Position numbers and translations under genes: made by a program. The notes beneath the pieces are model-generated. The model was not told the origin of the DNA. It worked only from the letters and a program-made list of their open reading frames with translations, and ran no database searches. From contig CAYZIR010000005.1 in NCBI GenBank assembly GCA_964478705.1, positions 508 through 64,507 on the forward strand: a stretch of 64,000 nucleotides of DNA, written 5' to 3'. The DNA is from an uncultured Candidatus Saccharibacteria bacterium (lineage in GTDB: Bacteria; Patescibacteriota; Minisyncoccia; Phycocordibacterales; EsbW-18). Numbering within the stretch: position 1 is the stretch's first letter; each line of letters starts with the position of its first letter. Shown piece after piece: positions 1-64,000 of this stretch.

Positions 1-1082
1 AACATCGTTTGATGTGTCGCTCACGACTTCTACACGACACGATTCCTGAATCTGTGTGTTTGTGAACGTACAGGTCACCTCTTCTCCTTCTGAGAGCTCA
101 ACAGTAACTTCACCGTCATCACCAACCGACTGGTCCGTACAGCTGATTTGTGGGTATTCCCATCCTTCAGGAACGATTTCCGAAATCGTGTGTGAACCTA
201 CGCCAAGCGCCTGAGTCGTTGACGCTCCGTCACCAAGAGATCCTGCTGATTCTTGGTTAACGAAAAATTCAAAGGTAGCTTCTTGGTTGCTTCCTTCTGC
301 AATCTCCTTAACGATTGTGATTGAACCGCCCTGTGCGACCTCTTCACATTCGTTAGCGTGGATTGCCTGGCCCTCTGCGTCCCAGTTCTTACCAGGGAAA
401 TAGAATGGGATGATAACGATCTTGTACCAGAATGGAGGAATGATGTCCCCGCTGTGGCCGTTGTGACCGTTGTTCAACTTGAGGATGGAGTTGATCGAAG
501 GGCTTTGTGAGACCCATCCGTTACCGTTGTTTGCGTGACAGATATCAACATTTGAAGGAAACGATGGAAGATTGATAAATGCAGCAAAACCTTCTGTTGA
601 AGGTCCTTCTGTAAGCTCTTCACAAGCGTCACCGACGCCGTTTTCATCTGCATCTGTCTGATCTTCGTTTGGTGTGATCGGACAGTTGTCGTCCTCATCT
701 CCAACACCATCATCGTCGAGATCTCCGTTGCCATTGTCGTCGCCTTCAGGAGCCTTTTTGTTGTTTGAAGGACCTGAAATTGATGCGCCCTGAACTTCAG
801 GAGCAGGCTGTGAGTCGTCTACCGAATCGCACGCGTCTCCGACATCATCGCCGTCAACGTCCGACTGGTCGGTGTTCGCATCTGCTGGGCAGTTGTCTGT
901 GTCATCGTTCACACCATCGTCGTCCGCGTCGAGATCGACGGGTTCAACCGGTTCGGTTGATTCGTCGACAACCGGAGCATCTTCTGCTTTTACAGAATTA
1001 GGTGATGAATAAAAAAGACCCGCCATCAAAACGAGTGCGAGCACGAGAAGACCCGTTGTCCAGGCAAAGCCGGCATTGGATC
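1..1082 (-). CDS. Secreted protein with thrombospondin type-3 (Ca-binding) repeats, 5'-partial in window (C-terminus runs off the window edge)
   Basis: Minus-strand ATG at 1082 gives MKLRSNAGFAWTTGLLVLALVLMAGLF (signal peptide), then two DxDxDGxxDxxDNCP...Q.D.D.DG.GDACD repeats (DLDADDDGVNDDTDNCPADANTDQSDVDGDDVGDACD; DLDDDGVGDEDDNCPITPNEDQTDADENGVGDACEE). No stop before position 1, so absent from ORF track. The plus ORF 765..1001 is antisense and spurious. Confidence 0.6.
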
Positions 1083-1388
1083 GAAGTTTCATTGTAAGTT
1101 GTGTATACGACATATTGATAATCAAGGTCTTTAAGACCTCTAATAAAATTCCTATAAAGGTTTAGACAAGACGACGTAGCAACCTTCCCTAGTTCGGGAA
1201 AGTTTTAGCAAAGAACCCTCTTCTGAGAAGACCTCAAAAGCTTGAACTTGATAATAGCAAGATACAAGCTCATGTCAATGATTACGGACATGCTATTCGT
1301 TGAAAATAAAGGACGATTTTGGCATTCTAGGACATAAAATGGTTTTAAAGGACATTCTGAATCAGCTCGTTTTATAGGATACAAATCT

Positions 1389-1419
1389 AAAGGACATTTA
1401 TAGAAATTTTATGTCCTTT
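1389..1419. promoter_or_regulatory. Perfect 9-bp inverted repeat AAAGGACAT-N13-ATGTCCTTT upstream of valS, plus two more direct copies of AGGACAT(A/T) at 1329..1338 and 1347..1357
   Basis: Seen directly in sequence. Candidate operator/transcription-factor site in the 400-bp valS upstream region. Confidence 0.4.
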
Positions 1420-1535
1420 ATAAAAGACACCCCAAAGACATTTTGTGAGACATTACTATCCACACCTTATACACAATGACTTTTTGAATGCAAAAAGTTT
1501 TTGTTCCCGAAAAAAATAGCGCCTGCCGTGGTATT

Positions 1536-3653
1536 ATGATTTTTATGATTCCCGATAAATTCCTGAAACCGTACAATCCGAAAGAAACCGAACCGGCTAT
1601 ATACAAAATCTGGGAGGAAAGTGACTATTTCAATCCCGACAATCTTCCCTCAGAAAACAAGGAGACGTTCACGATTATCATGCCTCCACCAAACGCCAAC
1701 GGCTCGCTCCACGCGGGTCATGCGGTGTTTGTGACCATTGAAGACTTGATTATTCGTTTTGAGCGTATGCGTGGAAAACGTGCGTTGTGGCTTCCTGGTG
1801 CGGATCATGCGGGATTTGAGACACAGGTGGTATACGAGAAGAAACTTGAAAAAGAAGGGCGAACCCGTTTTGGCATGGATCCGAAACAATTGCGTGAGGA
1901 AATCATGGAATTTACGCTCGCAAACAAATCATTCATGGAAGGCCAGCTACGCCAGCTCGGTGCATCGTGCGATTGGGGTCGCGAGAAATTCACGCTTGAT
2001 CCCGACATCATCAATATTGTCTACGATACGTTTGAAACTCTCCATAAGGACGGGCTGGTTTACCGTGGCAAAAAAAGCATCAACTGGTGCACAAAGCACC
2101 AAACCTCTCTCTCTGAACTTGAAACGAAGAGTGAGGAACGTGTCGATCCGCTCTACTACATGAAGTACGGACCGTTTGTCCTTGCAACCGTTCGCCCGGA
2201 AACAAAATTCGGTGACACCGCACTTGCAGTGCATCCCGATGATGCTCGGTACAAAGAATGGATTGGAAAAGAAATTGAGTTTGAGGGATTGATTGGCCCT
2301 GTGAAGCTTAAAGTGATTGCTGATGAGTACGTCGATCCTGCATTCGGTACCGGTGTCGTTAAGATCACGCCTGCTCACGACCCCAACGACTTTGCAATGG
2401 CACAACGCCACGATCTTCCTATTGTTGAAGTAATCGACCAGTATGGAAAGCTCAACGAGAAATGTGGAAAATATGCGGGGCTCAAAGTCGAAGAGGCGCG
2501 GGCAATCATCGCGCAAGATCTCGAAGCTGCGGGCATGCTTGAAAAAGTAGATGCTGAATACAGACACAGTGTGAAGAAGTGCTACAAATGTGAACGTATT
2601 CTTGAACCGCGCGTCCTCCCACAGTGGTTTGTGAATATGAAGCCACTCGCCGAGCCAGTCATTAAGGCGATTGAGCGCGATGAAATCACCTTCTATCCTG
2701 ACCACTATAAAAAGATCATGCTCCACTGGCTGACAAATATTGAAGATTGGAATGTTTCTCGCCAGATTGCATGGGGAATCCCGATTCCTGCATGGTACAA
2801 GGGAGACGAAGTGTGTATCAGCAAAGAAAGACCAAACGGAGATGGTTGGGTCGCTGAAACAGACACTTTCGATACCTGGTTCTCCTCGGGCCAGTGGCCG
2901 TTCGCAGTCCTCGGCTATCCAGAGAATGCGGATTATAAGAACTTCTACCCAACCCAGGTGATGGAGACCGCAGGAGAGATTATCTTTTTCTGGGTCGCAC
3001 GTATGCTTATGTTCGGTCTCTATCGCACCGGCAAACTCCCCTTCTCAACCGTGTACCTCCACGGTATCGTCACCGCAAAAGACGGTCAAAAGATGAGCAA
3101 GAGTAAAGGTAATGTCATTAGCCCGCTTGAGCTCTCTGACAAATATGGCACTGACGCCCTTCGCATGGGACTCACCATCGGCAACACACCTGGGACAACC
3201 ACTGCGCTCTACGAAGACAAAATCAAGGCGTATAAGCTTTTCTCGAATAAACTCTGGAACATTACCCGTTTCGTGCTTGAAAACACTGACAGCATGCCCG
3301 ACACAACGTCAGTCGATACACCAAGCGATACCGCGCGTCGAAATGAACTCGCGACACTCGTACAGGAAGTGACGACAGACATTGAAAACTATCGCTTCTA
3401 CATGGCGGGAGAAAAACTCTATCATTACGTCTGGCACACATTTGCGGACGATATCATCGAAGAGAGTAAATCGATTCTGAAGGGAGAAGATATCCCCGCA
3501 CGCGATTCCCGAAAGGCGCTCCTTATTGATATCCTGAAGACATCGCTGGCACTGTTGCATCCGTTTATGCCCTTCATTACCGAAGAGATTTGGGGACACA
3601 TGCCGGGAACAAATGGAAATCTCTTGATGATTTCGCCGTGGCCTCGCGCATAA
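1536..3653 (+). CDS. valS: Valyl-tRNA synthetase (short form without C-terminal coiled coil)
   Basis: PPPNANGSLHAGHA (HIGH-type) and KMSKSKGN motifs; ValRS-like editing/CP1 region. Start moved to ATG 1536 (MIFMIPDKF..) rather than 1488. Confidence 0.88.
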   Translation: MIFMIPDKFLKPYNPKETEPAIYKIWEESDYFNPDNLPSENKETFTIIMPPPNANGSLHAGHAVFVTIEDLIIRFERMRGKRALWLPGADHAGFETQVVYEKKLEKEGRTRFGMDPKQLREEIMEFTLANKSFMEGQLRQLGASCDWGREKFTLDPDIINIVYDTFETLHKDGLVYRGKKSINWCTKHQTSLSELETKSEERVDPLYYMKYGPFVLATVRPETKFGDTALAVHPDDARYKEWIGKEIEFEGLIGPVKLKVIADEYVDPAFGTGVVKITPAHDPNDFAMAQRHDLPIVEVIDQYGKLNEKCGKYAGLKVEEARAIIAQDLEAAGMLEKVDAEYRHSVKKCYKCERILEPRVLPQWFVNMKPLAEPVIKAIERDEITFYPDHYKKIMLHWLTNIEDWNVSRQIAWGIPIPAWYKGDEVCISKERPNGDGWVAETDTFDTWFSSGQWPFAVLGYPENADYKNFYPTQVMETAGEIIFFWVARMLMFGLYRTGKLPFSTVYLHGIVTAKDGQKMSKSKGNVISPLELSDKYGTDALRMGLTIGNTPGTTTALYEDKIKAYKLFSNKLWNITRFVLENTDSMPDTTSVDTPSDTARRNELATLVQEVTTDIENYRFYMAGEKLYHYVWHTFADDIIEESKSILKGEDIPARDSRKALLIDILKTSLALLHPFMPFITEEIWGHMPGTNGNLLMISPWPRA

Positions 3654-3668
3654 CATTTCTCTTATCGT

Positions 3669-4352
3669 ATGATCTCTCCACTGGCAGTTGCGTTCGCTCT
3701 CATCGGTGGCATCCTTCCTACATTCGTCTGGTTGTGGTTTTGGCTCCGTGAGGACGCAATGCACCCTGAGCCACGGAAAATGCTCGCTCTGTCATTTGTG
3801 TTCGGAGCATGTGGTGTTGCAGTCGCAATACCGTTTGAACAGGCTGTCGCAACATTTGTGGGAAATCCTCTCTATGTGTTTGCCCTCTGGGCACTCATTG
3901 AGGAAGGTTTGAAATATCTTGCCGCATATTTCGGCGGTATGCATACACGCGCAGAAGATGAGCCTATTGATGCAATGATCTACCTCATCACCGCGGCGCT
4001 CGGTTTTGCGGCCGCTGAAAATACGCTCTTCATCCTGCAACCACTCCTTACAGGAGATATCTTTACAGGATTCGTGACACTGAACATACGCTTCATCGGA
4101 ACAACATTACTCCACATTCTTTCATCCGCCTTCATTGGTGCGGCAGTTGCCTTTTCGTTCTACAAGAACGCGCGAATACGACATGAACACCTGCTCTGGG
4201 GATTTCTCGGAGCATCTGCATTGCATGCGCTCTTTAATTTCCTTATACTTCATACAGGCTCACGTGGTATATTTTTTGTATTCCTCTCAATTTGGGTCTC
4301 TATTGTTGGGCTTCTCTTGATATTCGAACGCGTCAAACGCATCCGAAAATAA
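3669..4352 (+). CDS. PrsW-family intramembrane metalloprotease
   Basis: Multi-TM protein with EEGLKY, FAAAEN and HALFNF motifs typical of PrsW/CPBP-like proteases. Confidence 0.65.
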   Translation: MISPLAVAFALIGGILPTFVWLWFWLREDAMHPEPRKMLALSFVFGACGVAVAIPFEQAVATFVGNPLYVFALWALIEEGLKYLAAYFGGMHTRAEDEPIDAMIYLITAALGFAAAENTLFILQPLLTGDIFTGFVTLNIRFIGTTLLHILSSAFIGAAVAFSFYKNARIRHEHLLWGFLGASALHALFNFLILHTGSRGIFFVFLSIWVSIVGLLLIFERVKRIRK

Positions 4353-4440
4353 ATTTATTGGCTGATTACTGTATTTGTTCATTCGAAAAAAGCGTGACTG
4401 GAACGAATACACTAATCAACTAACAAACGAATCAACACAT

Positions 4441-4902
4441 ATGAAACGTTCTTTCTTCCAACGCCTCACTGGAGCAATCAATACGGATGACGAATTTTTT
4501 ATTGACGACTCTGAACCGGTCGTGAAGCGTTCAGGTGAGCGTCTCCTCTCGCTCGCAGAAGACAAAGAGCAAGAAGCGGAGCTCGCGGTTGATGTGAGTC
4601 AAACACCAAACGAAATCATCATCAAAACCATGGTTGCTGGCGTAAGTCCTGATGAACTTGAAGTTTCAATAAGCCAAGAGATGGTCATCATTAAGGGATC
4701 ACGACGACAAGCATACGAAGTTGATGACAATGACTACTTCCACAAAGAACTCTACTGGGGTGCATTTGCCCGAACCATTCTTCTCCCTGCGGAAGTAAAA
4801 TCTGAAGATGCGGTTGCTGAAATCAAACACGGTCTTCTCACTATCCGCCTTCCAAAGATCGACAAGCAAAAGCAGACGAAGCTTCGTATCAAGACGATAT
4901 AA
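4441..4902 (+). CDS. Hsp20/alpha-crystallin small heat-shock protein
   Basis: Alpha-crystallin domain (..IIIKTMVAGVSPDELEVSISQEMVIIKG...GAFARTILLPAEV..AEIKHGLLTIRLPK). Start at ATG 4441 (MKRSFFQRL). Confidence 0.8.
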   Translation: MKRSFFQRLTGAINTDDEFFIDDSEPVVKRSGERLLSLAEDKEQEAELAVDVSQTPNEIIIKTMVAGVSPDELEVSISQEMVIIKGSRRQAYEVDDNDYFHKELYWGAFARTILLPAEVKSEDAVAEIKHGLLTIRLPKIDKQKQTKLRIKTI

Positions 4903-4912
4903 CAAAAACTCC

Positions 4913-4932
4913 CCTTTCGGGGAGTTTTTGTT
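4913..4932 (+). terminator. Rho-independent terminator after hsp20
   Basis: AAAAACTCCCCTTTCGGGGAGTTTTTGTT hairpin plus T-run. Confidence 0.7.
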
Positions 4933-4950
4933 ATGTGTGCTTGGGGGCGG

Positions 4951-5110
4951 TTCGGTCACGAATCACTAAGTATTTTGCTCGCTTTGCTCACAAAATCCTA
5001 AGTGTTCTCGACCCCGCCTCGCCCCGCTCTGCGGGGCTCCGGCCTTCGAATCCTTCCCGAAGCTAAAACAAAAGTCGCCGAATGCTGACGCATCCGGCTC
5101 CTTTGTTTTT
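4951..5110 (-). repeat. ~160-bp tRNA-3'-flanking element bounded by 14-bp direct repeats of the tRNA-Phe 3' end
   Basis: GTGCTTGGGGGCGG at 4937..4950 and 5111..5124. Interior has hairpin CAAAACAAAGGAGCCGGATGCGTCAGCATTCGGCGACTTTTGTTTTAG and module GGATTCGAAGGCCGGAGCCCCGCAGAGCGGGGCGAGGCGGGGTCGAGAACACTTAGGATTTTG, homologous to the element 3' of tRNA-Leu(TAA) at 24758..24916. Confidence 0.7.
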
Positions 5111-5111
5111 G

Positions 5112-5185
5112 TGCTTGGGGGCGGATTCGAACCGCCGACCCTCTGCTCTTCAGGCAGATGCTCTAACCAACTGAGCTACCCAAGC
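5112..5185 (-). tRNA. tRNA-Phe (anticodon GAA), CCA not encoded
   Basis: Cloverleaf GCTTGGG/TA/GCTC..GAGC/TCTGC-CTGAAGA-GCAGA/GGCGG-TTCGAAT-CCGCC/CCCAAGC-A read on minus strand. Confidence 0.9.
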
Positions 5186-5186
5186 A

Positions 5187-5270
5187 TAATTCTTCTCTAA
5201 CCAATCCCGACGCTTCGGTCGGGACCCCGACCTCCGCCTTGCGGAGCGTCGGGGCTGAGCTACCCAAGCA
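5187..5270 (-). repeat. Partial tRNA-Phe 5' copy (nt 1-15 plus 16-25) interrupted at D-loop position 15/16 by a 50-nt GC-rich hairpin
   Basis: CTGAGCTACCCAAGCA at 5255..5270 duplicates 5171..5186. Insert TCCCGACGCTTCGGTCGGGACCCCGACCTCCGCCTTGCGGAGCGTCGGGG at 5205..5254. Near-identical insert at tRNA-Thr (60162..60211) and a related one at tRNA-Arg (5844..5903). Confidence 0.75.
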
Positions 5271-5464
5271 AATGAGGATGACACGCAGCGTTTAGGACGA
5301 AGGTTTCGAGGCGAGAGAAAAAGGAAGCTCGCTTACTTTTTCTTGAGACCGAGGAACCGGGAGTCCGAAGCTATGTGGTCCGAACGCCGCTTGGGTATGG
5401 TACTCCATATCCAAGTCTTGCGTATTCGCCATTTTACCACAATTTTCTAGCCTCTCAATGTACG

Positions 5465-5713
5465 CTAAAAACTGAAGAGATTTTTCACATTTGTTTGTGT
5501 TTCCTGGAAACCACCATACACGCCCTGAAGCGTCTCGAGATATGGCTTGAGGAAAAACAAAGCGCCGAACGACACACCGAGAATAACGACCCAATAGACA
5601 ATTTTTATTGCTCTACCCCACAGTGCTCCTCGGTAGAGTTTTTTTAAAAGCTCATTATTTTCTTTTCCAAGCGCAAGCGATTCTCTGAGCATTCGCTGTT
5701 CTTCGGGATTCAT
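5465..5713 (-). CDS. Hypothetical small membrane protein
   Basis: ORF with one hydrophobic helix (IVYWVVILGVSFGALFFL); no recognisable family. Confidence 0.35.
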   Translation of the reverse strand: MNPEEQRMLRESLALGKENNELLKKLYRGALWGRAIKIVYWVVILGVSFGALFFLKPYLETLQGVYGGFQETQTNVKNLFSF

Positions 5714-5828
5714 GACTGAATTATATCATGCATCATTATGATATAGTCGTTTTACGCCCTCATATGAGTACATATGAGATCGGCGTTCGGACAGAATAAA
5801 AGCAAGCTTTCATTCTGCATCCTCACTT

Positions 5829-5916
5829 GCCCTCATAGTTCAAAGCCGACGCTACGAAGTAGGTCTACTCCCCGATTCACGCCTCGCGTGGCGTCGGGGC
5901 TGATAAGAAGGTGTAC
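5829..5916 (+). repeat. Partial tRNA-Arg 5' copy (nt 1-15) followed by a 60-nt GC-rich hairpin insert
   Basis: GCCCTCATAGTTCAA (5829..5843) is identical to tRNA-Arg nt 1-15; insert AGCCGACGCTACGAAG...GGCGTCGGGGCTGA (5844..5903) shares the ends AGCCGACGCT / GCGTCGGGGCTGA with the Phe and Thr inserts. Confidence 0.7.
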
Positions 5917-5918
5917 GC

Positions 5919-5990
5919 GCCCTCATAGTTCAACGGATAGAACAACTCCGTCCTAAGGAGTGGATCTAGGTTCAATTCCTGGTGAGGGCA
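5919..5990 (+). tRNA. tRNA-Arg (anticodon CCT)
   Basis: GCCCTCA acceptor pairs with TGAGGGC; anticodon stem ACTCC/GGAGT; loop GTCCTAA. Confidence 0.85.
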
Positions 5991-6188
5991 CAAAACAAAG
6001 GAGTCGGATGCGTCAGCATTCGGCGAGTTTTGTTTTGTAGCTTCACAACAGGGATTGAAAGTGAGTGCGGGGCACCCCGCCAGTAGGCGGGGTCGCACGA
6101 ACAGGGCCGAGCGGAACGAGGAGCGACGGCGACGAGTGAGCGCTTGGCCAATTCCTGGTGAGGGCACAAAACAAAGGAGTCGGATGCG
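5991..6188 (+). repeat. tRNA-Arg 3'-flanking element bounded by 39-bp direct repeats that include the tRNA 3' end
   Basis: AATTCCTGGTGAGGGCACAAAACAAAGGAGTCGGATGCG at 5974..6012 and 6150..6188. Interior carries hairpin CAAAACAAAGGAGTCGGATGCGTCAGCATTCGGCGAGTTTTGTTTTG and motif GGAGCGACGGCGACGAG. Confidence 0.7.
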
Positions 6189-6204
6189 AATTGCTATCCT
6201 CTTA

Positions 6205-6660
6205 CTACCCTTTTGCAAGAAATCGTCCCAAGCCCCACACACGTCCAGCGTCAAAAGCATGCACAATAAGGAGACCTATTGCGTACACCACGTGCTCATC
6301 AACAATGTAGGCGTGCTCGTTCGGATATGGAAACTGTAAAATCGGAAGATAGTAGAGAGCCATCAAAATAATACCGAGCACCGAGGACAGTCGCGTGAAC
6401 ACGCCGATGATGAGAGAAACCCCAATCAAGGTGAGTCCCCATTCATTCAAGAAATCAACGAACGGTAATACGTTCGGTTGCGCAAAAAACTGAAAGAGCT
6501 CGGGAAACGTTTTCGCGCCGGCAAGATACCCCGCCGATGTCCACGAAGCATCGAGTACTTTTGTAATACCGGCATAAAAGAAAAGCCAACCGAGCGAGAT
6601 GCGGAGCAAAAAGAGGGAGATTCTCTGAAGCATAGATTCTTGATTAGTGGGTAAGATCAC
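6205..6660 (-). CDS. DoxX-family membrane protein
   Basis: 4-TM protein, LRISLGWLFFYAGITK..GLTLIGVSLIIGVFTRL pattern typical of DoxX. Alternative start at 6633. Confidence 0.6.
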   Translation of the reverse strand: MILPTNQESMLQRISLFLLRISLGWLFFYAGITKVLDASWTSAGYLAGAKTFPELFQFFAQPNVLPFVDFLNEWGLTLIGVSLIIGVFTRLSSVLGIILMALYYLPILQFPYPNEHAYIVDEHVVYAIGLLIVHAFDAGRVWGLGRFLAKG

Positions 6661-6745
6661 TATCCACTAAAGTATATCAAAAACGTATCTATCTGTGTGG
6701 GATTCTCGCGCCTCAACCTTGGCTCAAGACAATTTTACGAACCGG

Positions 6746-6816
6746 TGCGAGTAGCGAGAATCGAACTCGCGTCTGATGCTTGGGAAGCATCCATTCTGCC
6801 ACTGAACTATACTCGC
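6746..6816 (-). tRNA. tRNA-Gly (anticodon CCC), CCA not encoded
   Basis: GCGAGTA acceptor, anticodon stem GATGC/GCATC, loop TTCCCAA, TTCGATT T-loop. Confidence 0.85.
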
Positions 6817-6821
6817 AAAAT

Positions 6822-6860
6822 TCAACGGGGTCGCGTTGTACCACTAAACTAATCCCGCGT
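6822..6860 (-). repeat. tRNA-like 5' half fragment upstream of tRNA-Gly
   Basis: GCGGGATTAGTTTAGTGGTACAACGCGACCCC (read on minus strand) looks like an acceptor/D-arm but has no matching 3' half. Confidence 0.4.
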
Positions 6861-6861
6861 A

Positions 6862-7284
6862 TTAGCGTTGCTTCACATAATCCCCACTCCCCCACGAAAA
6901 CCAACCTTTCATACGCGACCAGATACTTTGTGATTCATTGGAGAGCGGTGTATCTTTCTCGTCCGAAAGTATCACAATCACCTCTTCATCTACTTTTGCA
7001 ACACCGAACCGATCTCGAATCTCTGCCTCAACGCCAACATCGGTCGATAAAGATTCTATTTTCGAATCAAGAAACGCCTCACGGTTTTCAAGGTCGCTAT
7101 ACGCCTCTTTGGTTTTCTCAAGTAACACAGCAGTCTTATGGGACTTCTGGTACATGTCCCATGTGTTCCATGCGCTCATAATAATGAACCCCGCAAAGAC
7201 AATGAACGTGAGCGGAGAATACATAAATCGTCGCGCTCGCTGTTTATCGTGAAAATCAATGTTTTTAGCTTTACGAAGAAGCAT
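6862..7284 (-). CDS. Septum formation initiator family protein (FtsB/DivIC-like)
   Basis: Single N-terminal TM, coiled coil, conserved RDRFGVAKVDEEVIV motif. Confidence 0.55.
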   Translation of the reverse strand: MLLRKAKNIDFHDKQRARRFMYSPLTFIVFAGFIIMSAWNTWDMYQKSHKTAVLLEKTKEAYSDLENREAFLDSKIESLSTDVGVEAEIRDRFGVAKVDEEVIVILSDEKDTPLSNESQSIWSRMKGWFSWGSGDYVKQR

Positions 7285-7366
7285 ATTTGGAAAAAAACGA
7301 GAGACGTACTACTATATCCAGCACCAGTGGTTTCTCAAAACCGCACTGATACACTAACCTAACGAT

Positions 7367-7474
7367 ATGCTATTCGACAAAAAAACTCAAAAAGCAGCAA
7401 AGGGGGTCTGGATGGTGATTTGTATTCTTGTCATCATCAGCATGATTCTCCTCTACACTCCGATTTTCGGCTAA
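7367..7474 (+). CDS. Possible 35-aa hydrophobic micro-protein
   Basis: MLFDKKTQKAAKGVWMVICILVIISMILLYTPIFG; single TM; no SD; converges on lepA 3' end. Speculative. Confidence 0.2.
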   Translation: MLFDKKTQKAAKGVWMVICILVIISMILLYTPIFG

Positions 7475-9270
7475 TTTCCGGAGCCTCCTTTCACCATCTG
7501 CAGAAACACATCGTGCGGAATGTTGACTTTCCCGCGCTCGAGCATTTTTTTCTTTCCTTTCTTCTGTTTTTCAAGAAGCTTCATTTTACGCGTAATATCT
7601 CCTCCATACAGATACCCCGTAACGTCTTTTCGCATCGCAGAAAGACTCTCAGATGCAATGATACGCCCCTTTGCTTTTGCCTGAATTTTTGTAACAAACA
7701 ATTGACGCGGAAGGACATCGTGTAACTTTGTCACCGCTTTCTTTGCCTCTTCTTCAACGATACGATTCGCTACAACGCGCGCAAAGGCCGGAACAGGCTC
7801 ATCAGCGACAAGAATATCGAGACGAACAACATCGGCATCACGAAGCCCTGTGAGTTCATACGAAATCGAGGCATATCCTGAGGTAACGCTCTTCAAGCGA
7901 TCAAAAAACCCACGCATCAGCTCTCGGAGTGGCATCGAGATGGAGAATGAGATGCGACCATCACGAAATGTTTTTGAGTCATCAACACTCGCCTCAAAAT
8001 CATAGAACGCTTGCATGAGCTGACTCATGTACTCAGGTGGAGCAATCAGATGCGCCGAGACCCACGGCTCACGGATTTTGACTGTTTGCCCGTCGTCAGG
8101 AAAAAGTGCCGGCGAGTAAATCATCTCTGTTCTTCCGTCGCGATAGGTCACTTCATAGGTAATTGAGGGGGATGTCACAACCAACGAAAGGTCGGACTCT
8201 CGCCTCAACCGTTCCGTCACAATTTCAAGGTGAAGCATTCCAAGGAACCCACAACGAAAACCGCGACCAAGTGTTCCTGATGATTCTTCTTCGTACGAGA
8301 GTGATGAGTCAGAAAGGCGAAGCTTCTCAAGTGCAAGACGCAAGAAATGCAAATCATCTTGCCCTTCTGGAAACACGCTCGCCCACACTACCGGCTTGGG
8401 TTGTTGATACCCAGGCAATGCCGGAGCAGGATCTTTGACGAGCGTAAGTGTATCACCGACGGAAACGATACCTGGCTTTTTGATACCGGTCACGATGTAG
8501 CCGATCTCTCCTGCGGTCAGAGAATCCATCTCTTTTTCTTGCGGAACGAGTACACCAACATCACCAACAATAAAATCTTCATGCGCCGCGAGAAAACGAA
8601 CTTTTTCTTTTGCCGATATTGATCCACTTTCCATACGAGCATGAACGATGATGCCTCGATGGTTCGAGTACGTGAAGTCAAACACAAGCGCCTGCGTCTT
8701 TCCTGCTTCTCCAACGTGTGGTGCAGGAATTCGTTCGATGATTGCAGAGAGAAGTTCCTCAACCCCCTCCCCCGTTCTCCCAGAAACTTTGAGCACCGAC
8801 TCCGGAGGACAATCCAACAGATCAACGATTTCAAGCAAAATATCATCCGCACGAGCGAGCGGAGAGTCGATTTTTGACAGCACGGGGATAATCACAAGCC
8901 CCTGCTCGCGAGCCATACCAAGCGTGGTAAGCGTTTGCGCCTGCACACCCTGAGTAGCGTCCACCAAGAGAATCGTGCCTTCTACAGCCTTCAGCGCCCG
9001 CGAGACCTCATATGAGAAGTCGATGTGCCCCGGAGTGTCAATAAGGTTCAGAACGTAGCTTGTAGCGTGTAGCGTGTAGTCCATTCGGACAGGGGCCATC
9101 TTAATAGTGATACCGCGCTCACGCTCCAAATCCATCGAGTCGAGGACCTGGTCCTTCATTTGGCGTCTATCAATCGTCTTGGTGTGCTCCAAAAGACGGT
9201 CGGCCAAGGTGGATTTACCGTGGTCAATGTGGGCGATTATGGAAAAGTTTCGGATGTTTTTGACGTCCAT
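7471..9270 (-). CDS. lepA: Elongation factor 4 (LepA)
   Basis: N-terminal GTPase (AHIDHGKST), EF-G-like domains, characteristic LepA C-terminal domain. Confidence 0.95.
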   Translation of the reverse strand: MDVKNIRNFSIIAHIDHGKSTLADRLLEHTKTIDRRQMKDQVLDSMDLERERGITIKMAPVRMDYTLHATSYVLNLIDTPGHIDFSYEVSRALKAVEGTILLVDATQGVQAQTLTTLGMAREQGLVIIPVLSKIDSPLARADDILLEIVDLLDCPPESVLKVSGRTGEGVEELLSAIIERIPAPHVGEAGKTQALVFDFTYSNHRGIIVHARMESGSISAKEKVRFLAAHEDFIVGDVGVLVPQEKEMDSLTAGEIGYIVTGIKKPGIVSVGDTLTLVKDPAPALPGYQQPKPVVWASVFPEGQDDLHFLRLALEKLRLSDSSLSYEEESSGTLGRGFRCGFLGMLHLEIVTERLRRESDLSLVVTSPSITYEVTYRDGRTEMIYSPALFPDDGQTVKIREPWVSAHLIAPPEYMSQLMQAFYDFEASVDDSKTFRDGRISFSISMPLRELMRGFFDRLKSVTSGYASISYELTGLRDADVVRLDILVADEPVPAFARVVANRIVEEEAKKAVTKLHDVLPRQLFVTKIQAKAKGRIIASESLSAMRKDVTGYLYGGDITRKMKLLEKQKKGKKKMLERGKVNIPHDVFLQMVKGGSGN

Positions 9271-9321
9271 AGGGTCGTTCAGTGACCCATCTTAACAGAA
9301 ATAGGCTTATTTTTCAGCTTC

Positions 9322-11058
9322 TTACATCTCCCCTGTCTCCGGAGCGATAGGAGTAGCAGTCTTCCAGAAGCGTGCTTTGATGGTTGTCGAAAATTCAACA
9401 AGCTCCTGATTGCGAAGAAGCTGTAAGGTTGCAACCCAGAAGAGAATGCCACAGACACCGGCGATGAGGCCTTCTACAAACACATGAAGCGCTTGTGACA
9501 GGTCGAAATACGGTGTGAGGAGATTGAGAGCGACGTACGATGCTCCAGCGCCGATAATCGATGCTGAGGCGCTCTGCCAAAATGTTGTATGAACCGAACG
9601 TGGTATGTGCCCGCCGAAGTCACGTCTGAATAAAATCCAAAATATCATTGCACTCGCAATCAAGCCCAGTGAATACACGAAAGCGATAACCAATATTGTT
9701 GTCCCACCAACATCGCTGATGCGAAGAAGAGATTCAAAGAAATATCGAATCATCGGTACCTGCTCAAAAATATTCCGAGCACCAAATGCCATCACGACCG
9801 TTGCAATCGATGTCGTCATAGTGATGATGAGCGGTCGAGCGGTCATACCAGCAGCGTAGTATGCTCGTACGAATAAAAGGATGATGCCGTGCGCAATCAA
9901 TGACACCAGAAAGAGTGCCAGCGCCGCTGCGGTCAAGCGCGTGTCAGCCCAATCGAATGCCCCTGACCCAAGAAGCGTGCGAACGATATGTGCACGAAGC
10001 ACCACCATGAGTGTGAGTGCTGGGAATGACCAGAATATGATGTGACGAAGTGCACTCACCAGCTGATCGATAAATGCTTCACGTTCTCCGTTTACAAACA
10101 ATTTTGAGAGTGTTGGGAATGCTGCGACTGAATATGCAACGCCAATTAACGTGAGCGGTGCCATATAGAGATTCGATGCGAAGGTGAAAATGGTCACTGA
10201 ACCCGGAGCAAGGGTTGATGCGATACCAACGAGCACGAGAAGCACAACCTGGTTGAGAGCAAGTGTGAGCGTTCGAGGAAGTGACACGGAAACCACGTTC
10301 CATATACGACGCAAATTGAAAGTGATAACGGGGCGCGGGAGAAGTCGCTCATGCACCACAACGGGAATCTGAATGAGCGCGTGGAGCAAAGCACCACAAA
10401 CGACACCCCATCCGATACCCGAGAGGCCATAGCGCGGATACAGGAAGATAATGCCAGCGATAATGCCGATGTTGTAGACAATCGGTGAAAGGGCGTAGAC
10501 GATAAACCGCCCCGAGAGCTGTGTGACACCCGCAAGAATGTTTGAGAAACCGAGAAATATCGGCGACAGCAGGAGAATCCTCGTGAGATGTGTAAACTGC
10601 TCTATCTCTGCCGAGCCGAACCCAGGATAGAGATACCGACCGAGTTGTGGTGCAAAGAAAAAGAGGAGTGCGCTCGCGAGGGTAATAAAAAATATGAAAA
10701 ACGACGTAATCTCAGAAAGAAAATGGCGCGCACGCTCCTTCCCTTCGCTCGCGATAATACTCTCAAGAAATGGAATCAGAACAAAGAGCGATACGATTGA
10801 CGCAATGGAAGCAAAAATGAAATCAGGAATACGAAAGGCGGCATAGTAGACGTCGAGTGTTGAGCCAGCACCGAAGAGATGTGCCAGCATACGATCCCGC
10901 ACCAACCCGAGGACTTGCGAAACAAGGGAGAAAATAGCAATAACATACGCGGCTGCATGCATACCGCCGATTGTCTGTGATAGAAGGGATACGATTCGAC
11001 GGACCATACGTGTCTGTGAACGTAATAATAGCAAATACAAGGCTTTCTGTAAGTACAC
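9322..11058 (-). CDS. murJ: Lipid II flippase MurJ/MviN
   Basis: 14-TM MOP-family protein with LGLVRDRMLAHLFGAGSTLDVYYAAFRIPDF signature. Start may be the internal Met at 11007. Confidence 0.85.
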   Translation of the reverse strand: MYLQKALYLLLLRSQTRMVRRIVSLLSQTIGGMHAAAYVIAIFSLVSQVLGLVRDRMLAHLFGAGSTLDVYYAAFRIPDFIFASIASIVSLFVLIPFLESIIASEGKERARHFLSEITSFFIFFITLASALLFFFAPQLGRYLYPGFGSAEIEQFTHLTRILLLSPIFLGFSNILAGVTQLSGRFIVYALSPIVYNIGIIAGIIFLYPRYGLSGIGWGVVCGALLHALIQIPVVVHERLLPRPVITFNLRRIWNVVSVSLPRTLTLALNQVVLLVLVGIASTLAPGSVTIFTFASNLYMAPLTLIGVAYSVAAFPTLSKLFVNGEREAFIDQLVSALRHIIFWSFPALTLMVVLRAHIVRTLLGSGAFDWADTRLTAAALALFLVSLIAHGIILLFVRAYYAAGMTARPLIITMTTSIATVVMAFGARNIFEQVPMIRYFFESLLRISDVGGTTILVIAFVYSLGLIASAMIFWILFRRDFGGHIPRSVHTTFWQSASASIIGAGASYVALNLLTPYFDLSQALHVFVEGLIAGVCGILFWVATLQLLRNQELVEFSTTIKARFWKTATPIAPETGEM

Positions 11059-11094
11059 AAAAGCCCCCGTGTATGCGAGGGCTTCTATGACTAT

Positions 11095-11509
11095 GGTTGT
11101 GCACCTGTAAGCCGAATTCTGTTATCGACAAGCATGTGTCTAGGACAAAGATTACTCAATGCCTCAAGCGGCTCTTCCCGCGAACGGGACACGGCCTTGC
11201 ACGTAGGTAAGGATTTTGCCGTTTCACCTCATTGTTGCCAATGAGACACCCCATGAGATAGTGATGCCCGACTTCTTACTTATTTGGACTCTTATCAAAG
11301 TCCGATTACCAAGTAGTTCAGACACCTTTATCTCACGGGGTCCCTATCCTTTCGGAATCGGGCGTTTCTGCTCGCACCTCTATGCTCACGCACGACGGGC
11401 GTTACCCGCTACCGTCCTCTCGGCATCGCAGAGCGATGACGGACGTGTTCGGACTTTCCTCATCCTCCATAGCTTTAGCGACGGAGGATGCGCTTGCCCG
11501 ATGACAACC
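11095..11509 (-). ncRNA. rnpB: RNase P RNA (bacterial type A)
   Basis: Minus strand reads ..GGGCAAGCGCATCCTCCGTCGCTAAAGCTATGGAGGATGAGGAAAGTCCGAACAC.. (P2/P3/P4 5' strand), GGGTAACGCCCG, GGTGAAACGGCA, and ..ACAGAATTCGGCTTACAGGTGCACAACC (P4 3' strand, P1 closing). P1 GGTTGT pairs with ACAACC. Followed by hairpin GAAGCCCTCGCATACACGGGGGCTTTTGTG (terminator, 11060..11090). Confidence 0.85.
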
Positions 11510-11582
11510 GTATAGAGTATACAATATTTCCTTGTCTCTGGGAAGAGAGTTGTGTATTTAAACATACAGAGCGAGCTTCTCT

Positions 11583-11659
11583 TTTTGAAAGCCTTTGGAG
11601 GAGCGACGGCGACGGAAAGAACAAAAGCCCTGCAGGGCTTTTGTGTGCTTTCAAAAAGA
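11583..11659 (-). repeat. 70-nt structured element just 3' of nrdB (copy 1 of 2; second copy at 51244..51321)
   Basis: Outer stem TTTTGAAAGC/GCTTTCAAAA encloses conserved GGAGGAGCGACGGCGACGG and inner terminator hairpin AAAAGCCCTGCAGGGCTTTTGT. Copy 2 has compensatory outer stem TTCTCTAAGC/GCTTAGAGAA. Confidence 0.7.
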
Positions 11660-11675
11660 TGAAGTGAGCGACGCT

Positions 11676-12683
11676 CTACCACTCCAACTGTCCTCCGGTC
11701 TTGTATTCGGTTACGCGCGTTTCGAAAAAGTTCTTCTCTTTGCGCGCATCCATAATTTCCGACATCCATGGAAACGGATTTTTCGTCCCATAGACAGTCT
11801 TCAATCCAATGCGTTCAAGGCGACGGTCAGCAATGTGTTCAAGATATTCTGCGATTGACTGTGGCGTGAGCCCGATGATGCCCTTTGGAAGCGCTTCATA
11901 CGCGTACTGTTTCTCAAGCTCAACGGATTTTTTAATTTTCTCGGTGATGTCTTGCCTAAACGACTCGGTCCAGATTTCCGGATTTTCAGCGACAATCGCA
12001 TTGATGAGCTCTGAACCGAATGCGAGGTGAATCGTCTCGTCGCGAAGGATGAATTGGAATTGTTCACCAATACCAATCATCTTGTGTCGGCGAAGCATTG
12101 AGAGCATCATCGCAAATCCTGCGTAGAAGAAGATACCCTCCATGATGACGTAGAAACCAACCAAGTCGTGCACGAAACGCTGGATATTCTCCGTGCTGTC
12201 TGTTTTGAATGTGTCATCGAGCACCGATTTGGTGAATCCGAGCACAAAGTCATCTTTTTCTTTAATTGAAGGAATCGTTTGATACATGTTGTACACCTCG
12301 TCGGGATTCAATCCCAATGTGTCACAACAGTAGATGAACGTGTCAGTGTGAATCGCCTCTTCATATGCCTGACGCAGGAGGTACTGACGGCATTCTGGGT
12401 TTGTGATGTGCTTGTAGATGGCGAGTACGATGTTGTTTGCGGTCAATGACTCGGCGGTGGAGAAAAAGCCGAGGTTGTACATAATCATATGACGTTCATC
12501 GTCGGTGATTCCCTTCTCTCCGACCGCCTTCCACATCTCAACGTCCTGTTGCATGGACACCTCTTCAGGAACCCAGTTGTTCGCAACGCCGGTTTTATAG
12601 TATTTACGTGCCCACTGATACTTCATCGGAAGAATCTTGTTTGGGTCGATACCTGATGCGTTGATGATTTGTTTTTGGGCCAT
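11676..12683 (-). CDS. nrdB: Ribonucleotide reductase class Ia small (beta) subunit
   Basis: Ferritin-like di-iron R2 fold (EEAIHTDTF.., ..ILRDETIHLAFG..). Confidence 0.9.
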   Translation of the reverse strand: MAQKQIINASGIDPNKILPMKYQWARKYYKTGVANNWVPEEVSMQQDVEMWKAVGEKGITDDERHMIMYNLGFFSTAESLTANNIVLAIYKHITNPECRQYLLRQAYEEAIHTDTFIYCCDTLGLNPDEVYNMYQTIPSIKEKDDFVLGFTKSVLDDTFKTDSTENIQRFVHDLVGFYVIMEGIFFYAGFAMMLSMLRRHKMIGIGEQFQFILRDETIHLAFGSELINAIVAENPEIWTESFRQDITEKIKKSVELEKQYAYEALPKGIIGLTPQSIAEYLEHIADRRLERIGLKTVYGTKNPFPWMSEIMDARKEKNFFETRVTEYKTGGQLEW

Positions 12684-12710
12684 ATGTACAGGTGGTTAGT
12701 CGAATAGAGA

Positions 12711-15590
12711 TTATTGGCACGATTCACACGTTGGGTCATCCAATTTACAGAGCTTCAGTGTCTGTGTTTGCTGTTGGACGCTCGTTGTGCGCATCACAGG
12801 CACGGTGACGGGTTCGGATGCAGAAATTTCTGCTTTTATGCTTGCAACCGCCTCTTCGGCAACGATACGTTCATGCACCGTCGACGAAAGATTTTGTTTT
12901 TCAAGTGCCACCGTGCTCTTTTCGATAGCAGACGCACCAAGAGAACGGAGATAGTAGGTTGTTTTGACTCCCATTTGCCATGCAAGCTGGTAGACGTCAG
13001 ACAGTTTTGCTCCCGATGTGCCTGAGAAGAAAATATTGAACGACTGGCTTTGGTCAATCCACTTGCCTCGATATGCCGTCGCTTTGACAAGAAATGCCGG
13101 GTCAATTGCAAAAACTTCTTTATGCTTTTCCTTAATCCACGCTGGAATCGATGAGATAGCATCGAGACTTCCTTCTGCTCCTTTAATCATTTCAAGCATT
13201 TCGCTATTCCAGAGCCCCTCTTTTTTAAGATCGTCGACAAGATAGTTATTGAAAACAATGAAGTCACCACTGATATTTGCTTTCACATAAATATTCTTGT
13301 AAATCGGCTCAATGGTTGGGAAACAACCAGCGATATTTGCAATCGTTGCTGTCGGTGCCATTGCCATACAGTTGCTGTTGCGCATACCATATTTTTTCAC
13401 CGCATCACGCACAACGCTCCAATTGAGTTTTGCTGTTCGCGATACGAGTATTTCCTCCCCACGATCGCGGGCGAGCAAATCGAGTGTGTCGACAGGGAAA
13501 ATCCCGCGATCCCATTTTGAGCCCGCGTAGGTCTCGTAGGTGCCACGCTCGCGTGCAAGCTCGGATGAAGCAAGAATCGCATAGTACGAAATCATTTCCA
13601 TACTTTCATCAGCAAAGCGAATACACTCTTCCGATTCAAATTTCAAATCTTGGAGGTACAGCGCATCTTGGAAGCCCATGATACCCAAGCCCACAGGTCG
13701 GTGGCGCATATTCGATTTTCTGGTTTCCGGAATCGGATAGTAGTTCAAATCGATCACGTTATCGAGCATGCGCATCGCAAGTGTTGCCGATTCTTTAATG
13801 CGTGCTTCATCGAGTTTACCGTTGACGATGTGCTCAGCAAGATTGATTGAACCCAAGTTACAGACGGCAACTTCATCGTCAGGTGCGTTGTTCAATGTAA
13901 TCTCGGTGCAGAGGTTTGAGTTGTGTACAACGCCAATATGGTCTTGCGGGCTACGAATGTTGGATGTGTCTTTGAATGTAATCCATGGGTGTCCTGTCTC
14001 AAAAAGTTGTGTGAGTACTTTTTTCCAAAGATCGCGTGCCTTAATTTGCACGAATGTTGTGAGTTTCCCTTCGGCACCAAGCGCTTCATATTCTGCGTAT
14101 CGAGCGCTGAATGCAGAACCATACAAATCAGGAAGCTCCGGTGTTTCATCTGGAGAAAAGAGCGACCACATTTCATCGTCGCGAACACGCTTCATGAATT
14201 CATCTGGAATCCAAAGTGCCGTGTTCAAATCTGGTGTGCGTCGTCGTTCGTCACCAGTGTTCTTGCGAAGTTCAAGAAAATCTTCAACGTCGGCGTGCCA
14301 CGGTTCAAGATACACCGCACATGCACCGCGCCTGCGACCACTTCGGTTGATACACACAACAGTTGAGTCAAGAATTTTCAAAAATGGAATGAGGCCGTTA
14401 CTGTCGATACCGGTTGATTTGATGCGAGATCCAGTTGCACGAAGCTTTGTCCAGCTGTAGCCAACACCACCGTCAAATTTTGCCATGTGCGAATAATCTT
14501 CATATGCCTTGAAGATGCTGTGGAGATCGTCTCCTGTAACACCGAGGTAGCAGGATGAGAGCTGAGAGTGTGGCGTACCTGCGTTAAAGAGCGTTGGCGT
14601 CGACGGCACATAGCGAAGCGCTGACATAAGGTTATAAAACTCAATCGCACGAGCTTCTTTATCGCTTTCAAGGAGTGAAAGTCCCATCGCAACACGCATC
14701 CACATCATTTGAGGCGCTTCAAGATAGATATGGCGCTTGCGGTCACGCTTGTCGCGAAGCAAATAGCGGTCTGCGAGCGTCTGTGTACCGAGGTAGCGGA
14801 GCATATCATCTCGCGACGGCTCAAGCGCCTGCGCAAGACGCACAAGATCAAACTCGCCCATTCGAGTATCGGTGATACCAAGATCGATTCCTTTTTTAAT
14901 TGATGCAATAAATCCCTGACGATATGCATCAGCGAACGCGCCATTTGATGGATCGGTCACGTCCATCGTGTCCGGATAGACAGACAGTTCAAGTGCCGTG
15001 CGCGATGCGAGAAGTGAGTACGCTGGGTCACGCTCGATAAATGAACGCGCAACAAGTGCAACGGTGTGAGAAAGATCGCGCATCGACATGCCTTCATACA
15101 TTTCTCGCTCTGCTTGCGCGACCAACTCATCAATATCAATATCGCGTTCGATGCCACGAGAAGATTTTGTGAACAGTCCGCGCAGGAAATCTCGCGTCAC
15201 TGAAATACGTTCTCCACCGGCGATCGTCACGAAAAATTCGCGACGTTCAATTTTTTCAACAACAACTTCCTGTTTCTCTTCACGAATTTTTGCGTGCTCG
15301 TATCGATAGACGATGTACGATTTCGCAACCTCAAAAAACCCTTTCTGCATGAGGGCACGCTCAACCATGTCCTGCACTTCTTCAACCGCAGGAATGTAGG
15401 TCTCGCCAACCGCATTTGCACGTTCAACAAGGTCGGCAACAACAATATCAGAAACCATCTCTGCATCTTTCTCTCTCTTTTCATTGAGCACATCAAGGAA
15501 TGCTCGCTCAATCGCATGCGTGATCTTCTCTTGCTCAAACGGTACAATCTTGCCTCGTCGCTTGCGAACTTCCTTGATGATTGGATGCAT
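12711..15590 (-). CDS. nrdA: Ribonucleotide reductase class Ia large (alpha) subunit with N-terminal ATP-cone
   Basis: ATP-cone (KRRGKIVPFEQEKITHAIERAF), NrdA catalytic barrel motifs, C-terminal Cys tail (CKLDDPTCESCQ). Confidence 0.92.
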   Translation of the reverse strand: MHPIIKEVRKRRGKIVPFEQEKITHAIERAFLDVLNEKREKDAEMVSDIVVADLVERANAVGETYIPAVEEVQDMVERALMQKGFFEVAKSYIVYRYEHAKIREEKQEVVVEKIERREFFVTIAGGERISVTRDFLRGLFTKSSRGIERDIDIDELVAQAEREMYEGMSMRDLSHTVALVARSFIERDPAYSLLASRTALELSVYPDTMDVTDPSNGAFADAYRQGFIASIKKGIDLGITDTRMGEFDLVRLAQALEPSRDDMLRYLGTQTLADRYLLRDKRDRKRHIYLEAPQMMWMRVAMGLSLLESDKEARAIEFYNLMSALRYVPSTPTLFNAGTPHSQLSSCYLGVTGDDLHSIFKAYEDYSHMAKFDGGVGYSWTKLRATGSRIKSTGIDSNGLIPFLKILDSTVVCINRSGRRRGACAVYLEPWHADVEDFLELRKNTGDERRRTPDLNTALWIPDEFMKRVRDDEMWSLFSPDETPELPDLYGSAFSARYAEYEALGAEGKLTTFVQIKARDLWKKVLTQLFETGHPWITFKDTSNIRSPQDHIGVVHNSNLCTEITLNNAPDDEVAVCNLGSINLAEHIVNGKLDEARIKESATLAMRMLDNVIDLNYYPIPETRKSNMRHRPVGLGIMGFQDALYLQDLKFESEECIRFADESMEMISYYAILASSELARERGTYETYAGSKWDRGIFPVDTLDLLARDRGEEILVSRTAKLNWSVVRDAVKKYGMRNSNCMAMAPTATIANIAGCFPTIEPIYKNIYVKANISGDFIVFNNYLVDDLKKEGLWNSEMLEMIKGAEGSLDAISSIPAWIKEKHKEVFAIDPAFLVKATAYRGKWIDQSQSFNIFFSGTSGAKLSDVYQLAWQMGVKTTYYLRSLGASAIEKSTVALEKQNLSSTVHERIVAEEAVASIKAEISASEPVTVPVMRTTSVQQQTQTLKLCKLDDPTCESCQ

Positions 15591-15797
15591 ACTAAAAGTT
15601 ACATAAAACTACCCCGACCTGATAAAAATAAAATAAAGAAAATCGGACGGCGTACCGGTCACATCAGCGATTCGGGCATCTTCAAACTCGTGGAGACATT
15701 GTAGCTAAAAAATGCCTCTCCCGTCGCGTGGATAAGCCACTCTTTTACTGCTTCAAAACGTATTCGGAGGCACGTCCAGACTTTACAGACTCACGTT

Positions 15798-16274
15798 TTA
15801 TTTTGTCACACCGTCCACCCCAAAAACCTCGAAACATGAGCCTTCAGTGACCTCTGCGGAGTCAAACACGCCAGCATTGACCTCAAGTACATAGCGCACC
15901 GGCAATGGTGGAGAAAAAATCTCTGGATAGGTCTCTGGAGAGACATTTCGAACGTCATAAACCAAGCAAAAAGCGTCATCTAACCATCCAATGTCGATTG
16001 GGAAGCGCATATCTCTCATCCAAAAACCATACGTGCTTGGTTTTTCAAATATAAAAAGCATTCCGGTTGAGGTAGCAAGGTTTTCTCTGCCCCCAAGACC
16101 TTTCCCATGCTCATCAGGAGTGTCCGCAATCTCTAGGGAATATACAACCCCACCAATATGGATGATGTTTTGAGTAAGTTGAGGAGTATTCTCTCCTATT
16201 TCTCTCTGAACTACGAAAAACCAAGCGCTTGCACAAAGCAGAGCTATACTAAGAAATATTAAGAGCGGTTTCAT
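15798..16274 (-). CDS. DUF192 (COG1430) family protein with signal peptide/TM
   Basis: GMLFIFEKPSTYGFWMRDMRFPIDIGWLD pattern. Confidence 0.55.
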   Translation of the reverse strand: MKPLLIFLSIALLCASAWFFVVQREIGENTPQLTQNIIHIGGVVYSLEIADTPDEHGKGLGGRENLATSTGMLFIFEKPSTYGFWMRDMRFPIDIGWLDDAFCLVYDVRNVSPETYPEIFSPPLPVRYVLEVNAGVFDSAEVTEGSCFEVFGVDGVTK

Positions 16275-16287
16275 ACCAAGCGTTATG

Positions 16288-16358
16288 CGGGCCCACGAGG
16301 AATCGAACCTCGACCTTCTCTTTTGGAGAGAGAAATTCTACCTTTAAACTATAGGCCC
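16288..16358 (-). tRNA. tRNA-Trp (anticodon CCA)
   Basis: GGGCCTA acceptor, loop CTCCAAA, TTCGATT T-loop; 3' end ..GGGCCCGCA (CCA not encoded). Confidence 0.85.
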
Positions 16359-16801
16359 TTGGTTTCGTATCCGAAACGCCAGTGTTTTCCTACACGTGCG
16401 GTTTTACGACGATGACAATTTGCACACCTCACATCACATTTTCCTATCTCATTCATTATCTCAGCTACAGAATAACTGTGCCGGAACATTTGAGAGATAG
16501 GGAGTCGTTTATCGGAGCGATGGTCGAAGTCTAGCACAACAATATCGTCTTCTCCACAGTCAATACAAGGATTCGCTTGAAGGTGTCGGAATATCACTTC
16601 CCTCAATACCTGCCTTTGTTTCTTGTTCCATTTCTTCGCTTTTTTAATATATTTTGTACGGTTTGCTTTATAATGGTCTTTTCTGTAGAGAGCATGACAG
16701 CTTTTACAAACATAGTGTCGTAAACCTTTATCTGCATCCTTCCAATTGAAATCATTCTCTTTCTTTCCTTCTTTGCATGTAGCACAAATCTTTGATTTCA
16801 T
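16349..16801 (-). CDS. Free-standing HNH endonuclease with N-terminal Cys4 zinc finger; its last four codons overlap the first 10 nt of tRNA-Trp
   Basis: CIDCGEDDIVVLDFDHRSDK...CDVRCANCHRRKT (HNH/His-Me finger); N-terminal CATCKEG..CKSCH. Final codons AAG GGC CTA TAG coincide with tRNA-Trp nt 1-10 on the same strand. Confidence 0.7.
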   Translation of the reverse strand: MKSKICATCKEGKKENDFNWKDADKGLRHYVCKSCHALYRKDHYKANRTKYIKKAKKWNKKQRQVLREVIFRHLQANPCIDCGEDDIVVLDFDHRSDKRLPISQMFRHSYSVAEIMNEIGKCDVRCANCHRRKTARVGKHWRFGYETKGL

Positions 16802-16814
16802 CTTTTTATTGTAA

Positions 16815-16850
16815 ATAAAAATACTCCAAATGGAATTCCATTTGGAGTAT
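16815..16850 (-). terminator. 36-bp perfect palindrome (bidirectional terminator) between rpmG and the HNH gene
   Basis: AAAATACTCCAAATGGAATTCCATTTGGAGTATTTT. Confidence 0.6.
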
Positions 16851-16868
16851 TTTTATGAAATCTTTATC

Positions 16869-17036
16869 TTATTTCTTCACCTGCTTATAGGTAACACGCT
16901 GTCGAAGCGTTGGGTCGAATTTTTTAAGTTCAAGACGGTCTTTGTTTTGCGCGCCTTGGCTTTTCTTTCCACGACGGCTGTAATAGACGTGGTCTGATTT
17001 GCTTGATTTAAGTCTGATGAGTGCGTCTTGTGACAT
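16869..17036 (-). CDS. rpmG: Ribosomal protein L33 (zinc-less form), 55 aa
   Basis: [55 protein letters not shown]; compare E. coli ..[21 protein letters not shown]. No Cys residues. Below the ORF-track length cutoff. Confidence 0.8.
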   Translation of the reverse strand: [55 protein letters not shown]

Positions 17037-17074
17037 GGAGGTATTTTAACAGATTTTTGACAGATAGCAATCAG

Positions 17075-17458
17075 TTATGAACCACTCTCGAGAAGCTCGA
17101 TGGTTCTTTTTAAAAGACTATTTGCCGTATCGATTTCAGCATGAGTCGTTTTTACAAAGCTTGTCGTTTGTTCCCCTTGAAGCATGGTGTCTAATCCAGC
17201 CTGTCTGCGCGCCCGGAACTCAGCCATAAAACTTTCTACATCATGCTGTAATGCTTGATCTTGAATATGTCCAACAGCGAGAGCATATAAAATATTGCTT
17301 TGCACACTCTGAAACCAATTTCCTCCAACCTTATGAGTTCTTTTGCCGGTCAGATCTTCTTCGGGTATCTCATCGGAATAATTTTCCAAGAGATTCCTTA
17401 ATTGTTCAACAATCTCCCTTCTCTCACCTGCTTCGGATTTGGGAATTTCAGGATTCAT
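17075..17458 (-). CDS. Hypothetical protein (127 aa)
   Basis: Start reset to ATG 17458 (GGAGGT 7 nt upstream) because the track ORF extension overlaps tRNA-Tyr. No recognisable family. Confidence 0.45.
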   Translation of the reverse strand: MNPEIPKSEAGERREIVEQLRNLLENYSDEIPEEDLTGKRTHKVGGNWFQSVQSNILYALAVGHIQDQALQHDVESFMAEFRARRQAGLDTMLQGEQTTSFVKTTHAEIDTANSLLKRTIELLESGS

Positions 17459-17479
17459 AAAGATACCTCCTACAAACTG

Positions 17480-17562
17480 TGCGCCGGGGAGGATTCGAAC
17501 CTCCGTAGGCAAAAGCCAGCAGATTTACAGTCTGCCCTCGTTGACCACTTGAGTACCGACGC
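17480..17562 (-). tRNA. tRNA-Tyr (anticodon GTA), long variable arm
   Basis: GCGTCGG acceptor, GGCAGACTGTAAATCTGCT anticodon arm, TTCGAATCC T-loop. Confidence 0.85.
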
Positions 17563-17568
17563 AAAATA

Positions 17569-17607
17569 ACAAACAACCTACAACAAACAACCTACAACAA
17601 ACAACCC
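17569..17607 (-). repeat. GGTTGT-type tandem repeat directly abutting the tRNA-Tyr 5' end
   Basis: tRNA sense strand: GGGTTGTTTGTTGTAGGTTGTTTGTTGTAGGTTGTTTGTTATTTTGC then tRNA. Same motif upstream of tRNA-Leu(TAG) at 25285..25323. Confidence 0.7.
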
Positions 17608-17619
17608 GAAAAAGCAAAA

Positions 17620-20343
17620 TTATACGTGCGTTTTTTCTTTACTCATTCGCGTATGACCAGCGGTTTTTGCACGAGACGCTTTCCCTTTTTTCGTCAGCGT
17701 AAAGGTAATGTCATCCTCGCCGTTTTCGAGCTTCTGCACATCAATTGAAACACTGCCTCCTTCAAGAATTCCACGTGAGACCATCAATTGCGCAACTTTG
17801 GTGAGAATTTTGTCCTGAATAAGACGCTTCAACGGTCGTGCACCATAGGTCGGATTATATCCGGCTTTCGCCAGATAATCGATTGCGCCGTCCGATACAA
17901 CAAGGTCGATTTCTTTTTCGGTAAGACGCTTGGTGACGTTCGCAAGCTGGATTTCAACGATTTTACGAATCGCGTCGTGAGGAAGAATGTTGAAGAAAAC
18001 AATTTCATCCAGACGATTGAGAAATTCTGGTCGGAATTGATCACGAAGCGCTTCCATGACTTTATCGCGAACATTGCCATATGACTGCTCGCTCGTATCA
18101 CTCGAGCCAAAGCCAATGCCATGCATACGGTCGATATATTGAGCACCAACGTTTGATGTCATGACGATGATTGCATTCTTGAAGTTCACCGTGCGACCTT
18201 TTGCATCGGTCAAACGACCATCATCAAGCACCTGCAACAGGACGTTGAACACATCAGGGTGCGCTTTTTCGATTTCATCAAAGAGGATGACTGAATATGG
18301 GCGGTGGCGAACAAGCTCAGCAATCGTGCCACCTTCTTCATGCCCGACATAACCCGGAGGCGCACCGATAACTTTCGATACCGAATGCTTCTCCATGAAT
18401 TCAGACATATCGACGCGAACGAGTGCTTTCTCGTCATCAAACATGAACTCCGCGAGTGCTTTTGCGAGCTCGGTTTTTCCAACACCGGTTGAGCCAAGGA
18501 ACATGAATGAACCGATCGGTCGGTTTGGATCTGAAATGCCAGCGCGCGAACGCTTGACCGCATTGGCAATTTTTTCAATCGCTTCATCCTGTCCAACAAC
18601 ACGCTTCTTCAACTCTTCTTCCATACGAGAAAGTTTTTCTGCCTCCCCTTCCAGCATGCGTGAGACAGGAATACCCGTCCAGCGTGCGACGATGTCAGCA
18701 ATATCTTCTTCACCGACTTCCTCTTTCAAAATTCGACGAGATTTTTGCAAACGTTTCAATCGTGTATTTTTTGTTTCAAGATCACGTTCAAGCGTCGGAA
18801 TCTTTCCATATCGGATTTCCGCTGCACGAGCGAGGTCGGCCGTCACTTCAGCGGCTTCAGCATCGAGTCGTGCACGCTCGAGCTGTTTCTTAATGTCTTT
18901 AATTTCACTGATTGTCTCTTTTTCGTTCTTCCACTTCAATTCGATTTCTGAGACAGCCTCTTTCAAATCAGCAATTTCTTTTTCAATCGTCTTCGTGCGA
19001 GTTTTTGCCTTTGTTGATTTGTCATCTTTTCCTCCCGCTTCATGCTTGAGTGCCTCTCGCTCAATCTCGAGCATCATAATTTTTCGATGCGTTTCTTCGA
19101 GAATTGGAGGCTTATTCTCAAGCGAGATGCGGAGCGCTGATGACGCTTCATCAATCAAGTCAACAGCTTTGTCTGGTAGAAAACGATCTGTGATGTATCG
19201 GGCTGAGAGGTTCACCGCGGAGATAATCGCATCGTCAGTTATCTTTACCCCATGGTAGAGCTCGTATTTTTCTTTGAGCCCACGGAGAATAGCAACCGCA
19301 TCATCAATGGTCGGTTCATTCACATACACGGGCTGGAACCGGCGTGTCAGTGCTGGATCTTTTTCAATATGACGTTGATATTCTTTAAGAGTTGTTGCAC
19401 CGATCGCGCGAAGCTCTCCACGAGCAAGCGCGGGCTTGAGCATATTCGAAGCATCCATCGCACCTTCTGCAGCTCCAGCGCCAACAATCGTGTGAATTTC
19501 GTCGATAAAGAGAATAATTGATCCGTTTGATTTCTCGACTTCTTTCACGATTGCTTTCAAGCGCTCTTCAAACTCACCGCGGTATTTTGTGCCCGCAATA
19601 AGCGAGCCGAGATCGAGCGATACAAGGTCTTTGTCTTTGAGCGACTCGGGTATGTCCCCACTGGCGATACGCTGTGCGAGTCCTTCGACCACAGCGGTTT
19701 TTCCAACGCCAGCCTCTCCGATAAGAATCGGATTGTTTTTGGTGCGACGAGAGAGAATTTGGATGATGCGCTGAATTTCCTTACTTCGTCCAATCACCGG
19801 ATCGAGTTTATTCTCTTTCGCCATCTGCGTGAGACTGCGTGTGTATCGTGCGATTGCTCGAGGTTTTTTACCAACGCCTCCATGATCAGTTGTGGTGCGC
19901 TCGCGAAGCTCGCGCAATACTTCAAGCACGTGCTCTTTCTCAATCTTGAATTGCGAAAGAATTTCTTTTGAGTCACCTGGAATATCGAGCGATGCAATGA
20001 ACAAGTGTTCTGTTGAAACAATCTTATCTGAAAGCATCGATGCGACATGCGTTGAATACTCGAGTGCTTTTGCTAGCTCAGGAGTAAGAAACATTTGGTA
20101 TGACGGAGACACCGTTGCGCCCTGATCAGGGTCTTCGAGTGCGTCGACAAAAGCATCGGTGAGAGCAATGGTATCGACTTCAAGTTTGTCGAGAATTGAA
20201 GCAACCATGCTCTCTTCCTGCAAAATGAGCGCTGTGAGCAAATGGATGATATTGACGTGACTCTGCCCACGCTCAAGAGCAAGCTCGTGCGCCTTTTTAA
20301 TCGCTTCCTTCGCTTTGGTTGTGAAATTCTTGAATGGAGACAT
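17620..20343 (-). CDS. clpB: Chaperone ClpB (two AAA+ modules and middle coiled coil)
   Basis: Clp N domain, two Walker A/B modules (GEAGVGKT; GSTGVGKT), long M-domain coiled coil. Confidence 0.95.
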
Positions 20344-20399
20344 AGTAGTGTGCTATCGCCGATAACAAAATATCACATATATTATGCGTTCGTCAAGCT

Positions 20400-21167
20400 C
20401 TACTCCCCTGCGCTTTCGCGGAGCGTCAGGAATACATCACTCCCGACATCTTCAGGCATCCCAACGATAGCCCCGGCAAGGTCAATCAATGGCGTTCCAA
20501 GGGGGATAGCAACACCGTTGATACTTGCACGAAGTCGTGAAGACACTGTGTTGATGCCAGACGGTATGAGCTCTGCGATGACGCCAGGCGCTATTTTTGT
20601 TGAAGCATCACCATAGAGCGCGATGACGCTTTGACCAAGAACGAGATTGTCGAACGGAGAAAATGCCGCGGGAGAGAGTGCTGGGAGAGGTTCGTTTGTT
20701 TTGCTTTCAAGACGGAAGAAACCTTGCTCTGTATCTGTTTCCGATGGATTCGCTTCGAGTTCTGTGCCATCAGAGAGTATTGCAACGTATCGTTCTCGGG
20801 AATCAACAATACGACGATCAGCAACAACAACGCCTTCTGCAGAAACAATCACGCCCATTCCCCGAAACTCAAGATTATTCTTGCCTTCAATCGTATAGAT
20901 TCGAACGATAGATTTTTTTGCGATATCAACAGCCTTTGCGACTTGTTCGCCCTCGGAGACAATCACTGTGCGTTCCTCAACAACTGTTTGTCCGCCAGTA
21001 ATGTTTTCGATTGGTTGTTCGATGATTCTGCTAATGACACGCGTCACATCGGTCGGTGCTTTTTCCATCAACGATACCGTTGCGATACCGGTCGCAATCG
21101 AAGTGACGAATGACACAAGGAGTGTCAGGAGAATGATCTGTGTTTTGTTCAAGCGTTCCAGATCCAT
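20400..21167 (-). CDS. Membrane-anchored trypsin-like (HtrA/S1C-like) domain protein, probably catalytically inactive
   Basis: Aligns to the HtrA core but the His position reads ADRRIV and the GNSGG Ser motif is replaced by AIPLGTPLIDLAG. Confidence 0.4.
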   Translation of the reverse strand: MDLERLNKTQIILLTLLVSFVTSIATGIATVSLMEKAPTDVTRVISRIIEQPIENITGGQTVVEERTVIVSEGEQVAKAVDIAKKSIVRIYTIEGKNNLEFRGMGVIVSAEGVVVADRRIVDSRERYVAILSDGTELEANPSETDTEQGFFRLESKTNEPLPALSPAAFSPFDNLVLGQSVIALYGDASTKIAPGVIAELIPSGINTVSSRLRASINGVAIPLGTPLIDLAGAIVGMPEDVGSDVFLTLRESAGE

Positions 21168-21182
21168 AGTGGGGTCATTATA

Positions 21183-21381
21183 TCATGTAGCGCGAAACAT
21201 GTAACATGTAGCGTGCAACACAGAATACGGAGTACAGAGTACGGAACATAGAGTACGGAGTACAGAGTACGGAACATAGAGTACGGAGTACAGAGTACGG
21301 AACATAGAGTACGGAACACGGAGTACGGAGTATGGAAACTCCAAACTCATGTACGCGTTACATGTTACATGTTTCGCGCTA
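21183..21381. repeat. 25-bp perfect inverted repeat enclosing a 28-bp tandem repeat array
   Basis: CATGTAGCGCGAAACATGTAACATGTA (21183..21209) and its reverse complement TACATGTTACATGTTTCGCGCTACA (21357..21381). Between them AGAGTACGGAGTACAGAGTACGGAACAT occurs three times plus partials. Confidence 0.8.
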
Positions 21382-21401
21382 CACGCTCTGTGCTCTGTCT
21401 T

Positions 21402-22565
21402 CTACGATTTCACAATATCTGAAAGTGCACTTGCGAGTATATCGATCTCTTCGGTTGTCGTCTCACGACCAAATGAAATACGGAGAGCATTTCGTGCCCG
21501 CTCGGGAGCAATCGCCTGCACGACATATGATCCTTCACCATCAGCTGAAAGACATGCACTTTTTGCAGACACAGCAATTCCTACTGCGTCGAGACGGGCT
21601 GAAATATACTCACCGTCATGACCTGGGAATGCAATGTTGATGATGTTCGGTGCTGATGCTTCAAGAGAACCGTTGATAACAACCTCCGGAAAGCGCTCTT
21701 GCAGTCGTGCAACGCAATACTCTTTCAAATCTTTCCAACGCTGAGAATCGTCAGCACGACACTCTGCAACACGGTCAATCGCGCATCGTAAACCAATTGC
21801 ACGAGAAACGTCTGGCGTTCCTTCATGCGAACGAATCCCTTGTGTCCCGCACGGCGATATATACGAAATTCCGCTTCGCACAAACAAGAGCCCCGTCCGT
21901 TTTGGTCCGTATATCTTCTGTGCGTCAATGACAAGCAAGTCTGCACCTATGTCATGTGGCAGGACATGCTCCGTGGCGACCGCCTGACTCGCATCAACAA
22001 GCAAGTTCGGTCGAAATGTTGCTGACGCGTACCGTTCTGTAATGATGTGCGCAATATCACGCAACGGCTGTCGTGTACCTAGCTCATTGTTCACAAGCAT
22101 CACGCTCACGAGTATCGTCGTATCACGAAGTGACTCGCGCAATCGATTACAATCAATGATTCCCTCTGCTGTCACAGGCACAACAGAGAGCGCTACACCT
22201 CGACGGGTGAGTGCCTCAACACATGATCGAACGGCCGAGTGTTCTATCGCACTGATCACGATGTGCATATCGGTATAGCTCGCGCCTCGATCGAGCCGTG
22301 CAGTGACACTTCCAAGAATCGCGCGCGACAATGCATCCGTTGCACCGTTCGTCATGTGACACTCATGTGCTTTGACACCAAGGTGTCCTGCGATTGCAAA
22401 GCGTGCATCTTCAAGCGCCTGTTTTGCTTCTCGCCCACCAGCATGCGCTGAATGTGCATTTTCAAAGTGCACGTCGTCCCACGCGCGCATTGATTCCTTT
22501 ACCAACGGATCAAGTGGTGTCGCTGCTGCATAGTCAAGATAGATTCGTGATGACATGTGCTTCAT
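21402..22565 (-). CDS. Cysteine desulfurase (class V aminotransferase, IscS/NifS-like)
   Basis: PLP-dependent fold, SRIYLDYAAATPLDPLV N-terminus, active-site region SAKSACLS. Confidence 0.8.
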   Translation of the reverse strand: MKHMSSRIYLDYAAATPLDPLVKESMRAWDDVHFENAHSAHAGGREAKQALEDARFAIAGHLGVKAHECHMTNGATDALSRAILGSVTARLDRGASYTDMHIVISAIEHSAVRSCVEALTRRGVALSVVPVTAEGIIDCNRLRESLRDTTILVSVMLVNNELGTRQPLRDIAHIITERYASATFRPNLLVDASQAVATEHVLPHDIGADLLVIDAQKIYGPKRTGLLFVRSGISYISPCGTQGIRSHEGTPDVSRAIGLRCAIDRVAECRADDSQRWKDLKEYCVARLQERFPEVVINGSLEASAPNIINIAFPGHDGEYISARLDAVGIAVSAKSACLSADGEGSYVVQAIAPERARNALRISFGRETTTEEIDILASALSDIVKS

Positions 22566-22648
22566 TCTAGTGAGAAAGCGAATGCGGTCAATGAAACATT
22601 CCGAATAAAGAAAAAACGTGGTATAGTAGTACTCGTTCTCATAAAACT

Positions 22649-24154
22649 ATGCCAGACAAAGGAACTATACAACGGCCTCCCGTTGTTGTCGTTCTTGGAC
22701 ACGTTGACCACGGTAAATCGAGTCTCCTCGACTTCATCAGGAAAACGAATATCGTTGCGCGAGAAGCTGGTGGTATCACCCAACACACTGCTGCATACGA
22801 AGTTGTCCATACGACAACCACGGGCGTAGAGAAACGAATTACCTTCATTGACACTCCTGGTCATGAGGCTTTTTCAGCACAACGAGAGCGTGGCGCGGGT
22901 ATCGCTGATATCGCAATTCTCGTGGTCTCTGCAGAAGACGGCGTCAAAGCACAGACAAAAGAAGCCTACAAAGCAATTGTTGCTTCTGCTATCCCCTTCA
23001 TTGTCGCAATCAACAAAATTGATGCACCAAACGCAAATATCGAACGAACAATCGCTTCCCTTGTAGAAAACGAGATTTATCTCGAAGGACAAGGTGGTAA
23101 CGCACCGTATGTATCAATCAGCGCAAAACGCGGAGATGGTATTCCAGAACTCCTTGAGTTGATTACCTTGCTCGCCGACATAGCAGAACTCACCGGCACA
23201 CCGAGCGCGTTGGCACACGCAATTGTTGTTGAGGCACACCGTGATCCAAAGAAAGGAATTTCTGCGACGTTCATCATCAAAGACGGAACACTGTCAAAAG
23301 GCATGTTCATCGCAAGCGAGGGAGCGTTCGCGCCTGTGCGCGCCATGATTGATTCATATGGTGCAGTGGTGGATACCGCAACGTTCTCATCCCCGATTAC
23401 CGTCGTCGGTTGGAGCGCCCTTCCACAAGTTGGTGCGTCGGTATCTTGTTTCTTAACGAAGAAGGAAGCTGAGGCACATGCTCTCATACACACAGCGGTT
23501 GTTTCTACAAAAACTACTGTAGATACAGAAGAATCTACCGACGATGAAACAGCGCTTATCCCACTTATCATCAAGGCAGACGTGCTTGGCTCGATTGACG
23601 CACTCAAACACCAAATTAATAAACTCGCTCTCGATCGTGTGAAATGGAAAATCCTCCACACCGATGTTGGTAATATTTCAGAAAACGACATCAAGCGTGC
23701 CGGCGGTGACACACGAACGGTGATTATCGGATTCAATGTACGCGTTGAGAATGGCGTAGCAGAAATAGCAGAACGAGCGGGCATCACGATTGATACCGAC
23801 ACTATCATTTACAAACTGACTGAACGACTCGAAGCCCTTATGACATCTCGTCGACCAAAACGAATGGTCGAAGAGCAACATGGTATTGCAAAAATATTGA
23901 AAACATTTAGTCAGACAAAGAGTAAACAAATCATCGGTGCGCGTGTTGAAGAAGGCGCTCTCAAGAAAGGTGATGTAGTGACTGTACTCCGCCGTGGTGA
24001 AATTATTGGCAAAGGGAAAATTCTTGAACTCCAGCAAGGCAAGCGTGATGTGCATGAAGTCAGTGAAGGCTCCGAGTTCGGCACAAAGATTGACGCGACA
24101 GTCGAAATTGCTCACGGTGACTCTATTGTTGGCTTTACATCGGTTGAGCGCTAG
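22649..24154 (+). CDS. infB: Translation initiation factor IF-2 (minimal form starting at the G domain)
   Basis: VVVVLGHVDHGKSSLLD G1 motif at residue ~11; G domain, domains II-IV; 501 aa. Confidence 0.9.
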   Translation: MPDKGTIQRPPVVVVLGHVDHGKSSLLDFIRKTNIVAREAGGITQHTAAYEVVHTTTTGVEKRITFIDTPGHEAFSAQRERGAGIADIAILVVSAEDGVKAQTKEAYKAIVASAIPFIVAINKIDAPNANIERTIASLVENEIYLEGQGGNAPYVSISAKRGDGIPELLELITLLADIAELTGTPSALAHAIVVEAHRDPKKGISATFIIKDGTLSKGMFIASEGAFAPVRAMIDSYGAVVDTATFSSPITVVGWSALPQVGASVSCFLTKKEAEAHALIHTAVVSTKTTVDTEESTDDETALIPLIIKADVLGSIDALKHQINKLALDRVKWKILHTDVGNISENDIKRAGGDTRTVIIGFNVRVENGVAEIAERAGITIDTDTIIYKLTERLEALMTSRRPKRMVEEQHGIAKILKTFSQTKSKQIIGARVEEGALKKGDVVTVLRRGEIIGKGKILELQQGKRDVHEVSEGSEFGTKIDATVEIAHGDSIVGFTSVER

Positions 24155-24214
24155 ATAGATGATACTTCATGTATCAGTGCCTCGATTCACTCGTTAGGAA
24201 CACACAACACCCCC

Positions 24215-24547
24215 ATGCGACATCATGCACAAAAAGAAGAAGCTCTTGCACACCTCGCTGCTGAATTTATTAACAGCACGTCTAATCGTAGATCGCTCAT
24301 TACGGTTACACGTGCATATCTCACCCCCGACGAGCGCCGTGCAGATATTTTCTTTACGGTATTCCCTGACGAACGCGAAGCAGAGGTTATGGAGTTCATG
24401 ACACGGAAACGTGCGGAGTTTCGTGGTTTTGTAAAAACACACACGAAATTTCGAATCTTACCAACAATGGATTTTTTGATTGATCGCGGAGAAAAAAATC
24501 GTCAGGCGCTCGAAGAGTTGTCAAAAGAGGATTCCCCCTTAGAATAA
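24215..24547 (+). CDS. rbfA: Ribosome-binding factor A
   Basis: RbfA KH-like pattern (..LITVTRAYLTPDERRADIFFTV..) and conserved infB-rbfA synteny. Confidence 0.7.
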   Translation: MRHHAQKEEALAHLAAEFINSTSNRRSLITVTRAYLTPDERRADIFFTVFPDEREAEVMEFMTRKRAEFRGFVKTHTKFRILPTMDFLIDRGEKNRQALEELSKEDSPLE

Positions 24548-24558
24548 GAGCAAGAGAT

Positions 24559-24630
24559 GGCCTGGTAGACAAGTGGTAAGTCGAGGGACTGCAAATCCCT
24601 TATGCGGGAGTTCGATTCTCCCCCAGGCCT
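24559..24630 (+). tRNA. tRNA-Cys (anticodon GCA)
   Basis: GGCCTGG/CCAGGCC acceptor, loop CTGCAAA, TTCGATT. Confidence 0.88.
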
Positions 24631-24667
24631 CATGGAGATAGTCATGGGTCATTAGTTTTGTTGATAT

Positions 24668-24755
24668 GCCCGGGTGATGGAATTGGTAGACATACAGGAC
24701 TTAAAATCCTGGGGCCGTGAATTCGGTCGTGTGGGTTCGATTCCCACCCTGGGCA
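24668..24755 (+). tRNA. tRNA-Leu (anticodon TAA), long variable arm
   Basis: GCCCGGG acceptor, loop CTTAAAA, variable arm GGGCCGTGAATTCGGTCGTG, TTCGATT. Confidence 0.88.
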
Positions 24756-24757
24756 CT

Positions 24758-24916
24758 CGGAGGAAATTTAAACATTTTGATCGACGGTGGGAATCGAAGG
24801 CCGGAGGCGCGCCATTGGTCTGAGCGCCGACCTGCCTGCCGGCAGGCAGGGGCGGGGTCGAGAGTACTTAGAATTTTAGGCGCATAGCGACTAAAATACT
24901 TGAGTTGCTCGTGACC
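24758..24916 (+). repeat. 159-bp tRNA-3'-flanking element bounded by 19-bp direct repeats of the tRNA-Leu(TAA) 3' end
   Basis: GATTCCCACCCTGGGCACT at 24739..24757 and 24917..24935. Interior ..GGAATCGAAGGCCGGAGGCGCG..GGGGCGGGGTCGAGAGTACTTAGAATTTTAGGCGCATAGCGACTAAAATACTTGAG..CGTGACC is homologous to the tRNA-Phe element. Confidence 0.75.
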
Positions 24917-24960
24917 GATTCCCACCCTGGGCACTTACAGAATATTTTCAAAATAGGGCA

Positions 24961-25011
24961 CTTTGTTGTAGAGTTGTTTGTACCACCCATATAGACAACC
25001 TATATGGGTGG
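24961..25011 (+). repeat. GGTTGT-repeat plus tRNA-Lys 5'-end fragment embedded in an 11-bp palindrome
   Basis: TTGTTGTAGAGTTGTTTGT then ACCACCCATA (= tRNA-Lys nt -1 to 9), forming the palindrome CCACCCATATAG-ACAACC-TATATGGGTGG. Confidence 0.5.
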
Positions 25012-25153
25012 GGCGTGCGGACCACATGGCGTAGATAGCTCGGGCTCCCATTTTCTCGTGCTCAAGCAAAAATAAGAACAAGCTCTTATTTTTGCTCTCC
25101 ACTCGAAAACACGCCCTCGCTTGAGAGACACACCGCGTGTCATCCTTACTAAA

Positions 25154-25226
25154 CCACCCATAGCTCAGCTGGTAGAGCAGCTCCCTCTTAAGGAGACGGT
25201 CGTAGGTTCGATCCCTACTGGGTGGA
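25154..25226 (+). tRNA. tRNA-Lys (anticodon CTT)
   Basis: CCACCCA/TGGGTGG acceptor, loop CTCTTAA, TTCGATC. Confidence 0.8.
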
Positions 25227-25284
25227 CAGCGTTTAGAAAAAGCTTGGCAACTTGTAATGATATGCGATTCGCCTTTTGTCTGTC

Positions 25285-25323
25285 TTTGTTGTAGGTTGTC
25301 TGTTGTAGGTTGTTGGTTATTTC
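25285..25323 (+). repeat. GGTTGT-type tandem repeat abutting the tRNA-Leu(TAG) 5' end
   Basis: TTTGTTGTAGGTTGTCTGTTGTAGGTTGTTGGTTATTTC followed immediately by the tRNA. Confidence 0.7.
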
Positions 25324-25405
25324 GGGCGAGTGGCGAAATTGGTAGACGCGCTAGCCTTAGGAGCTAGTGTCGCAAGACATGGAGGTTCGAGTCCTCTCTC
25401 GCCCA
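25324..25405 (+). tRNA. tRNA-Leu (anticodon TAG), long variable arm
   Basis: GGGCGAG/CTCGCCC acceptor, loop CTTAGGA, TTCGAGT. Confidence 0.88.
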
Positions 25406-25570
25406 CAAAACAGAGAGCCGAGTGCGTCAGCATTCGGCAATTTTGTTTTGCGCGATTGAGAGAGGGCTCGAAGGGCGGAACCCCGCAGAGCGAGGTGAGC
25501 CGGGTCGAGAAATTTTTACGAGCGACGGCGAGTAAAAAAATGTTCTTGGCCGAATTCTCTCGGCCAAAGC
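25406..25570 (+). repeat. tRNA-Leu(TAG) 3'-flanking element with degenerate direct repeat
   Basis: Hairpin CAAAACAGAGAGCCGAGTGCGTCAGCATTCGGCAATTTTGTTTTG, module GGGCTCGAAGGGCGGAACCCCGCAGAGCGAGGTGAGCCGGGTCGAGAAA, motif ACGAGCGACGGCGAG. Degenerate repeat TCTCTCGGCCAAAGC (25556..25570) versus tRNA 3' TCTCTCGCCCACAAAAC. Followed by a perfect hairpin 25569..25597. Confidence 0.65.
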
Positions 25571-25658
25571 TTAGCTTCGGGTAAACCGAAGCTAAGCTTT
25601 GCTATTTATTGATGGCTATTTTAGGCCTCAACCAAGGGTTCAAAACCGTATCTATTAC

Positions 25659-25686
25659 TTGACTTTTCATATAAAAATGATACAAT
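25659..25686 (+). promoter_or_regulatory. Consensus sigma-70 promoter (TTGACT-N16-TACAAT) for the 25755..27271 operon
   Basis: aTTACTTGACTtttcatataaaaatgaTACAATag; shares extended TACTTGAC -35 with promoters at 43196 and 53654. Confidence 0.65.
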
Positions 25687-25754
25687 AGTCCCAGAAGCAC
25701 CTTTACAACCTGTACGAAAATTAACTCTTCCCTCTTGTGGGAAAGGAGCGGTTC

Positions 25755-26366
25755 ATGACTAAATTTACCAAGTGGTTGACTGGCGCATTCGCGGAACACG
25801 CGGTTGTCGCCGGAGGAATCGCCGCAGGAGGCAAACTTCTTCAAAGCTTAGCGGACGTAGGTGTGGAGAAGGCCGGGGAGGCAATCATGCGAAAGTTCAC
25901 AACAGAAGACAGGATGGAAGCAAACCAGCTTCTGACAAAGGCTCTCTACGATACGAGGCTGATACCACAAGAGCGCGAAGGCGCCAAGGTGGTCAACTTC
26001 TACTATGCCAACCTCGACCCTGATGGACGCGATCGATTCGAGCGTCTCGTGGGATATTCGTGGGCCGTCATGAAAGACGGCATTGGCGCGCTCGACCTCA
26101 AACAGGTCGAGAAGACCGAAGAGAGACCCCAGCAGAAGAAGGGTGAAGAACCGAAGCCGCTGAAGACGAAGACGGTCTTGATCCCCAACAACCCCCCTGA
26201 TCTTGCGTTCATGAAACACTGGACGCAAGTTGGGATGATGGGAGAAAAATTCATCATCCTTGAGCTCGACAAGCTCGACAAGTCATCGCCGTGGACCCGA
26301 GTAGTTTCCAGCGGAGAGGCAGTCATTGACTTCATCGATGGATTCACGAATGGAGAAAAGCGATGA
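25755..26366 (+). CDS. Hypothetical soluble protein (203 aa), first gene of an orphan two-gene operon
   Basis: AGGAG 8 nt before ATG 25755; GC-rich relative to neighbours; no recognisable domain. Stop TGA overlaps next start (ATGA). Confidence 0.55.
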   Translation: MTKFTKWLTGAFAEHAVVAGGIAAGGKLLQSLADVGVEKAGEAIMRKFTTEDRMEANQLLTKALYDTRLIPQEREGAKVVNFYYANLDPDGRDRFERLVGYSWAVMKDGIGALDLKQVEKTEERPQQKKGEEPKPLKTKTVLIPNNPPDLAFMKHWTQVGMMGEKFIILELDKLDKSSPWTRVVSSGEAVIDFIDGFTNGEKR

Positions 26367-27271
26367 GCACCACAAGCACAACTGCGCACCAGCGTGGGCA
26401 ACAGGCGCGACAGATCGTCAACAAGGGTGTTGGCGGTCTCGGTAAGCTCGGCGCTTTTGGGGGATGTCTCTTGGTTATTCTCTTCCTGCTTGTTTGCATC
26501 TTCATGATGTTCGCAACCGGAGGGATCGTGGGACTCTTCACTACCGCTGGTGGATCATATGCGGGCAGTGAAATCACTCAGCGCATGAGCATGAGTGCTG
26601 TCTTTGCTGTGCTCCTTCTCATGAGCGCTCCACTCGCCGCGCTCGCATTGAAATCACTTTTCGGAGTGAAGAATGCGAGACAGAGCTGGTTGGGATTCGT
26701 TGTTTCCATCCTCATGGCAGGACTCATGACATGGGGAGTCAGCCTGATTCCGATGTCTAGCCCACGTTGGGGTCAAATCGCAATGATTGGATTGTTCGTC
26801 TTGATGATTGGGGGGCTTCTCCAAATCTTCCTTGACGAAAAATTCCTACCACGACTACGAACATTTACACAGTTGGGATGGGTACTCCTTGCTGGCGCTC
26901 TCATCGTGAGTGTCGCCACATGGTGGGACTCCCGTCCAAGTGGACCAACGGGGGGAAACACACCGATTCAGCATCAATTCTCATCAAGTGCGAACTTCGC
27001 GTTCGTCTTGGAAAACGGCAAGACCATTGTGCTTGATGTCGAGGATCCGAGGTACAACCTCGACCCCGACAACAAATACGATGTGGTGTGGGACAACCCA
27101 GCATTCGGGTGCATGGAGGTGCTCTTTGCAGGGCGCCTCGTCTGCACCGACTGCGCTGAGAAGCGCGGAGAATGCAAGTATCGGCAAGACTCAGCAAAAA
27201 CGGTCTTATTCCGGCCACTGCACCGCGGGGACGTGGTGCACGTGAGCGGAATAATCACCGCACGACGTTGA
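26363..27271 (+). CDS. Hypothetical 4-TM membrane protein with Cys-containing C-terminal soluble domain (302 aa)
   Basis: Four hydrophobic helices (aa ~35-175), then soluble domain with CTDCAEKRGEC; no recognisable family. Confidence 0.55.
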   Translation: MSTTSTTAHQRGQQARQIVNKGVGGLGKLGAFGGCLLVILFLLVCIFMMFATGGIVGLFTTAGGSYAGSEITQRMSMSAVFAVLLLMSAPLAALALKSLFGVKNARQSWLGFVVSILMAGLMTWGVSLIPMSSPRWGQIAMIGLFVLMIGGLLQIFLDEKFLPRLRTFTQLGWVLLAGALIVSVATWWDSRPSGPTGGNTPIQHQFSSSANFAFVLENGKTIVLDVEDPRYNLDPDNKYDVVWDNPAFGCMEVLFAGRLVCTDCAEKRGECKYRQDSAKTVLFRPLHRGDVVHVSGIITARR

Positions 27272-27287
27272 TTCGTACAGGTAACAC

Positions 27288-27325
27288 AAAGGCCCGCGTG
27301 CACGCACGCGGGCCTTTTTTCTTTT
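27288..27325 (+). terminator. Strong rho-independent terminator
   Basis: AAAGGCCCGCGTGCACGCACGCGGGCCTTTTTTCTTTT. Confidence 0.8.
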
Positions 27326-27340
27326 GAAAGAAACCACCTA

Positions 27341-27658
27341 TCAGAGTCCTTCTTCGATTTTCAATTCTTGCGTCCCCTGAAATTTGTTTTTTACATCGTC
27401 GTAGTTCGCTGGCTTGTCAGCACCAATCGTACCGATAATGATATTGATGATACCGAATACGGACACCATGATCACCATGCCAACCATTCCCCAGATGATG
27501 TTATTTCTCCCCTTCTCTCGACCGTCGTCGCTATCGCTGTTTCTAATGAATTCGATAACGCCCCATATGAAGATGATGACTGCAACTCCGAAGAGCGCGA
27601 ACAGTAAGGGCTCGAGAATCGAATCGTAGATACGAGCAAGAAGCTGATCAACGGTCAT
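27341..27658 (-). CDS. Pilin-like two-TM small protein, paralog 7 (no signal peptide)
   Basis: Core FIWGVIEF..DGREKGRNNIIWGMVGMVIMVSVFGII matches paralogs 1-6. Confidence 0.45.
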   Translation of the reverse strand: MTVDQLLARIYDSILEPLLFALFGVAVIIFIWGVIEFIRNSDSDDGREKGRNNIIWGMVGMVIMVSVFGIINIIIGTIGADKPANYDDVKNKFQGTQELKIEEGL

Positions 27659-27667
27659 GGACGTTGA

Positions 27668-28018
27668 TTATCGCTGAACGCCTGGAACAGGAAGTGAACC
27701 TCCTGTCTGAACATCAAACGCATTTGCAATGAATTTGACGAGACCAACAACGGCAACCATCACGAAGAGTGCGATGATACCGTAAATCATCAATTGCTTT
27801 CCTTCTGAACTCTTGTCCTCGTCGCCCTGTGCGAAGATGAACTTCACCAAACCCCAGAAGAATGCGAGAAGTGCCAAACCAACAACGATAGGTGTTGCAA
27901 GGTTTACCAATCGTCCGATTGCTTGCACAAGGTTCTCGATATTACCGAGTGACTGTGCGCTCGCAAGCGACGGAAGAAATGCGAATGCCGCAAGAGCGAG
28001 TACTGAATACTTTTTCAT
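27668..28018 (-). CDS. Pilin-like small secreted two-TM protein, paralog 6 (VirB2/TrbC-like topology)
   Basis: Signal peptide (..LASAQS), TM1 ..IVVGLALLAFFWGLVKFIFAQGD, charged loop, TM2 MIYGIIALFVMVAVVGLVKF. Confidence 0.5.
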   Translation of the reverse strand: MKKYSVLALAAFAFLPSLASAQSLGNIENLVQAIGRLVNLATPIVVGLALLAFFWGLVKFIFAQGDEDKSSEGKQLMIYGIIALFVMVAVVGLVKFIANAFDVQTGGSLPVPGVQR

Positions 28019-28099
28019 AGTGTTACTGTTTTTGAATCTAATTGCCTTTTATGGCCTTGTAATACGTATAAGTAAACCACGCTATCCCTAAACTATCAA

Positions 28100-28510
28100 T
28101 CAGCGGTTGTTGAAAGCTGGAATGGTCGGTGGAGGTAGCCCTTGGTTGTTCCCTTGATTGGTCTCATTAATGCCAACCGCACGCTGAAGGAAGCGAACGA
28201 TACCGAAGACTGAAAACATGACGAAAAGCGCAATAACACCGTACGTCATAAGCGTTCTTCCGGCCTCCTTCTCTTTTGGATCCCCTGCTTTGATGATGAA
28301 TTTGACCAATCCAAAGAAAAATACGAGGAGTGCGAGGGATGCGAGAATGCCAATAGCGATATTGATAATCGAAGTAATACCATCAAGTAAATTACAGAGC
28401 GTTGGATTGAGTGCTCCGGTACAATTTACGATTGCTGCGTCCACCGCAAACGGTGTGAGCATGAGTGCAAGAATACCGAGCCCGAAAGAAATTTTGATAT
28501 ATCGTTTCAT
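28100..28510 (-). CDS. Pilin-like small secreted two-TM protein, paralog 5
   Basis: ..FFFGLVKFIIKAGDPKEKEAGRTLMTYGVIALFVMFSVFGIVRF.. Confidence 0.5.
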   Translation of the reverse strand: MKRYIKISFGLGILALMLTPFAVDAAIVNCTGALNPTLCNLLDGITSIINIAIGILASLALLVFFFGLVKFIIKAGDPKEKEAGRTLMTYGVIALFVMFSVFGIVRFLQRAVGINETNQGNNQGLPPPTIPAFNNR

Positions 28511-28530
28511 ACAATAATGATACTAAGCGC

Positions 28531-28851
28531 TTAATTAGGTAATAGTGCGTTCTTAAGGAATTGTACGATGCCCCAGAACGAAAACAAGACAAACAACCCG
28601 AGAATACCGTAGCCCATCGTGCTTTTTGCACTCAGCTTCTTCTTCTCATCGCCTGCATACAAGATGTATTGCACAACCCCCCACATAAAGAAGAGCACCG
28701 CGAGCGACGAGAGGAGACCAATCAACGGGTTGACGAGCCCTGTAAACATTTCAATCAGTTGTTTGAGATTTTGTGGGGCACCCGCTGCCACCGCACTTAT
28801 CGGCAGTACTGCGCCAAGCACCATACCTATTCGAGGGAAAAATTGTTTCAT
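28531..28851 (-). CDS. Pilin-like small secreted two-TM protein, paralog 4
   Basis: ..LFFMWGVVQYILYAGDEKKKLSAKSTMGYGILGLFVLFSFWGIVQF.. Confidence 0.5.
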   Translation of the reverse strand: MKQFFPRIGMVLGAVLPISAVAAGAPQNLKQLIEMFTGLVNPLIGLLSSLAVLFFMWGVVQYILYAGDEKKKLSAKSTMGYGILGLFVLFSFWGIVQFLKNALLPN

Positions 28852-28855
28852 ATGA

Positions 28856-29263
28856 TTATTTGAGCACTTCTGTCTTTGGCGTCGGTTCTTTTTTTAGGTC
28901 GTCGACGGTTCCTTTAATGACATTGGCAAGTACTGTTGCACCAAGTAAAATCGCCGCCCCAATGACGGTGTAAAGAAATGATTCCTTCGCTTTCTTAAGC
29001 TCATCTTTATTACCCCGCGCCTTCACGAAGAGAAATCCTGAGTAAATGATGAAAATTGCAACAACATAGAATCCAATTTCTGCCACTTTTTCTGAAATCG
29101 CAATGATTGCGCCTCCAAGGTCGTCACAGTTTTCACATGCAAGCGGGTTCTCTATACCTTTTACCTCACCTGTTCCAACACCTCCCTGAGCAAAGACTGC
29201 AACAGGAATCATAATAAAAAGTGCAAGAACCAAGCCAAAAATATGTCGTTTATATGATTTCAT
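28856..29263 (-). CDS. Pilin-like small secreted two-TM protein, paralog 3
   Basis: Signal peptide ..AVFAQG; ..FYVVAIFIIYSGFLFVKARGNKDELKKAKESFLYTVIGAAILLGATVL.. Confidence 0.45.
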   Translation of the reverse strand: MKSYKRHIFGLVLALFIMIPVAVFAQGGVGTGEVKGIENPLACENCDDLGGAIIAISEKVAEIGFYVVAIFIIYSGFLFVKARGNKDELKKAKESFLYTVIGAAILLGATVLANVIKGTVDDLKKEPTPKTEVLK

Positions 29264-29690
29264 GAATACTATCTATTCTACCTTGTTTCTGAAAAACCTC
29301 ATCCACATCGGTATCCAAAAAGAAGTTCGTGAAGAGATTCACAATCAGCCACGCTGAAAATGTTATGGTAAGACCCCAAAATACATTCTGAAAGATCTTT
29401 TGTGCCTTACCTCGGTCTCCTGGGTTAGCGCTCGATGTTAGGTAGAGAAACCCTGCCCACGAGAAGAGAATTGCTGAGAGTGGAATCGCGATTGTCATCA
29501 AAAAATCAATGACGTTCTCGATGAGTGTTATAAAGTCAAGAAAATTACAATCCGGCCCTGCACATGGCACAAGGCCACCCGCACCAGGTATAGGATCCGC
29601 TGCCAAGACCGCCATCGGAACGAATATAAGACATATAAGCGCTATTGAGACCGCAATGCCACGGCAACGCATGTTCATATGCTCTTTCAT
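29250..29690 (-). CDS. Pilin-like small secreted two-TM protein, paralog 2
   Basis: Start reset to ATG 29690 (MKEHMNMRCRG..). Signal peptide ..AVLAADP; two TM with loop ..SSANPGDRGKAQK. Confidence 0.4.
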   Translation of the reverse strand: MKEHMNMRCRGIAVSIALICLIFVPMAVLAADPIPGAGGLVPCAGPDCNFLDFITLIENVIDFLMTIAIPLSAILFSWAGFLYLTSSANPGDRGKAQKIFQNVFWGLTITFSAWLIVNLFTNFFLDTDVDEVFQKQGRIDSIHEII

Positions 29691-29763
29691 ATATCCTTGC
29701 ATTGTATCGTAGAACATACGGTAACCACGCACGATAGAATCAAAAGAAGTGGACAACTGCCCT

Positions 29764-31059
29764 CTATCGGATCTCTGCACCCAAACGTGCTGACACATCC
29801 GCTACGGCGCGAGAAATCGAGAGACGCCCCGATGTGATATTGGCGACCATGTCAGAGAACGCCTTGTCTGTTTCAGACGAATTTGGGTCGAGAAATGCCG
29901 ATGCAATCAATGCTTCGTCGTAAAAAAGTGCTTGATAGGGGTCTTGAGGTTCACCAGCGAGCAAATCACGACGCACTGGAGGAAGATTCATCTTTTCGCT
30001 CCACAACGCCCCGGCGTCTGAGCCAGAGAGCAACGTCATGACACGAAAGGCACCCGCGACATTATCTGTCTGTTTTACGATAGCAATGCCATATATTCTT
30101 CCGAACGTTGTCACAAAGGAACTTTCACGAATCTGTGGAATGGCCGTCACATCGAAGTCGAGATTCGGATTTTTGTCACGGATTGCGAAGAGTTCGCTTG
30201 CAAAACCGAGGTACAGAGCAAGATCGCCTCGAATAAAGAAATCTTGGGAACGCGGAAGCGCTCTATTCCATGAGTAGAGTGGCTTAACGGGATTTGCAAA
30301 TTCCGTATAAAAACGAAGTGCAGAATCTGCTGGTGCCTCAGGAAGACCTAAGTCATCCGCGATGATGACACCTAAACGATTTCCTGCATCACGAAGCGTG
30401 ATAGGATTGCCCGCTTGCATGATTAAGGTTGCGATGATTTCTCGCGCATGATCAACGTTGCCGTATTCACCGAGTGCAATGACACTTTGGAGCACATTGA
30501 ACGAATCATCCACCTTAGTGAGTTTTGGATGGAAGTCGACAAGTTCATCCCAGAAGCGCGGTGGCTCAGGCAATCTCGCTGTATTCAATAACGTTCTGTT
30601 CCAGTACATCATCAGAGGATCGACGAGGATTGGAAGGCCGAGAATCCCATTCCGAGAGACAAAAATCTCTGATCCTTGTGTGTAGGTGTCACGAAAGAGG
30701 CGTTCGGTGATTGATTCAAACGGCACGGTGTAGAGCTTGTCTTCATACTCTGCAAGATGATCCCCTTGTACGATAATCGCATCGGGTCCGGTTCCTGATG
30801 CAAGGGCGTCAATCAACTCTTGCTTAAATTCGGCCTCCGAAAATGCCTCGTAGGTCACTTGTAGAGCACCACTCTGTGCTTCGTTGTATTTACTGACCAC
30901 TGAATTCACGATATCCGCTGGCAGGGTTCCCCAGACAATCGCTTCAGCAGGAACATCCTCACCACTACCGCCTGATTTACCGAACGTCGCAATAACAATA
31001 ACGCCGGCAACAATAAAAAAACCAAAAATACCGAGGAGTACTGACTGAAATGTACGCAT
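29764..31059 (-). CDS. Membrane-anchored extracellular solute-binding protein (ABC-transporter SBP family 1-like)
   Basis: N-terminal TM anchor then ~400-aa periplasmic-binding-protein fold; first gene of the minus-strand unit containing the pilin-like array. Confidence 0.55.
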   Translation of the reverse strand: MRTFQSVLLGIFGFFIVAGVIVIATFGKSGGSGEDVPAEAIVWGTLPADIVNSVVSKYNEAQSGALQVTYEAFSEAEFKQELIDALASGTGPDAIIVQGDHLAEYEDKLYTVPFESITERLFRDTYTQGSEIFVSRNGILGLPILVDPLMMYWNRTLLNTARLPEPPRFWDELVDFHPKLTKVDDSFNVLQSVIALGEYGNVDHAREIIATLIMQAGNPITLRDAGNRLGVIIADDLGLPEAPADSALRFYTEFANPVKPLYSWNRALPRSQDFFIRGDLALYLGFASELFAIRDKNPNLDFDVTAIPQIRESSFVTTFGRIYGIAIVKQTDNVAGAFRVMTLLSGSDAGALWSEKMNLPPVRRDLLAGEPQDPYQALFYDEALIASAFLDPNSSETDKAFSDMVANITSGRLSISRAVADVSARLGAEIR

Positions 31060-31113
31060 ATATATCTTAATAATACCCCATAGGTGTGCTCGACACGAGA
31101 GGTCTGTGGAAGA

Positions 31114-31650
31114 CTAGTGATGGGCAGATTTCCGCAACAGAAGACCGTAGTGGTGTTCTCCCGCATCAATCTTTTTTTCAAAAGTAAATCCAGCTTTTTC
31201 TGCAAGCATGCGTGCGGTCTCTTCTGAGACAACCTGATCCGGATGCGGACCCATCATCCCAAACGATTCCTTCCAGTCGACAATGAGCATTCGACCGAGC
31301 GGACGCAAAATACGGTATGCTTCAACAAGCAATTGTGCCTTATGTTCTATCTGAAATAATGTGTTGCTCAAGAGCACGAGATCAACAATTCCATCGGCAA
31401 GCGTTGTGCCCTTGGGTTCCTCAAGATCCGCCCAGATAGGGTGAAGATTTGAAATGTTTTCTTCTCGAGCTTCTTTGGCCAGTCGTGTAACTAAATCTTT
31501 TTGCACATCAAGTGCATATATCGTGCTTTGCGCTCCTGCATGTTTCACTAATTCCCGCGCATGCACACCGCTTCCGGTTCCCAAGTCGGCGATGACCATA
31601 CCATCACTCACACCTATCTGCCGAAGAATATCGTTTGGATGAGAAATCAT
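31114..31650 (-). CDS. Class I SAM-dependent methyltransferase
   Basis: Motif I VIADLGTGSGVHA, motif post-I LDVQKD. Confidence 0.7.
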   Translation of the reverse strand: MISHPNDILRQIGVSDGMVIADLGTGSGVHARELVKHAGAQSTIYALDVQKDLVTRLAKEAREENISNLHPIWADLEEPKGTTLADGIVDLVLLSNTLFQIEHKAQLLVEAYRILRPLGRMLIVDWKESFGMMGPHPDQVVSEETARMLAEKAGFTFEKKIDAGEHHYGLLLRKSAHH

Positions 31651-31712
31651 ACAAAAATAATAACGCCTCTTCACCAATTGTCTACCTGCCGTTGGTTGTC
31701 AGCTATTGGTTT

Positions 31713-34172
31713 TTAGAGACACACAAAGGAAGCAATAGAATCCCCTTCGCGCATTTTCATGATGCGAACACCTTGTGTTGCGCGACCGAGTTCAGGAATC
31801 TCTGCAATTGATGTGCGGATGACTTGGCCTTTCTGCGACATGACGACTAACTCTTCAATATCTGGAGTTACAACGTGCCCTGCAATCACCGGACCTGTTT
31901 TTTCAGTGACGTGTGATGTTTTGATACCGGAGCCACCACGATTCTGTGTTTTATAGTCGCTCTCAGGAGTACGCTTACCATACCCATTTTTCGACAAAAT
32001 AAGAATCGATGCGTCGGTGCGCCCCTTCTCAATAACGCCTGCAGAAACGATAATATCTTTTGCTTCAAGCTTCATGGCACGCACACCACCAGCGGTGCGA
32101 CCCATTTGGCGAATATCGCCCTCGTCAAACCTGATTGATTGCCCTTTTGATGTAATCAATGAAACCTCGTCTCCTTCCTTAACAAAGACGGTCGCCATGA
32201 GTTCATCGCCACTATCGAGCTTGATGGCGATAATGCCACTTCGACGTACATCGTGGAAACTTTCTGCTGCAACTTTCTTTGCTGTACCTCCCTTGGTGAC
32301 CATCATAATACTTCCCTTCTGTGCTTTCATATCTTTCGAAACAGGAAGAATTGAGGTGATGCGCTCGCCCTCAGATAATGAGAGGAAGTTCATGATCGAC
32401 TTACCTTTTGTCGCACGTTTTCCTTCCGGCAATTCATACATTTTCAACTGATACGCCTTTCCTTTATCAGTGAAAAAGAGCAAGTCACTATGTGTTGACG
32501 CAGTTAAGAATGTTGTCACGAAGTCCTCTTCCTTTGTATTCAAATCAACGACACCCACACCGCCTCGTTTCTGTGCTTTGTATTCAGATGGATTGGTTCG
32601 TTTGATATACCCGCCTGCGGTGTAGACGAGCACGTTTTCTTCGTCGGCAACAAGGTCTTCGACAGAAAATGCTTTGATACCACCTTTGACGAGTTTCGTG
32701 CGACGATCGTTGCCATATTTTTCTTTGATATCATTCAACTCGCCAACAATCACCTCGCGCATTTTTTTCTCACTCTTCAACAGCGCTGTAAGTTCTGCAA
32801 TGAGCTTCTGGATCTCTGCCAACTCGTCTTCAATTTTCTGTCGCTCGAGACCTGCAAGCTTTTGCAGACGCATTTCAAGAATTGCATTCGCCTGTATCTC
32901 AGAGAATTTAAACTTCTTGATGAGATTTGCCCGCGCTTCACCGGTATCTTTTGATTTTTTGATAAGTGCTACAACTTCGTCGATATGGTCGAGAGCTTTC
33001 GTAAGCCCCACAAGGATATGTTCACGTGCTGCCGCTTCTCGCAAATCAAACTCCGTACGACGACGGACAACAACCAAACGATGTTTGATGAATTCCTCGA
33101 GAATACTCTTCAGTGAAAGTGTGTGAGGAACACCGTCGACCAAACACACCGTGTTCATGTGGAAGGTGTCTTCAAGCGATGTGTGCTTATAGAGATAATT
33201 AAGAACTTTTTCTGGGTATGCTCCGGTCTTTAGTTCAATAACAATACGGATGTCTTTTGCCGATTCGTCACGAACATCACGAATACCCTCGAGTTTCTTC
33301 TCGTGGTGCAGGCTCGCGATTTTCTGGATAAGCTCAGCTTTGTTAACGCGGTATGGTAGCGATGTAATAACAATTTGGAATTGTCCTTTCTTCCCTTCAA
33401 CAACCTCCGCTTCACCACGAACAACGATACCACCTTTCCCCGTGGCATACGCATGCGCAATATCTTTTGCGTTGTACATAATACCGCCGGTCGGAAAATC
33501 TGGTCCTTTCACGAATTCAAGTAAATCTTCTCCCGTCGCATCTGGATCATTAATGAGCGTAACAGTCGCATCGATGATTTCACGGAGGTTATGCGGTGCA
33601 ATGTTTGTTGCCATACCAACCGCGATACCCAACGTTCCGTTCAACAAAAGGTTCGGAACAGCAGAAGGAAACACTACTGGCTCTCTGTAGCGACCGTCAT
33701 AGTTTGGTCGCCATTCAACCGTTTCTTTTTCAATATCACGAATGAGCTCAGCAGAAAGTCTCGACATTCGCGCCTCGGTATATCGCATCGCTGCCGGTGG
33801 ATCACCGTCGATCGATCCGAAGTTACCTTGACCGAGCACCAATGGGTATCGGTAGGAGAAGTCTTGCGCCATACCAACCATCGCGTCATACACAGAGGCA
33901 TCACCGTGCGGGTGATATTTACCGAGCACTTCACCGACAACCGCAGCTGACTTACGTGGTTTTGACGACGCCGTGAGTTTCATGCCATGCATTGCGTAGA
34001 GAATACGACGAAGCACCGGCTTCAAGCCGTCACGGACGTCTGGTAGTGCACGCATCGTAATCACCGACATCGCGTAGTCGAGGTACGATTCTTTCATTTC
34101 CGTCGTCACACTTCGGCCTATAACCCCGTCGACCGCGATTTCAGGCTCCTTGTCGTTGTTATGCACTGCCAT
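31713..34172 (-). CDS. gyrA: DNA gyrase subunit A
   Basis: Topo IIA N-terminal breakage-reunion domain (..[10 protein letters not shown]..) and C-terminal beta-pinwheel repeats. Confidence 0.95.
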
Positions 34173-34223
34173 AGAATACGCTCAGTATACAGTAAAAAAG
34201 ACCGTTTTTAAAGGAATATCGCA

Positions 34224-34457
34224 CTAAAAATTCTTTCGAAATGAGTCAAAAGCACCTCGTATTTGCGTCATCACACTCTGTGTTGGAGAAGGCGCTGTGG
34301 TCGTTTTAACCTCACTATCGGTGCTCCCAAAGCGTACAAAAAGCGACACAACCCACAAAATGGCAATAATGCCTGTAATCGTGAGGGCGGTCAGAAATGA
34401 GATACGACGACGCTCGTGTGGCGGTCGCTGTCGTAACCGTGCGATGAGCTCAAACAT
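34224..34457 (-). CDS. Hypothetical small membrane protein
   Basis: 77 aa with one TM (LTALTITGIIAILWVVSLFV). Confidence 0.35.
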   Translation of the reverse strand: MFELIARLRQRPPHERRRISFLTALTITGIIAILWVVSLFVRFGSTDSEVKTTTAPSPTQSVMTQIRGAFDSFRKNF

Positions 34458-34466
34458 ACAATAGAG

Positions 34467-35094
34467 TTACGCTTGTGGTGCCAGAACAACAATTTCACCC
34501 TCTTTCTCACTGATATCCTTTTTCTTGATGGTGAGCTTATCAATCGGAGCAACAGTTGAACCTTCTTCTTTCAAGAAAGCTGCGAGTGTGTCTTTTTCGT
34601 AATGAACAGGTATTACAATACGAGGCTCAAGCGAGACAACAAGTTTATGCGCCTCCGCTGGTGTCAGCACACCGTCACCCCCAACCGGGACAAAGAGGAT
34701 ATCGATATCACCCAATGACTCAAGTGTTTCGGGAGTCAGTGTGGTTGTGCCGAGTGGACCAAGAAAACAGAGTCGTGCATCTTCAAGGGTCAGCGTGTAG
34801 ATCGTGGCAATTTTTTCAGCACCTCCATACGTTGATACCGAATTCCATCCTTTAATAAAAATACCGCCGACTTCGTACTCACCCGCTCCCGAAATAACGA
34901 ATGGCTCTTTCTCACCACGAGACACGCTCTCAACGCCATTCATATCGTCGTGATTGAGAGAGATGAGTGCAATATCAGCACCAAAACTTGATGCGGAGTA
35001 TTTTTTTGAACGTTTCGAAACAGGATTAACCGCAACAATGGTTTCGCCAAATTGGATCTTCAGAGATTCGAGGGTGTTGTAGGTGATGATCATA
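34467..35094 (-). CDS. MBL-fold metallo-hydrolase (UPF0173/YtkL-like)
   Basis: Beta-lactamase-fold motifs (..ISLNHDDMNG.., ..VPVGGDGVLT..). Start reset to ATG 35094 (MIITYN). Confidence 0.6.
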
Positions 35095-35140
35095 ACCCGT
35101 ACAGTATAGCGAAAAAAACGTCTCAAGAACATATATGTGA

Positions 35141-35180
35141 GAACGTAAAAAGCGCCCAACCCTGAACGGGTTGGGCGCGA
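35141..35180 (-). terminator. Rho-independent terminator
   Basis: GCGCCCAACCCGTTCGGGTTGGGCGC + T-run on minus strand. Confidence 0.6.
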
Positions 35181-35187
35181 CAGTTTA

Positions 35188-35655
35188 TTATCCAGAGGCA
35201 ACTTCTAGGGGCTTTTCCAACTCCGTCAGAAGTGAGCTCAGTATCACTGCTCTGCTTTGCACTGTCCTGATTTCCCTCGCAAGGGACTCGAGAATAGCCT
35301 TCTTGAAACGATCAACTTGTCTCGAGACATCAAGACGTTGCACCTTATCCTCTGTTCTATCTTCCAACGGTGCATAACTAATTTCAAATGAATGCGACAC
35401 GCTCGGGATTTTCAAGATGTCACCCAGTGGGTGAAATGTTGGCTCAACACCCTTGAGCTCAAACGTGACTTTGAGACAAGAGTAGTGAAACGTACGCGAA
35501 TCAGTAATAACAATCTTGAGATGTTCGAAGGAAAACCTAGACGATGCTGGATCTTCCAACCCTTCGAGAGCGACCTGGACGATGCCGAGGACACAGTCCG
35601 GTTTGAGATTCGGCCCGATTGGCAAAACCTCAACGCTGAATCTGTTGCCCATCAT
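35188..35655 (-). CDS. Hypothetical protein (~155 aa)
   Basis: Start probably at the MMGNRF Met pair. No recognisable family. Confidence 0.4.
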   Translation of the reverse strand: MMGNRFSVEVLPIGPNLKPDCVLGIVQVALEGLEDPASSRFSFEHLKIVITDSRTFHYSCLKVTFELKGVEPTFHPLGDILKIPSVSHSFEISYAPLEDRTEDKVQRLDVSRQVDRFKKAILESLAREIRTVQSRAVILSSLLTELEKPLEVASG

Positions 35656-35746
35656 GATAAAGAACTCCTCTCTGGGGTGCTCTGCACCCCTTTCCTGTCG
35701 GCTCCTTCCCTGGAACCTGACATACAAGCTATATCACGCTTTTGAA

Positions 35747-36691
35747 TTACTGTAAATAGAGCCGTTTATTTTCTTTGTGCTCTTCAAATGTCGTCGCGTA
35801 ATGCATGATTCCGTCGTTTCCGGTGAGATAAAACCAATAAGGCGTTTCGGTTGGTTTGAGTGACGCTTCAAGCGATTCGATTCCTGGGTTACTGATTGGC
35901 GTTGGCGGAAGACCTCGGTAGAGATAGGTATTATACGGAGAATCAAACTCGAGCTCTCCCGCATCGAGCTCATGGGATGCTTTACCGAACAGATAGTAAA
36001 ACGGTGCATCCACCTGCAGTGCATGTTCTTCACGAATCCGTTTCCAGAGAATGCCTGAAACTATCTGTTTATCTTTTTCACCACGAGCTTCTTCTTCGAT
36101 GATTGATGCCATCGTCACCACATCACTCCACGATGTGGCGCCATCGGGAAGTTGGCTCTCTGCCAAGAGTGCCGTCTTTTCAATAAAGGTATTTCTCATT
36201 ACCTCAATGACCTCAGAGGACGTCACCGTCGGCAGAAAAAAATAGGTGTCGGGGAAAAGGTATCCTTCAAACGGACGTGCCTCTGCTTCAAACTCAGTTG
36301 GGTTAATGCGAGGGAGCACCCGTGCAAGTATGTCACCCATTTCAAATGATGTTGTCCCTTCAGGGATCAATACACGTACTGTCATTAGACGATAATCGCC
36401 CTTCGCGAGCCTCCATGCGATACGTACAATATTTTCCTGCTCTCGAAAGAGATAGTCTCCTGCTTTCACAGAGTCCGCTCCGCCCATAAACGAGATGGCG
36501 ACACGTAACATCGTGGAGGACACAATGATGTTATTCTTTTTTAGAATTTCGCCGGCGTCGTGCAATGAGCTTCCCGAAGGGATCGAAATCAGTGTATTCG
36601 GTGTAAACGTTTTTGGTGTTTGTAAAATGAGCACGAGAAACAATACGCTACACGCCACAGCACACCACGCGTACGTTCGCCGACACCACAT
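35747..36691 (-). CDS. mltG: Endolytic murein transglycosylase MltG/YceG family
   Basis: N-terminal TM, YceG-like domain (..VLIPEGTTSFEMGDILARV.., ..YLFPDTYFF.., C-terminal LTGNDG..HYATTFEEH). Confidence 0.75.
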   Translation of the reverse strand: MWCRRTYAWCAVACSVLFLVLILQTPKTFTPNTLISIPSGSSLHDAGEILKKNNIIVSSTMLRVAISFMGGADSVKAGDYLFREQENIVRIAWRLAKGDYRLMTVRVLIPEGTTSFEMGDILARVLPRINPTEFEAEARPFEGYLFPDTYFFLPTVTSSEVIEVMRNTFIEKTALLAESQLPDGATSWSDVVTMASIIEEEARGEKDKQIVSGILWKRIREEHALQVDAPFYYLFGKASHELDAGELEFDSPYNTYLYRGLPPTPISNPGIESLEASLKPTETPYWFYLTGNDGIMHYATTFEEHKENKRLYLQ

Positions 36692-36693
36692 AT

Positions 36694-37998
36694 CTATACA
36701 GGAAGGTTAACTGGCGGTTCAGCCTTACGTGATTCGATACGACCAAATGTTGGTGTTTGGGCAACACCTCCTGGGAAGTGATAAATTGTTGCGAGCTCTT
36801 CAGTGTTCAACACAAACGTCTTGCTCTTGTGCGGTGGATGAAAATATCCGCGAGCGCGATAGGCGTCGAACATTTCTTTTTTCATACTCGCGAGCTTTTT
36901 GCCGAATGGATCTTGGAACCAATAGTCAAATCCCGTACCACGAAACTTCTTGAACCCGTTCAAATGCTGACTACTATACTGCGCAAGCACACCATTCAAG
37001 GCGCCCTTGTTCGCTGAATTGAATTTGTCTTTCTCAGCAAGATACAGTGCACGAATTCCAACATCGAAGCCAAGCTTTGAAATACTACGCTCGAGTGCAT
37101 TCACAATATCTTTCTCAAAGGTTGTGAGGTTAATCGGCCCACCTTCTTCTCCGTCCTTACCTTGGATGCGTCGTTTCTTGATGATTGATTCAATTTCTTT
37201 TTTCACGTCATCTTTCCACTTATCAGTCGGTTTCATTTGATCACCCACTTTCTTACCAATATCAAAAATATCTTCTATCTTCTTAATGCCTGAAAAGAGA
37301 CCTCCCTCTTTTTTATCTTCTGCTTTGTGTGCACGAACAACAATCTGAATCCATGCTTGTTCTCCCTGCCCCAATCCACCGAGGTATTCAATCACCGGCG
37401 TTATTGGGTCAATCTTAAATTCTTCTTTAGGATCACGATCCATACCGTAGTCGACATATGTTTTGATAGGATATGGATCACCTTTTGTGAGTTGAAATTC
37501 GGCAGCAGAAATGTCTGCCGTGTCTTTGTCGTAAAGAAACGCGAGTGTATAGTCAGGTACTTCAACAACCTCCGTTGTCGGATACTGTGCATAAATATTG
37601 TTTTGGATGCTCTTAACGCCACCCTTCCATGTCCAAATAAAAAACTTCACGCGTCCTTCAAGCGAGACCAATTCAAGTGACGACCATCCCCGAACACCTC
37701 CCTTCCAGTACTTATCTTTCCATGTACCTTCACCACCGGTGTTATAGAGCGAATTGAGCACAATCTCCATGGCAACCGGTGATTTGTTTACTTCTTTTGG
37801 CACCCGGATTTCGAGGAGCACTGGCTCTTGCGACAAAATATACATCGTTCGTCGCCATCGCATCCATGCAATGCAAAAACCATAAACAAGAACAATCGGT
37901 AGCCACACGGGTGACGCGAGAAGAATAAAGCGAACCGCTGGCCAGAGTGCCACACCTGCATCTACGAAATACGAAATCATATGCCTATGATAGCGCAT
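36694..37998 (-). CDS. Hypothetical 2-TM membrane protein with large extracytoplasmic domain (434 aa)
   Basis: Two N-terminal TM helices then ~370-aa Lys/Asp-rich domain; no P-loop or recognised motif. Confidence 0.4.
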   Translation of the reverse strand: MRYHRHMISYFVDAGVALWPAVRFILLASPVWLPIVLVYGFCIAWMRWRRTMYILSQEPVLLEIRVPKEVNKSPVAMEIVLNSLYNTGGEGTWKDKYWKGGVRGWSSLELVSLEGRVKFFIWTWKGGVKSIQNNIYAQYPTTEVVEVPDYTLAFLYDKDTADISAAEFQLTKGDPYPIKTYVDYGMDRDPKEEFKIDPITPVIEYLGGLGQGEQAWIQIVVRAHKAEDKKEGGLFSGIKKIEDIFDIGKKVGDQMKPTDKWKDDVKKEIESIIKKRRIQGKDGEEGGPINLTTFEKDIVNALERSISKLGFDVGIRALYLAEKDKFNSANKGALNGVLAQYSSQHLNGFKKFRGTGFDYWFQDPFGKKLASMKKEMFDAYRARGYFHPPHKSKTFVLNTEELATIYHFPGGVAQTPTFGRIESRKAEPPVNLPV

Positions 37999-38057
37999 AG
38001 AGCGCGAACGTCGAGATACAAAAATCCTCCGCGATGTGCAGAGGGTTTTTGTATGGT

Positions 38058-39128
38058 TTATCGAGAGATACTGTAGCGTCCTTGGTCGTCTTTATCGAAG
38101 TAGTCGTCGTCTTGGAGGTTTACCACAATGGTGTTCGGTTTGACATATCGTTCTTTGAGCACTTTCTCGATGATATCGTCTTTTGTCATTGGACCGTGTT
38201 CATTGAGTACTTTTTTGATGACGTCGCGGACAACTCCTTCGACATAGCCCCATTCTGAGAGCGCGTAGAGACCTCGACCAACGAGCACAAAGCGAGAATC
38301 TTTGATGAGTTCGTTGTGGGTGGTTGCAATATGTGCCTTCTTGCCGAAGAGTTCAGCGATACGCTTTGCAACTTCAGTGAAGTGAAGCGGGCTTCCGTGG
38401 TTACGGATAGCAAGATATGCGTAGTCGCGGATACCTTTCGGTGTAATTGATGTTGATTCAGATGGACCCCATTCACCGAGTGCGTTGCTACCGATCTTTT
38501 TTGAAATCGAAAGCCAACGACGAATCATTTCTTCGGTTTTGTAGTGGTCAGAAAGATCTTTGACGTGGCTGAGGAACCCAGCGATGATATCTGCCTCTGA
38601 TACAAGCTCTTCGTCAGAAAGACCTGAGTAGAGTTTCTGGATAGCTTCTTCAATTGTTTCAGCAACTGACGAGTCAACGTGCCAGCGGTGTGTAAAGTGC
38701 TCATCTTCTTTTCGTTTCTCGAACGCTTCGCCAACAACCAAGAGGAAGTGATAGTGGTTGCGTGTTGATGGATCTTTTGAGAGGTGATTCAAAAATTCTT
38801 CTTCAGAAACAATTGCACCGAAGAAGAGCATTTCTTCTTTCAACTGATCGAATACGGCGCTTTCCTTTCCGTAGACGTCAGATTTACGAATAGTTGCAAG
38901 AGCGTAGTTCTCAATCTGACGAACGCGCTCACGTGTGATGTCGTATTGTTCACCAATCGCCTCAAGCGTCATGCGCTTCACTTTGTCACCCAAACCGTAT
39001 CGTTTGATGATGACGTCGCGAGCACGGTCAGAAAGAGCGCCGAGGAGACGCTTGGTGACCTGTTTTGGGTTGCCTGAAACCGCAATTGGCTTCGAAGCTA
39101 CCTTAGTTTTTGGAGCTGGTTTTGACAT
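38058..39128 (-). CDS. Sigma-70 region-4 HTH plus C-terminal HARE-HTH domain protein (putative transcription regulator)
   Basis: N-terminal RDVIIKRYGL..TLEAIGEQYDITRERVRQIENYALATIR (sigma r4.2-type HTH). C-terminal HFTEVAKRIAELFGKK...RFVLVGRGLYALSEWGY (HARE-HTH-like signature). Confidence 0.5.
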   Translation of the reverse strand: MSKPAPKTKVASKPIAVSGNPKQVTKRLLGALSDRARDVIIKRYGLGDKVKRMTLEAIGEQYDITRERVRQIENYALATIRKSDVYGKESAVFDQLKEEMLFFGAIVSEEEFLNHLSKDPSTRNHYHFLLVVGEAFEKRKEDEHFTHRWHVDSSVAETIEEAIQKLYSGLSDEELVSEADIIAGFLSHVKDLSDHYKTEEMIRRWLSISKKIGSNALGEWGPSESTSITPKGIRDYAYLAIRNHGSPLHFTEVAKRIAELFGKKAHIATTHNELIKDSRFVLVGRGLYALSEWGYVEGVVRDVIKKVLNEHGPMTKDDIIEKVLKERYVKPNTIVVNLQDDDYFDKDDQGRYSISR

Positions 39129-39204
39129 ACACGTTTTTTTAATATCTTTTGATTACTGTGAGATTCCCCAGTGTATCATGTGAATAACTATGCGTCAAGC
39201 GCTG

Positions 39205-42108
39205 TTACCCCTCCCTCACCACGAGGTTAAGGACCTTGTTCTTAATATAGACAATTTTGGCTATATCCTTGCCGTTAAGCCATTTTTCGATGTTTTCCTC
39301 GCCCCGAGCCAAGGCAAGAACGGTCGCTTCCTCGGTATCTCGAGAGCAGGTTATCGTTCCCCTGACCTTTCCATTGACCTGAATGGCTATAACGACCTCA
39401 GCCTCAACAAGCTTGTCCGAATCGAAGGTAGGCCACAAAGCCTCGTGAACTGATGACGTATTGCCCATGCTCTCCCAGAGCTCTTCCGTGAGGAACGGTG
39501 CGAATGGTGCCAAAAGGAGTAGGAGCGTAGTATATGCCGTGCGAGAAACAGCCGTCTCTTTTTCGATTGCATTCGTTAGAATCATGAGTTGCGAGACTGC
39601 TGTGTTCATACGAAGTGCTTCGATATCCTCCCCCACTTTCTTGATGGTTTGATTGAGGACCGTTTCAAGCTCAGGCGACAACACGACGTCCTCGACTCTT
39701 TCCTGCAGACGCGCAACGCGTTCAAGAAAGCGTCGTACACCAACGAGTCCATCGGTTGACCACGCGATCGCTTGATCGAACGGTCCCATGAACATCTCAT
39801 ACGTGCGGAGCGCATCTGCACCAAAGCGTTCAATAATGTCATCCGGGTTTACCACGTTCCCTTTCGACTTACTCATTTTCTCCCCGCCTTCGGCGAGAAT
39901 GAGTCCGTGGCTCGTACGCCGTTGGTATGGCTCAGATGTTGGAACAACGCCAATGTCGTAGAGAAACTTATGCCAAAAGCGCGAATAGAGAAGGTGAAGC
40001 GTTGTGTGCTCCATACCACCGTTGTACCAATCAACCGGAAGCCAGTGCTCAAGTTTTTTCTTGTCGGCGAGTACTTCCGCATTCTTCGGATCGCAGTAGC
40101 GAAGGTAATACCATGATGAACCTGCCCAGTTTGGCATAACATCGGTTTCTCGTTTCGCATTACCACCGCACGACGGACATGTCGTATTGACCCACTCATC
40201 CATGTTCGCGAGAGGTGAATCCCCTGTGTCAGTTGGTTCGTAGCGCTCAACGTGTGGTAGTTCTACCGGAAGGTCGGATTCGGAGACCGGCACCCATCCG
40301 CACGATTCGCAGTTGACCATTGGAATCGGTTCGCCCCAGTAGCGTTGACGTGAGAAGACCCAATCACGGAGTTTATATTTCGTCGTCCATGTGCCACCAA
40401 CTGCTTCAGTTATTTTTTTCCTTGCATCTTCACTGGCTAGACCATCAAATTGTTCAGAGTTGAGAAGTATTCCTTCACCAGTGTAAGATTGCTGACCGCC
40501 CACATAAAACTCCGCATATTTTTTGTGGTGTGGCCACGTAATCGTTGAAATAAGTTTGTCCTTTGAAACAACGATGAGTTCGTGTCTCCCCTCTTCTACT
40601 TCTGACTGTGAACGTTCTGTGGAGTTTAGAATAATTTCAATGGCAGGGCCGAGTGTTCGCTGATTTTTATTTTTTGTGTGTCGATATCCATGACAAGAAA
40701 TCATTGAGGTCATTGAATGCATGTTCACTTCAAAATCTGTGAATCCTGTTTCTTCAATAACCTCTCTGCGAACTGCGGTCAGAAGATCCTCGCCATCTTC
40801 AACTCCTCCACCCACCAAGTGGACATGATCTCCATCTTTAAGAAGGTAGAAGTTCCCCATGGTATCGTGAATGATTGCATCAACAGTTCGTCGGTTTAAC
40901 GTTTCGAGACCGGCACGCTCTTGGTGTATTCCCGCCCCTATTTCTTGATATGCGACTACCTGTCGCATAGGCAAATTAAATTTCTGTGCAAACGCGAAAT
41001 CACGTTCATCGTGTGCAGGGACCGCCATCACCGCACCGGTGCCGTACGAACCAAGCACGTAATCCGCAACATACACAGGAATCTCTTCATTGTTCGCAGG
41101 ATTGATTGCTGTAATACCTTCGAGCCGAACACCAGTCTTTTCTTTCCCTTCCGCGGTACGTTCCATTTCTTCCTTATTCTTTGCCTCTTCGATATATCGC
41201 AGAATCTCTTCTCTGTTCTTTATCGACTCATGACTAGCGACTAATGACTGCACCAAGGGGTGCTCAGGTGCTAAAACGATGTAGGTAGCGCCGAAGATGG
41301 TATCTGGTCTGGTTGTAAAAACAGTGATTTCTTTTTTCTCGCCCCCAGTAGCTAGAACCTGGAATCTGATCTCAGCTCCTTCGCTCTTGCCAATCCAATT
41401 ACGTTGTCCTGCTTTAGCCCGCTCAATATAGTCAACGGTGTCGAGGTCATCGTAGAGGCGTTCGGCGTATTTTGTGATCGCAAGCATCCATTGCTCTCGT
41501 TCGCGTTTCTCAACCTCCGTCCCACATCGCTCACACTTACCATCAACAACCTCTTCGTTTGCGAGACCGATTTTATCTTTCGGACACCAATTAATGGGAA
41601 CTTTTGATTTGTATGCAAGATCGTGTTTGAAGAGTTGCAAGAAAATCCATTGCGTAAAGCGGTAGTATGCGGGGTCAGTTGTGTTTACCTCACGCTCCCA
41701 ATCAAAGGAGAGTGCTAAGCGCTTCATCTGTGCGCGGTAATTGTCGGTATTTTCTTTTGTTACCTCACGTGGATCGCGTCCGACCTTGATTGCATAGTTC
41801 TCTGTAGGAAGACCGAAGGCGTCCCAACCAATTGGATAGAGCACATTCTCCCCTTGTCTGCGACGCTTACGAGCAACGACGTCGAGTGCAGTGTAGCCAC
41901 GAACATGACCGACATGGAGCCCTTCTCCTGACGGAAAGGGAAATTCGACGAGTAAGTATGTTTTCTTTTTATCCGCGCTATCGGACGCTTTGGGGGCACT
42001 CTTCTCAAAGATTTCGCGCCATTTCTCTTCAATCTGTTTGGAATCGTATTCGCGCATGAATAGCTTATAGCTTCTAGGTACGAGCGTGTAGGTAGGGACA
42101 TCATACAA
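39205..42108 (-). CDS. leuS: Leucyl-tRNA synthetase with inserted NUDIX hydrolase domain
   Basis: HVGHVRGY (HIGH), KMSKSKGNVV, CP1 editing domain (TTRPDT..YVLGSYGTGAVMAVPAHDERDFAFA). Inserted ~150 aa (aa ~385-535, nt ~40506..40956) contains Nudix box GGGVEDGEDLLTAVRREVIEETG. Confidence 0.9.
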   Translation of the reverse strand: MYDVPTYTLVPRSYKLFMREYDSKQIEEKWREIFEKSAPKASDSADKKKTYLLVEFPFPSGEGLHVGHVRGYTALDVVARKRRRQGENVLYPIGWDAFGLPTENYAIKVGRDPREVTKENTDNYRAQMKRLALSFDWEREVNTTDPAYYRFTQWIFLQLFKHDLAYKSKVPINWCPKDKIGLANEEVVDGKCERCGTEVEKREREQWMLAITKYAERLYDDLDTVDYIERAKAGQRNWIGKSEGAEIRFQVLATGGEKKEITVFTTRPDTIFGATYIVLAPEHPLVQSLVASHESIKNREEILRYIEEAKNKEEMERTAEGKEKTGVRLEGITAINPANNEEIPVYVADYVLGSYGTGAVMAVPAHDERDFAFAQKFNLPMRQVVAYQEIGAGIHQERAGLETLNRRTVDAIIHDTMGNFYLLKDGDHVHLVGGGVEDGEDLLTAVRREVIEETGFTDFEVNMHSMTSMISCHGYRHTKNKNQRTLGPAIEIILNSTERSQSEVEEGRHELIVVSKDKLISTITWPHHKKYAEFYVGGQQSYTGEGILLNSEQFDGLASEDARKKITEAVGGTWTTKYKLRDWVFSRQRYWGEPIPMVNCESCGWVPVSESDLPVELPHVERYEPTDTGDSPLANMDEWVNTTCPSCGGNAKRETDVMPNWAGSSWYYLRYCDPKNAEVLADKKKLEHWLPVDWYNGGMEHTTLHLLYSRFWHKFLYDIGVVPTSEPYQRRTSHGLILAEGGEKMSKSKGNVVNPDDIIERFGADALRTYEMFMGPFDQAIAWSTDGLVGVRRFLERVARLQERVEDVVLSPELETVLNQTIKKVGEDIEALRMNTAVSQLMILTNAIEKETAVSRTAYTTLLLLLAPFAPFLTEELWESMGNTSSVHEALWPTFDSDKLVEAEVVIAIQVNGKVRGTITCSRDTEEATVLALARGEENIEKWLNGKDIAKIVYIKNKVLNLVVREG

Positions 42109-42171
42109 CAGAAAAACCCGAACATCGAGATGTCCGGGTTTTTCTAGAAGCTAGCACCTACAACCGAGCCC

Positions 42172-43128
42172 CTACTTCTGATACGGCGGATATTTGACCG
42201 GATCAATCGTTCGCGTAAAGCAGGTTCGCCCCGCTTCATGCGTAAAGCGTGGGTCGAGACCTCCTCCCCATGAATCAATTGGCATTGCAACAGGGTCTTT
42301 GCCTGCGAGCGTACTTTCACGCGCAAACGTCGCGCATATCTCAAATGAAAGTGGGCCTGTGAGCGAGTATTCGTATGCGGTTTTTGTCTCTGGATCTACT
42401 GGAGCAACGTAACCGGTGAAGTTGTCGCCGAGGTCAGCGAGTGTCTTTGGAAGCTTCTCTTGCGTCTGCCAGTAGTTCAAGACCTGCCATTGAATATCCG
42501 AGAGGTGCATTTCACGCTGGCTATCGAGTCGCATCTCACGCTGTGCGCTTGGTGAACCAAACGTCATGAATCCACAGATAATCGCGAGAAGAATGAAAAG
42601 TCCTGCGATACCAACGAAGAGTTTATTCGGCTTCGATGAAGCGTCGCGACGAAGATCGTAAAAGTAGTATGCGAAGATGCCACCAGCGACAACTAATACC
42701 GCAAACACCTTGAGAATGAATCGAACCGTAACCTCACCTTGGAGGAATGTGTGGAGAAGCGCAACAAGATCACCCGCAACAGCGATACCTGCAGCGAAAA
42801 TAGTTAACCACACAAACCACTTACGAATCGGAAAATTACGCTTCTCACCATCCGCCAGGATGCTTTTACGAATGTGGTACGAGAGGAACAAATAGATTGG
42901 CACCACAATAATGAGCGTTGCGATTGCGAACATCGCACCGCCACCCACGTAGGTTCCATAGGCGTAATAGCCGTAGGATGTGTCGAGTGCATCAGCGAAG
43001 CGCTGGTTGATAATCGAAAACAAGAGCGCGAGCAAGCTCCCGGCCGATACATAGAGCGAAATCGCTGTACCAAGGTAGATAAAGAAATCTTTCGGCGTTG
43101 CTTTTACTTGATTTGTCTGTGAATCCAT
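42172..43128 (-). CDS. Multi-TM membrane protein (DUF5671-like N-terminus)
   Basis: Six predicted TM helices then soluble C-terminal domain. Confidence 0.4.
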   Translation of the reverse strand: MDSQTNQVKATPKDFFIYLGTAISLYVSAGSLLALLFSIINQRFADALDTSYGYYAYGTYVGGGAMFAIATLIIVVPIYLFLSYHIRKSILADGEKRNFPIRKWFVWLTIFAAGIAVAGDLVALLHTFLQGEVTVRFILKVFAVLVVAGGIFAYYFYDLRRDASSKPNKLFVGIAGLFILLAIICGFMTFGSPSAQREMRLDSQREMHLSDIQWQVLNYWQTQEKLPKTLADLGDNFTGYVAPVDPETKTAYEYSLTGPLSFEICATFARESTLAGKDPVAMPIDSWGGGLDPRFTHEAGRTCFTRTIDPVKYPPYQK

Positions 43129-43195
43129 AAATGGCTTTATTTTAAGGGCTAAAATACCCCTTCAGGATAGCATATCTGTTTTGCTGTCGGGGTAC

Positions 43196-43223
43196 TTGAC
43201 AAATAAATCTAGGGGTGTATAAT
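43196..43223 (+). promoter_or_regulatory. Consensus sigma-70 promoter TTGACA-N16-TATAAT
   Basis: gTACTTGACAaataaatctaggggtgTATAATgg; no ORF downstream before the terminator at 43766. Confidence 0.6.
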
Positions 43224-43229
43224 GGTCTT

Positions 43230-43797
43230 GTTGAGGTCGGCTTCGGTGAGCTTAGAAAGAAAGCTCTACGCCTTCCTTGGCATCACAGGTCGCCCCCCGG
43301 CCAGATTGTCTGCCGAGGGTCTACGCCTGCCACCGCGCCAACGGAAAAACACGGCGCCTGTTCTTTCAAAAAGGAGTCACACATTGAAGAAACGTTAGCA
43401 GTACGTTAGCCACGGAATCGTTCCGTGCTAAGGTTCCGTTCGCCTTAATCCCCTTTTAGGGAGAGAAAAGGAACGGAAACTAAACGTCGGACCAACGATA
43501 CACCTAAAATGGGTGACGGAGCTAACGATGCCAGGTGTGACTCGGCGCCGGAGATGAAAAGGGTGGCGCTGTATAAATAAATAACCCTGACTGTGACGGT
43601 AGTAGTGTTGTGTCGAATGCCGACAGAGGTTAAGACCCATCGGCAAACAGCCACGAGTGTGGCAAGACCAACAACATGAAACCGCAAAATCCTAGATCGT
43701 GCCTTACCGGTACGGCGACGGGTCGCAATATCTCCCCCCCCCACTAAATCTTACCGAAAGGAAGTGCCCCCGGCTCAACGAGTCCGGGGGTTTTCAC
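43230..43797 (+). ncRNA. Candidate ~570-nt structured non-coding RNA of unknown class
   Basis: Consensus promoter upstream, strong terminator GCCCCCGGCTCAACGAGTCCGGGGGTTTT at 43766..43794, no ORF with an SD. Internal hairpins CACGGAATCGTTCCGTG and GGTTCCGTTC...GGAACGGAAAC. Lacks tmRNA T-loop and SRP motifs. Confidence 0.4.
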
Positions 43798-43801
43798 ATA
43801 T

Positions 43802-44896
43802 CTAAATTCTAAACTCAATCACATCCCCATCTTTAACGATATACTCCTTCCCTTCTGTTCGAACGAGACCTTTCGCACGTGCTTCAGCGTATGAACCAGA
43901 ATCAATCAAGTCTTTCCAAAACACCACTTCTGCACGGATGAATTTATCTTTGAAGTCCGTGTGAATCGCCGTGCCAGCGATTGGTGCAGTCGAACCACGA
44001 GCAATCGTCCATGCGCGGGTTTCGTCTTCCCCTGTTGTCAGGAATGTAATCAAGTCGAGGAGCGCGTAGCCCGAAACAATCAAATCCTCAATACCACCGC
44101 GAACTGAGAGACTCTTTCGCATTTCTCCACGCTCGCTATCATCAACCGCATTCAACTCCGATTCGTTGCTCGCATCAACAATAACGTACGACGCTTTTTC
44201 CTGCTCAAAGAACGCAAGAAGATTCTGCCAACGTGGATCGTTACCTTCATCCAGGTTCGTCCCACCAGATTGCACGTTCAAGACGTAGAGCATCTTCTTC
44301 ATCGTGAGAAGCGTGAGCTTTTTCACTTCTTTCTCTTCATCCTCGGTCAATGCAACGGTTCGTGCGAACTTCTCCGCCAACAATGCTTCTTTTACCTTTG
44401 CGAGACCATTTCGTTCATGGAGTGCTTCCTTGAGCCCCGCACGTACCTCCTTTTCAACGGAGGAAAGACGCTTTTCAACAACCGCAAGATCCGCGAGAAT
44501 CAGCTCCAAGTTAATCACCTTGATGTCTTCGAGCGGTTCAATCTTTCCTGCAACGTGGATAATGTCGCCGTGCTCGAAGATGCGCACCACGTGCGCAATC
44601 GCATCAACCTCTTTGATGTGCGAAAGGAATTTGTTGCCGAGTCCCTGCCCTTCCGACGCACCCTTCACCAACCCCGCGATATCAACGAATTGAATTGCTG
44701 CAGGGATTGTTTTCTTCGACTTTGAAAAGTCAGTGAGTGCTTTCAAACGTGCGTCAGGTACTTCGACAATACCGACTGACGGGTCAATCGTACAAAACGG
44801 ATAGTTTGCAGCATCAACCGATTGTTTCGTAAGCGCATTAAAAAGGGTCGATTTGCCGACATTCGGTAATCCAACAATTCCGATTGATAAATTCAT
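43802..44896 (-). CDS. ychF: Ribosome-binding ATPase YchF/Ola1
   Basis: GIVGLPNVGKSTLFNALT P-loop, TGS C-terminal domain. Start at ATG 44896 (MNLSIGIVG). Confidence 0.9.
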   Translation of the reverse strand: MNLSIGIVGLPNVGKSTLFNALTKQSVDAANYPFCTIDPSVGIVEVPDARLKALTDFSKSKKTIPAAIQFVDIAGLVKGASEGQGLGNKFLSHIKEVDAIAHVVRIFEHGDIIHVAGKIEPLEDIKVINLELILADLAVVEKRLSSVEKEVRAGLKEALHERNGLAKVKEALLAEKFARTVALTEDEEKEVKKLTLLTMKKMLYVLNVQSGGTNLDEGNDPRWQNLLAFFEQEKASYVIVDASNESELNAVDDSERGEMRKSLSVRGGIEDLIVSGYALLDLITFLTTGEDETRAWTIARGSTAPIAGTAIHTDFKDKFIRAEVVFWKDLIDSGSYAEARAKGLVRTEGKEYIVKDGDVIEFRI

Positions 44897-44899
44897 ATT

Positions 44900-45012
44900 A
44901 AATGCGATATACATTACCCTCTGAAACCACTACCTGCCCCGCGAGATGCGATGCTATCTCTGCGGGGCCGACGTTCGGTAATCCAACAATTCCGATTGAT
45001 AAGTTCATATTA
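44900..45012 (-). repeat. 45-bp duplication of the ychF start region separated by a 68-bp GC-rich near-palindromic insert
   Basis: CCGACATTCGGTAATCCAACAATTCCGATTGATAAATTCATATTA (44855..44899) versus CCGACGTTCGG...GATAAGTTCATATTA (44968..45012), 2 mismatches. Insert contains CCCCGCGAGATGCGATGCTATCTCTGCGGGG. Confidence 0.75.
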
Positions 45013-45237
45013 TTGTCCGAGCAGTTGCTTAAGTTCGTCTGCGTGCTTCGCAAAGACCTGCTGTGCTGCGGTCATTCTATCCATACCACTTTTTGTCTTT
45101 ACTTCCGCCTCTTGTGCTATCTTCATGAAGAAATCAGGGTTCTTCTCAAAGGCCGAAATAATCATCTGTTTCTGGTCGTCAGGAACGCCCGCGAGCTGGC
45201 GCTCCATGAGTTTTTTCAATAAAAGTTCTTTAAACAT
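45010..45237 (-). CDS. Hypothetical small protein (75 aa)
   Basis: Helical, charged; no recognisable family. Confidence 0.4.
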   Translation of the reverse strand: MFKELLLKKLMERQLAGVPDDQKQMIISAFEKNPDFFMKIAQEAEVKTKSGMDRMTAAQQVFAKHADELKQLLGQ

Positions 45238-45307
45238 GTGGGCATCCTACCACAAAAAGAAAACCGCGTCCTGTAGTACAGAACGCGGTCTCTTTCGTCG
45301 AGTCAGC

Positions 45308-45559
45308 TTACTGAAGCTCGATTGTTGTGGTTGCGTTCAACGTGGTCGTTGATGTGCTTCCAGATTCATCTGTCGTAACGACTGTCGTGTTTGACGTCGT
45401 TGTAGCAGGAGTCGTTGTAGCACCATCCATGATAACTGCATCGTCTCCGCGGTTTACGAAGAAGAGGATACCAGCGATGATGAGGATAACGACAATCACC
45501 AAGATGGTGACACCTGCGTTACCGCTTTTGAAGTTGCGTGACATACCAATGTTTGACAT
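45308..45559 (-). CDS. Hypothetical membrane-anchored Thr-rich small protein
   Basis: N-terminal TM (VTILVIVVILIIAGILFFV), Thr-rich tail. Confidence 0.4.
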   Translation of the reverse strand: MSNIGMSRNFKSGNAGVTILVIVVILIIAGILFFVNRGDDAVIMDGATTTPATTTSNTTVVTTDESGSTSTTTLNATTTIELQ

Positions 45560-45684
45560 TTAATTACTAATCACCAATTGACCCTATCGGCGTATTACGC
45601 TTACAAACGCCGTTCAAAAGCGTCCGAAAGGAGCATCGCGACAGGAAGCCACATTCTAACAGAAAAGGGGTGAAAAAGCTATAC

Positions 45685-45722
45685 CCAGCTTGGTTCAAAC
45701 CAGGCTGGGTAGAGCACCGAAA
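45685..45722 (-). terminator. Rho-independent terminator for the large surface-protein gene
   Basis: TACCCAGCCTGGTTTGAACCAAGCTGGGTA + T-rich tract on minus strand. Confidence 0.6.
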
Positions 45723-45749
45723 AGGGTTATGGCCTCCTCTGTAGTTGTC

Positions 45750-48700
45750 TTACGAGCGGGTATTTTCGACTGTTTCTGGAGCAAATGCGTACGCACCACC
45801 AATTGATCGAAGAGAGCGTTCTTTCAGCATGTCGAGAACTCGCACAAGTGAAAGGCGAACTGACGTATAGGCTGAGTCATAACGTTCGTCAACACCATGA
45901 AGGAGCTCTGCGACGATTGATTCAAGTTCTTTATTCGAGAGATGGTAGGTCACTTCAGCGATGTGCGTATTCACACGGGTTCGCTCTTCTGCGCCCTCAA
46001 GTCGTGCACGATGTGCACTGTCGAGTTCAGAAACCACCTTGCGCATGAAGTCGGCGACCGGCTGTTCTTGATGCTTCAACATTCGAAGGAAGGTAAAGAC
46101 CTTTTTGTCTTCGCCTCGGACAATCCATTCAACAAAGATTGGAATCATCGAGAGTGTTGAGATGAAGAGTGATTCACGAACACGCTCTTTATCAAGAACC
46201 AACCAACCATCTTCACGAGGGAAACGACCCTTTGCGATTTCGATTACCTGCGAGAGGCGCTCGAGGGCTTTCTTTTCATCGTTCTCAACTGAATTGCCGA
46301 TGAGTTCTGCTCCATCATCAGAAACCAAGACTCGTGATACTCGTGCTTCGTTCTGAATGCGAGAATAATCGCGTCGAGCAGGTTGTTCGGTCATTCGGGT
46401 ATCAACAAACGCTGGTGTAGAGGTTTTCTCAACAACTGGTGTTGATACTGACGCAAGTGCATCTGGAGCTTGTGCTACCGGTCGTGAGAATGATTCATGC
46501 ATGCGTGATTCTTGTACAATTTCACGAATAGACTGAACACGGGCTGGCGCACTTGCTGTGACCGTATGTGCGAACTCTTCGTATGAGGCGAGAGGTTCAT
46601 GAGCAGACGATTCGTACTCAGCGTCCATAGATGGCGCTACGTTTGTGAATCGCTGTCCTGACTTGCGGAGAAACGCGTATACAACACCTGCTGAGATTGC
46701 CACGAGACCAAGAATAAAGAGAATGATTTGGACAATACTTGAGCCAAGACCAGTGTATGGAACTTGTGTGAGCGAAATCGATGCTCCCAAGACTTCTGGT
46801 TCAGAGAAGAGCACAACGCTCGGTCGGCGACGGTGTCCGCCACCCCCACCACCTCCATCATCATCGTCATCGTCATCATCATCATCGTCGTCATCTCCAG
46901 GAGTTTTGACAACAACACTACCCTTACATGCAATGCCACCACTTGGTCCAGTGAACGAAGCAATGTAAACAGTGTCTACCGTTGGCTTTGTTGTTGTTGA
47001 ACCATTCAGTGGAACTGGTCCGATACCCTGATCAATCGTCGCTGATGTGACATTCTTTGATGTCCACGTGAGTGTTACTGTCTCGCCACTCTGAATAGAG
47101 TTTGGACTTACATCGAGCGTACACTCAGGAACCGGCTCGCTTGAAGGAATAGTGAATTTCACACCTGCATTACAGTAGTTGCGCCCAGGGGTGAAGTTTG
47201 GATCAACCCAAAATGAGTACGTGCGACCTGGCTTGACCGGAACGTTCGTAACAGTTGCTCCGGTGATTCCGTCTTCACAATAGTAGTGAGGGCTTGCACC
47301 ATCAAGACAGGTTTTGAAGCGTGGGTCATCGTAGCGGTCGGTCGTACCGTCATCAAGGCGAATATTGTATGAGACCGCACCTGGAACTGGATTCCACGAG
47401 AGCGTGACGGTGTTTGTATCTGCAGGAAGTGTTCCTGACGGGAAGAGATTTGTTGGGGGAATACAGATGGGGCTGTCAGTCACCGTAATCGTGAGGGTCT
47501 GAGTAATCGCACATTCAGCACCGCTATTCGCAGATGTTGCCTTAACGAGGTATGTGTATGTACCAACCGCAGTAACTGTTCCCGAAATCGTTGCGCCATT
47601 GATCGAGAGACCTGGAGCAGCATTCACCGCTGTGATAACGATTGAGACAGGAGCGATACCACCCGACGTCGTCACCGTGTGTGAGAACGGAAGATTAAGA
47701 CCGGCAACCGCTGTGTTTGAACTTGTGATGGCTGGTTTTGCAGGACACTGGTTGGTCTGGCCAACAGTGATTGTAAAGACCTGACGTGTCGCACATGAAA
47801 GTGTGCTGTTACCACCGCTCATCGCAGTGACCTCGTAGGTGTACACACCAGGGGTCGTTGGCGTACCCGACACTGTCGAAGCACTCGTGTCGATCACCAA
47901 GCCCGGTGCAGCAGGACCAATAGGATTAATGCTGATTGAAATCGGATTCACACCGCCTGTGGTTGTCACTTTGTAGAAGTACGGAACACCAAGCATCGCT
48001 GTTGCTGAAGGAGTGCTTGTGATCGTCGGTTGAACAGGACACTCATTGACTCCGTCGCCAATGATGATTGTCAGAGTTTGTGTTGGACCACACGCAGAGT
48101 CACCATCAGCATTTTGTGCCTTGATCGAATAGGTGTATGTGCCGGTTTGTGTTGGCGTACCTGAGATTGTCTTACCGTTGATTGAGAGACCAGGAGCAGG
48201 ATTGACCGGTGTGATTGTTACAACAGTGCCAAGACCGCCCGCGGTTGTTACGGTGTGTGAGAAAAGCTGACCAACCTGACCCGATGCTGACGCAGGACTT
48301 GTGATGGTCGGCTGACCTACCGGACACTGTGGAGGAGGCACGATCGTAACTGAACACTGTACGGTCTTTGTCTGACTCTTAAACGTTACTGCAACCGTCG
48401 CAGTTTTAGTTCCAACAGTTGTGTATGTGTGAACGACTGGGTTTGTCGTCGAACCATCAGGGAACGTATCATTACCGTTCCAAAGATATGAGAATGCACC
48501 CGTAACACCCGTAATTGTCGCAGTCCATGTTACTGGTTCGCCAATTTTTGCAGGGTTCGGGAGACCGACACACACAAGATCCCAATCAGGATCCTGCGAA
48601 CAGAGTGGGAGCTGCTGGTAGACCTGACCTTTGATGAGCTTTGCAGACGATGAATAGTTTGAGTTTCCTGGGAATGAGACGACATCGAGCTGATAGCGAC

Positions 48701-49199
48701 ATGACGGAAGGTCGACGCGGAAGCTCTTGGTCTGACCAGGGCCAATTGTTTTTTCGTCAGAATCAAAAAGTGTCTGAGGAATCTGGTGAATCGGATCTGA
48801 ATAGACTTGGAAAACTTTCAATGCAAATGGGAACGAACATGTTGGGTGTTCGTTGGTAATTGAGACAGTACCACCTGCAAGATCAAAAGTGTTGTAGATC
48901 TTGAAGTACTGGTCACGAAGCTGACGCAACTCAAAGTCGCTTGCTGGAATACAATCGTCGACTGTCGTTTCTTGACCACCGTCGCCAGGGGCAGGATCGA
49001 CGGGTTCGTCTTCTTTTGGTGCGGGTTCAACAGGTGTAGGCTCTGGTGCTGGGTCAGCCTTCTCTTCTTTTGTTTCTTCGGCAGTCGTGCCACTCGTGTC
49101 TCCACTTTCTTCAGCGGTTACGGCGAACGGAATTTGCCAAGCAACAAAAACCACAAACGCGAGAATTGCGAGTGTTTTGAGGACTGAAATACGTGTCAT
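45750..49199 (-). CDS. Large single-pass surface protein: signal peptide, Pro/Glu linker, four Ig-like repeats, FnIII-like domain, poly-Asp/poly-Gly tract, TM helix, ~330-aa cytoplasmic domain
   Basis: Four ~95-aa repeats (QCPVGQPTITSPASASGQVGQLFSHTVTTAGG..; ECPVQPTITSTPSATAMLGVPYFYKVTTTGG..; QCPAKPAITSSNTAVAGLNLPFSHTVTTSGG..). D13-G7-HRRRP tract encoded at ~46800..46900; VPYTG then TM then RK; start set at MTRISV (49199). Confidence 0.7.
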   Translation of the reverse strand: MTRISVLKTLAILAFVVFVAWQIPFAVTAEESGDTSGTTAEETKEEKADPAPEPTPVEPAPKEDEPVDPAPGDGGQETTVDDCIPASDFELRQLRDQYFKIYNTFDLAGGTVSITNEHPTCSFPFALKVFQVYSDPIHQIPQTLFDSDEKTIGPGQTKSFRVDLPSCRYQLDVVSFPGNSNYSSSAKLIKGQVYQQLPLCSQDPDWDLVCVGLPNPAKIGEPVTWTATITGVTGAFSYLWNGNDTFPDGSTTNPVVHTYTTVGTKTATVAVTFKSQTKTVQCSVTIVPPPQCPVGQPTITSPASASGQVGQLFSHTVTTAGGLGTVVTITPVNPAPGLSINGKTISGTPTQTGTYTYSIKAQNADGDSACGPTQTLTIIIGDGVNECPVQPTITSTPSATAMLGVPYFYKVTTTGGVNPISISINPIGPAAPGLVIDTSASTVSGTPTTPGVYTYEVTAMSGGNSTLSCATRQVFTITVGQTNQCPAKPAITSSNTAVAGLNLPFSHTVTTSGGIAPVSIVITAVNAAPGLSINGATISGTVTAVGTYTYLVKATSANSGAECAITQTLTITVTDSPICIPPTNLFPSGTLPADTNTVTLSWNPVPGAVSYNIRLDDGTTDRYDDPRFKTCLDGASPHYYCEDGITGATVTNVPVKPGRTYSFWVDPNFTPGRNYCNAGVKFTIPSSEPVPECTLDVSPNSIQSGETVTLTWTSKNVTSATIDQGIGPVPLNGSTTTKPTVDTVYIASFTGPSGGIACKGSVVVKTPGDDDDDDDDDDDDDGGGGGGGHRRRPSVVLFSEPEVLGASISLTQVPYTGLGSSIVQIILFILGLVAISAGVVYAFLRKSGQRFTNVAPSMDAEYESSAHEPLASYEEFAHTVTASAPARVQSIREIVQESRMHESFSRPVAQAPDALASVSTPVVEKTSTPAFVDTRMTEQPARRDYSRIQNEARVSRVLVSDDGAELIGNSVENDEKKALERLSQVIEIAKGRFPREDGWLVLDKERVRESLFISTLSMIPIFVEWIVRGEDKKVFTFLRMLKHQEQPVADFMRKVVSELDSAHRARLEGAEERTRVNTHIAEVTYHLSNKELESIVAELLHGVDERYDSAYTSVRLSLVRVLDMLKERSLRSIGGAYAFAPETVENTRS

Positions 49200-49273
49200 A
49201 TATGCGTTACTCATAGTCTGTAGAAATAAAACCCACACCAGTAATCGTAGAATCAATTATACACCTAATAATA

Positions 49274-49906
49274 TTATCCGTCAAGTGCTTCATCTGCTAT
49301 CGGATACGCACCAACAAATTCTGCTGAAACAACATATCGCTCTTCTTTTGCACCAAATACGTTACACGTCGCAAGCGTCAGCATCTTCACCGAGCTACGG
49401 AGATTGATTTCGGCCTCTTCGGCATTGACCAATCCGACACTTTTGACGCGATAGAGGTATTCTTTCCCTTCTGACTGCACGCGAATCACATCATTCTCTT
49501 TGAGATTTTTCAAACCATTGAATACCTTATACGCTTGATTGTTGACGACACGAAATCCTGTTGAGTGGCCAAGGAGAAACATATTGCTCGTATCTTCAAG
49601 ATCACCCGACCCTGGGTAATGTACAACGCCCTCCATGAGTGCTGCATCAAGCGCTTCAATCGAGCGTGACACCGGATTCATAATCTTTGCGTCAACATCG
49701 ATAGCATCAATAATGATCCGAACTGGCGCATCATCATATGCCAACGGAGCTGTGGTGTCTGTCGTCGTACTCAATGATACTGAAGAGTTTTCCTGTGCAA
49801 TATCGAGTTTCGGCATAATGCCCAATGACCATGAGAGTGCAAGGAGAATTGAGAATAGAAAGAACCACGTGACACCAACCGTCACAGGTCGTTGCTGTGC
49901 AAGCAT
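49274..49906 (-). CDS. Sortase family transpeptidase
   Basis: N-terminal TM, conserved His (MFLLGHSTGF), active-site TLATC (LTLATCNVFG), Arg downstream. Directly upstream of the surface-protein gene. Confidence 0.7.
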   Translation of the reverse strand: MLAQQRPVTVGVTWFFLFSILLALSWSLGIMPKLDIAQENSSVSLSTTTDTTAPLAYDDAPVRIIIDAIDVDAKIMNPVSRSIEALDAALMEGVVHYPGSGDLEDTSNMFLLGHSTGFRVVNNQAYKVFNGLKNLKENDVIRVQSEGKEYLYRVKSVGLVNAEEAEINLRSSVKMLTLATCNVFGAKEERYVVSAEFVGAYPIADEALDG

Positions 49907-50163
49907 AATGAAACCCTCCACAGCGTAGAGTGGAGAGTTTTTCGAGATGTTTGTTGGTCGAAATACCTTCTGCATATGGGTCGTATCTAGAGAATCAATG
50001 ATATCATAATTTATATAAAAGTCAAGTATCCCCTGTATCTACCGCCACGGTACTTTTTTGAGTCATAGAGCAAACCTTGACATTGTTTTAAAATCGTATA
50101 TAATGCTCGCACCTATCGGTTTTTCGAAGCCGAGGCCATTGTTAGAGGGTTTTAGAAAATTAT

Positions 50164-51225
50164 ATGACATATCTCAATATTCAGACGTCTCAGACCAGCA
50201 AAGATACTGCAAAACAGGTTCTCCGAGGAGTCGGGGCACTTGTCTTTGTTGTTGCGATTGTATGGGTTGGCATGCAGAGCTTCCGTGTACTTCCAGGCGT
50301 TCGTCACCTCTTCGCAAATGCACTCGTCTCAGTACAGTCGTTCTTCTCACCTGAAGAGCGCATCGTTGTATCGGTTATCGACAGCCAAGTTGTTGTCGAT
50401 AAACCATTCAACATTACATGGGAACACCGAGGTAAGGAGGATCGAGGTTCATACACCATGATGTATGAGTGTCGTGACTCAGTGCACCTTGCACGTGTTT
50501 CATCAACAGGAGGAGAATCAACAATCTTCTGTAACACTGAAGTCCCTATCCTTGGAGACGAAACGAACCTTTCCCTCATTGCGCGTGGCAACGTCATCGG
50601 CGCTGTTGATGTTCCCTTCTATGTTCGCTTCACGCGAAATAATACATCGGTCATCAGTGAAGAAGGTTCTACTGCTATCCGTGTTCAAGAAATGTACTTC
50701 GATACCGGCATCGCAACATCAACCGATAGCACTGCAACAACACCCTCAACTCCATCAACACCAGTGACACCAGTTCCTGGAACCCCAACAACGGTCACAA
50801 TTCCTATCGTGACATCACCGACCTCAGATCCAAACGGTGAAGCCGACCTCTCAATTCGCATCATCGCAGTTGGTCTTGTCGATAAAAACAGTGGTTCGTT
50901 CAGCGAACGCAATGAAATTCCAAAAGACCTCCCATCAAACAAGCGTGGTGCAATCAAATTTGAGATTGAAAACAAGGGCACAAAAAAGACTGGTGACGAT
51001 TGGAACTTCTCTGCGAAACTCCCAACATCACCGTCGTACACGTACACATCGCAATCACAGCAGGACCTCTACCCTGGCGACAAGATCGAATTCATCATTG
51101 GTTTCGACAAGCTCGTGAATAAAGATGAGGCAAGCTATACCATCACGGTTGATCCGAAAGATGAGATTGACGAATCAAACGAAAAGAATAACTCAATCAC
51201 ACGCACGATCGAAATTGATCGATAA
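50164..51225 (+). CDS. Membrane-anchored protein with Thr/Pro-rich linker and C-terminal CARDB-like domain
   Basis: N-terminal TM; TPSTPSTPVTPVPGTPTT linker; C-terminal beta-sandwich pattern (ADLSIRII..IKFEIENKGTKKTGDDWNFSAKL). Confidence 0.45.
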   Translation: MTYLNIQTSQTSKDTAKQVLRGVGALVFVVAIVWVGMQSFRVLPGVRHLFANALVSVQSFFSPEERIVVSVIDSQVVVDKPFNITWEHRGKEDRGSYTMMYECRDSVHLARVSSTGGESTIFCNTEVPILGDETNLSLIARGNVIGAVDVPFYVRFTRNNTSVISEEGSTAIRVQEMYFDTGIATSTDSTATTPSTPSTPVTPVPGTPTTVTIPIVTSPTSDPNGEADLSIRIIAVGLVDKNSGSFSERNEIPKDLPSNKRGAIKFEIENKGTKKTGDDWNFSAKLPTSPSYTYTSQSQQDLYPGDKIEFIIGFDKLVNKDEASYTITVDPKDEIDESNEKNNSITRTIEIDR

Positions 51226-51243
51226 AAATCGCTCGTCAGTTAC

Positions 51244-51321
51244 TTTCTCTAAGCACACAAAAGCCCCGGGTGGGGCTTTTGTTCTGTCCGGCGCCGTCGC
51301 GCCTCCCAAGGCTTAGAGAAA
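51244..51321 (+). repeat. 70-nt structured gene-3' element, copy 2 (homolog of 11583..11659)
   Basis: TTTCTCTAAGCACACAAAAGCCCCGGGTGGGGCTTTTGTTCTGTCCGGCGCCGTCGCGCCTCCCAAGGCTTAGAGAAAG. Confidence 0.7.
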
Positions 51322-51397
51322 GAACAGACTCGCTCTCGTGTTGGAATACAGAATACAACACCAACCCGAGTCTCTGCTGCTGAGCACTCGCTATAAT

Positions 51398-53521
51398 TTA
51401 GATATCGAGGTTCGCAAGTTTTGCGTTGCTTTGGATGAATGATTTGCGGGATGGAACGTCGGTGCCCATAAGGATGTCGAAGATTCGGTCGGCTTCTTCT
51501 GCATCATCAATACGAACTTGTTTCAGGATGCGTCGCGCAGGATCCATGGTTGTCTCCCACAGCTCGTCTGAGTTCATTTCACCAAGACCTTTGTATCGCT
51601 GGACCGAGAGTTTTGGTGTTTTAGCTACCTGTTTTTTTACTGTTTCTTCCTCTTCGCTTTCCTGCTCGCTTGACTCGCCTTCTGCACCCTCACTCTCATC
51701 GGTTTCTTCGATATCGTCAGCTGACACACCTTCTGACTTCAAAAATGTTGCTTTCTCTTCTTCTGTGTAGAAATAAAAGAGTTCTTTTCCTTTTTTGATT
51801 TTGTAGAGTGGTGGCTGGGCGATGTAGAGGAATCCACCATCAATCACAGGGCGGAAGTAACGGAAGAAAAGTGTAAGGAGAAGCGTGCGGATGTGTGCAC
51901 CGTCAACATCGGCGTCGGTTGCAATAACAATTTTGTGATAACGCAATTTTGAGATATCAAATGTATCCGCGATTGCGGTCCCCATCGCAATGACGAGATT
52001 TTTAATCTGTTCAGAGCCGAGCATGCGATCAAGACGGGTGCGCTCAACATTGAGGATTTTACCGCGGAGCGGGAGAATCGCTTGTGTGCGACGATCTCGA
52101 CCGCTTTTTGCGGTACCACCAGCGGATTCTCCCTCCACAATGAATATTTCAGACTCTTCGGCACTCTTCGATTGACAATCGGCAAGCTTACCTGGAAGGG
52201 TCATCCCGTCGAGTGCCCCTTTGCGAAGAATCGAATCTTTTGCCGCTTTTGCTGCCTTACGCGCACGAAGCGCAAGAATTACTTTCTGAACAATCGCTTT
52301 TCCATCGTCAGGGTGTTCTTCGAGGAATGTAGAAAATGCTTCACCGAAAACGGTTTCAGTTGCTCCACGAGCTTCAGTTGATCCGAGCTTTGCCTTTGTT
52401 TGACCTTCAAACTGGATCTCAGGAAGCTTCACCGATACAACTGCGGTCAATCCTTCGAGCACATCCTCGCCGGAGAATGCACCGTCCGCTTCTTTGAGTG
52501 CACTACCCTTCTTTGCAAAATTGTTGAGCGTTCGCGTGAGTGCGGTTTTGAAGCCAGTGATATGTGTTCCCCCTTCGCTGTTGTAGGTGTTGTTTGCAAA
52601 CGCCGTAATGCGCTCAGAGATGTCATCAACATATTGAAGTGCGACCTCCACATATACGCCGTCCATTTCTTTCTCAACATAAAAAATATTCTTGTGGAGC
52701 GTCGCTTGGTGTTCGTTGTAGTGGCGAACGAGCGACATCAAACCTCCTTCGAAATAGAAGGACATTGATGGATTGTCGGTGAGAAGTGTACGAACGTAGA
52801 GCTCACCTTCGTCTTTAAAATCACCTTTCATCTCGCGTGCATCAACAACGCTGATGCGAAGCCCGCGCACGAGGTATGCCTGCTGACGCAAATGACCAAC
52901 AATCTTGTCCCATGAGAACGCAATTTCTTTAAAGATCTCTGGATCTGGTTCAAACGTAATAGCGGTACCGCGTGCATCGGAACTCCCAAGTTTTTTTACA
53001 GCGGCCTTCGTCTTCCCCTGTTTGTACTCCTGCATGTAGTGGCCACCATCGCGGTGAACATCGGCACGCATGTAAATAGAGAGTGCATTCACCACTGATG
53101 CACCGACACCGTGCAAACCTCCCGAGACTTTGTATCCACTATCATCACCACCGAACTTACCTCCGGCGTGAAGCGTTGTCATGATCGTTTCAAGCGCGGA
53201 GACACCACTTTGTTTGTGTTTATCGACAGGAATACCACGGCCGTTGTCGGCAACCCGAATGCGATTGCCTGGAAGCAAGACGACTTCGATATCGTTGGCA
53301 TGTCCACCCATCGCTTCGTCACGCGAGTTGTCGAAGATTTCCCAAATGAGATGGTGAAGACCGTCGAGACCTGTCGTACCAATGTACATACCCGGTCGCT
53401 TGCGCACCGGTTCCAATCCTTCGAGGACTTGAATGGAATCAGCACCATATGATGCCGATACTTTCTTTTCTTTATCCTTGCCGGCTGAAGCTTCAGCGGA
53501 GGTGGGTTTTTTGGATGCCAT
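51398..53521 (-). CDS. gyrB: DNA gyrase subunit B (with acidic insertion near C-terminus)
   Basis: GHKL ATPase, transducer, TOPRIM and tail domains; insertion ADDIEETDESEGAEGESSEQESEEEETV. Confidence 0.95.
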   Translation of the reverse strand: MASKKPTSAEASAGKDKEKKVSASYGADSIQVLEGLEPVRKRPGMYIGTTGLDGLHHLIWEIFDNSRDEAMGGHANDIEVVLLPGNRIRVADNGRGIPVDKHKQSGVSALETIMTTLHAGGKFGGDDSGYKVSGGLHGVGASVVNALSIYMRADVHRDGGHYMQEYKQGKTKAAVKKLGSSDARGTAITFEPDPEIFKEIAFSWDKIVGHLRQQAYLVRGLRISVVDAREMKGDFKDEGELYVRTLLTDNPSMSFYFEGGLMSLVRHYNEHQATLHKNIFYVEKEMDGVYVEVALQYVDDISERITAFANNTYNSEGGTHITGFKTALTRTLNNFAKKGSALKEADGAFSGEDVLEGLTAVVSVKLPEIQFEGQTKAKLGSTEARGATETVFGEAFSTFLEEHPDDGKAIVQKVILALRARKAAKAAKDSILRKGALDGMTLPGKLADCQSKSAEESEIFIVEGESAGGTAKSGRDRRTQAILPLRGKILNVERTRLDRMLGSEQIKNLVIAMGTAIADTFDISKLRYHKIVIATDADVDGAHIRTLLLTLFFRYFRPVIDGGFLYIAQPPLYKIKKGKELFYFYTEEEKATFLKSEGVSADDIEETDESEGAEGESSEQESEEEETVKKQVAKTPKLSVQRYKGLGEMNSDELWETTMDPARRILKQVRIDDAEEADRIFDILMGTDVPSRKSFIQSNAKLANLDI

Positions 53522-53653
53522 GAAATGAAAAAGCGCCTTTCACCGCCTCTGGCGGGATTCCGCTAAAAGCGGTGATGCGTTGTGGGTCTAGTATAGCAAA
53601 AAAGAGGTCACATTTGAAGCAAATATGACCAATTTATATGAGGTTTTTGATAC

Positions 53654-53682
53654 TTGACATTTATATTGTAATATAGTACAAT
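53654..53682 (+). promoter_or_regulatory. Consensus sigma-70 promoter TTGACA-N17-TACAAT
   Basis: aTACTTGACAtttatattgtaatatagTACAATatt; third copy of the TACTTGAC-type promoter. Followed by a ~78-nt structured leader (GAGGTGGGATACGCCATCTCAC; ACCCGGACGGGT). Confidence 0.6.
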
Positions 53683-53766
53683 ATTCTCCGTAGAGGTGGG
53701 ATACGCCATCTCACACTTTCAGAACCCGGACGGGTTCAAAGGGTCGGACGACCCAGAAAGGCAGCC

Positions 53767-54183
53767 ATGTTCCTTCATAAGAAGCAGGTACGACCGGTGT
53801 TCGAAGCTGTCCTCAAGGACTTCCCGTGGCTGTGGTCAGTGATCCACGGCGACTGGAGTAGGAAAGACTTCAACGTGCACCGAATCCTTCAGCTGGACGA
53901 CATCGAAGGGCGCGTGTCCTTCAACGAGTTGGTCCCAACGACGATCGTGGCCTACTTCGAAACTGGAGGGGTTCCACACGTTGGGGTGATCACGCCAGAG
54001 AGGCTGGTGGAACTCACATCCTGGAATCCGCCCGCGGGAGAATTCGATCGCGGAGGAATCCGGATCGCAAACATCCTCCGCGAAACATTCGCGGTCGCAA
54101 ACAACATCGTCATCGATCTCAAGGCGGTGGCGGTCACGACCCCGAACTTCTGCATCATCTGGGTTCTTGCGCCGAACAGCTGA
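53767..54183 (+). CDS. Hypothetical protein (138 aa), GC-rich orphan gene
   Basis: No recognisable family; visibly GC-rich; own promoter, leader and terminator. Confidence 0.5.
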   Translation: MFLHKKQVRPVFEAVLKDFPWLWSVIHGDWSRKDFNVHRILQLDDIEGRVSFNELVPTTIVAYFETGGVPHVGVITPERLVELTSWNPPAGEFDRGGIRIANILRETFAVANNIVIDLKAVAVTTPNFCIIWVLAPNS

Positions 54184-54190
54184 CAACATC

Positions 54191-54225
54191 GCTCCCGAAG
54201 CTCTCGTAGCTTCGGGAGCTTTTAT
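54191..54225 (+). terminator. Rho-independent terminator
   Basis: GCTCCCGAAGCTCTCGTAGCTTCGGGAGCTTTT. Confidence 0.75.
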
Positions 54226-54227
54226 AT

Positions 54228-54734
54228 CTACAATCCAATAAACATTGCCAATCCGCGCCATGAAGACATAAAATCTTCTTTTGGCATACAAAGGTTCGGT
54301 CCAACTTCTGGGTCATGGTACAAAAAACCGCGCTCATCGCTCCCGACGACAAGAACCGTGTGGTATGAACCATTGTTTTTCTTAAGAGACACGATCGGAA
54401 GTCCGTTGCGTTCATGAGATTTTCGTATTTTTTCGTATCCTTCGTTTCGCAAACGCGTTTCTTCTTCGGGATCCTTGTTTCGAAATTCTTCTCGATGCGC
54501 GGGCACGCCATACTTTTTTGCGAGCTCGATGATTACATCGTGCTTCCATCCTCGCTCACAAAACCCGCCCACTGCAGAAGCTTCATCAAGAAGTTCGTTA
54601 ATCGTTCGCCCCTCAAGTTTCCCGTAGTACGAGAGAGCCATAAAAAGATTCACGATTGTGCACGCGCGAGGACGCCATATCTCTGGGAGAGAGAAATCGT
54701 ATTGAGAAAGATATGGGACGGGCAGATTTTGCAT
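54228..54734 (-). CDS. C39-like papain-fold cysteine peptidase domain protein
   Basis: Cys in PRACTIVNLFMAL, His in YHTVLVVG, Asp in FLYHDP; peptidase_C39_2 / YvpB-like arrangement. Confidence 0.5.
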   Translation of the reverse strand: MQNLPVPYLSQYDFSLPEIWRPRACTIVNLFMALSYYGKLEGRTINELLDEASAVGGFCERGWKHDVIIELAKKYGVPAHREEFRNKDPEEETRLRNEGYEKIRKSHERNGLPIVSLKKNNGSYHTVLVVGSDERGFLYHDPEVGPNLCMPKEDFMSSWRGLAMFIGL

Positions 54735-54786
54735 ACTAAGAAATCATTGTACTAAAAAGCCCGTCACAATGTGACGGGCAGGAACA

Positions 54787-55356
54787 TCAGTCTTCTTGTA
54801 CCCCGCATCGCGCAACAACTTGGATATAACTCTCGGTTCTGAACAGCTCGGACGGCTCACATACGATTCCAGGCAAATTCATCCCATCAAGACAAAGCAC
54901 GTAGTGCATGTTTTCACCAGGAATGGACAGTGGTTTGTGCGGGAAAATGAGCTTACGCCCCTCCATTGTCTTGCGGTTATGCGGTTGGAAAAATGCCACT
55001 GCATCTTCCCACGTCGGGCGCTCAAGACCTTCATCCTTGATAGCCTTTAGTATTTGTGGGAAAGAAAGTCCGTTAGGAAGTTCGAGAATTCGAACCTCTA
55101 CACGACGTCTCTTTTGAGTTGGCACAAGTTTATTCGAGCTGAGCATGAGGTCAGCACGCGGACTGAACGAAAGTTTCAACACTTCAGCAAGCGACCGATA
55201 CCGCCCGAGTGTAAGCATGAAGGTCGGCCACGGATTTTCCCGACGCATAAACCTTTGAAGCGCTTCTGCCCACTCGTGAGCAACCTTTTTGTTACTAGAC
55301 CCCAAGCGATCGAACAGATCCTTAAGGCTACCGCTGACTTCCCATACCTCTAACGC
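54787..55356 (-). CDS. Hypothetical protein (189 aa)
   Basis: Start reset to ATG 55356 (MNRALEVW) with AGGAGG 5 nt upstream; no recognisable family. Confidence 0.45.
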   Translation of the reverse strand, partial: ALEVWEVSGSLKDLFDRLGSSNKKVAHEWAEALQRFMRRENPWPTFMLTLGRYRSLAEVLKLSFSPRADLMLSSNKLVPTQKRRRVEVRILELPNGLSFPQILKAIKDEGLERPTWEDAVAFFQPHNRKTMEGRKLIFPHKPLSIPGENMHYVLCLDGMNLPGIVCEPSELFRTESYIQVVARCGVQED

Positions 55357-55518
55357 ACGGTTCATACAACCTCCTTTAAGGTTGTGCCATAGGGCCACCA
55401 AAATGGCAGTCATAGCACGTAACGCTCCATGGAGTGAAGAGCTATGTGCTATGACCACCGTACACAACAACAAAGAACACTGAGAGCGTTATACTCCTCT
55501 CCCATCTTCGGGTCAAGG

Positions 55519-55556
55519 CTAACGAACCTCCCCCGCTCAGCGGGGGTTGGGTGCGC
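55519..55556 (-). terminator. Tandem hairpin terminators after pheT
   Basis: GGTGCGCTAAGCGCACC and CCCCCGCTGAGCGGGGG on minus strand. Confidence 0.6.
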
Positions 55557-57950
55557 TTAGCGCACCTCCCATCCCTTTCCGCGAATCTCATCCTCAATCT
55601 TACCCATGATCTCACTCACCTCAACATCAGAGAGCGTTTTTTCGTTCGATTGAAAGACGATGTGATATGCGTATGATGTTCTTCCCTCTTTGGTGAATGT
55701 ATCGAAAAGATCCAACCGAGCAAGAAGTTTGCCAGCATGACTTTTGATGACGCCTTCGAGATCTTCTGAGCTGTTGGTTGTTGGTTGTTGGTTGTTGGTT
55801 CCCCCGACCCATACTGCAATGTCACGAAGGATAAAAGGATAGACCGAGATCGGCGCGAATGTCATGTTTGGCAAACGTGGCAAGTCGCCGTACGAGTCAG
55901 GAGTTGGAAGCGATTTGATCGTTTTTGAAAGGGATGCGGTGGCAATGTTTGCTCGCTTCATCCATACAAGCGGAGAAGTGGAGGTCGTCGTCACTGCTGC
56001 AATTGCAGCATCAAGATCTCTGCCCTTTTCTGTCGCAATCCCAATTTGTTGTTCCTCACCAGTCTTACTAAATATGGTGCCAATTTCGAAAATTCGTACA
56101 GCATCGACGCCAATGAGCGGCCTATTTTTTTGGTTGAGCTCAAGGGCAGCCTTTAAACCTTCTACGAGTGACGAACGAAGATATTTTTTATCATTAGCAA
56201 TCGGGTTCGCTACTTCAATTTCACCATCGTCTTGAAATGAGTATGTCGACACCTCGGAAAAGCCGGCATCAACAAGCGCTCGGCGGACGAGCGCTTTGTA
56301 GTATTCGTTCTTGTTGACCGCAGGTGTGAATCCGTCGAAAGGCAACGGTGTTGATGGAATCGATTCAAGACCTTTGAGCCGGCCGATTTCTTCGATCAAA
56401 TCTTCTTTGATACGGATGTCGATGCGCGGCGCGGGAACTGTCACCACAAAGCGTGGTTCGTTGTTCGTGATGATGCGACGATAGCCGACGATATTTTCAA
56501 ATGCCTTGGAACCAGAAAGATCTTCAATGACGACTTCGCCCTTATCCCATTTTCCTGATGCATGAAGGATTTTCCCTTCACCAAGATAGATGCCGTTGTG
56601 ATCGATACCTGCCGAGAGCTTTGTCCCTGCCATGAATTCATGCGAGACACTTGTCTGACGAACTTGGTCGATACCAAGACTTTCAATATGTTCTGTCGAT
56701 CCATCACCCTTTCGATCTGAGAATACGATGTCTCCCGCACGAAGATCATTTGCCTCAACCGGCGCACTAAAAACAAACTGATCAACAGCCATACGCGGAA
56801 TTGCGATTCCAGCTTGTGCGTAGAGATATGCGACCAAAGATGAGCAGTCGAAAGCTCTTGGCGCATCACTCAAAACACTTGCACCGTATTTGTATGGAGC
56901 GCCAACCAAGGTTGGAGCAAGTTTCAAAATCTGTTCAAGCGGCTGTATGTAGGTGTATTCAAAACCAAGACGCTTGAAGTAGTCTTCGACCTCACTTTGA
57001 GAACACGTCGTGCCGAGCGCTGTGTTAATTTCCGAAAGTGAGACGCCAACAACGTAGAGATTCTTTTTGTTTGGATACGACTCAACAATGTCTTGTGCGA
57101 CTTTTCCATTCGCGAGCTCTTCAATGAGTGCCGAAAGACGCTCCATAGCAATCGCAGTAAGTTCAGGACTGATTCCCTGCTCGAATCGGATTGACGCATC
57201 GGTGCGAAGTCCGAGCTTCTTTGATGTCTTGCGAATGTTTACGGGATCAAAATTGCAGACCGAAAGAACGATGCGTGTCGTGTTCGCATCAATACCCGAT
57301 GTCGAACCGCCTTTTACGCCAGCAATATCGAGTGCTTTCTCGCTGTCGCTGATAACAAGAACGTCTGGGTTCAGTACGAATTCCTTACCATCAAGGGTGG
57401 TGATTGTTTCATCTTCTTTTGCTGAACGTATTGAAAGAGCTGTTGGTTGTGAGTTGTTGGTTGTGAGTTTGTCATAGTCGAATGCGTGAACCGGCTGACC
57501 TGTTTCGAGCATCGTGAGGTTCGTTGCATCAACAACGTTGTTGATCGAACGCTGTCCGTGTGCAGCAAGTTTTATTTTGAGCCATTCGGGAGATTCGCCG
57601 ATTGTGACACCTTCGACATAGCGCTTCATTGCGCGTGGAACGAGCTTTGAGTTTTCGATGGTAAGCGAAAGATGATCGCTTGTTGAAATACCTGAGTCGG
57701 TTTTTGGATGAGCCTCAGGAATGTTTGCTGTGACATTGAGAAGCGCGGCGACTTCACGAGCGATACCGTGGTATGAAAAACCATCGTGGGAACGGTTTGG
57801 AAGCACTTTGATATCGAGAATCGTATCGCTGCCGTGTGACTCGGTTCCGTCGATTTCAAATGCATGCATCGTAATCGTGCGCGACAAATCAGCAACCGAT
57901 GGAAGCGGTTTGTCGAAATATTCCTGAAGCCATGCGTAGGAGAATTTCAT
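55557..57950 (-). CDS. pheT: Phenylalanyl-tRNA synthetase beta subunit carrying an inserted NlpC/P60 domain and two in-frame microsatellite insertions
   Basis: B1 and B3/4 (..PEWLKIKLAAHGQRSINNVVDATN..), B5 (..VEDYFKRLGF..), B6/7 (..VTVPAPRIDIRIKEDLIEEIGRLKG..), FDX-ACB C-terminus. aa ~340-490 (nt ~56481..56933) carry APYKYGAS..FDCSSLVAYLY..AGDIVFS..HNGIYLGEGKILHAS. Repeat-coded peptides TTNNSQPT (nt 57441..57464) and GGTNNQQPTTN (nt 55770..55802). Confidence 0.85.
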   Translation of the reverse strand: MKFSYAWLQEYFDKPLPSVADLSRTITMHAFEIDGTESHGSDTILDIKVLPNRSHDGFSYHGIAREVAALLNVTANIPEAHPKTDSGISTSDHLSLTIENSKLVPRAMKRYVEGVTIGESPEWLKIKLAAHGQRSINNVVDATNLTMLETGQPVHAFDYDKLTTNNSQPTALSIRSAKEDETITTLDGKEFVLNPDVLVISDSEKALDIAGVKGGSTSGIDANTTRIVLSVCNFDPVNIRKTSKKLGLRTDASIRFEQGISPELTAIAMERLSALIEELANGKVAQDIVESYPNKKNLYVVGVSLSEINTALGTTCSQSEVEDYFKRLGFEYTYIQPLEQILKLAPTLVGAPYKYGASVLSDAPRAFDCSSLVAYLYAQAGIAIPRMAVDQFVFSAPVEANDLRAGDIVFSDRKGDGSTEHIESLGIDQVRQTSVSHEFMAGTKLSAGIDHNGIYLGEGKILHASGKWDKGEVVIEDLSGSKAFENIVGYRRIITNNEPRFVVTVPAPRIDIRIKEDLIEEIGRLKGLESIPSTPLPFDGFTPAVNKNEYYKALVRRALVDAGFSEVSTYSFQDDGEIEVANPIANDKKYLRSSLVEGLKAALELNQKNRPLIGVDAVRIFEIGTIFSKTGEEQQIGIATEKGRDLDAAIAAVTTTSTSPLVWMKRANIATASLSKTIKSLPTPDSYGDLPRLPNMTFAPISVYPFILRDIAVWVGGTNNQQPTTNSSEDLEGVIKSHAGKLLARLDLFDTFTKEGRTSYAYHIVFQSNEKTLSDVEVSEIMGKIEDEIRGKGWEVR

Positions 57951-57953
57951 AAT

Positions 57954-58457
57954 TTATTTGAGAGTATATGAATGTTCAACCGTATCGGTCTGGCTTGTCG
58001 AAACGTTCCAGATGCTTTCTCTCATCGTGAGAAGTGCTGACTGATTCTTGAGATCAATCTTGAGAACATAATCTGACTCCGGACCATCACCCCCACCAGC
58101 TGCTTCAAGTGAAGATCCTGACCATGCGGTGATACCAAAATGATATGGACGAACCATTGGGTAATACTGTCCGTTATCCTGCAACTGAAGTACGACGGCT
58201 CTGTATTCATCGCATGTCATGTCAATCTGATGACAGTAGATCTGAGTCGAGTGGGCAGCCTTGGCCGGCACCGGACCATTCTCGTCAACCGTCCACGAAC
58301 CGCTGATACTGATCCACTGATCTCCCGGAGTGCCACCACTATCGAATTCCATCGGAATAGACCCGACAAGGTCGCTAATGCCGACCGACGTACGACCGCA
58401 CATCCAAATGACTACGGCAACAATAACGACAATGAGACCGATGATGATTTTTTTCAT
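57954..58457 (-). CDS. Hypothetical membrane-anchored protein (167 aa)
   Basis: N-terminal TM then soluble domain; no recognisable family. Confidence 0.4.
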   Translation of the reverse strand: MKKIIIGLIVVIVAVVIWMCGRTSVGISDLVGSIPMEFDSGGTPGDQWISISGSWTVDENGPVPAKAAHSTQIYCHQIDMTCDEYRAVVLQLQDNGQYYPMVRPYHFGITAWSGSSLEAAGGGDGPESDYVLKIDLKNQSALLTMRESIWNVSTSQTDTVEHSYTLK

Positions 58458-58459
58458 AG

Positions 58460-59317
58460 TTAGAACTGATCAGTTACACGAAGATCGCCCGAGTAGAGCA
58501 GTCGAACGTCGGGAAGTCCGTGACGAAGCACAAGCAAGCGATCGATACCGGCGCCAAACGCGAACCCACTCCACTCGCGCGGGTCGATACCCGCGCTCTC
58601 GAGCACTTTGGGGTGCACGAGTCCTGCGCCCATGATCTCAATCCATCCAGTGCCTTTGCAGACACTACACTCCCTCCCCGCCTCACCACCACAGCGGAAA
58701 CACGACACATCAACTTCAACGCCCGGTTCGACGAACGGGAAGTAACTTGGACGAAGTCGCACGATACTTTCGGCCGCGAAGAACTTTGAGAAGAATGTCT
58801 CGAGCGTTCCCTTGAGGTGCGCGAGGCTAATGTTCTTACCAACAACAAGTCCTTCGAGTTGATAGAACTGCGCTTCGTGTGTCGCGTCAGTTGCTTCGTA
58901 ACGATAGACCTTACCCGGCGCGATGATACGGAACGGCGGTTTGTGCGATTCCATGTAGCGCACCTGCACCGGTGAGGTGTGTGTGCGCAGAAGAGACGCG
59001 GAATCACGCGAATTTTTATTTGCGTTTATTTGCGTGGGCTCTTCATTCGCGTTTTTTGGCGTCTTCAACCAGAAGGTATCCCACATATCCCTAGCAGGGT
59101 GATGTTCCGGGATATTCAACGTATCAAAGTTGTAGTGTTCGGATTCAGCTTCAGGTCCTTCAGCGACCTCGAACCCCATCGAACCAAAAATGCCGATAAT
59201 ATCGGAAATAGCCAACGATATAGGGTGTTGATGGCCTTTTGGGTCGGTCATAGAGAAGCCCATTGTACGTTTACAAGTAGCTTTTTCCAAGTCGTCGCAC
59301 GTAATCCACTTGGTCAA
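58460..59317 (-). CDS. pheS: Phenylalanyl-tRNA synthetase alpha subunit (catalytic core only)
   Basis: Class II motifs (..FRCGGEAGRECSVCKGTGWIEIMGAGLVHPKVL..GFAFGAGIDRL..); lacks the N-terminal coiled coil. True start uncertain (59317 or internal Met). Confidence 0.85.
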   Translation of the reverse strand: MTKWITCDDLEKATCKRTMGFSMTDPKGHQHPISLAISDIIGIFGSMGFEVAEGPEAESEHYNFDTLNIPEHHPARDMWDTFWLKTPKNANEEPTQINANKNSRDSASLLRTHTSPVQVRYMESHKPPFRIIAPGKVYRYEATDATHEAQFYQLEGLVVGKNISLAHLKGTLETFFSKFFAAESIVRLRPSYFPFVEPGVEVDVSCFRCGGEAGRECSVCKGTGWIEIMGAGLVHPKVLESAGIDPREWSGFAFGAGIDRLLVLRHGLPDVRLLYSGDLRVTDQF

Positions 59318-59390
59318 TACGAGTCAAGAGGTATATACCTTGCTATGGATGTTACGAATTATATAACCCACATACACGGAGGAAATATCG

Positions 59391-60002
59391 ATGCCCGAAA
59401 CTCAAGGGTTGATTCGACCTGATCCGAGCGTAGTCATGCCCAGTACCCACGTCGCCCGTCAACGAAAACTGCCTGATGTGCGCAATGCAATCACGCACAA
59501 AGGTACGGTTGGTGAGCACGAAATCTACATCACCGCGGGGACGTACGACGACGGGACACTCGGTGAAGTGTTCATCATCATCTCGAAACAAGGTTCGACA
59601 ATTTCAGGACTCCTTGATGGTTTCGCGATTCTCTTCTCGGTTGCACTTCAATATGGTGTACCACTCGAGGTCATCGTCGAAAAACTCTGTCACACACGGT
59701 TCGAACCATCAGGGTTTACCAAGAACCCAAGGATTCCTATCGCAAAATCGATTTATGACTACATCGTACGCTGGCTTGCATCCAAGTTCTGTTCACCGGA
59801 TGTACAACAGGCTTTTGGTGTCATCAGGAACGATGCGACAGAACCTGAAACCTCAGTGACGGTGCAACATGCACCTACAAGCTCTCCGACCATTCGTCAT
59901 GGCGGTGACGGCATCAGTTGTCGTGTATGTGGCGGAATCACTGTTCGTAACGGTTCTTGTCACGTCTGCCCCAACTGTGGCAGCACAACCGGATGCAGTT
60001 AG
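59391..60002 (+). CDS. Stand-alone TSCPD-domain protein (class II RNR C-terminal-like) with C-terminal Cys4 zinc ribbon
   Basis: GEVFIIISKQGSTISGLLDGFAILFSVALQYGVPLEVIVEKLCHTRFEPSGFT resembles the NrdJ C-terminal region; CRVCGG..CHVCPNCG ribbon; GGAGG SD. Confidence 0.55.
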   Translation: MPETQGLIRPDPSVVMPSTHVARQRKLPDVRNAITHKGTVGEHEIYITAGTYDDGTLGEVFIIISKQGSTISGLLDGFAILFSVALQYGVPLEVIVEKLCHTRFEPSGFTKNPRIPIAKSIYDYIVRWLASKFCSPDVQQAFGVIRNDATEPETSVTVQHAPTSSPTIRHGGDGISCRVCGGITVRNGSCHVCPNCGSTTGCS

Positions 60003-60066
60003 ATTACAACGATCGCTGTACCAACATGGCCCACCGTCCAATTAGGACGATGGGCCTTCGTTTTTC

Positions 60067-60142
60067 TGGAGCCGCTTCCCAGACTCGAACTGGGGACCTT
60101 CTCTTTACAAAAGAGTTGCTCTACCAACTGAGCTAAAGCGGC
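60067..60142 (-). tRNA. tRNA-Thr (anticodon TGT), CCA encoded
   Basis: GCCGCTT acceptor, loop TTTGTAA, TTCGAGT, 3' ..AAGCGGCTCCA. Confidence 0.88.
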
Positions 60143-60150
60143 AATATATT

Positions 60151-60227
60151 TATTCTACCAAAGCCGACGCTTCGGTCGGCTCCCCGACCCTCGCCCTGCG
60201 AGGCGTCGGGGCTGAGCTAAAGCGGCA
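60151..60227 (-). repeat. Partial tRNA-Thr 5' copy interrupted at D-loop 15/16 by a 50-nt GC-rich hairpin (sibling of the tRNA-Phe insert)
   Basis: CTGAGCTAAAGCGGCA at 60212..60227 duplicates 60128..60143. Insert AGCCGACGCTTCGGTCGGCTCCCCGACCCTCGCCCTGCGAGGCGTCGGGG (60162..60211) is ~85% identical to 5205..5254. Confidence 0.75.
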
Positions 60228-60254
60228 GTAAAAGCGAGTATACACTAATCTCTC

Positions 60255-60632
60255 CTATTCTTCATTCATTTTTCCATGCTCCTTAATACGCTTAAGGTAC
60301 AATGACGGAGCACCTTTTGAGACCAACAACTTTTCTCCTTTCACCGCTTTTATCATTTTTTCGGCAAGAAGTACGATAACGAAACGTACTGTCCACACCA
60401 CATATTCTTCCCCCCTCTGGATACTCTTCATAAGAAGAGTACTCAAAGAACCGAAAGCGCGCTGTAATGAAGCAGACATCTGTTCCCACCACGCTTGAGC
60501 TCGCGGAGACCATCGGACGAGAAAGCGAGTTAAAAAAGTTTGTGTACCTCCGTACACTTCGCGTTCTTTTACAGCAAGAAAAAGTGCTGTGAGAAAAAGA
60601 CTTCCAAGAAATATCGGTATTGCAAGTGGCAT
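60255..60632 (-). CDS. Hypothetical membrane protein (125 aa)
   Basis: N-terminal TM (IPIFLGSLFLTALFLAV); no recognisable family. Confidence 0.35.
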   Translation of the reverse strand: MPLAIPIFLGSLFLTALFLAVKEREVYGGTQTFLTRFLVRWSPRAQAWWEQMSASLQRAFGSLSTLLMKSIQRGEEYVVWTVRFVIVLLAEKMIKAVKGEKLLVSKGAPSLYLKRIKEHGKMNEE

Positions 60633-60659
60633 ACTGTGTGCGGAGTACTTCCGCTACGG

Positions 60660-61124
60660 TTAGATTGAATATTTCACAAACTTCCCAAGCTCTGTACGCT
60701 CGCCAAACTTTTGCACTGCACTCTTGATGAGATCGCCGATTGTTTGATCAGGGTTTTTGATGGCAGGCTGTGCAAGAAGCATGTCTGCTCCACCAGCAAG
60801 AATTTCATCGTCGGTTGCAGCAATTTGCATTGCAATATCTTTTGCAAGCTGTTGAAATTCTTCATTGCGTGCAACGAAATCCGTCTCACAAAGGAGCTCT
60901 ACCAACGAACCAACCGCACCGTGCCCATGAATGTACGCCTGGACGGTCCCTGAACCGAGATCACGATCAGATTTCTTAGAGGCAATCGATGCGCTTTTCT
61001 CACGAAGGTGTGCAAGTGCTTTCTCCATATCACCGCCAGCTTCTATGAGCGCCTCCCGGCATTGCATCATCGAAACGCCCGTTGCATCGCGAAGCTGTTT
61101 AATGTCTTGTGCTGATACTGTCAT
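60660..61124 (-). CDS. tsf: Elongation factor Ts (short form)
   Basis: N-terminal UBA-like [34 protein letters not shown]; conserved rpsB-tsf order. Confidence 0.8.
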
Positions 61125-61174
61125 ATAAAAATATAATAGCGCGAGAGCGCAACATGCGCCATCGTAAAAACTCT

Positions 61175-61954
61175 CTAGCCACGTGCCGGACGTCGCGCAG
61201 GGCGTTCTTCACGATCTACGACAGGAGCTTTCGTAGGCTGTGCTTCAACAACACGAGCAGGGGCACGCTTCGCACCTTCACGGTAGGCTTCGGCAAGTTG
61301 GCTGAGGACGTAGGTGATCGAAGAGCGATTAGAATCATTTGCAGGAATCGGATACTTAATCGCTCGCACATCACAATCTGAGTTTGCAATAGCGACAACC
61401 GGAATCTTTAAAAGTTTTGCTTCCGCAATGGCGTTTTTTTCGTGTCTTGGATCAACAACAATCAATGCCGAAGGGAGGCTTCGCATTCCACGAAGACCAC
61501 CAAATGTCTCATCGAGACGCTTGATTTTTCGATCAATCATCAGACGTTCAAGTTTTGTGTATTTTGTGAGTGTTCCCTTCTCTCGATCATCTGAAAGCGT
61601 TTCAAGACTATCGACGCGCTTCTTGATGAGTGCAAAGTTTGAAAATGTTCCTCCAACCCAACGTCCTGCGACGTACGGTGCATTGATAGACTCTGCGATG
61701 CTCTTCACAGCACCGCGTGCTTCAAGCTTGCTACCGGCAAAAAGGATCTGTTTGCCTGATGCACCGAGGGCTTCAATAAATTCAGTCGCACGTGCGATTG
61801 CTTGTGCGGTTTTTTCAAGATCAAAGAGTTCAACACCACCTTTTGCACCAAAAAGATTCTGCTTGTGCGATGGGTGACGACGCGCCTTTGGATATGCGTA
61901 ATGAGCACCTGCCTTGAAGAGTGCGTCGACTGCTTTTGTATCGGATACTTTCAT
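61175..61954 (-). CDS. rpsB: 30S ribosomal protein S2
   Basis: [64 protein letters not shown]. Start at ATG 61954 (MKVSD). Confidence 0.85.
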
Positions 61955-62050
61955 GTGTTTTTCGAAAAAAAGAGACCCTGTTCGAATGTCTAGGGCGTGG
62001 ACGCAGTGTACCAAAATAAGGCTCTTTCTGCAAGATACCCGTCTGTATGT

Positions 62051-63025
62051 TTATTCTGTGTCTTCTTCGGACAAAGAACCGCCCCCTGCCTGTGAAAGTG
62101 CCGTTACTATTTTATCGATACCTCCTCCGAGAATTCCAGGAATATTCGACCAGCTCTCTTTGATGCGGTGGTCAGTGACACGGTCTTGCGGGAAGTTATA
62201 CGTGCGAATCTTTTCCGAACGATCCCCTGTTTTGATGAGGGTTTTTTGCTCGGTCGAGTCTTTCTTCATCTGTTCTTCCTCGTGCAGTGCCTCGAGTTTT
62301 GCTTGAAGGATTTCAAACGCCTTATCACGATTTCGCCCCTGACTTCGCTCTGACTGCGATTTCACGATGATGCCGGTTGGCTTGTGTACCAGTCGAACCG
62401 CAGTCTCCACTTTGTTCACGTTTTGCCCACCAGCACCACCCGAGCGCGTGAATTCCATTTCCACATCAGTCATGTTGATGGTAACGGTTTTTTTCTTGCG
62501 AATCGGGAGCACCACTACCGCAGCGGTTGATGTGTGAATACGACCAGATTTCTCGGTTGCTGGAATTCGCTGTACGCGATGTACCCCAGTTTCGAATTTA
62601 AGCTCAGCGTACACGCCTTTGCCACTGATTTCGAATGATGCGTCCTTGTAGCCACCCATAGTTGCACGTGACTCATCGAGCACAGTCACTCGCCAGCCTT
62701 TTATTTCTGCGTATTTTCGGTACATCATCGAGAGCTCCTCGGCAAACAGTGCTGCCTCTTCCCCGCCAGCACCCGCACGCACTTCGAGGATAATTTCGTT
62801 TGGCGACTCTTCATCAGCTTCATCTTCCTTCATAATCATCTCAATCTGTTCGGTCAACGCTTTTTCTTGGAGCTCAATGTTTTTGATATCGTCTTCCGCC
62901 AGTTCCGCAAGCGACGGATCATCCATGGCAGTCTTCTTGAGTGCCTCTTTTTCGCGCGAAAGACGCTCCAACTCTCCGGCGAAGTAGGCGGTTTTCTGAT
63001 TCTTTTTTAGAGCATCAAGATCCAT
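62051..63025 (-). CDS. prfA: Peptide chain release factor 1
   Basis: GGQ motif ([18 protein letters not shown]), PxT-class domain. Start at ATG 63025 (MDLDALKKN). Confidence 0.85.
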
Positions 63026-63096
63026 ATGTTTTTCATTATCATAGCAGGAATCCCGCCCCGCCCTCATATGAGGGCGGGGCGGGATAGAAACTGTAT

Positions 63097-63381
63097 TTAT
63101 TTTTCCTCCGATTCAGTCTTCTTAGGAGACTTTTTGGCGGCGCGCTTGGTTGCGGTTGCTTTAACAGCTTCGCGCTTGCCAGCTGCGGTTGCCTGAAGGT
63201 TCTTGAATTTCTCAAGGCGTCCCGCGAGAATCTTTTTACTGTCGTCACCGACGTAAAATGGATGACACGATGAACACACCTCGATATCGAGTTTCTCCAT
63301 CGTCGAGCCGACAGTAAAGGTGTTACCACAGGCACACTTTACGGCCGCTTGATAGTATTTCGGGTGGATATCTACTTTCAT
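63097..63381 (-). CDS. rpmE: 50S ribosomal protein L31 (with Lys/Ala-rich C-terminal extension)
   Basis: [45 protein letters not shown] (Cys4). Start at ATG 63381. Confidence 0.8.
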
Positions 63382-63424
63382 AAGGAGCCCATGATACAAC
63401 AGGAAAACCTTATCTGCAAGACTT

Positions 63425-64000
63425 TTAGAGAGCTTGAATATAGGCTCGTGTGATCGGCCCAAAGAATCCGACCGCAGGAGTGATGCCGACCGCTGTTTGG
63501 AATTCTGCCAATGCAGCTTGGGTGAGCGGGCCAAAGTATCCTGTAGCTCCATTTGACGCCAGAGTTTGTGCCTTTGGTCCTTTATTTTGAGCAATAAGGA
63601 AAAGCTGGAGCGTTCGGACATCATCACCGATATCACCAAGGGTGAGGTTGCGGGTGTAGGTGAAGTCGGAGGATGAATCTGATGTATCTTCGAGATATTT
63701 TTCTGCGCCCGCCGGGACTGTGCCACCAGCAAGAACGAGCTCAAGGAGAAGCTGTTTCAGTTTTGCGATCAGTGCAAAGAGATTGAATCCTCCCGAGCTT
63801 CCTCGTATAGGTTTGTTGTGCGAACCACTGCTTCCCCCTCCATCATTATCTTCTTCCGGCGCTGGTTCCTCATCATCTCCACCAATTGCGCTTCCGTCGT
63901 CAAAAAGAATGAAGTATCCAAGACCATAGGCGCTCTCCTCACTGGCGAAGTTGCCGCTGAAGTACAATTCAGTCTCGTTGGCAGGAAGACCGATTGCGCT
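63425..64000 (-). CDS. Peptidoglycan-binding (PG_binding_1) domain protein, 5' end beyond window
   Basis: LTLGDIGDDVRTLQLFLIAQNKG...GYFGPLTQAALAEFQ matches the PGBD consensus; the reading frame stays open from the annotated Met at 63967 to the window edge. Confidence 0.5.
   Translation of the reverse strand, partial: SAIGLPANETELYFSGNFASEESAYGLGYFILFDDGSAIGGDDEEPAPEEDNDGGGSSGSHNKPIRGSSGGFNLFALIAKLKQLLLELVLAGGTVPAGAEKYLEDTSDSSSDFTYTRNLTLGDIGDDVRTLQLFLIAQNKGPKAQTLASNGATGYFGPLTQAALAEFQTAVGITPAVGFFGPITRAYIQAL

Follow-up and report, generated by a model that had tools for sequence, protein, structure and literature searches.

Between a cluster of four tRNA genes and an array of pilin genes, the window (the whole 64,000-nucleotide, or 64-kb, stretch of DNA that was analysed) carries two genes on the forward strand, A (25755..26366, 203 amino acids) and B (26363..27271, 302 amino acids), which overlap by ATGA, as an earlier note made from the sequence alone had read them, and which are the sole credible genes from tRNA-Leu(tag) to the pilin array. 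For A, the ATG at 25755 was preferred as start to the GTG at 25737 because of the ribosome-binding site AAGGAG at 25743..25748 and of the alignment of homologues. The pair has its own near-consensus promoter and its own terminator, another point on which the earlier reading was right. A consensus scan locates the promoter at 25658/25659..25686 of the forward strand (TTGACT, a 16-nucleotide spacer and TACAAT, with TG before the -10); it is composed of CTTGACTTTT, a 10-nucleotide spacer and TGATACAAT (-35 plus extended -10), matches the consensus at 10 of the 12 positions and has a pattern found nowhere else in the window, the number expected by chance being 0. The promoter is conserved, its -35 and extended -10 elements being nearly invariant across 10 related loci where the proteins are only 20-45% identical, and the pair is probably highly expressed. 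In the 5' leader (25687..25754, forward strand), the alignment of these loci reveals a conserved motif, CAGAAGCACCTTTACAAC, at 25692..25709. A conserved RNA structure of this leader was dropped as a candidate, since the leader has no match in Rfam and RNAalifold pairs no position, giving no consensus structure. The unit is closed by a GC-rich hairpin with a 13-14 bp stem (27288..27317), followed by a T-run on the forward strand and preceded by an A-run, which is the top-ranked terminator candidate of the region, is called strong and was also scored as an inverted repeat.

On the left of the pair, ARAGORN and Rfam place tRNA-Cys(gca) (24559..24631), tRNA-Leu(taa) (24668..24756), tRNA-Lys(ctt) (25154..25227) and tRNA-Leu(tag) (25324..25406), all on the forward strand and together spanning 24559..25406. 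The same four tRNAs stand ahead of the corresponding slot in the related loci L003, L004, L005, L010, L026 and L027, and the DNA homology of this flank to relatives ends at about 25477. On the right, six tandem VirB2/TrbC-like 'T4SS_pilin' (PF18895) genes occupy 27341..29798 on the reverse strand. They had been described as divergent from the pair; they are convergent with it, tail to tail with the hairpin between the stop codons of B and of the first pilin gene, an orientation conserved in all related loci. The neighbours of the pair are housekeeping genes, and the order IF2, RbfA, tRNAs, slot, pilin array, SBP, methyltransferase and GyrA is kept in the relatives from the genome collection, in L026 and in L027.

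Regarding the proteins, A was expected to be soluble and indeed has no transmembrane segment and no cysteine, in keeping with a cytoplasmic helical protein. Family alignments identify in it the conserved motifs RDRFERLxGxxWxxxxDGxG, FMKHW...LELDKL and a C-terminal FxxGF. The structure prediction that had been proposed as a check yielded a confident AF2 core (residues 48-108 and 145-178 at pLDDT >= 90), for which no structural relative was found. B, to which four transmembrane segments had been assigned, has five hydrophobic segments by hydropathy and also five helices in its AF2 model. Its N-terminal part (26363..26926, forward strand, residues 1-188) is thus described here as a five-helix membrane scaffold, whose N-terminal and loop segments contain, in order, 4, 1, 2, 1 and 3 K+R residues. 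Because the positive-inside rule puts the N-terminus inside and the C-terminus outside, the C-terminal part (26927..27271, forward strand, residues 189-302), in which the Cys-containing domain of the earlier note was recovered with cysteines 250, 261, 264 and 271, is predicted to be extracytoplasmic. In relatives of B, there are 2-4 cysteines in the C-terminal domain. The AF2 model of B, made from a single sequence, has a mean pLDDT of 52 that falls below 50 in the outer domain and was unusable for a fold search.

Neither protein resembles anything in the domain libraries, as had been anticipated: in Pfam, PHROGs, NCBIfam and PADLOC, A and B had no match that reached or approached the threshold, and neither such a match nor any recurrent one was obtained for all homologues of A and nine relatives of B and A' (A' and B' being the type-2 proteins of the slot). 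Profile HMMs of A and B had no match among PDB sequences, and word-index protein searches with either protein returned the query alone. The pair is nevertheless not the orphan it was taken for, an exhaustive HMMER search having recovered seven homologues of A at 30-43% identity. The B-family profile search added only P0010 and P0011; the scaffold of B shows weak but repeated similarity to those of L004, L005, L026, L021 and L028, while its C-terminal domain in the window has no detectable relative anywhere. Of two metagenome scans, the first found no relatives and the second returned L027 alone, which is the same organism as L004. The neighbourhood comparison across CPR genomes that had been advised was informative: the position of the slot is conserved, at least nine related Paceibacteria hold a homologous or analogous pair in it, and A-like and B-like pairs behind the same promoter, followed by convergent pilin genes, occur in the window and in L003, L004/L027, L026, L021, L028 and L030, while in L029 the pair is followed by DNA 88% identical to the pilin flank of L005. 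A-B is therefore a small undescribed family with a fixed position, restricted to one group of CPR/Paceibacteria, and the idea of an undescribed membrane-associated two-gene unit gains support.

The composition of the pair is unusual. The GC content of A (0.534-0.537) and B (0.541) stands against 0.477 +/- 0.030 for the 57 ORFs of the window, and their GC3 (0.64 and 0.60) against 0.476 +/- 0.072; they rank 2nd and 3rd of these 57, only ORF 53767..54183 being higher. The GC-richness that had been remarked on is thus real but moderate, at about 2 standard deviations above the window genes. In every genome, the cassette is GC3-rich whatever the GC content of the host (e.g., 0.57-0.65 against 0.31). 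In five genomes, synonymous C/(C+T) lies at 0.66-0.72 for the pair and at 0.26-0.58 for the background; the L004 pair lies 4.7-6 standard deviations above its neighbours in composition and, in L027, the GC step falls at the start codon of A and the stop codon of B. Since the ribosomal protein S2 and EF-Ts genes of the window are GC3-poor (0.375 and 0.419), expression-linked codon bias was ruled out as the origin of this excess, which could reflect biased gene conversion, a GC-richer donor pool or selection. The earlier note had named core homologues of matching composition as what would speak against it; homologues do exist in relatives, but because they are hypervariable and unlike their host in composition in every genome, only half of that picture was found. 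Three of the seven G6/C6 tracts of the window lie inside the pair; these six-base tracts are too short to argue for phase variation.

The slot turns over much faster than its surroundings. The window and L003 share 67% identity in IF2 and 82% in GyrA, yet only 21-22% in A and B, and the pilins are 46-68% conserved against 20-27% for A and B. Between L005 and L010 (81% in IF2, 92% in GyrA), L010 even lacks the type-1 pair, and slot occupants fall into types 1, 2 and 3. Identities in A and B nonetheless loosely track species groups, reaching 40-45% among L004, L005 and L026. Comparison of closely matching loci locates the junctions. When L021 is aligned with L022, the stretch from the tRNA end to the region of the transcription start has about 25 differences in 90 positions, and the following 1,360 or so nucleotides of A and B have 0. 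For L029 and L005, an identity of 88% covers the promoter with the first 40 leader nucleotides and resumes at the outer-domain module; the segments that separate these two stretches (1.3 kb and 2.7 kb) are unrelated. The recombination junctions thus lie in the conserved promoter/leader region (L021/L022, L005/L029); several of these loci are short Logan contigs, in which assembly artefacts at the conserved tRNA or promoter are possible, and the junctions recur in independent samples. Moreover, residues 303-417 of L005_B1 and residues 209-319 of L029_B are 81% identical on scaffolds without detectable similarity, and the same module is found in L030_B and in type-2 B' proteins. At the level of sequence, the predicted outer domains of B are therefore modular and shuffled, belonging to unrelated types, while the five-helix scaffold can be aligned across loci. 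A diversity-generating retroelement target was rejected, as the 64-kb window offers neither a template/variable repeat pair, the 3' part of B having no repeat within 24400-27700, nor a reverse transcriptase among the proteins scanned. In addition, tblastn of B against the whole 64-kb window recovered B itself alone, with no silent cassette copies or paralogues.

We tentatively propose, with a confidence somewhat short of even, that the chromosome of a Paceibacteria (CPR) clade contains a variable slot for envelope proteins, driven by recombination and at present filled here by A-B, and that this slot would probably serve strain-specific surface recognition. The slot would be bordered on the left by the four-tRNA cluster with the strong, housekeeping-type promoter and its leader and on the right by the convergent VirB2-like pilin array, and the DNA between these borders would be replaced by homologous recombination, with crossovers falling in the leader and where the scaffold of B meets its outer domain. 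B would be a five-helix membrane scaffold showing a swappable Cys-containing domain outside the cell and A its helical partner in the cytoplasm, whose synthesis the ATGA overlap would tie to that of B; the two proteins may interact. As to function, strain-specific recognition at the cell surface appears the most likely, and it would lead either to contact with host cells or to the evasion or use of whatever binds the surface. A bolder extension, which we regard as doubtful, is that Paceibacteria keep a dedicated 'expression site', consisting of an invariant strong promoter and leader beside a tRNA cluster, in which modular GC-rich surface-domain cassettes are time and again swapped among lineages through homologous recombination, the displayed module, together with the VirB2-like pilins next to it, setting which host cell the epibiont recognises. 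Such a site would support integrase-free antigenic or host-range variation at the population level, and the GC3 excess would be the biased-gene-conversion footprint of very frequent recombination.

Several other explanations have to be weighed. An unlikely one is that the slot is a defence hotspot and the pair an anti-phage or exclusion cassette, with B as membrane effector and A as soluble sensor or partner, its content varying through an arms race with CPR phages. This would agree with a tRNA-adjacent locus of variable content (types 1, 2 and 3) and with the atypical composition, and the architecture of a membrane protein paired with a soluble one is common among abortive-infection systems. 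However, PADLOC-DB 2.0 gave zero families for A or B at E <= 1, neither protein showed a toxin, nuclease, NTPase or other effector domain, and the variable part is a predicted extracytoplasmic Cys-containing domain rather than a cytoplasmic sensor. In every relative examined, the slot is filled and driven by the same strong promoter, and for this reason it looks like a core function and not like a patchy accessory.

It is also improbable that the pair is an accessory of the VirB2-like pilus, with B as a membrane platform, anchor or tip adaptor and A as a cytoplasmic assembly factor. At every locus with enough sequence, the pair and the pilin array lie tail to tail and have one terminator region in common, and VirB2-like arrays are widespread in Patescibacteria and were reported to be essential in one cultivated strain (PMC12102498). 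Yet, no VirB6/TrbL, VirB3 or other T4SS family matched A, B or their relatives in Pfam and NCBIfam, and no VirB4 or VirD4-type (coupling protein) ATPase was found among the 30 larger proteins scanned in the 64-kb window, the adjacent genes being pilin-like only. Furthermore, the arrays of L006-L009 and L013 adjoin SPFH-like pairs and that of L010 is also beside a different occupant, and the pilins are far better conserved than A and B. The link to the array could be plain synteny in a conserved block.

Less probable still is a vertically inherited, fast-evolving envelope pair whose GC3 results from selection on mRNA or translation, with no exchange of cassettes. The loose agreement of A and B identities with species groups and the conserved promoter and position speak for it; the sharp steps of identity at the leader, the 81%-identical module carried by unrelated scaffolds, the different occupants of close relatives and the low GC3 of the highly expressed S2 and EF-Ts speak against it.

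One-off horizontal cargo beside a tRNA in this genome, brought in for instance by a site-specific integrase and unrelated to its neighbours, was the earlier note's own reading and is now very unlikely. It could invoke the GC and GC3 excess, the separate promoter and terminator, the word-index searches that returned the query alone and a tRNA-end duplication close by, but it is largely refuted by the homologous pairs that at least nine related organisms have in the same slot and after the same promoter. Of the 'integration-type repeats' that had been described, the repeat search retrieved one duplication of the tRNA-Leu(taa) 3' end (24738..24947, forward strand; copies 24738-24769 and 24916-24947, 84% identical) and one inverted T-arm copy (24786-24798), neither of which flanks the pair; the duplication lies upstream of it, as a scar left by rearrangement or integration. 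For the 3' end of tRNA-Leu(tag), the window contains a single copy, also when 2-3 mismatches are allowed. No integrase lies in the slot and no att-type duplication surrounds the pair, no recombinase domain was found in A or B (Pfam, PHROGs, NCBIfam), and neither tblastn against phages and plasmids nor three scans of IMG/VR gave a relative. What stands of the proposed landing zone is that its gene content truly turns over and that its composition is atypical; a single horizontally acquired cargo is unsupported.

A polymorphic toxin or bacteriocin, in which B would carry a variable C-terminal toxin and A would act as immunity or export partner, recalls the conserved N-terminal region and swappable C-terminal module of B and the match of the A C-terminus to a lactococcin-G-beta-type NCBIfam model, but is highly improbable, given that this match is very weak (E 0.13, far below threshold), that no toxin domain was found, that the place after B, where one would look for an immunity gene, is taken directly by a terminator and that A is more conserved than B and lies upstream of it.

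Host recognition and attachment are a central open question in the biology of the ultrasmall CPR bacteria, with almost no candidate molecules outside Saccharibacteria. The recombining envelope slot proposed here offers a concrete and testable candidate, a strongly promoted membrane protein with a predicted exchangeable outer domain beside a pilin array, as well as a clean natural case of cassette replacement with mapped junctions. Its GC3 excess, which is independent of host GC, could moreover be relevant to the debate about bacterial biased gene conversion. As neither protein family is present in any domain or structure library, their description would clear two families of 'hypothetical proteins' from CPR genomes.

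Finally, the pair can be set beside several known systems. With tRNA-linked genomic islands, it shares tRNA adjacency, atypical composition and variable content, but it measures only 1.6 kb, has no integrase and no flanking att duplication, and appears to be exchanged through homologous flanks. Phage 'morons', reportedly described by Hendrix and colleagues as autonomous units that bring a promoter and a terminator of their own and deviate in GC, are similar as self-contained promoter-gene-terminator units with a GC unlike that of their neighbours; A-B differs in being outside any prophage, in having no phage relatives and in its conserved position across genomes. SPFH (Band 7)/NfeD-type operons come to mind because more distant relatives hold, in the same slot, an SPFH-like gene and a small membrane protein with a C-terminal domain. 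These SPFH-like occupants have no GC excess, unlike A-B, and no Band_7 match was found in A or B (Pfam), no NfeD domain was detected, and the comparison of the A family with the SPFH-like proteins was negative (hhalign probability 0.1%). Between A and the type-2 A' proteins, hhalign gave a P value of 0.006 over 48 columns at a probability of 6%, and because this is only a hint, kinship is not claimed. The VirB2/TrbC-like pilin arrays (PF18895, PF04956), sets of diverged paralogues with a presumed role in contacting varied hosts, share neighbourhood and lineage with A-B, a neighbouring pair of this kind not being described in the study of these arrays in Patescibacteria (Microb Genom 2025, PMC12102498). 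A and B are not pilins and have no similarity to them; they form a separate, convergent and far more variable transcription unit. A further parallel is offered by variable surface and polymorphic C-terminal-domain loci. In these, C-terminal domains are swapped, as in CDI/Rhs-type systems, or antigens vary at an expression site. A-B is unrelated to them in sequence, has a five-helix membrane protein as the scaffold of B and comes without a toxin/immunity pair, a delivery domain or, in the 64-kb window, silent copies; what it has in common with them is a conserved N-terminal scaffold, exchangeable C-terminal modules and junctions at conserved sequences.

The best-supported description of this locus is a conserved variable slot, lying between a tRNA-Cys/Leu/Lys/Leu cluster and a VirB2-like (PF18895) pilin array. 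In the window, the slot holds a real feature: two plus-strand genes located 3' of four tRNA genes, A (25755..26366, 203 aa) and B (26363..27271, 302 aa), whose reading frames share an ATGA overlap as the earlier note described. An AAGGAG ribosome-binding site precedes the ATG of A by 7 nt, and this start is backed by homologue alignment. The pair also has the promoter (25659..25686, TTGACT-16-TACAAT with TG upstream, from a consensus scan) and the terminator claimed for it, the latter a 13-14 bp GC-rich hairpin followed by a T-run (27288..27317) that is the strongest candidate of the region. Searches of Pfam, PHROGs, NCBIfam and PADLOC returned no match to A or B, in agreement with the reported lack of recognisable domains, while the pilin array, read earlier as divergent from the pair, is convergent with it.

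Regarding relatives, a word-index protein search with A and B returned the queries themselves only. When A and B, joined into one query, were compared exhaustively by HMMER with 1.84 billion representatives, seven homologues of A (201-222 aa; 39-43% identity in four, about 30-34% in three) and none of B were retrieved. Related genomes were gathered through the neighbouring IF2 gene, and Parcubacteria/Paceibacteria MAGs were found to keep the gene order aminotransferase(-), IF2, RbfA, tRNAs, slot, pilin array(-), SBP, methyltransferase and GyrA, with a slot of 2-4 kb. In nearer relatives, a plus-strand pair of like architecture fills the slot, with products of 235 and about 296 aa in locus L003, 203 and 289 aa in L004 (ORFs overlapping as in the window) and 191 and 291 aa in L026; the plus-strand occupant of L005 is a 418-aa B-like protein (B1) with a second pair. 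In L021, L028 and L030, the gene after A encodes a multi-helix membrane protein of 300-405 aa and is itself followed by convergent PF18895 genes, and in contigs with an A homologue tRNA-Leu(tag) or its 3' end lies 5' of the unit wherever upstream sequence exists. The pair is thus not the orphan it was taken for; the A and B families are undescribed and confined to one clade. In more distant loci (L006-L009, L013) the slot is instead occupied by genes for an SPFH-like and a small membrane protein, and L010 and L005 have a different, type-2 pair (A', B'). The slot of L028 has an additional first gene (148..957, GC 0.64), whose 269-aa product has a signal peptide, numerous Cys, a membrane anchor at the C-terminus and a tail rich in Pro/Thr, and is probably another surface protein driven by the same promoter. 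The Logan contigs L001 and L002, independent assemblies of the same organism, begin at window position 25189; like most short homologue contigs, they break inside or just past the tRNA cluster, which fits strain-level heterogeneity or shared k-mers at this border.

Comparison of these loci argues for exchange. IF2 and GyrA of the window and L003 are 67% and 82% identical but A and B only 21-22%, and L005 and L010 share 81% (IF2) and 92% (GyrA) identity, yet their slot occupants differ; divergence is discordant. Between L021 and L022, from separate samples, about 25 of 90 aligned positions differ from the tRNA end to the transcription start region, and over A and B beyond it (about 1,360 nt) no position differs. 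L029 and L005 are 88% identical over the promoter and first 40 nt of leader; this identity resumes at the module encoding the outer domain and continues, 3' of the L029 pair, through the L005 pilin flank, and the middle consists of unrelated segments of 1.3 kb and 2.7 kb. The C-terminal modules of L005 B1 and L029 B are 81% identical over 115 aa, their scaffolds of N-terminal membrane helices show no detectable similarity, and the same module recurs in the B protein of L030 (47%) and the B' proteins of type-2 pairs (22-35%). Alignment of window DNA with that of relatives breaks off at about 25477 and resumes at about 27409; in the interval, only a short part of A can be aligned. Slot content would be swapped by homologous recombination at conserved borders. 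In L005, a stretch of about 90 nt spanning a membrane-protein gene end and its downstream hairpin occurs twice, after B' (14467..14557) and after B1 (about 15885..15975), with 96% identity to its L029 equivalent; this duplicate may be a substrate for gain or loss of cassettes.

The earlier idea of a landing zone for acquired cargo survives in spirit, content being exchanged at a conserved slot, though neither in mechanism nor in scope: no integrase or att-type duplication was found around the pair, which belongs to a family. No phage, plasmid or IMG/VR relatives of the pair were found, nor paralogues or silent copies within the window, and the tRNA-end repeats, described earlier as integration-type, do not flank A-B. 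The 3'-most 19 nt of tRNA-Leu(taa) recur 178 nt downstream (24738..24947), with an inverted T-arm copy between the two 3' ends, as if an old integration or a tRNA rearrangement had left a scar; some of these cluster tRNAs are inverted in relatives.

The pair had also been called GC-rich, and it is richer than the 57 window ORFs (0.534-0.541 versus 0.477 +/- 0.030), exceeded only by ORF 53767..54183; the excess is, however, moderate and, since GC1 and GC2 are ordinary, located at third codon positions (GC3 0.64 for A and 0.60 for B versus 0.476 +/- 0.072). Synonymous C/(C+T) of the pair is 0.66-0.72 in the window, L003, L004, L005 and L026, where the background is 0.26-0.58, and G/(G+A) is 0.51-0.64 against 0.31-0.58. 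In L004, pair GC (0.52-0.55) stands 4.7-6 sd above 0.40 +/- 0.025, and in L027, from the same organism, the GC step runs from the start codon of A to the stop codon of B. Type-2 cassettes are likewise rich (GC3 0.68-0.77) and SPFH-type occupants have no GC3 excess; the anomaly is a property of the cassette. Expression-linked codon bias was rejected as its cause, GC3 being low in the window's ribosomal protein S2 (0.375) and EF-Ts (0.419); the two candidate causes are a recombination hotspot subject to biased gene conversion and a donor pool of higher GC. Of the seven G6/C6 homopolymers in the window, three fall inside A-B (26192, 26810, 26950), and the sole longer tract, C9 (43734..43742), lies at or just upstream of the 5' end of a 99-aa ORF.

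The ORF at 53767..54183 (+; 138 aa, GC 0.568, GC3 0.74, C/(C+T) 0.81) is a second orphan rich in GC3. Its unit (53654..54219) runs from a near-consensus promoter (TTGACA-17-TACAAT, 53654..53682) with an 85-nt leader to a strong terminator (54191..54219), in a "moron-like" style like that of A-B. It has no Pfam or phage match and no copy among the fetched loci, and a Peptidase_C39-like gene (54228..54734) lies tail to tail with it. Elsewhere in the window, the 967-aa leucyl-tRNA synthetase (39205..42108, -) is an unusual fusion, with a NUDIX domain (residues 405-482, E 6e-10) that follows the editing domain closely as an insertion. Two large proteins lack a Pfam family (1168 aa, 45750..49256, -; 434 aa, 36694..37998, -), and nearby genes encode a membrane protein with DUF5671 (42172..43128) and one in which Sigma70 region 4 is joined to a HARE-HTH domain (38058..39128).

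In an alignment of 11 A sequences, the conserved motifs RDRFERLxGxxWxxxxDGxG, FMKHW...LELDKL and C-terminal FxxGF are parted by a variable Lys/Thr/Pro-rich linker, a pattern expected of a genuine protein under constraint. In B there are five hydrophobic segments rather than the four membrane helices first counted, and five helices also appear in a single-sequence AF2 model that is otherwise unreliable. From its K+R counts (4 in the N-terminal tail; 1, 2, 1 and 3 in the four loops) and the positive-inside rule, the N-terminus is predicted inside and residues 189-302 outside. This outer region contains four Cys (2-4 in the equivalent region of relatives); relatives of the window's own outer domain were found nowhere, and B scaffolds show weak but recurrent similarity across loci (E 1e-4 to 1e-9, small databases). 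Upstream, ACTTGACTTTT ... TGTGATAyAnT is almost unchanged in ten loci, type-2 pairs included, with the leader motif CAGAAGCxCxTTxACAAC 3' of it. As a -35 of the same style precedes another window gene, we rejected a special cassette element and regard this promoter as the lineage's strong-promoter consensus. The leader matched no Rfam family and gave no consensus RNA fold.

Slot content would consist of a translationally coupled cytoplasmic protein and a membrane scaffold bearing a swappable outer domain. Because this domain faces out, holds Cys and is shuffled, and because every relative keeps a strongly promoted occupant, we infer that the pair serves strain-specific recognition at the cell surface. 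The pair might instead be a pilus accessory; it adjoins the pilin array, T4SS family models gave no match, and no VirB4 or coupling-protein gene was found among the 30 larger proteins scanned from the 64-kb window. It could also be a defence system, and defence-system models matched neither A nor B. Under the surface-recognition reading, the striking evolutionary behaviour of the slot bears on CPR host recognition. An A-B-like pair beside VirB2-like arrays is not described in PMC12102498; the arrays themselves are known in Patescibacteria and have been reported as essential in one cultivated strain (PMC12102498).

Follow-up and report, generated by a model that had tools for sequence, protein, structure and literature searches.

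What does the string of minus-strand genes at positions 27341-31059 of this window encode, and what might its products do? The window is the whole 64,000-nucleotide stretch of DNA that was analysed. An earlier note on this DNA had described seven small pilin-like genes behind the gene for a solute-binding protein (SBP). The co-directional string behind the SBP is present. Its count required correction; the interval holds six small genes, all on the minus strand (27341-29690), and the SBP gene. The features are as follows.

27341-27658, minus strand: pilin W1, 105 aa.
27668-28018, minus strand: pilin W2, 116 aa.
28100-28510, minus strand: pilin W3, 136 aa.
28531-28851, minus strand: pilin W4, 106 aa.
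28856-29263, minus strand: pilin W5, 135 aa.
29250-29690, minus strand: pilin W6, 146 aa with the start used in the earlier note.
29764-31059, minus strand: SBP, 431 aa, at the head of the conserved module of SBP and pilin genes.

The W6 start is ambiguous; the protein has 141-155 aa depending on the start chosen, and the longest open reading frame encodes 182 aa. The 3' end of W6 overlaps the start of W5 by 14 nt. Gaps between the small genes range from -14 to +82 nt, a sign of an operon. Six pilin genes after the SBP were also reported by an independent gene caller for identical Logan contigs. The feature is more than chance: all six proteins belong to one Pfam family, the paralogs share 21-45% pairwise identity, and the arrangement recurs in dozens of genomes.

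To which family do the small proteins belong? PF18895 (T4SS_pilin) was the top match for all six, and the sole family above its own cut-off. The scores were 31.2 (W1), 43.9 (W2), 32.4 (W3), 40.1 (W4), 27.8 (W5) and 35.0 bits (W6), compared with a curated gathering threshold of 26.6 bits. Each match started between profile positions 4 and 12 and ended at position 71 of 71. The Pfam calls already available for the identical Logan contigs agreed. The six genes belong to the T4SS_pilin family, which is related to VirB2. For TrbC (PF04956), the best window protein was W5, with 25.0 bits (E = 2.3e-5; profile positions 11-97 of 98), just below the gathering threshold of 27.9 bits. In array members from relatives, PF18895 was found in 141/144 and TrbC in 23/144 (E <= 1e-3; best 6.6e-9). 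Homology of the window pilins to TrbC/VirB2 is likely, because W5 lies near the threshold and 23 of the 144 orthologous array members match PF04956; formally, the window proteins fall outside that family. With six of six above the PF18895 cut-off and one near TrbC/VirB2, the VirB2/TrbC pilin family and topology proposed in the earlier note therefore hold.

We compared the proteins with two known groups. Diderm TrbC/VirB2 pilins (PF04956; the pKM101 TraM pilus, 8cw4, is one example) have the same succession of long signal peptide, hydrophobic helix, short charged loop and second hydrophobic helix, and the similarity extends to the profile level (25.0 bits for W5; relatives to E = 6.6e-9). Conversely, the window proteins score below the TrbC cut-off. 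The best match in a sequence search against solved pilins, 8cw4 at E = 0.7, was not significant, and a fold search was likewise without discrimination. A tblastn search of 72,556 plasmids gave no match. Diderm systems also have one major pilin, whereas the window has a monoderm host and several, apparently specialised, paralogs encoded away from a T4SS. The Mycoplasma ICE pilin-like proteins (Mbov_0395 and ICE_MMCAP2_0565; NCBIfam NF045849) are small, have two helices and come from a monoderm MPF-FATA-type system. Each of the six window proteins matched NF045849 weakly (E 6e-10 to 2e-3), and all scored below the cut-off of 40 bits. The best, W1, reached 38.6 bits over profile positions 12-80 of 80. 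The ICE protein is encoded by a single gene in a mobile element, whereas the window has a chromosomal array.

Generic two-TM proteins match many membrane families weakly, and one homolog has been auto-labelled 'small-conductance mechanosensitive channel'. Could the small proteins instead be holins, MscL-like channels, bacteriocin-immunity proteins, phage proteins or some other two-TM proteins? This is scarcely credible. PF18895 was on top for every protein and nothing else passed its cut-off. There were no holin, phage or defence matches, with no meaningful PHROG and no PADLOC hits, and the surroundings are chromosomal housekeeping genes, not a prophage. At the family level, Pfam, PHROG and PADLOC effectively refute a non-pilin identity.

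Signal peptides were called with our own heuristic, which combines hydropathy with AXA sites and is not SignalP. In five of the six proteins, a positively charged N-terminus is followed by a hydrophobic core and a cleavage site of the AXA type. Hydropathy profiles showed two hydrophobic segments after the signal peptide, separated by a short polar loop. W1 is the exception; it has no signal peptide and consists of two hydrophobic segments only. Hence, the six signal peptides of the earlier note are reduced to five. The motifs that it quoted are all found in W2 (FFWGLVKFI, AQGDEDKSSEGKQ and MIYGIIALFVM), and the other paralogs carry degenerate versions of them.

The paralogs can be told apart. 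Both W6 and W5 have signal peptides and Cys pairs; the pair of W6, PCAGPDC, precedes the hairpin, and that of W5 is ACENC. W5 is the most TrbC/VirB2-like of the six. W4, W3 and W2 are of a core type; W4 and W3 have signal peptides, and W3 also has a Cys pair, as well as a C-terminal tail rich in Pro. W2 is the best family match. Its signal peptide probably ends between ASA and Q, and its AF2 model is a hairpin of two helices (residues 24-62 and 67-100) with a core pLDDT above 85. The leaderless W1 is the nearest of the six to the Mycoplasma ICE 'pilin-like conjugal transfer protein'.

Three further features bear on how the string might be transcribed.

31114-31677, minus strand: class I SAM-dependent methyltransferase (MT; Pfam Methyltransf_31/11/25), about 178 aa from the likely start.
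31657-31684, minus strand: sigma-70-like promoter match, TAGACA-16-TATTAT, 10/12 positions in a consensus scan.
27288-27317, no strand assigned: perfect 14-bp GC-rich hairpin with T and A runs at its flanks (repeat I3, 100% complementary).

The promoter match lies just upstream of the MT ATG and is a weak candidate for a start from which MT, SBP and pilins might be transcribed together. In most of 80 related loci an MT gene lies upstream of the SBP, 515-790 nt from the SBP start; about 9 of the loci lack it. In loci L003-L005 the MT stop abuts the SBP start. Judged from its sequence, the hairpin at 27288-27317 is a strong bidirectional intrinsic terminator that closes both the array and the convergent gene at 26363-27271. 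It is the single strong terminator for the string. The SBP and pilin homologs all come from Patescibacteria MAGs, and the window carries DUF5671 and other CPR-typical genes. The host is an ultrasmall bacterium of the Patescibacteria (CPR), and we propose that its chromosome is of the Paceibacteria/Parcubacteria type.

What kind of protein is the SBP? It matched SBP_bac_8 (66.2 bits) and SBP_bac_1 (64.5 bits) above the thresholds. The AF2 model (pLDDT 85, pTM 0.83) has an N-terminal TM helix at residues 2-25, a flexible linker and a two-lobe fold. The best Foldseek matches were sucrose/maltotriose, mannotriose and maltodextrin binders (E 1.3e-22 to ~1e-21), and a profile search of the PDB returned 4r9f MBP1 at 6.7e-17. 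In the TM anchor, F4, F12 and G19 are invariant in 24 homologs. The protein is predicted, from these matches and the model, to be a membrane-tethered, MalE-like (family 1) binder of oligosaccharide-type ligands. With MalE-type SBPs (Atu4361, 4qrz/4rjz; CpMnBP1, 4r9f/4r9g) it shares the two-lobe fold (E ~1e-22, TM-score about 0.7) and the placement in SBP_bac_1 and SBP_bac_8. Conversely, identity is 14-20%, a conserved TM helix serves as tether in place of a lipid anchor, no permease or ATPase genes are adjacent, and a pilin array always follows.

The link between the SBP and the array is strict. Among the related loci, 60 have 3 kb or more of downstream sequence, and in every one of them a same-strand array lies directly after the SBP; the linkage also holds in searches begun from a pilin. 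Relatives have 3 to 8 genes per array. Their types follow one order: a Cys-loop type, a TrbC-like type, 1-5 core copies and a leaderless type. Nearly all related arrays open with the W6 type, the W5 type is second, and most arrays end with the leaderless W1 type.

Could the SBP nonetheless be unrelated to the pilins? It would then work for a sugar ABC importer whose genes lie elsewhere, the adjacency would be a frozen GyrA-proximal gene order, and the pilins would still serve a T4SS. The annotations of the homologs name ordinary SBPs for sugar or glycerol-3-phosphate, as this account would have it. The upstream Lactamase_B_3, GyrA and MT genes are placed almost as constantly as the SBP; this block too is conserved, and therefore the SBP-pilin adjacency could partly be inherited gene order. 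However, the adjacency persists where MT has been lost or the downstream flank differs. The intergenic gaps between SBP and pilins are tiny or overlapping (in L004 the first pilin gene starts before the SBP gene has ended), and SBP and pilin genes always share one strand. There is no permease gene near the SBP, which is unusual for SBP genes; neither BPD_transp nor ABC_tran was found in the 64-kb window or in those flanks of L003, L004, L005 and L086 that carry Pfam annotation. We regard an unrelated SBP as unlikely, yet as a serious contender.

We next consider the divergence of the paralogs. Within the range of 21-45%, W4 shares 40-45% identity with W3 and W2. The earlier note had taken strong divergence as a mark of diversifying selection. 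In one relative, each paralog has a positional ortholog: identities are 58% for W6 (L003_1), 52% for W5, 60% for W4, 51% for W3, within 51-61% for W2, and 55% for W1. The SBP of the same relative is 61% identical. Thus, the pilins, at 51-61%, are about as conserved as the SBP and evolve no faster than their neighbours. Orthologs of W2 are 56-72% identical across about 120 clusters. The paralogs are ancient, individually conserved and held in a fixed order.

These data bear on the proposal that the six are interchangeable filament subunits, kept divergent by diversifying selection or recombination for antigenic or host-range variation. Such variation has been proposed for the Bartonella and Anaplasma VirB2 paralogs, and a survey suggests antigenic variation for Patescibacteria arrays too (PMC12102498). 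Low paralog identity and a core-type copy number of 1-5 between genomes would fit it. The conservation of individual orthologs does not. Moreover, fixed paralog types and order across the clade argue against the survey's suggestion. Nor did we find traces of the recombination-driven variation that the earlier note had raised: no DNA repeat between paralogs is longer than 23 nt, leaving no common tracts for gene conversion, and the sequence is identical in two independent sequencing runs, with no strain differences. Variant subunits are now disfavoured, and we consider them highly unlikely.

Is there a secretion system nearby? VirB4, VirB6 and VirD4 were absent from the 64-kb window (the source contig is 64.6 kb); in 80 relatives, a search out to 10 kb from the module found none of them either. 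In the window, this places the array at least 27-33 kb from any VirB4. With no VirB4 nearby, the case for a T4SS link depends on family membership and on the precedent from Saccharibacteria. In Southlakia epibionticum a six-gene PF18895 array, SEML1_0014-0019, is essential and lies inside a T4SS cluster that contains no SBP (PMC10633639).

Divergent tandem arrays of VirB2-like pilins in Patescibacteria have already been published (Wang 2023, PMC10633639; Quinonero-Coronel 2025, PMC12102498) and are covered in a review (PMC12857230). The array as such is therefore not new, and only the fixed SBP partner and the fixed type order are possibly so. The 2025 survey lists 441 arrays, each with at least two PF18895 or PF04956 genes, in tandem or one gene apart, in a Patescibacteria genome (PMC12102498). 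Here we find six consecutive genes in a Patescibacteria host. Their identity of 21-45% shows the high divergence that marks the survey arrays (mean 25%, maximum 54%; PMC12102498). As in S. epibionticum, there are six genes, with products of about 100-185 aa. Unlike those arrays, the one in the window lies outside any T4SS cluster, is headed by a conserved tethered SBP that is absent from the cited papers, and belongs to a clade in which paralog types and order are conserved. Proximity to virB4 is typical of the survey arrays, not required: most Patescibacteria have VirB4, and pilin genes are near virB4 in 1,135/1,948 assemblies and away from it in about 40% (PMC12102498). In Paceibacterales, T4SS pilins rank with the genes of unknown function that are most strongly expressed (PMC10936435). 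In no Patescibacterium has a pilus built from these proteins been observed, and the review considers it no more than a possibility (PMC12857230).

What, then, might the module do? We hold with moderate confidence that, as a whole, it encodes specialised subunits of a T4SS-dependent surface structure, co-expressed with a glycan-binding receptor. A single transcription unit would run (MT)-SBP-W6-W5-W4-W3-W2-W1-terminator. Five pilins would be made with Sec signal peptides and cut by signal peptidase I. In the membrane, all six would form alpha-helical hairpins whose two ends face the outside of the cell and whose short charged loop lies on the inner side. By analogy, a monoderm-type T4SS (VirB4, TrsD, PrgI and VirB6) encoded elsewhere in the genome would extract the pilins from the membrane and assemble them as a single heteromeric structure at the cell surface, either a short pilus or a conduit. 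Such a T4SS-dependent structure is suggested because the S. epibionticum six-gene array sits in an essential T4SS cluster. The core types W4, W3 and W2 may be the bulk subunit, and W6, W5 and the leaderless W1 may be specialised base, tip or initiator subunits. The SBP would be co-expressed with the array and probably works at the same place on the cell surface, serving as a sensor, an adhesin or a capture device for host glycans.

Alternatively, the module might work without a T4SS. The six hairpins, about 12 TM helices, would form a complex of fixed stoichiometry and, with the tethered SBP, a binding-protein-dependent channel or uptake device in place of an ABC permease. The strict adjacency in 60/60 loci, the invariant residues of the SBP anchor, and the lack of permease, ATPase or VirB4 genes near the array are consistent with such a device. 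So are natural fusions, in which one polypeptide with a single signal peptide carries 3, 6 or as many as 16 pilin domains, suggesting that the domains work side by side. However, fusion need not prevent polymerisation: in VirB2-type pili both termini are exposed on the outer surface, as conjugative pilus structures show. A gene number of 3-8 suits a rigid channel poorly, and no energy source is evident. Furthermore, the family is related to TrbC/VirB2 and the ICE pilin-like proteins, and Saccharibacteria have the same kind of array inside a T4SS cluster, with no SBP. A T4SS-independent channel is distinctly unlikely.

A bolder reading would make the tethered glycan-binding SBP and the ordered VirB2-like hairpins one dedicated Paceibacteria surface machine, a conduit at the site of host contact. 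We think this very unlikely. It is just as doubtful that the paralogs take fixed positions in such a machine, possibly as a hetero-oligomeric layer or stack, as the 3-, 6- and 16-domain fusions hint. No less speculative is a docking of the SBP on the conduit through its conserved TM helix, where it would capture host oligosaccharides or gate the conduit. If true, this would be a binding-protein-dependent route of uptake or recognition made from T4SS pilin parts, not from an ABC permease.

The locus spans positions 27341-31059, where all long ORFs are on the minus strand. The earlier note counted seven small genes behind a gene for a solute-binding protein (SBP). We find six, named W6 to W1 in transcription order, and a gene caller also gives six on two identical public (Logan) contigs. 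The genes are packed as in an operon, with spacings between the small genes from a 14-nt overlap up to 82 nt, and the array is followed by a terminator. The features are listed below.

31059 to 29764, minus strand: SBP, 431 aa, first in transcription order
29690 to 29250, minus strand: W6, start ambiguous, 141-155 aa
29263 to 28856, minus strand: W5, small ORF
28851 to 28531, minus strand: W4, small ORF
28510 to 28100, minus strand: W3, small ORF
28018 to 27668, minus strand: W2, small ORF
27658 to 27341, minus strand: W1, small ORF, leaderless
27288-27317: perfect 14-bp GC-rich hairpin, T and A runs either side, between the array and the convergent plus-strand gene
25737-26366 and 26363-27271, plus strand: overlapping convergent genes, one product being a polytopic membrane protein of 302 aa whose C-terminal domain is Cys-rich
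31114-31677, minus strand: MT, a small class-I SAM methyltransferase

The 14-nt overlap joins the W6 stop to the W5 start (29250-29263). The same gene 1/gene 2 overlap occurs at L003, L008 and L009, related loci from other Patescibacteria genomes, and its recurrence suggests that translation of these two leading pilin types is coupled.

For all six small proteins, PF18895 (T4SS_pilin) is the top Pfam match and the sole match above cut-off (27.8-43.9 bits against 26.6). W5 also aligns nearly end to end with PF04956 (TrbC/VirB2), scoring 25.0 bits, just below the 27.9-bit cut-off. Of 144 array members from related genomes, 141 match PF18895 and 23 match TrbC (best E = 6.6e-9). In NCBIfam, all six weakly match a Mycoplasma ICE 'pilin-like conjugal transfer protein'; W1 comes closest and scores 38.6 bits, where the cut-off is 40. 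A profile built from all six paralogs retrieves 65,528 cluster representatives (E ≤ 1e-3) out of the 1.84 billion in the library searched. The family is very large. Searches of PHROGs and PADLOC matched no phage, holin or defence family, and we rejected such identities. A profile search of PDB sequences with the pilins gave nothing significant (pKM101 TraM pilin, E = 0.7). Equally, W5 and W1 had no tblastn match among 72,556 plasmids; thus, similarity to plasmid pilins is visible only at the profile level.

In five of the six proteins, two hydrophobic helices follow a leader that has a positively charged start, a hydrophobic core and a cleavage site of the AXA type. W1 has two hydrophobic helices only, so that the signal peptide previously assigned to six proteins is present in five. 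The motifs quoted alongside that assignment do occur, in W2, the protein to which they belong. In an AlphaFold2 model of W2, the helix of the signal peptide precedes a long hairpin of two helices (H24-62 and H67-100), and pLDDT exceeds 85 in the core. Thousands of helical hairpins in solved structures match this model equally well, so the comparison is not discriminating. Taken together, the profile matches and topology, rather than any specific fold match, make it close to certain that the six proteins belong to the VirB2-related T4SS_pilin family. The VirB2/TrbC-type assignment of the earlier note therefore holds, and the unrelated families that it named as a check, such as holins, did not appear. 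That the small proteins are not pilins at all is extremely improbable and, at the family level, effectively excluded.

Tandem arrays of divergent VirB2-like pilins have already been described in Patescibacteria (Wang et al., PMC10633639; Quinonero-Coronel et al., 2025, PMC12102498). The tables of Wang et al. contain six PF18895 genes, SEML1_0014-0019, all of them essential and adjoining VirB6-like, PrgI and TraC/VirB4-like genes (PMC10633639). With PF18895 and PF04956 as queries, Quinonero-Coronel et al. found 441 arrays in a search of 3,035 genomes. The arrays comprise 2-11 genes at a mean identity of 25% and a maximum of 54%; a pilin gene was near virB4 in 1,135 of 1,948 assemblies, and VirB4 was present in most Patescibacteria (PMC12102498). 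The role suggested for the arrays was adaptation to different hosts (PMC12102498). A 2025 review considers the pilus merely an 'intriguing possibility' (PMC12857230). In Paceibacterales enrichment cultures, T4SS pilins ranked among the unknown genes with the highest expression (PMC10936435). The array in the window, first taken to be of a new kind, is thus a new example of a kind already in print (PMC10633639, PMC12102498, PMC12857230). In the literature consulted on such arrays we found no mention of an SBP partner. Possibly new here, and of moderate interest, is a clade-wide SBP-pilin module that has a fixed subunit order and is unlinked from virB4. The poly-pilin fusions described below are likewise of moderate interest.

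Relatives of the SBP were sought by scanning one genome per species, which gave at least 580 stretches; the best 80 of these were examined. At all 60 of those loci with at least 3 kb downstream, a same-strand array directly follows the SBP gene. The arrays usually contain 5-7 genes and the gap to the SBP gene is mostly -30 to +100 nt. A search begun from a pilin recovered the same SBP context. The types come in a conserved order. First is a W6-type carrying a Cys pair, and second a TrbC-like W5-type; one to five copies of a mutually related core type (W4, W3, W2) fill the middle, and a leaderless W1-type is at the end. All SBP and pilin homologs are from Patescibacteria/CPR MAGs that bear Parcubacteria/Paceibacteria-type names (Pacebacteria, Campbellbacteria, Wolfebacteria, Zambryskibacteria, Taylorbacteria, Paceibacterota).

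The earlier note took the divergence of the paralogs as consistent with diversifying selection. At L003, where the SBP is 61% identical to that of the window, the positional counterparts of W6, W5, W4, W3, W2 and W1 are 58, 52, 60, 51, 61 and 55% identical. Conversely, the window paralogs share just 21-45% identity among themselves. The pattern of positional orthology extends to more distant genomes, and W2 orthologs are 56-72% identical in approximately 120 clusters. The pilins diverge at about the same rate as SBP and MT, and faster than GyrA. No DNA repeat longer than 23 nt is present between paralogs; there are just ~20-nt matches, in register with the coding of the conserved helix. The repeat search thus gives no sign of recent duplication or of a conversion tract. 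Both Logan contigs match the window exactly and leave no strain differences to measure, and the nearest relatives are 50-66% identical at the protein level, so that synonymous sites are saturated for dN/dS. These comparisons show that the paralogs are old and individually conserved. The closeness of positional orthologs, the lack of long repeats and the identical public copies all argue against diversifying selection or cassette recombination. Antigenic or host-range variation by the paralogs is accordingly very improbable. The data instead favour specialised, non-interchangeable subunits; being fixed, ordered and individually conserved, the paralogs look like different parts of one structure.

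In the AlphaFold2 model of the SBP (pLDDT 85, pTM 0.83), a linker of low confidence joins an N-terminal transmembrane helix to a confident two-lobe fold. The best Foldseek matches are oligosaccharide binders, namely Atu4361 (sucrose or maltotriose) and CpMnBP1 (mannotriose), with maltodextrin and sophoro-oligosaccharide binders among the others (E ~1e-22 to 1e-20, identity 14-20%). A sequence profile search agrees. In the membrane anchor (residues 1-25), F4, F12 and G19 are invariant in 24 homologs that share only 41-65% identity. Such invariance is unusual for a simple tether. It hints at possible specific contacts of the anchor within the membrane. Neither a permease nor an ATPase gene lies near the SBP gene.

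The 5' block of Lactamase_B_3, GyrA and MT is likewise conserved in relatives, with MT sometimes missing, and the flank 3' of the array varies. MT is directly 5' of the SBP gene in most of the 80 relatives, as at L003 through L086, and its stop often abuts the SBP start; MT may be in the same operon as the SBP and pilins. Since the whole GyrA-proximal block is syntenic, the adjacency of SBP and array could be merely inherited, which we consider unlikely but a reading of some weight.

No long ORF of the window is VirB4-, VirB6- or VirD4-like; in this genome the search for T4SS genes covered the 64-kb window, which comes from a contig of 64,589 bp. In the relatives examined, VirB4-like genes are absent to a distance of 10 kb from the module. 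Among the flanking ORFs of the 80 relatives, those with a Walker-A motif are SMC, an ABC ATPase and surface proteins, and were ruled out as VirB4. The convergent genes at 25737-26366 and 26363-27271 were considered as VirB6-like partners and rejected, with no Pfam or NCBIfam match and no conservation in relatives. These genes do not belong to the module. Unrelated genes, equally without annotation, occupy their position in other genomes.

The top matches of the six-paralog profile, all outside the window, are natural fusions of 2-16 tandem pilin hairpin domains behind one N-terminal signal peptide. Such proteins include P0241 (552 aa, six repeats), P0261 (1,775 aa, 16 matched stretches), P0242 and P0244. 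Because their linkers differ, they seem to be genuine 'poly-pilins' rather than artefacts of read-through. Fusions of 3, 6 or up to 16 domains with a single signal peptide, the strict SBP linkage and the absence of a nearby ATPase gene would all fit a T4SS-independent complex coupled to the SBP. The conjugation ancestry of the family and the Saccharibacteria precedent speak against such a complex, which we judge improbable.

We favour, with moderate confidence, a T4SS-dependent heteromeric surface structure with a co-expressed SBP as glycan receptor. The five leader-bearing pilins would be exported by Sec and cleaved by signal peptidase I, and all six would span the membrane as hairpins whose two ends face outward. 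Their extraction and assembly into one heteromeric surface structure would fall to a T4SS of the monoderm type, encoded elsewhere. The expandable core type would be the bulk subunit, and the other types would take special positions. The SBP, co-produced at the same site, would act as a glycan receptor or capture device. Dependence of the pilins on a T4SS is likely, and slightly more so than the scheme as a whole; a true extended pilus is possible, although we lean against it.

Patescibacteria cannot synthesise their own nucleotides, lipids or amino acids, and take material from their hosts. Genetics has been done in a single patescibacterial species, and there both the T4SS and the pilin array, an unexpected part of it, proved essential (PMC10633639). 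The locus described here constrains a second, much larger class, Paceibacteria. Pilin arrays can be encoded far from virB4, and these invariably have a membrane-tethered oligosaccharide-binding protein as partner (60/60 loci with enough flank, among the best 80 of at least 580). If functional, the pairing points to a candidate component for ligand recognition in the system. It is also an easy handle for biochemistry, because the soluble domain of the SBP lends itself to screening on glycan arrays. Together, the SBP-pilin module and poly-pilin fusions constrain models of an essential, unexplained system.

Elsewhere the window carries chromosomal housekeeping genes, among them those for GyrA, GyrB, ribonucleotide reductase, ClpB, IF-2, MurJ and ribosomal proteins, with two class-I tRNA synthetases, a sortase, a DUF5671 protein and ten tRNAs. 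A plus-strand tRNA cluster (24559-25406; Cys, Leu-taa, Lys-ctt, Leu-tag) separates rbfA from the convergent unannotated genes. The minus-strand gene at 45750-49256 encodes 1,168 aa with no Pfam match, an N-terminal signal/TM segment and an acidic Pro-rich region. It adjoins the sortase gene (49274-49975, minus strand); a canonical C-terminal LPXTG was not seen in the protein, only an internal VPYTG. The 434-aa product of 36694-37998 (minus strand) had no Pfam match in our scan, and its L003 and L086 orthologs carry a precomputed DUF8128 label. It has a conserved place, flanked by a sigma-70-r4/HARE-HTH protein and YceG. In the beta chain of phenylalanyl-tRNA synthetase (55557-57950, minus strand), an NlpC/P60 peptidase-like domain (residues ~350-421) is inserted between B3_4 and B5. 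In leucyl-tRNA synthetase (39205-42108, minus strand), a NUDIX domain is inserted after the editing domain (residues ~405-482), and the L003 ortholog has the same insertion.

Follow-up and report, generated by a model that had tools for sequence, protein, structure and literature searches.

A Nudix hydrolase domain nested in the CP1 editing domain of a leucyl-tRNA synthetase from Patescibacteria

Aminoacyl-tRNA synthetases (aaRSs) are among the best-studied enzymes, and their accessory domains have been catalogued mainly for eukaryotes. In leucyl-tRNA synthetase (LeuRS), the CP1 editing domain normally holds the 3′ acceptor end of the tRNA. The LeuRS described here shares its domain order, HIGH, KMSKS and Zn-binding Cys motifs, threonine-rich motif and editing Asp with the enzymes of T. 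thermophilus (1h3n/2byt) and E. coli (4aq7). Compared with the T. thermophilus enzyme, however, it carries a 154-residue Nudix domain in place of the loop at residues 363–374 (Tt numbering) and lacks the leucine-specific domain (Tt 585–636). The architecture also recalls ileS_w_GNAT (NF040702), an IleRS plus N-acetyltransferase and thus a class Ia synthetase with an extra catalytic domain, although that domain is a GNAT rather than a Nudix; NF040702 is among the weak NCBIfam matches of our LeuRS, and the likeness is drawn from the family name alone. In NadM-Nudix (PRK05379), a HIGH-motif nucleotidyltransferase-fold enzyme and a Nudix domain likewise share one polypeptide. This protein is a bifunctional NMN adenylyltransferase/Nudix ADP-ribose pyrophosphatase whose hydrolase substrate is related to the chemistry of its partner (PMC7824862), but it is an end-to-end fusion rather than a loop-nested one, with another Nudix subfamily and another partner. 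No description of a Nudix domain in LeuRS was found in the roughly 8 million papers and preprints searched, and the LeuRS-nested architecture seems to be undescribed in the literature.

The host gene lies on the reverse strand of the window, by which we mean the whole 64,000-nucleotide stretch of DNA analysed; an Rfam scan of the window returned tRNAs only. The open reading frame 39205..42108 encodes a bacterial-type LeuRS, scoring 982.8 bits with TIGR00396 against a curated equivalog cut-off of 548.4, and its most probable true start, the ATG at 42057, gives a protein of 950 amino acids (Table 1). This protein matches T. thermophilus LeuRS 1h3n with E = 1.7e-222 and is 100% identical to P0002, whose gene has the same neighbours on an independent Logan contig. 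The full-length AF2 model has a pLDDT of 87.5 and a pTM of 0.78. The HIGH and KMSKS signatures, threonine-rich motif, GTG region and editing Asp are all invariant in a 61-homologue alignment, and the CP1 editing domain (PF13603) scores 217 bits. Judged by its sequence, the enzyme looks complete and competent in both aminoacylation and editing. The leucine-specific domain, normally found just before KMSKS, is absent: the alignment jumps at residue 727, which pairs with both Tt 584 and Tt 637 and leaves ~52 residues missing. Relatives without the Nudix insert (~795 aa) likewise lack this domain.

Table 1 Features of leuS and its inserted domain in the window.
Feature	Coordinates	Strand	Basis
leuS, bacterial-type leucyl-tRNA synthetase, 950 aa	39205..42057	-	TIGR00396 leuS_bact; stop included at 39205-39207
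HIGH signature (HVGH, aa 48-51), synthetic site	41905..41916	-	H48, G50, H51 invariant in 61 homologues
CP1 editing domain, N-terminal part (aa 219-368)	40954..41403	-	PF13603 at aa 219-372, profile positions 1-144 of 185
Threonine-rich editing motif TTRPDT (aa 248-253)	41299..41316	-	T248, T249, R250, D252, T253 invariant (61-sequence alignment)
Editing-site motif PAHDERD (aa 347-353), catalytic Asp350	40999..41019	-	P347, H349, D350, R352, D353 invariant
Inserted Nudix hydrolase domain (aa 369-522), CP1 loop ‘site B’	40492..40953	-	Alignment and Pfam NUDIX
Nudix box GGVEDGEDLLTAVRREVIEETGF (aa 417-439), metal-binding E432, E435, E436	40741..40809	-	Exact GX5EX7REUXEEXGU
CP1 editing domain, C-terminal part after insert (aa 523-562, QSYTGEGILLNSEQFDGL...)	40372..40491	-	Aligns to T. 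thermophilus 375 onward
KMSKS signature (aa 727-731), synthetic site	39865..39879	-	Invariant in homologues

The bounds of the insert were set by alignment with three insert-less LeuRS (P0033, P0035 and P0047) and with T. thermophilus LeuRS. Approximately 154 extra residues stand where the others have a loop of 6–16 residues. The first-pass annotation had placed the insert between CP1 and the catalytic core. It lies instead inside CP1, at PF13603 profile position ~144 of 185 and ~17 residues past PAHDERD, and some 40 editing-domain residues resume after it, matching the last 40 PF13603 positions in insert-less homologues. The span given at first, 40506-40956 (aa 368-517), falls nearly entirely inside the insert, though V368 belongs to LeuRS proper and the insert occupies 40492-40953. 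The segment does not align with the leucine-specific domain of other LeuRS. Searches for direct or inverted repeats flanking the insertion found only chance-level matches, and nothing at this position suggested an intein or a DNA-level mobile element.

The assignment of the insert as a Nudix hydrolase domain, made at first from the letters alone, is borne out. Pfam NUDIX (PF00293) scores 39.7 bits on the whole protein (E = 6e-10) and 43.0 bits on the excised segment (E = 6e-11), against a gathering score of 21.1, and GGVEDGEDLLTAVRREVIEETGF is the sole match to GX5EX7REUXEEXGU in a six-frame translation of all 64 kb. The predicted structure of the insert shows the alpha/beta/alpha sandwich of the Nudix fold and a C-terminal linker of low pLDDT. 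Across 265 copies of the domain, otherwise only ~25% identical, E436 is conserved at 100%, E432 at 99% and E435 at 97%, and this conservation of the metal-binding glutamates indicates that the nested module is probably catalytic. Further conserved residues are K462 (98%), R389 (94%), N465 (93%) and E488 (89%), and H492 is also among those specific to the family. Of the 265 copies, 200 retain the strict box and 243 the E..EE core. In ~20% of close homologues the box is variant, with the first Glu replaced by Gln or His and the Arg lost, and catalysis may thus not be universal in the family.

A survey of LeuRS from the candidate phyla radiation (CPR/Patescibacteria), to which the source organism belongs, found the same insertion to be widespread: it is present in ~100 of the 120 closest homologues, and also in LeuRS of some gut Bacilli. 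When the 173-aa insert was used by itself in a word-indexed search, a single 159-aa Nudix was returned and the window’s own protein was missed. The apparent rarity was a limit of sensitivity, as full-length and exhaustive profile searches gave hundreds of matches. In other LeuRS the number of Nudix paralogues, which belong to different subtypes, ranges from one to three over two CP1 loops, and in some relatives the other loop is occupied by a Ham1 or an alpha/beta-hydrolase (Ser-hydrolase) domain. Approximately 18 free-standing proteins of 154–199 aa belong to the insert family and are interspersed with inserted copies in the domain tree. Apart from these and a set of Clostridial CP1-remnant proteins, the host is only ever LeuRS and the site always CP1. 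This hosting is more specific than expected of a random passenger; vertical inheritance could be the alternative explanation. In the same window, the PheRS beta subunit also hosts a nested domain, of the NlpC/P60 type.

The Clostridial proteins, of ~280 aa, retain a CP1 remnant and a Nudix domain together, which hints that the two may work as a unit. The remnant is without the threonine-rich motif, the GTG region and the catalytic Asp. We considered that these proteins might be fragments from UGA-recoded genomes, but they are real genes, found on hundreds of Clostridia contigs of up to 1.4 Mb, where they sit in clusters with radical-SAM and CYTH enzymes. Some ‘Saccharibacteria’ loci encode a separate Nudix near leuS, between nusB and rnc; these downstream reading frames are not of the insert family, being a different, NUDT2-like Nudix. 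Their presence weakens the case for the nested domain as the cell’s Ap4A hydrolase.

The four nearest LeuRS cores (75–77% identical) hold inserts merely 20–25% identical to ours, whereas the most similar inserts (46–59%) belong to more distant cores (61–67%); the correlation between insert and core identity is -0.28. The phylogenies of insert and host disagree, and this conflict points to cassette exchange. A syntenic orthologous leuS, within an 11-gene collinear locus, is without the insert, and no free-standing Nudix was found within 10 kb of insert-less leuS. GC3 stands at 0.376 in the insert and at 0.505 elsewhere in leuS. No position of the LeuRS body co-varied convincingly with presence of the insert (maximum JS divergence 0.46, with no group-specific conserved residue).

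Comparisons of structure and profile give leads to the substrate. The best structural match of the insert is 2azw, an uncharacterised Enterococcus faecalis MutT/nudix family protein, free-standing and 17% identical, which therefore offers no pointer to a substrate. Next come the Aquifex Ap4A hydrolase 3i7u, M. tuberculosis Rv2985, T. thermophilus Ndx1 (Ap6A), DIPP1/DDP1, AvrM14 and RppH, all sharing the Nudix fold and box at 14–20% identity. The Aquifex Ap4A hydrolase is the top Foldseek match, two Ap4A hydrolases are among the top five in the profile search against the PDB, and hydrolases of ApnA, Ap6A, DIPP and cap substrates are enriched among the neighbours overall. RppH is the commonest NCBIfam match, its models being matched by 41 of 43 inserts. 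None of these matches reaches a subfamily-level cut-off: RppH/NudH (PRK00714) scores 21 bits against an equivalog cut-off of 116, with most matches spanning the box only, and MutT (TIGR00586 / PRK10776) scores 12.7–13.2 bits against 97.9 and 148. In ApnA hydrolases a marker Tyr lies ~16–18 residues downstream of the box. The insert has Y458 at +19 and the family consensus is F/Y at +16/17, although an aromatic residue there is not specific. Our leading candidate, proposed tentatively, is the ApnA/NpnN type of dinucleoside or nucleoside polyphosphate, a product of aaRSs themselves. Non-canonical NTPs, by comparison with the Ham1/ITPase at the neighbouring CP1 loop in relatives, are a slightly less likely candidate, and other NDP-X compounds account for the remainder of our expectation.

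On balance, and with about even confidence, we interpret the nested domain as an active, semi-autonomous pyrophosphohydrolase cassette for which the CP1 loop is a permissive docking site. Autonomy is indicated by the free-standing relatives, the insert-less orthologue, the mismatch between core and insert, the GC3 difference, the lack of co-variation and the low-pLDDT linker, whereas the multiple Nudix subtypes, the Ham1 and Ser-hydrolase domains at CP1 loops and the NlpC/P60 domain in PheRS-beta argue for a permissive platform. The cassette would depend on Mg2+ or Mn2+, would cut a diffusible nucleotide with a pyrophosphate or polyphosphate bridge, and would add no new step to aminoacylation or proofreading. 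Docking in CP1 would lend the hydrolase the expression level of an essential enzyme and a ribosome-proximal location in a very small genome, and the family, with its free-standing members, would have been repeatedly inserted, duplicated or exchanged at the two CP1 loops during the evolution of Patescibacteria. A bolder version, which we hold to be speculative and unlikely, makes CP1 a docking platform for exchangeable nucleotide-hydrolase cassettes in Patescibacteria and some reduced-genome Bacilli, with the CP1-Nudix pair as a functional unit that survives free-standing in Clostridia. Far from being passengers, the cassettes would then act at the translation machinery, either removing polyphosphate or cap lesions from tRNA acceptor ends or acting on nucleotides, toxic or signalling, whose target is aminoacylation.

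Several alternatives bear on how closely the module is tied to its host. The Nudix domain might hydrolyse Ap4A, Ap3A or other NpnN made by LeuRS’s own synthetic site, with the tether serving to destroy them at source. The mostly ApnA-type character of the characterised neighbours, the frequency of RppH/NudH matches, the aromatic residue 16–19 positions past the box and the exclusive use of LeuRS as host all fit such a scavenger, and aaRSs are the main cellular source of the Ap4A that Nudix enzymes degrade (PMC13627108). Ap4A is diffusible, however, and LysRS rather than LeuRS is cited as its main producer (PMC13627108). The module is also missing from the orthologous syntenic leuS, the adjoining loop can hold Ham1 or alpha/beta-hydrolase domains, and no equivalog cut-off is reached; moreover, cassettes can replace one another at only ~25% identity and as many as three different paralogues occur together, which suggests several substrates rather than one by-product. 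The first-pass proposal of Ap4A or by-product hydrolysis stands as a chemistry compatible with the ApnA, Ap6A, DIPP and cap hydrolase neighbours and the RppH matches, while a tight coupling to LeuRS is unsupported given the insert-less syntenic leuS, the exchange among paralogous subtypes and the lack of co-variation, and we judge the coupled form improbable. Less probable still is an enzyme of RNA ends, in which CP1 would present the acceptor stem of tRNA(Leu) and the Nudix would remove, in the manner of RppH, a 5′ triphosphate or an Np4 cap, or else a 3′-pyrophosphate lesion, in tRNA-end repair or maturation. RppH leads the NCBIfam matches, decapping Nudix enzymes (AvrM14, oomycete WY-Nudix, g5R, E. 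coli RppH) are among the neighbours, the placement is always in the tRNA-end-binding CP1, at two different loops, and the Clostridial stand-alone proteins keep a CP1 remnant beside the Nudix. Yet the RppH scores fall far under the cut-off and mostly cover the box alone, the Clostridial remnant has probably lost A76 binding along with its key motifs, and insert-less orthologues work without the module. The idea of pyrophosphorylated tRNA has its sole root in toxSAS biology.

The remaining readings concern whether the domain is catalytic, what it cuts and whether it is real. As a non-catalytic module, the fold would sense a ligand or add a further surface for binding tRNA or protein, for example to offset the missing leucine-specific domain. 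We regard this as very unlikely: the box in the window shows no departure from the canonical pattern, conservation across the whole family peaks at the three metal-binding glutamates, and the insert-less relatives also do without the leucine-specific domain, leaving nothing to compensate. Hydrolysis of mis-activated aminoacyl-adenylates, also raised in the first-pass annotation, draws its sole support from nearness to the editing domain. Nudix substrates are defined by a nucleoside-diphosphate-X linkage, whereas in an aminoacyl-AMP an acyl-phosphate anhydride joins the amino acid to a nucleoside monophosphate; the canonical hydrolytic site of CP1 for post-transfer editing is intact, which makes such an activity unnecessary, and orthologues dispense with the module, all of which makes pre-transfer editing highly improbable. 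An assembly chimera, or a mis-called reading frame fusing a Nudix gene to leuS, has a negligible probability, since a single unbroken frame crosses both junctions, the identical protein recurs on the independent contig, the architecture recurs in more than 100 homologues drawn from many samples, confidence in the full-length model holds through both junctions and no flanking repeats are present.

The locus places a second, unrelated and probably catalytic domain within the proofreading domain of an essential bacterial synthetase, and much of the candidate phyla radiation keeps this arrangement, with copy number and subtype varying. It provides a link, open to direct test, from synthetases to the metabolism of nucleotide polyphosphates, a natural guide to the CP1 loops that tolerate insertion, of use in engineering, and an instructive case of ultra-small genomes fitting in functions through nested domains. 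Even if the Nudix is only a passenger, it remains a clear example of recurrent domain hosting. If tRNA ends or alarmones made by synthetases prove to be its target, the module would constitute a new form of translation quality control, and if the cassettes docked in CP1 indeed act at the translation machinery, a previously unrecognised layer of tRNA or nucleotide quality control would reside within a synthetase.

The leuS product scores 982.8 bits against TIGR00396 (cut-off 548.4) and matches T. thermophilus LeuRS (Tt) at E = 1.7e-222. The aligned part starts at the ATG at 42057, which, taken as the start codon, gives a LeuRS of 950 aa with 100% identity to P0002, a protein encoded on an independent Logan contig beside the same neighbouring genes. 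Alignments with Tt and with close insert-less homologues were used to place the extra segment at residues 369-522, exactly between ‘...P(M/V)RQV(V/I)’ and ‘(S/P)Y(T/S)G(E/D)G.L.NS’; all motif coordinates were verified by translation. The first-pass annotation had assigned a Nudix domain to 40506-40956, nearly all of which falls within the segment absent from other LeuRS, with only V368 at its start belonging to LeuRS proper. It had also located the insertion between the CP1 editing domain and the catalytic core, and this part needs revision. The insert begins 15 residues past the end of the PAHDERD motif, which holds the editing Asp, and the Pfam editing-domain model (185 positions) is matched over positions 1-144 ahead of it; in insert-less homologues the model continues to position 183 over sequence that here follows the insert. 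As judged from this split at position 144, the Nudix insertion is within CP1.

By sequence and predicted fold, the inserted segment is a Nudix domain, as first proposed. The Pfam NUDIX score is 39.7 bits for the whole protein and 43.0 bits for the excised segment, against a gathering score of 21.1. The Nudix box, GGVEDGEDLLTAVRREVIEETGF, fits GX5EX7REUXEEXGU at every specified position and is the sole match to that pattern in a six-frame translation of the 64-kb window. AlphaFold2 modelling of the segment with a 43-sequence alignment gave a supporting Nudix fold (pLDDT 92.6, pTM 0.86). No alignment was seen between the segment and the leucine-specific domain; that domain, usually found immediately ahead of KMSKS, is missing from this protein (query residue 727 pairs with Tt 584 and also with Tt 637). 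Whereas T. thermophilus and E. coli LeuRS carry this domain of ~52 residues, the window LeuRS and its relatives lack it.

The host LeuRS looks fully functional from its conserved residues. Invariant in a 61-sequence alignment are H48, G50 and H51 of HIGH, K727, S729 and K730 of KMSKS, T248, T249, R250, D252 and T253 of the threonine-rich motif, G339 and G341 of the GTG region, and H349, D350, R352 and D353. The full-length model reached pLDDT 87.5 and pTM 0.78, with ~87-94 in the Nudix part. The PheRS beta chain is a second synthetase of the window with a nested hydrolase: an NlpC/P60 cysteine-hydrolase domain (60.3 bits, GA 23) lies in B5 and retains the catalytic Cys (FDCSSLV) and His residues (HNGIYLG...ILHAS). 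Rfam families in the window comprised 10 tRNAs, and no other RNA families were found.

Features of the window and loci of the related Clostridial family
Feature	Position	Strand	Remarks
leuS long ORF	39205..42108	minus	Encodes bacterial-type leucyl-tRNA synthetase
Nudix insert	40492-40953 (aa 369-522)	minus	No counterpart in Tt; takes the place of Tt 363-374
KMSKS region of leuS	39865-39900		Without leucine-specific domain (alignment to Tt)
PheRS beta chain	55557-57950	minus	B3/4, B5, core and FDX-ACB domains; extra segment ~56466-56933
Class Ia aminoacyl-tRNA synthetase	1488-3653	plus	Only 721 aa; editing domain reduced to remnant (PF13603 positions 97-146)
ORF of 1168 aa	45750-49256	minus	No Pfam match; 58% identity over C-terminal third at syntenic position in L001
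tRNA cluster Cys, Leu-UAA, Lys, Leu-UAG	24559-25406	plus	Four genes
Clostridial family loci	L083-L092		Proteins P0214, P0272-P0389; free-standing CP1 remnant + Nudix

The insert proved widespread in CPR LeuRS. One of 160-180 residues occupies the same CP1 loop (site B) in 103 of the 120 best LeuRS homologues and is absent from 17; source names among the 120 are Patescibacteria, Parcubacteria/Paceibacterota, Kaiserbacteria, Taylorbacteria and Minisyncoccia. When 1.84 billion cluster representatives were searched exhaustively with a profile, 203 clusters passed E <= 1e-30 and 1065 passed E <= 1e-10; in nearly all long proteins among the best 150 matches, the Nudix domain is flanked by LeuRS sequence on either side. 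Scanning GTDB species genomes with the window’s Nudix subtype gave 80 loci, 76 of them inside leuS, with titles including Adler-, Kaiser-, Magasanik-, Peri- and Gracilibacteria and ‘Saccharibacteria’; unexpected hosts were gut Bacilli MAGs and Clostridium sp. CAG:524, with canonical boxes. Some Gracilibacteria-type leuS genes with the insert (L034, L051) are readable only in genetic code 25, and one such product (P0270) has Trp in place of the expected Gly, UGA having been translated by the wrong table. Our literature search found no published description of the Nudix-in-LeuRS architecture; databases already hold automatic domain annotations for it.

Two CP1 loops receive insertions, namely site B and site A, the latter in the first beta-hairpin directly ahead of the T-rich motif. 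Some LeuRS have two or three Nudix copies (A-A-B, A-B, B-B, A-A), and others carry a Ham1/ITPase-like or Ser-hydrolase alpha/beta-hydrolase domain at site A, with or without a site-B Nudix; Patescibacteria LeuRS with such site-A domains or extra Nudix copies (up to three per protein) include P0063, P0023, P0081, P0121, P0013 and P0122-P0134. Clustering of 265 domain copies gave several subtypes with a mutual identity of only ~25%. Large subtypes mix site-A, site-B and free-standing members, and copies in one protein belong to different subtypes. The window’s domain falls in a minor subtype (n = 15; 14 at site B, one with site not assignable) marked by ‘RHTKxKNQ’, ‘SEVEEGxH’ and ‘ITWxHH’. In ‘Saccharibacteria’-labelled loci, a NUDT2-like Nudix gene (‘WTIPKGHIEEGE’; L028 6971-7555, with equivalent ORFs in L020, L023, L025, L027, L029, L033, L035, L043, L061, L065 and L067) is found ~0.8-2 kb downstream of the leuS that carries the insert; in L028, the only one of these loci inspected in detail, the gene is flanked by nusB and rnc.

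Taken together, several lines of evidence suggest repeated insertion or exchange of a cassette that is only loosely tethered. About 18 free-standing proteins of the same family (154-199 aa) have a Met start and no LeuRS flanks. The insert-less LeuRS P0033 (799 aa) is encoded at a locus whose gene order matches that of the window across 11 genes, including ychF, DUF5671, leuS, a sigma70_r4/HARE-HTH gene, DUF8128, yceG and gyrA, with 46-76% protein identity; on this synteny its leuS is the orthologous housekeeping gene, from which we infer that the module is dispensable. The closest inserts are not in the closest cores: the four nearest LeuRS cores (75-77% identity) carry inserts only 20-25% identical to that of the window, those most similar to it (46-59%) belong to cores with 61-67% identity, and the core/insert correlation is -0.28. 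This mismatch, together with the lower GC3 of the insert (0.376; 0.505 for leuS outside it), is consistent with cassette replacement. A screen of LeuRS body positions found none co-varying with insert presence, and no flanking repeats marking a DNA-level mobile element were found at the insertion.

The same Nudix domain also occurs with a CP1 remnant (PF13603 positions ~81-143) in a large Clostridia/Lachnospirales family of ~270-290 aa, whose genes lie on hundreds of contigs, the longest 1.4 Mb, and whose only annotation is ‘NUDIX domain-containing protein’. Its editing motifs are degenerate. The gene is the last of a conserved cluster comprising a LysR/HTH regulator, a MoaA/viperin-like radical-SAM enzyme, two CYTH proteins, a ‘variant radical SAM’ protein and unknown genes. 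In one lineage (L083-L086) a Zip gene is split by the cluster, which has a large serine recombinase next to it, and this suggests a mobile island. The CP1-Nudix pair thus persists apart from the synthetase, in nucleotide-modifying surroundings, and mainly for that reason a functional CP1-Nudix unit retains a non-trivial probability.

The most conserved positions among the 265 copies are the metal-binding box glutamates (E436 100%, E432 99%, E435 97%), followed by the family-specific K462 (98%), R389 (94%), N465 (93%) and E488 (89%), a pattern that indicates selection for hydrolysis and for binding of an anionic ligand. The strict box is retained in 200 of the 265, and a variant box (first Glu replaced by Gln or His, Arg lost) occurs in about one fifth of close homologues; beside this conservation, a non-catalytic role seems improbable. 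The best structural neighbour, the Enterococcus faecalis protein 2azw, lacks a characterised function. The top Foldseek match is Aquifex Ap4A hydrolase, the top five profile matches in the PDB are AvrM14-A, AvrM14-B, 2azw, lupin Ap4A hydrolase and Aquifex Ap4A hydrolase, and RppH models are matched by 41 of 43 inserts, all far below the cut-off. These matches offer a substrate with a polyphosphate bridge as a lead; AvrM14 and RppH being RNA-decapping enzymes, processing of tRNA ends was also considered and is judged unlikely.

Aminoacyl-tRNA synthetases are the main source of Ap4A, which Nudix enzymes cleave asymmetrically (PMC13627108). The first-pass suggestion that the domain hydrolyses Ap4A or related by-products is compatible with the polyphosphate-bridge lead; dedicated, coupled ApnA scavenging, however, is only a minority possibility, since one cassette can stand in for another and several can occur together, Ham1 is present at the neighbouring CP1 loop, and some ‘Saccharibacteria’ loci have a further, NUDT2-like Nudix gene close to leuS. 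Its other suggestion, hydrolysis of mis-activated adenylates, is chemically very improbable, and CP1 retains an intact hydrolytic site. An artefact, with the identical protein encoded on an independent contig, is scarcely credible. We give about an even chance to the explanation that, taken as a whole, we consider best: a permissive CP1 loop would host an active, semi-autonomous Nudix pyrophosphohydrolase cassette, whose substrate may be a diffusible nucleotide, either polyphosphate-bridged or non-canonical, and which would leave the chemistry of LeuRS unaltered.
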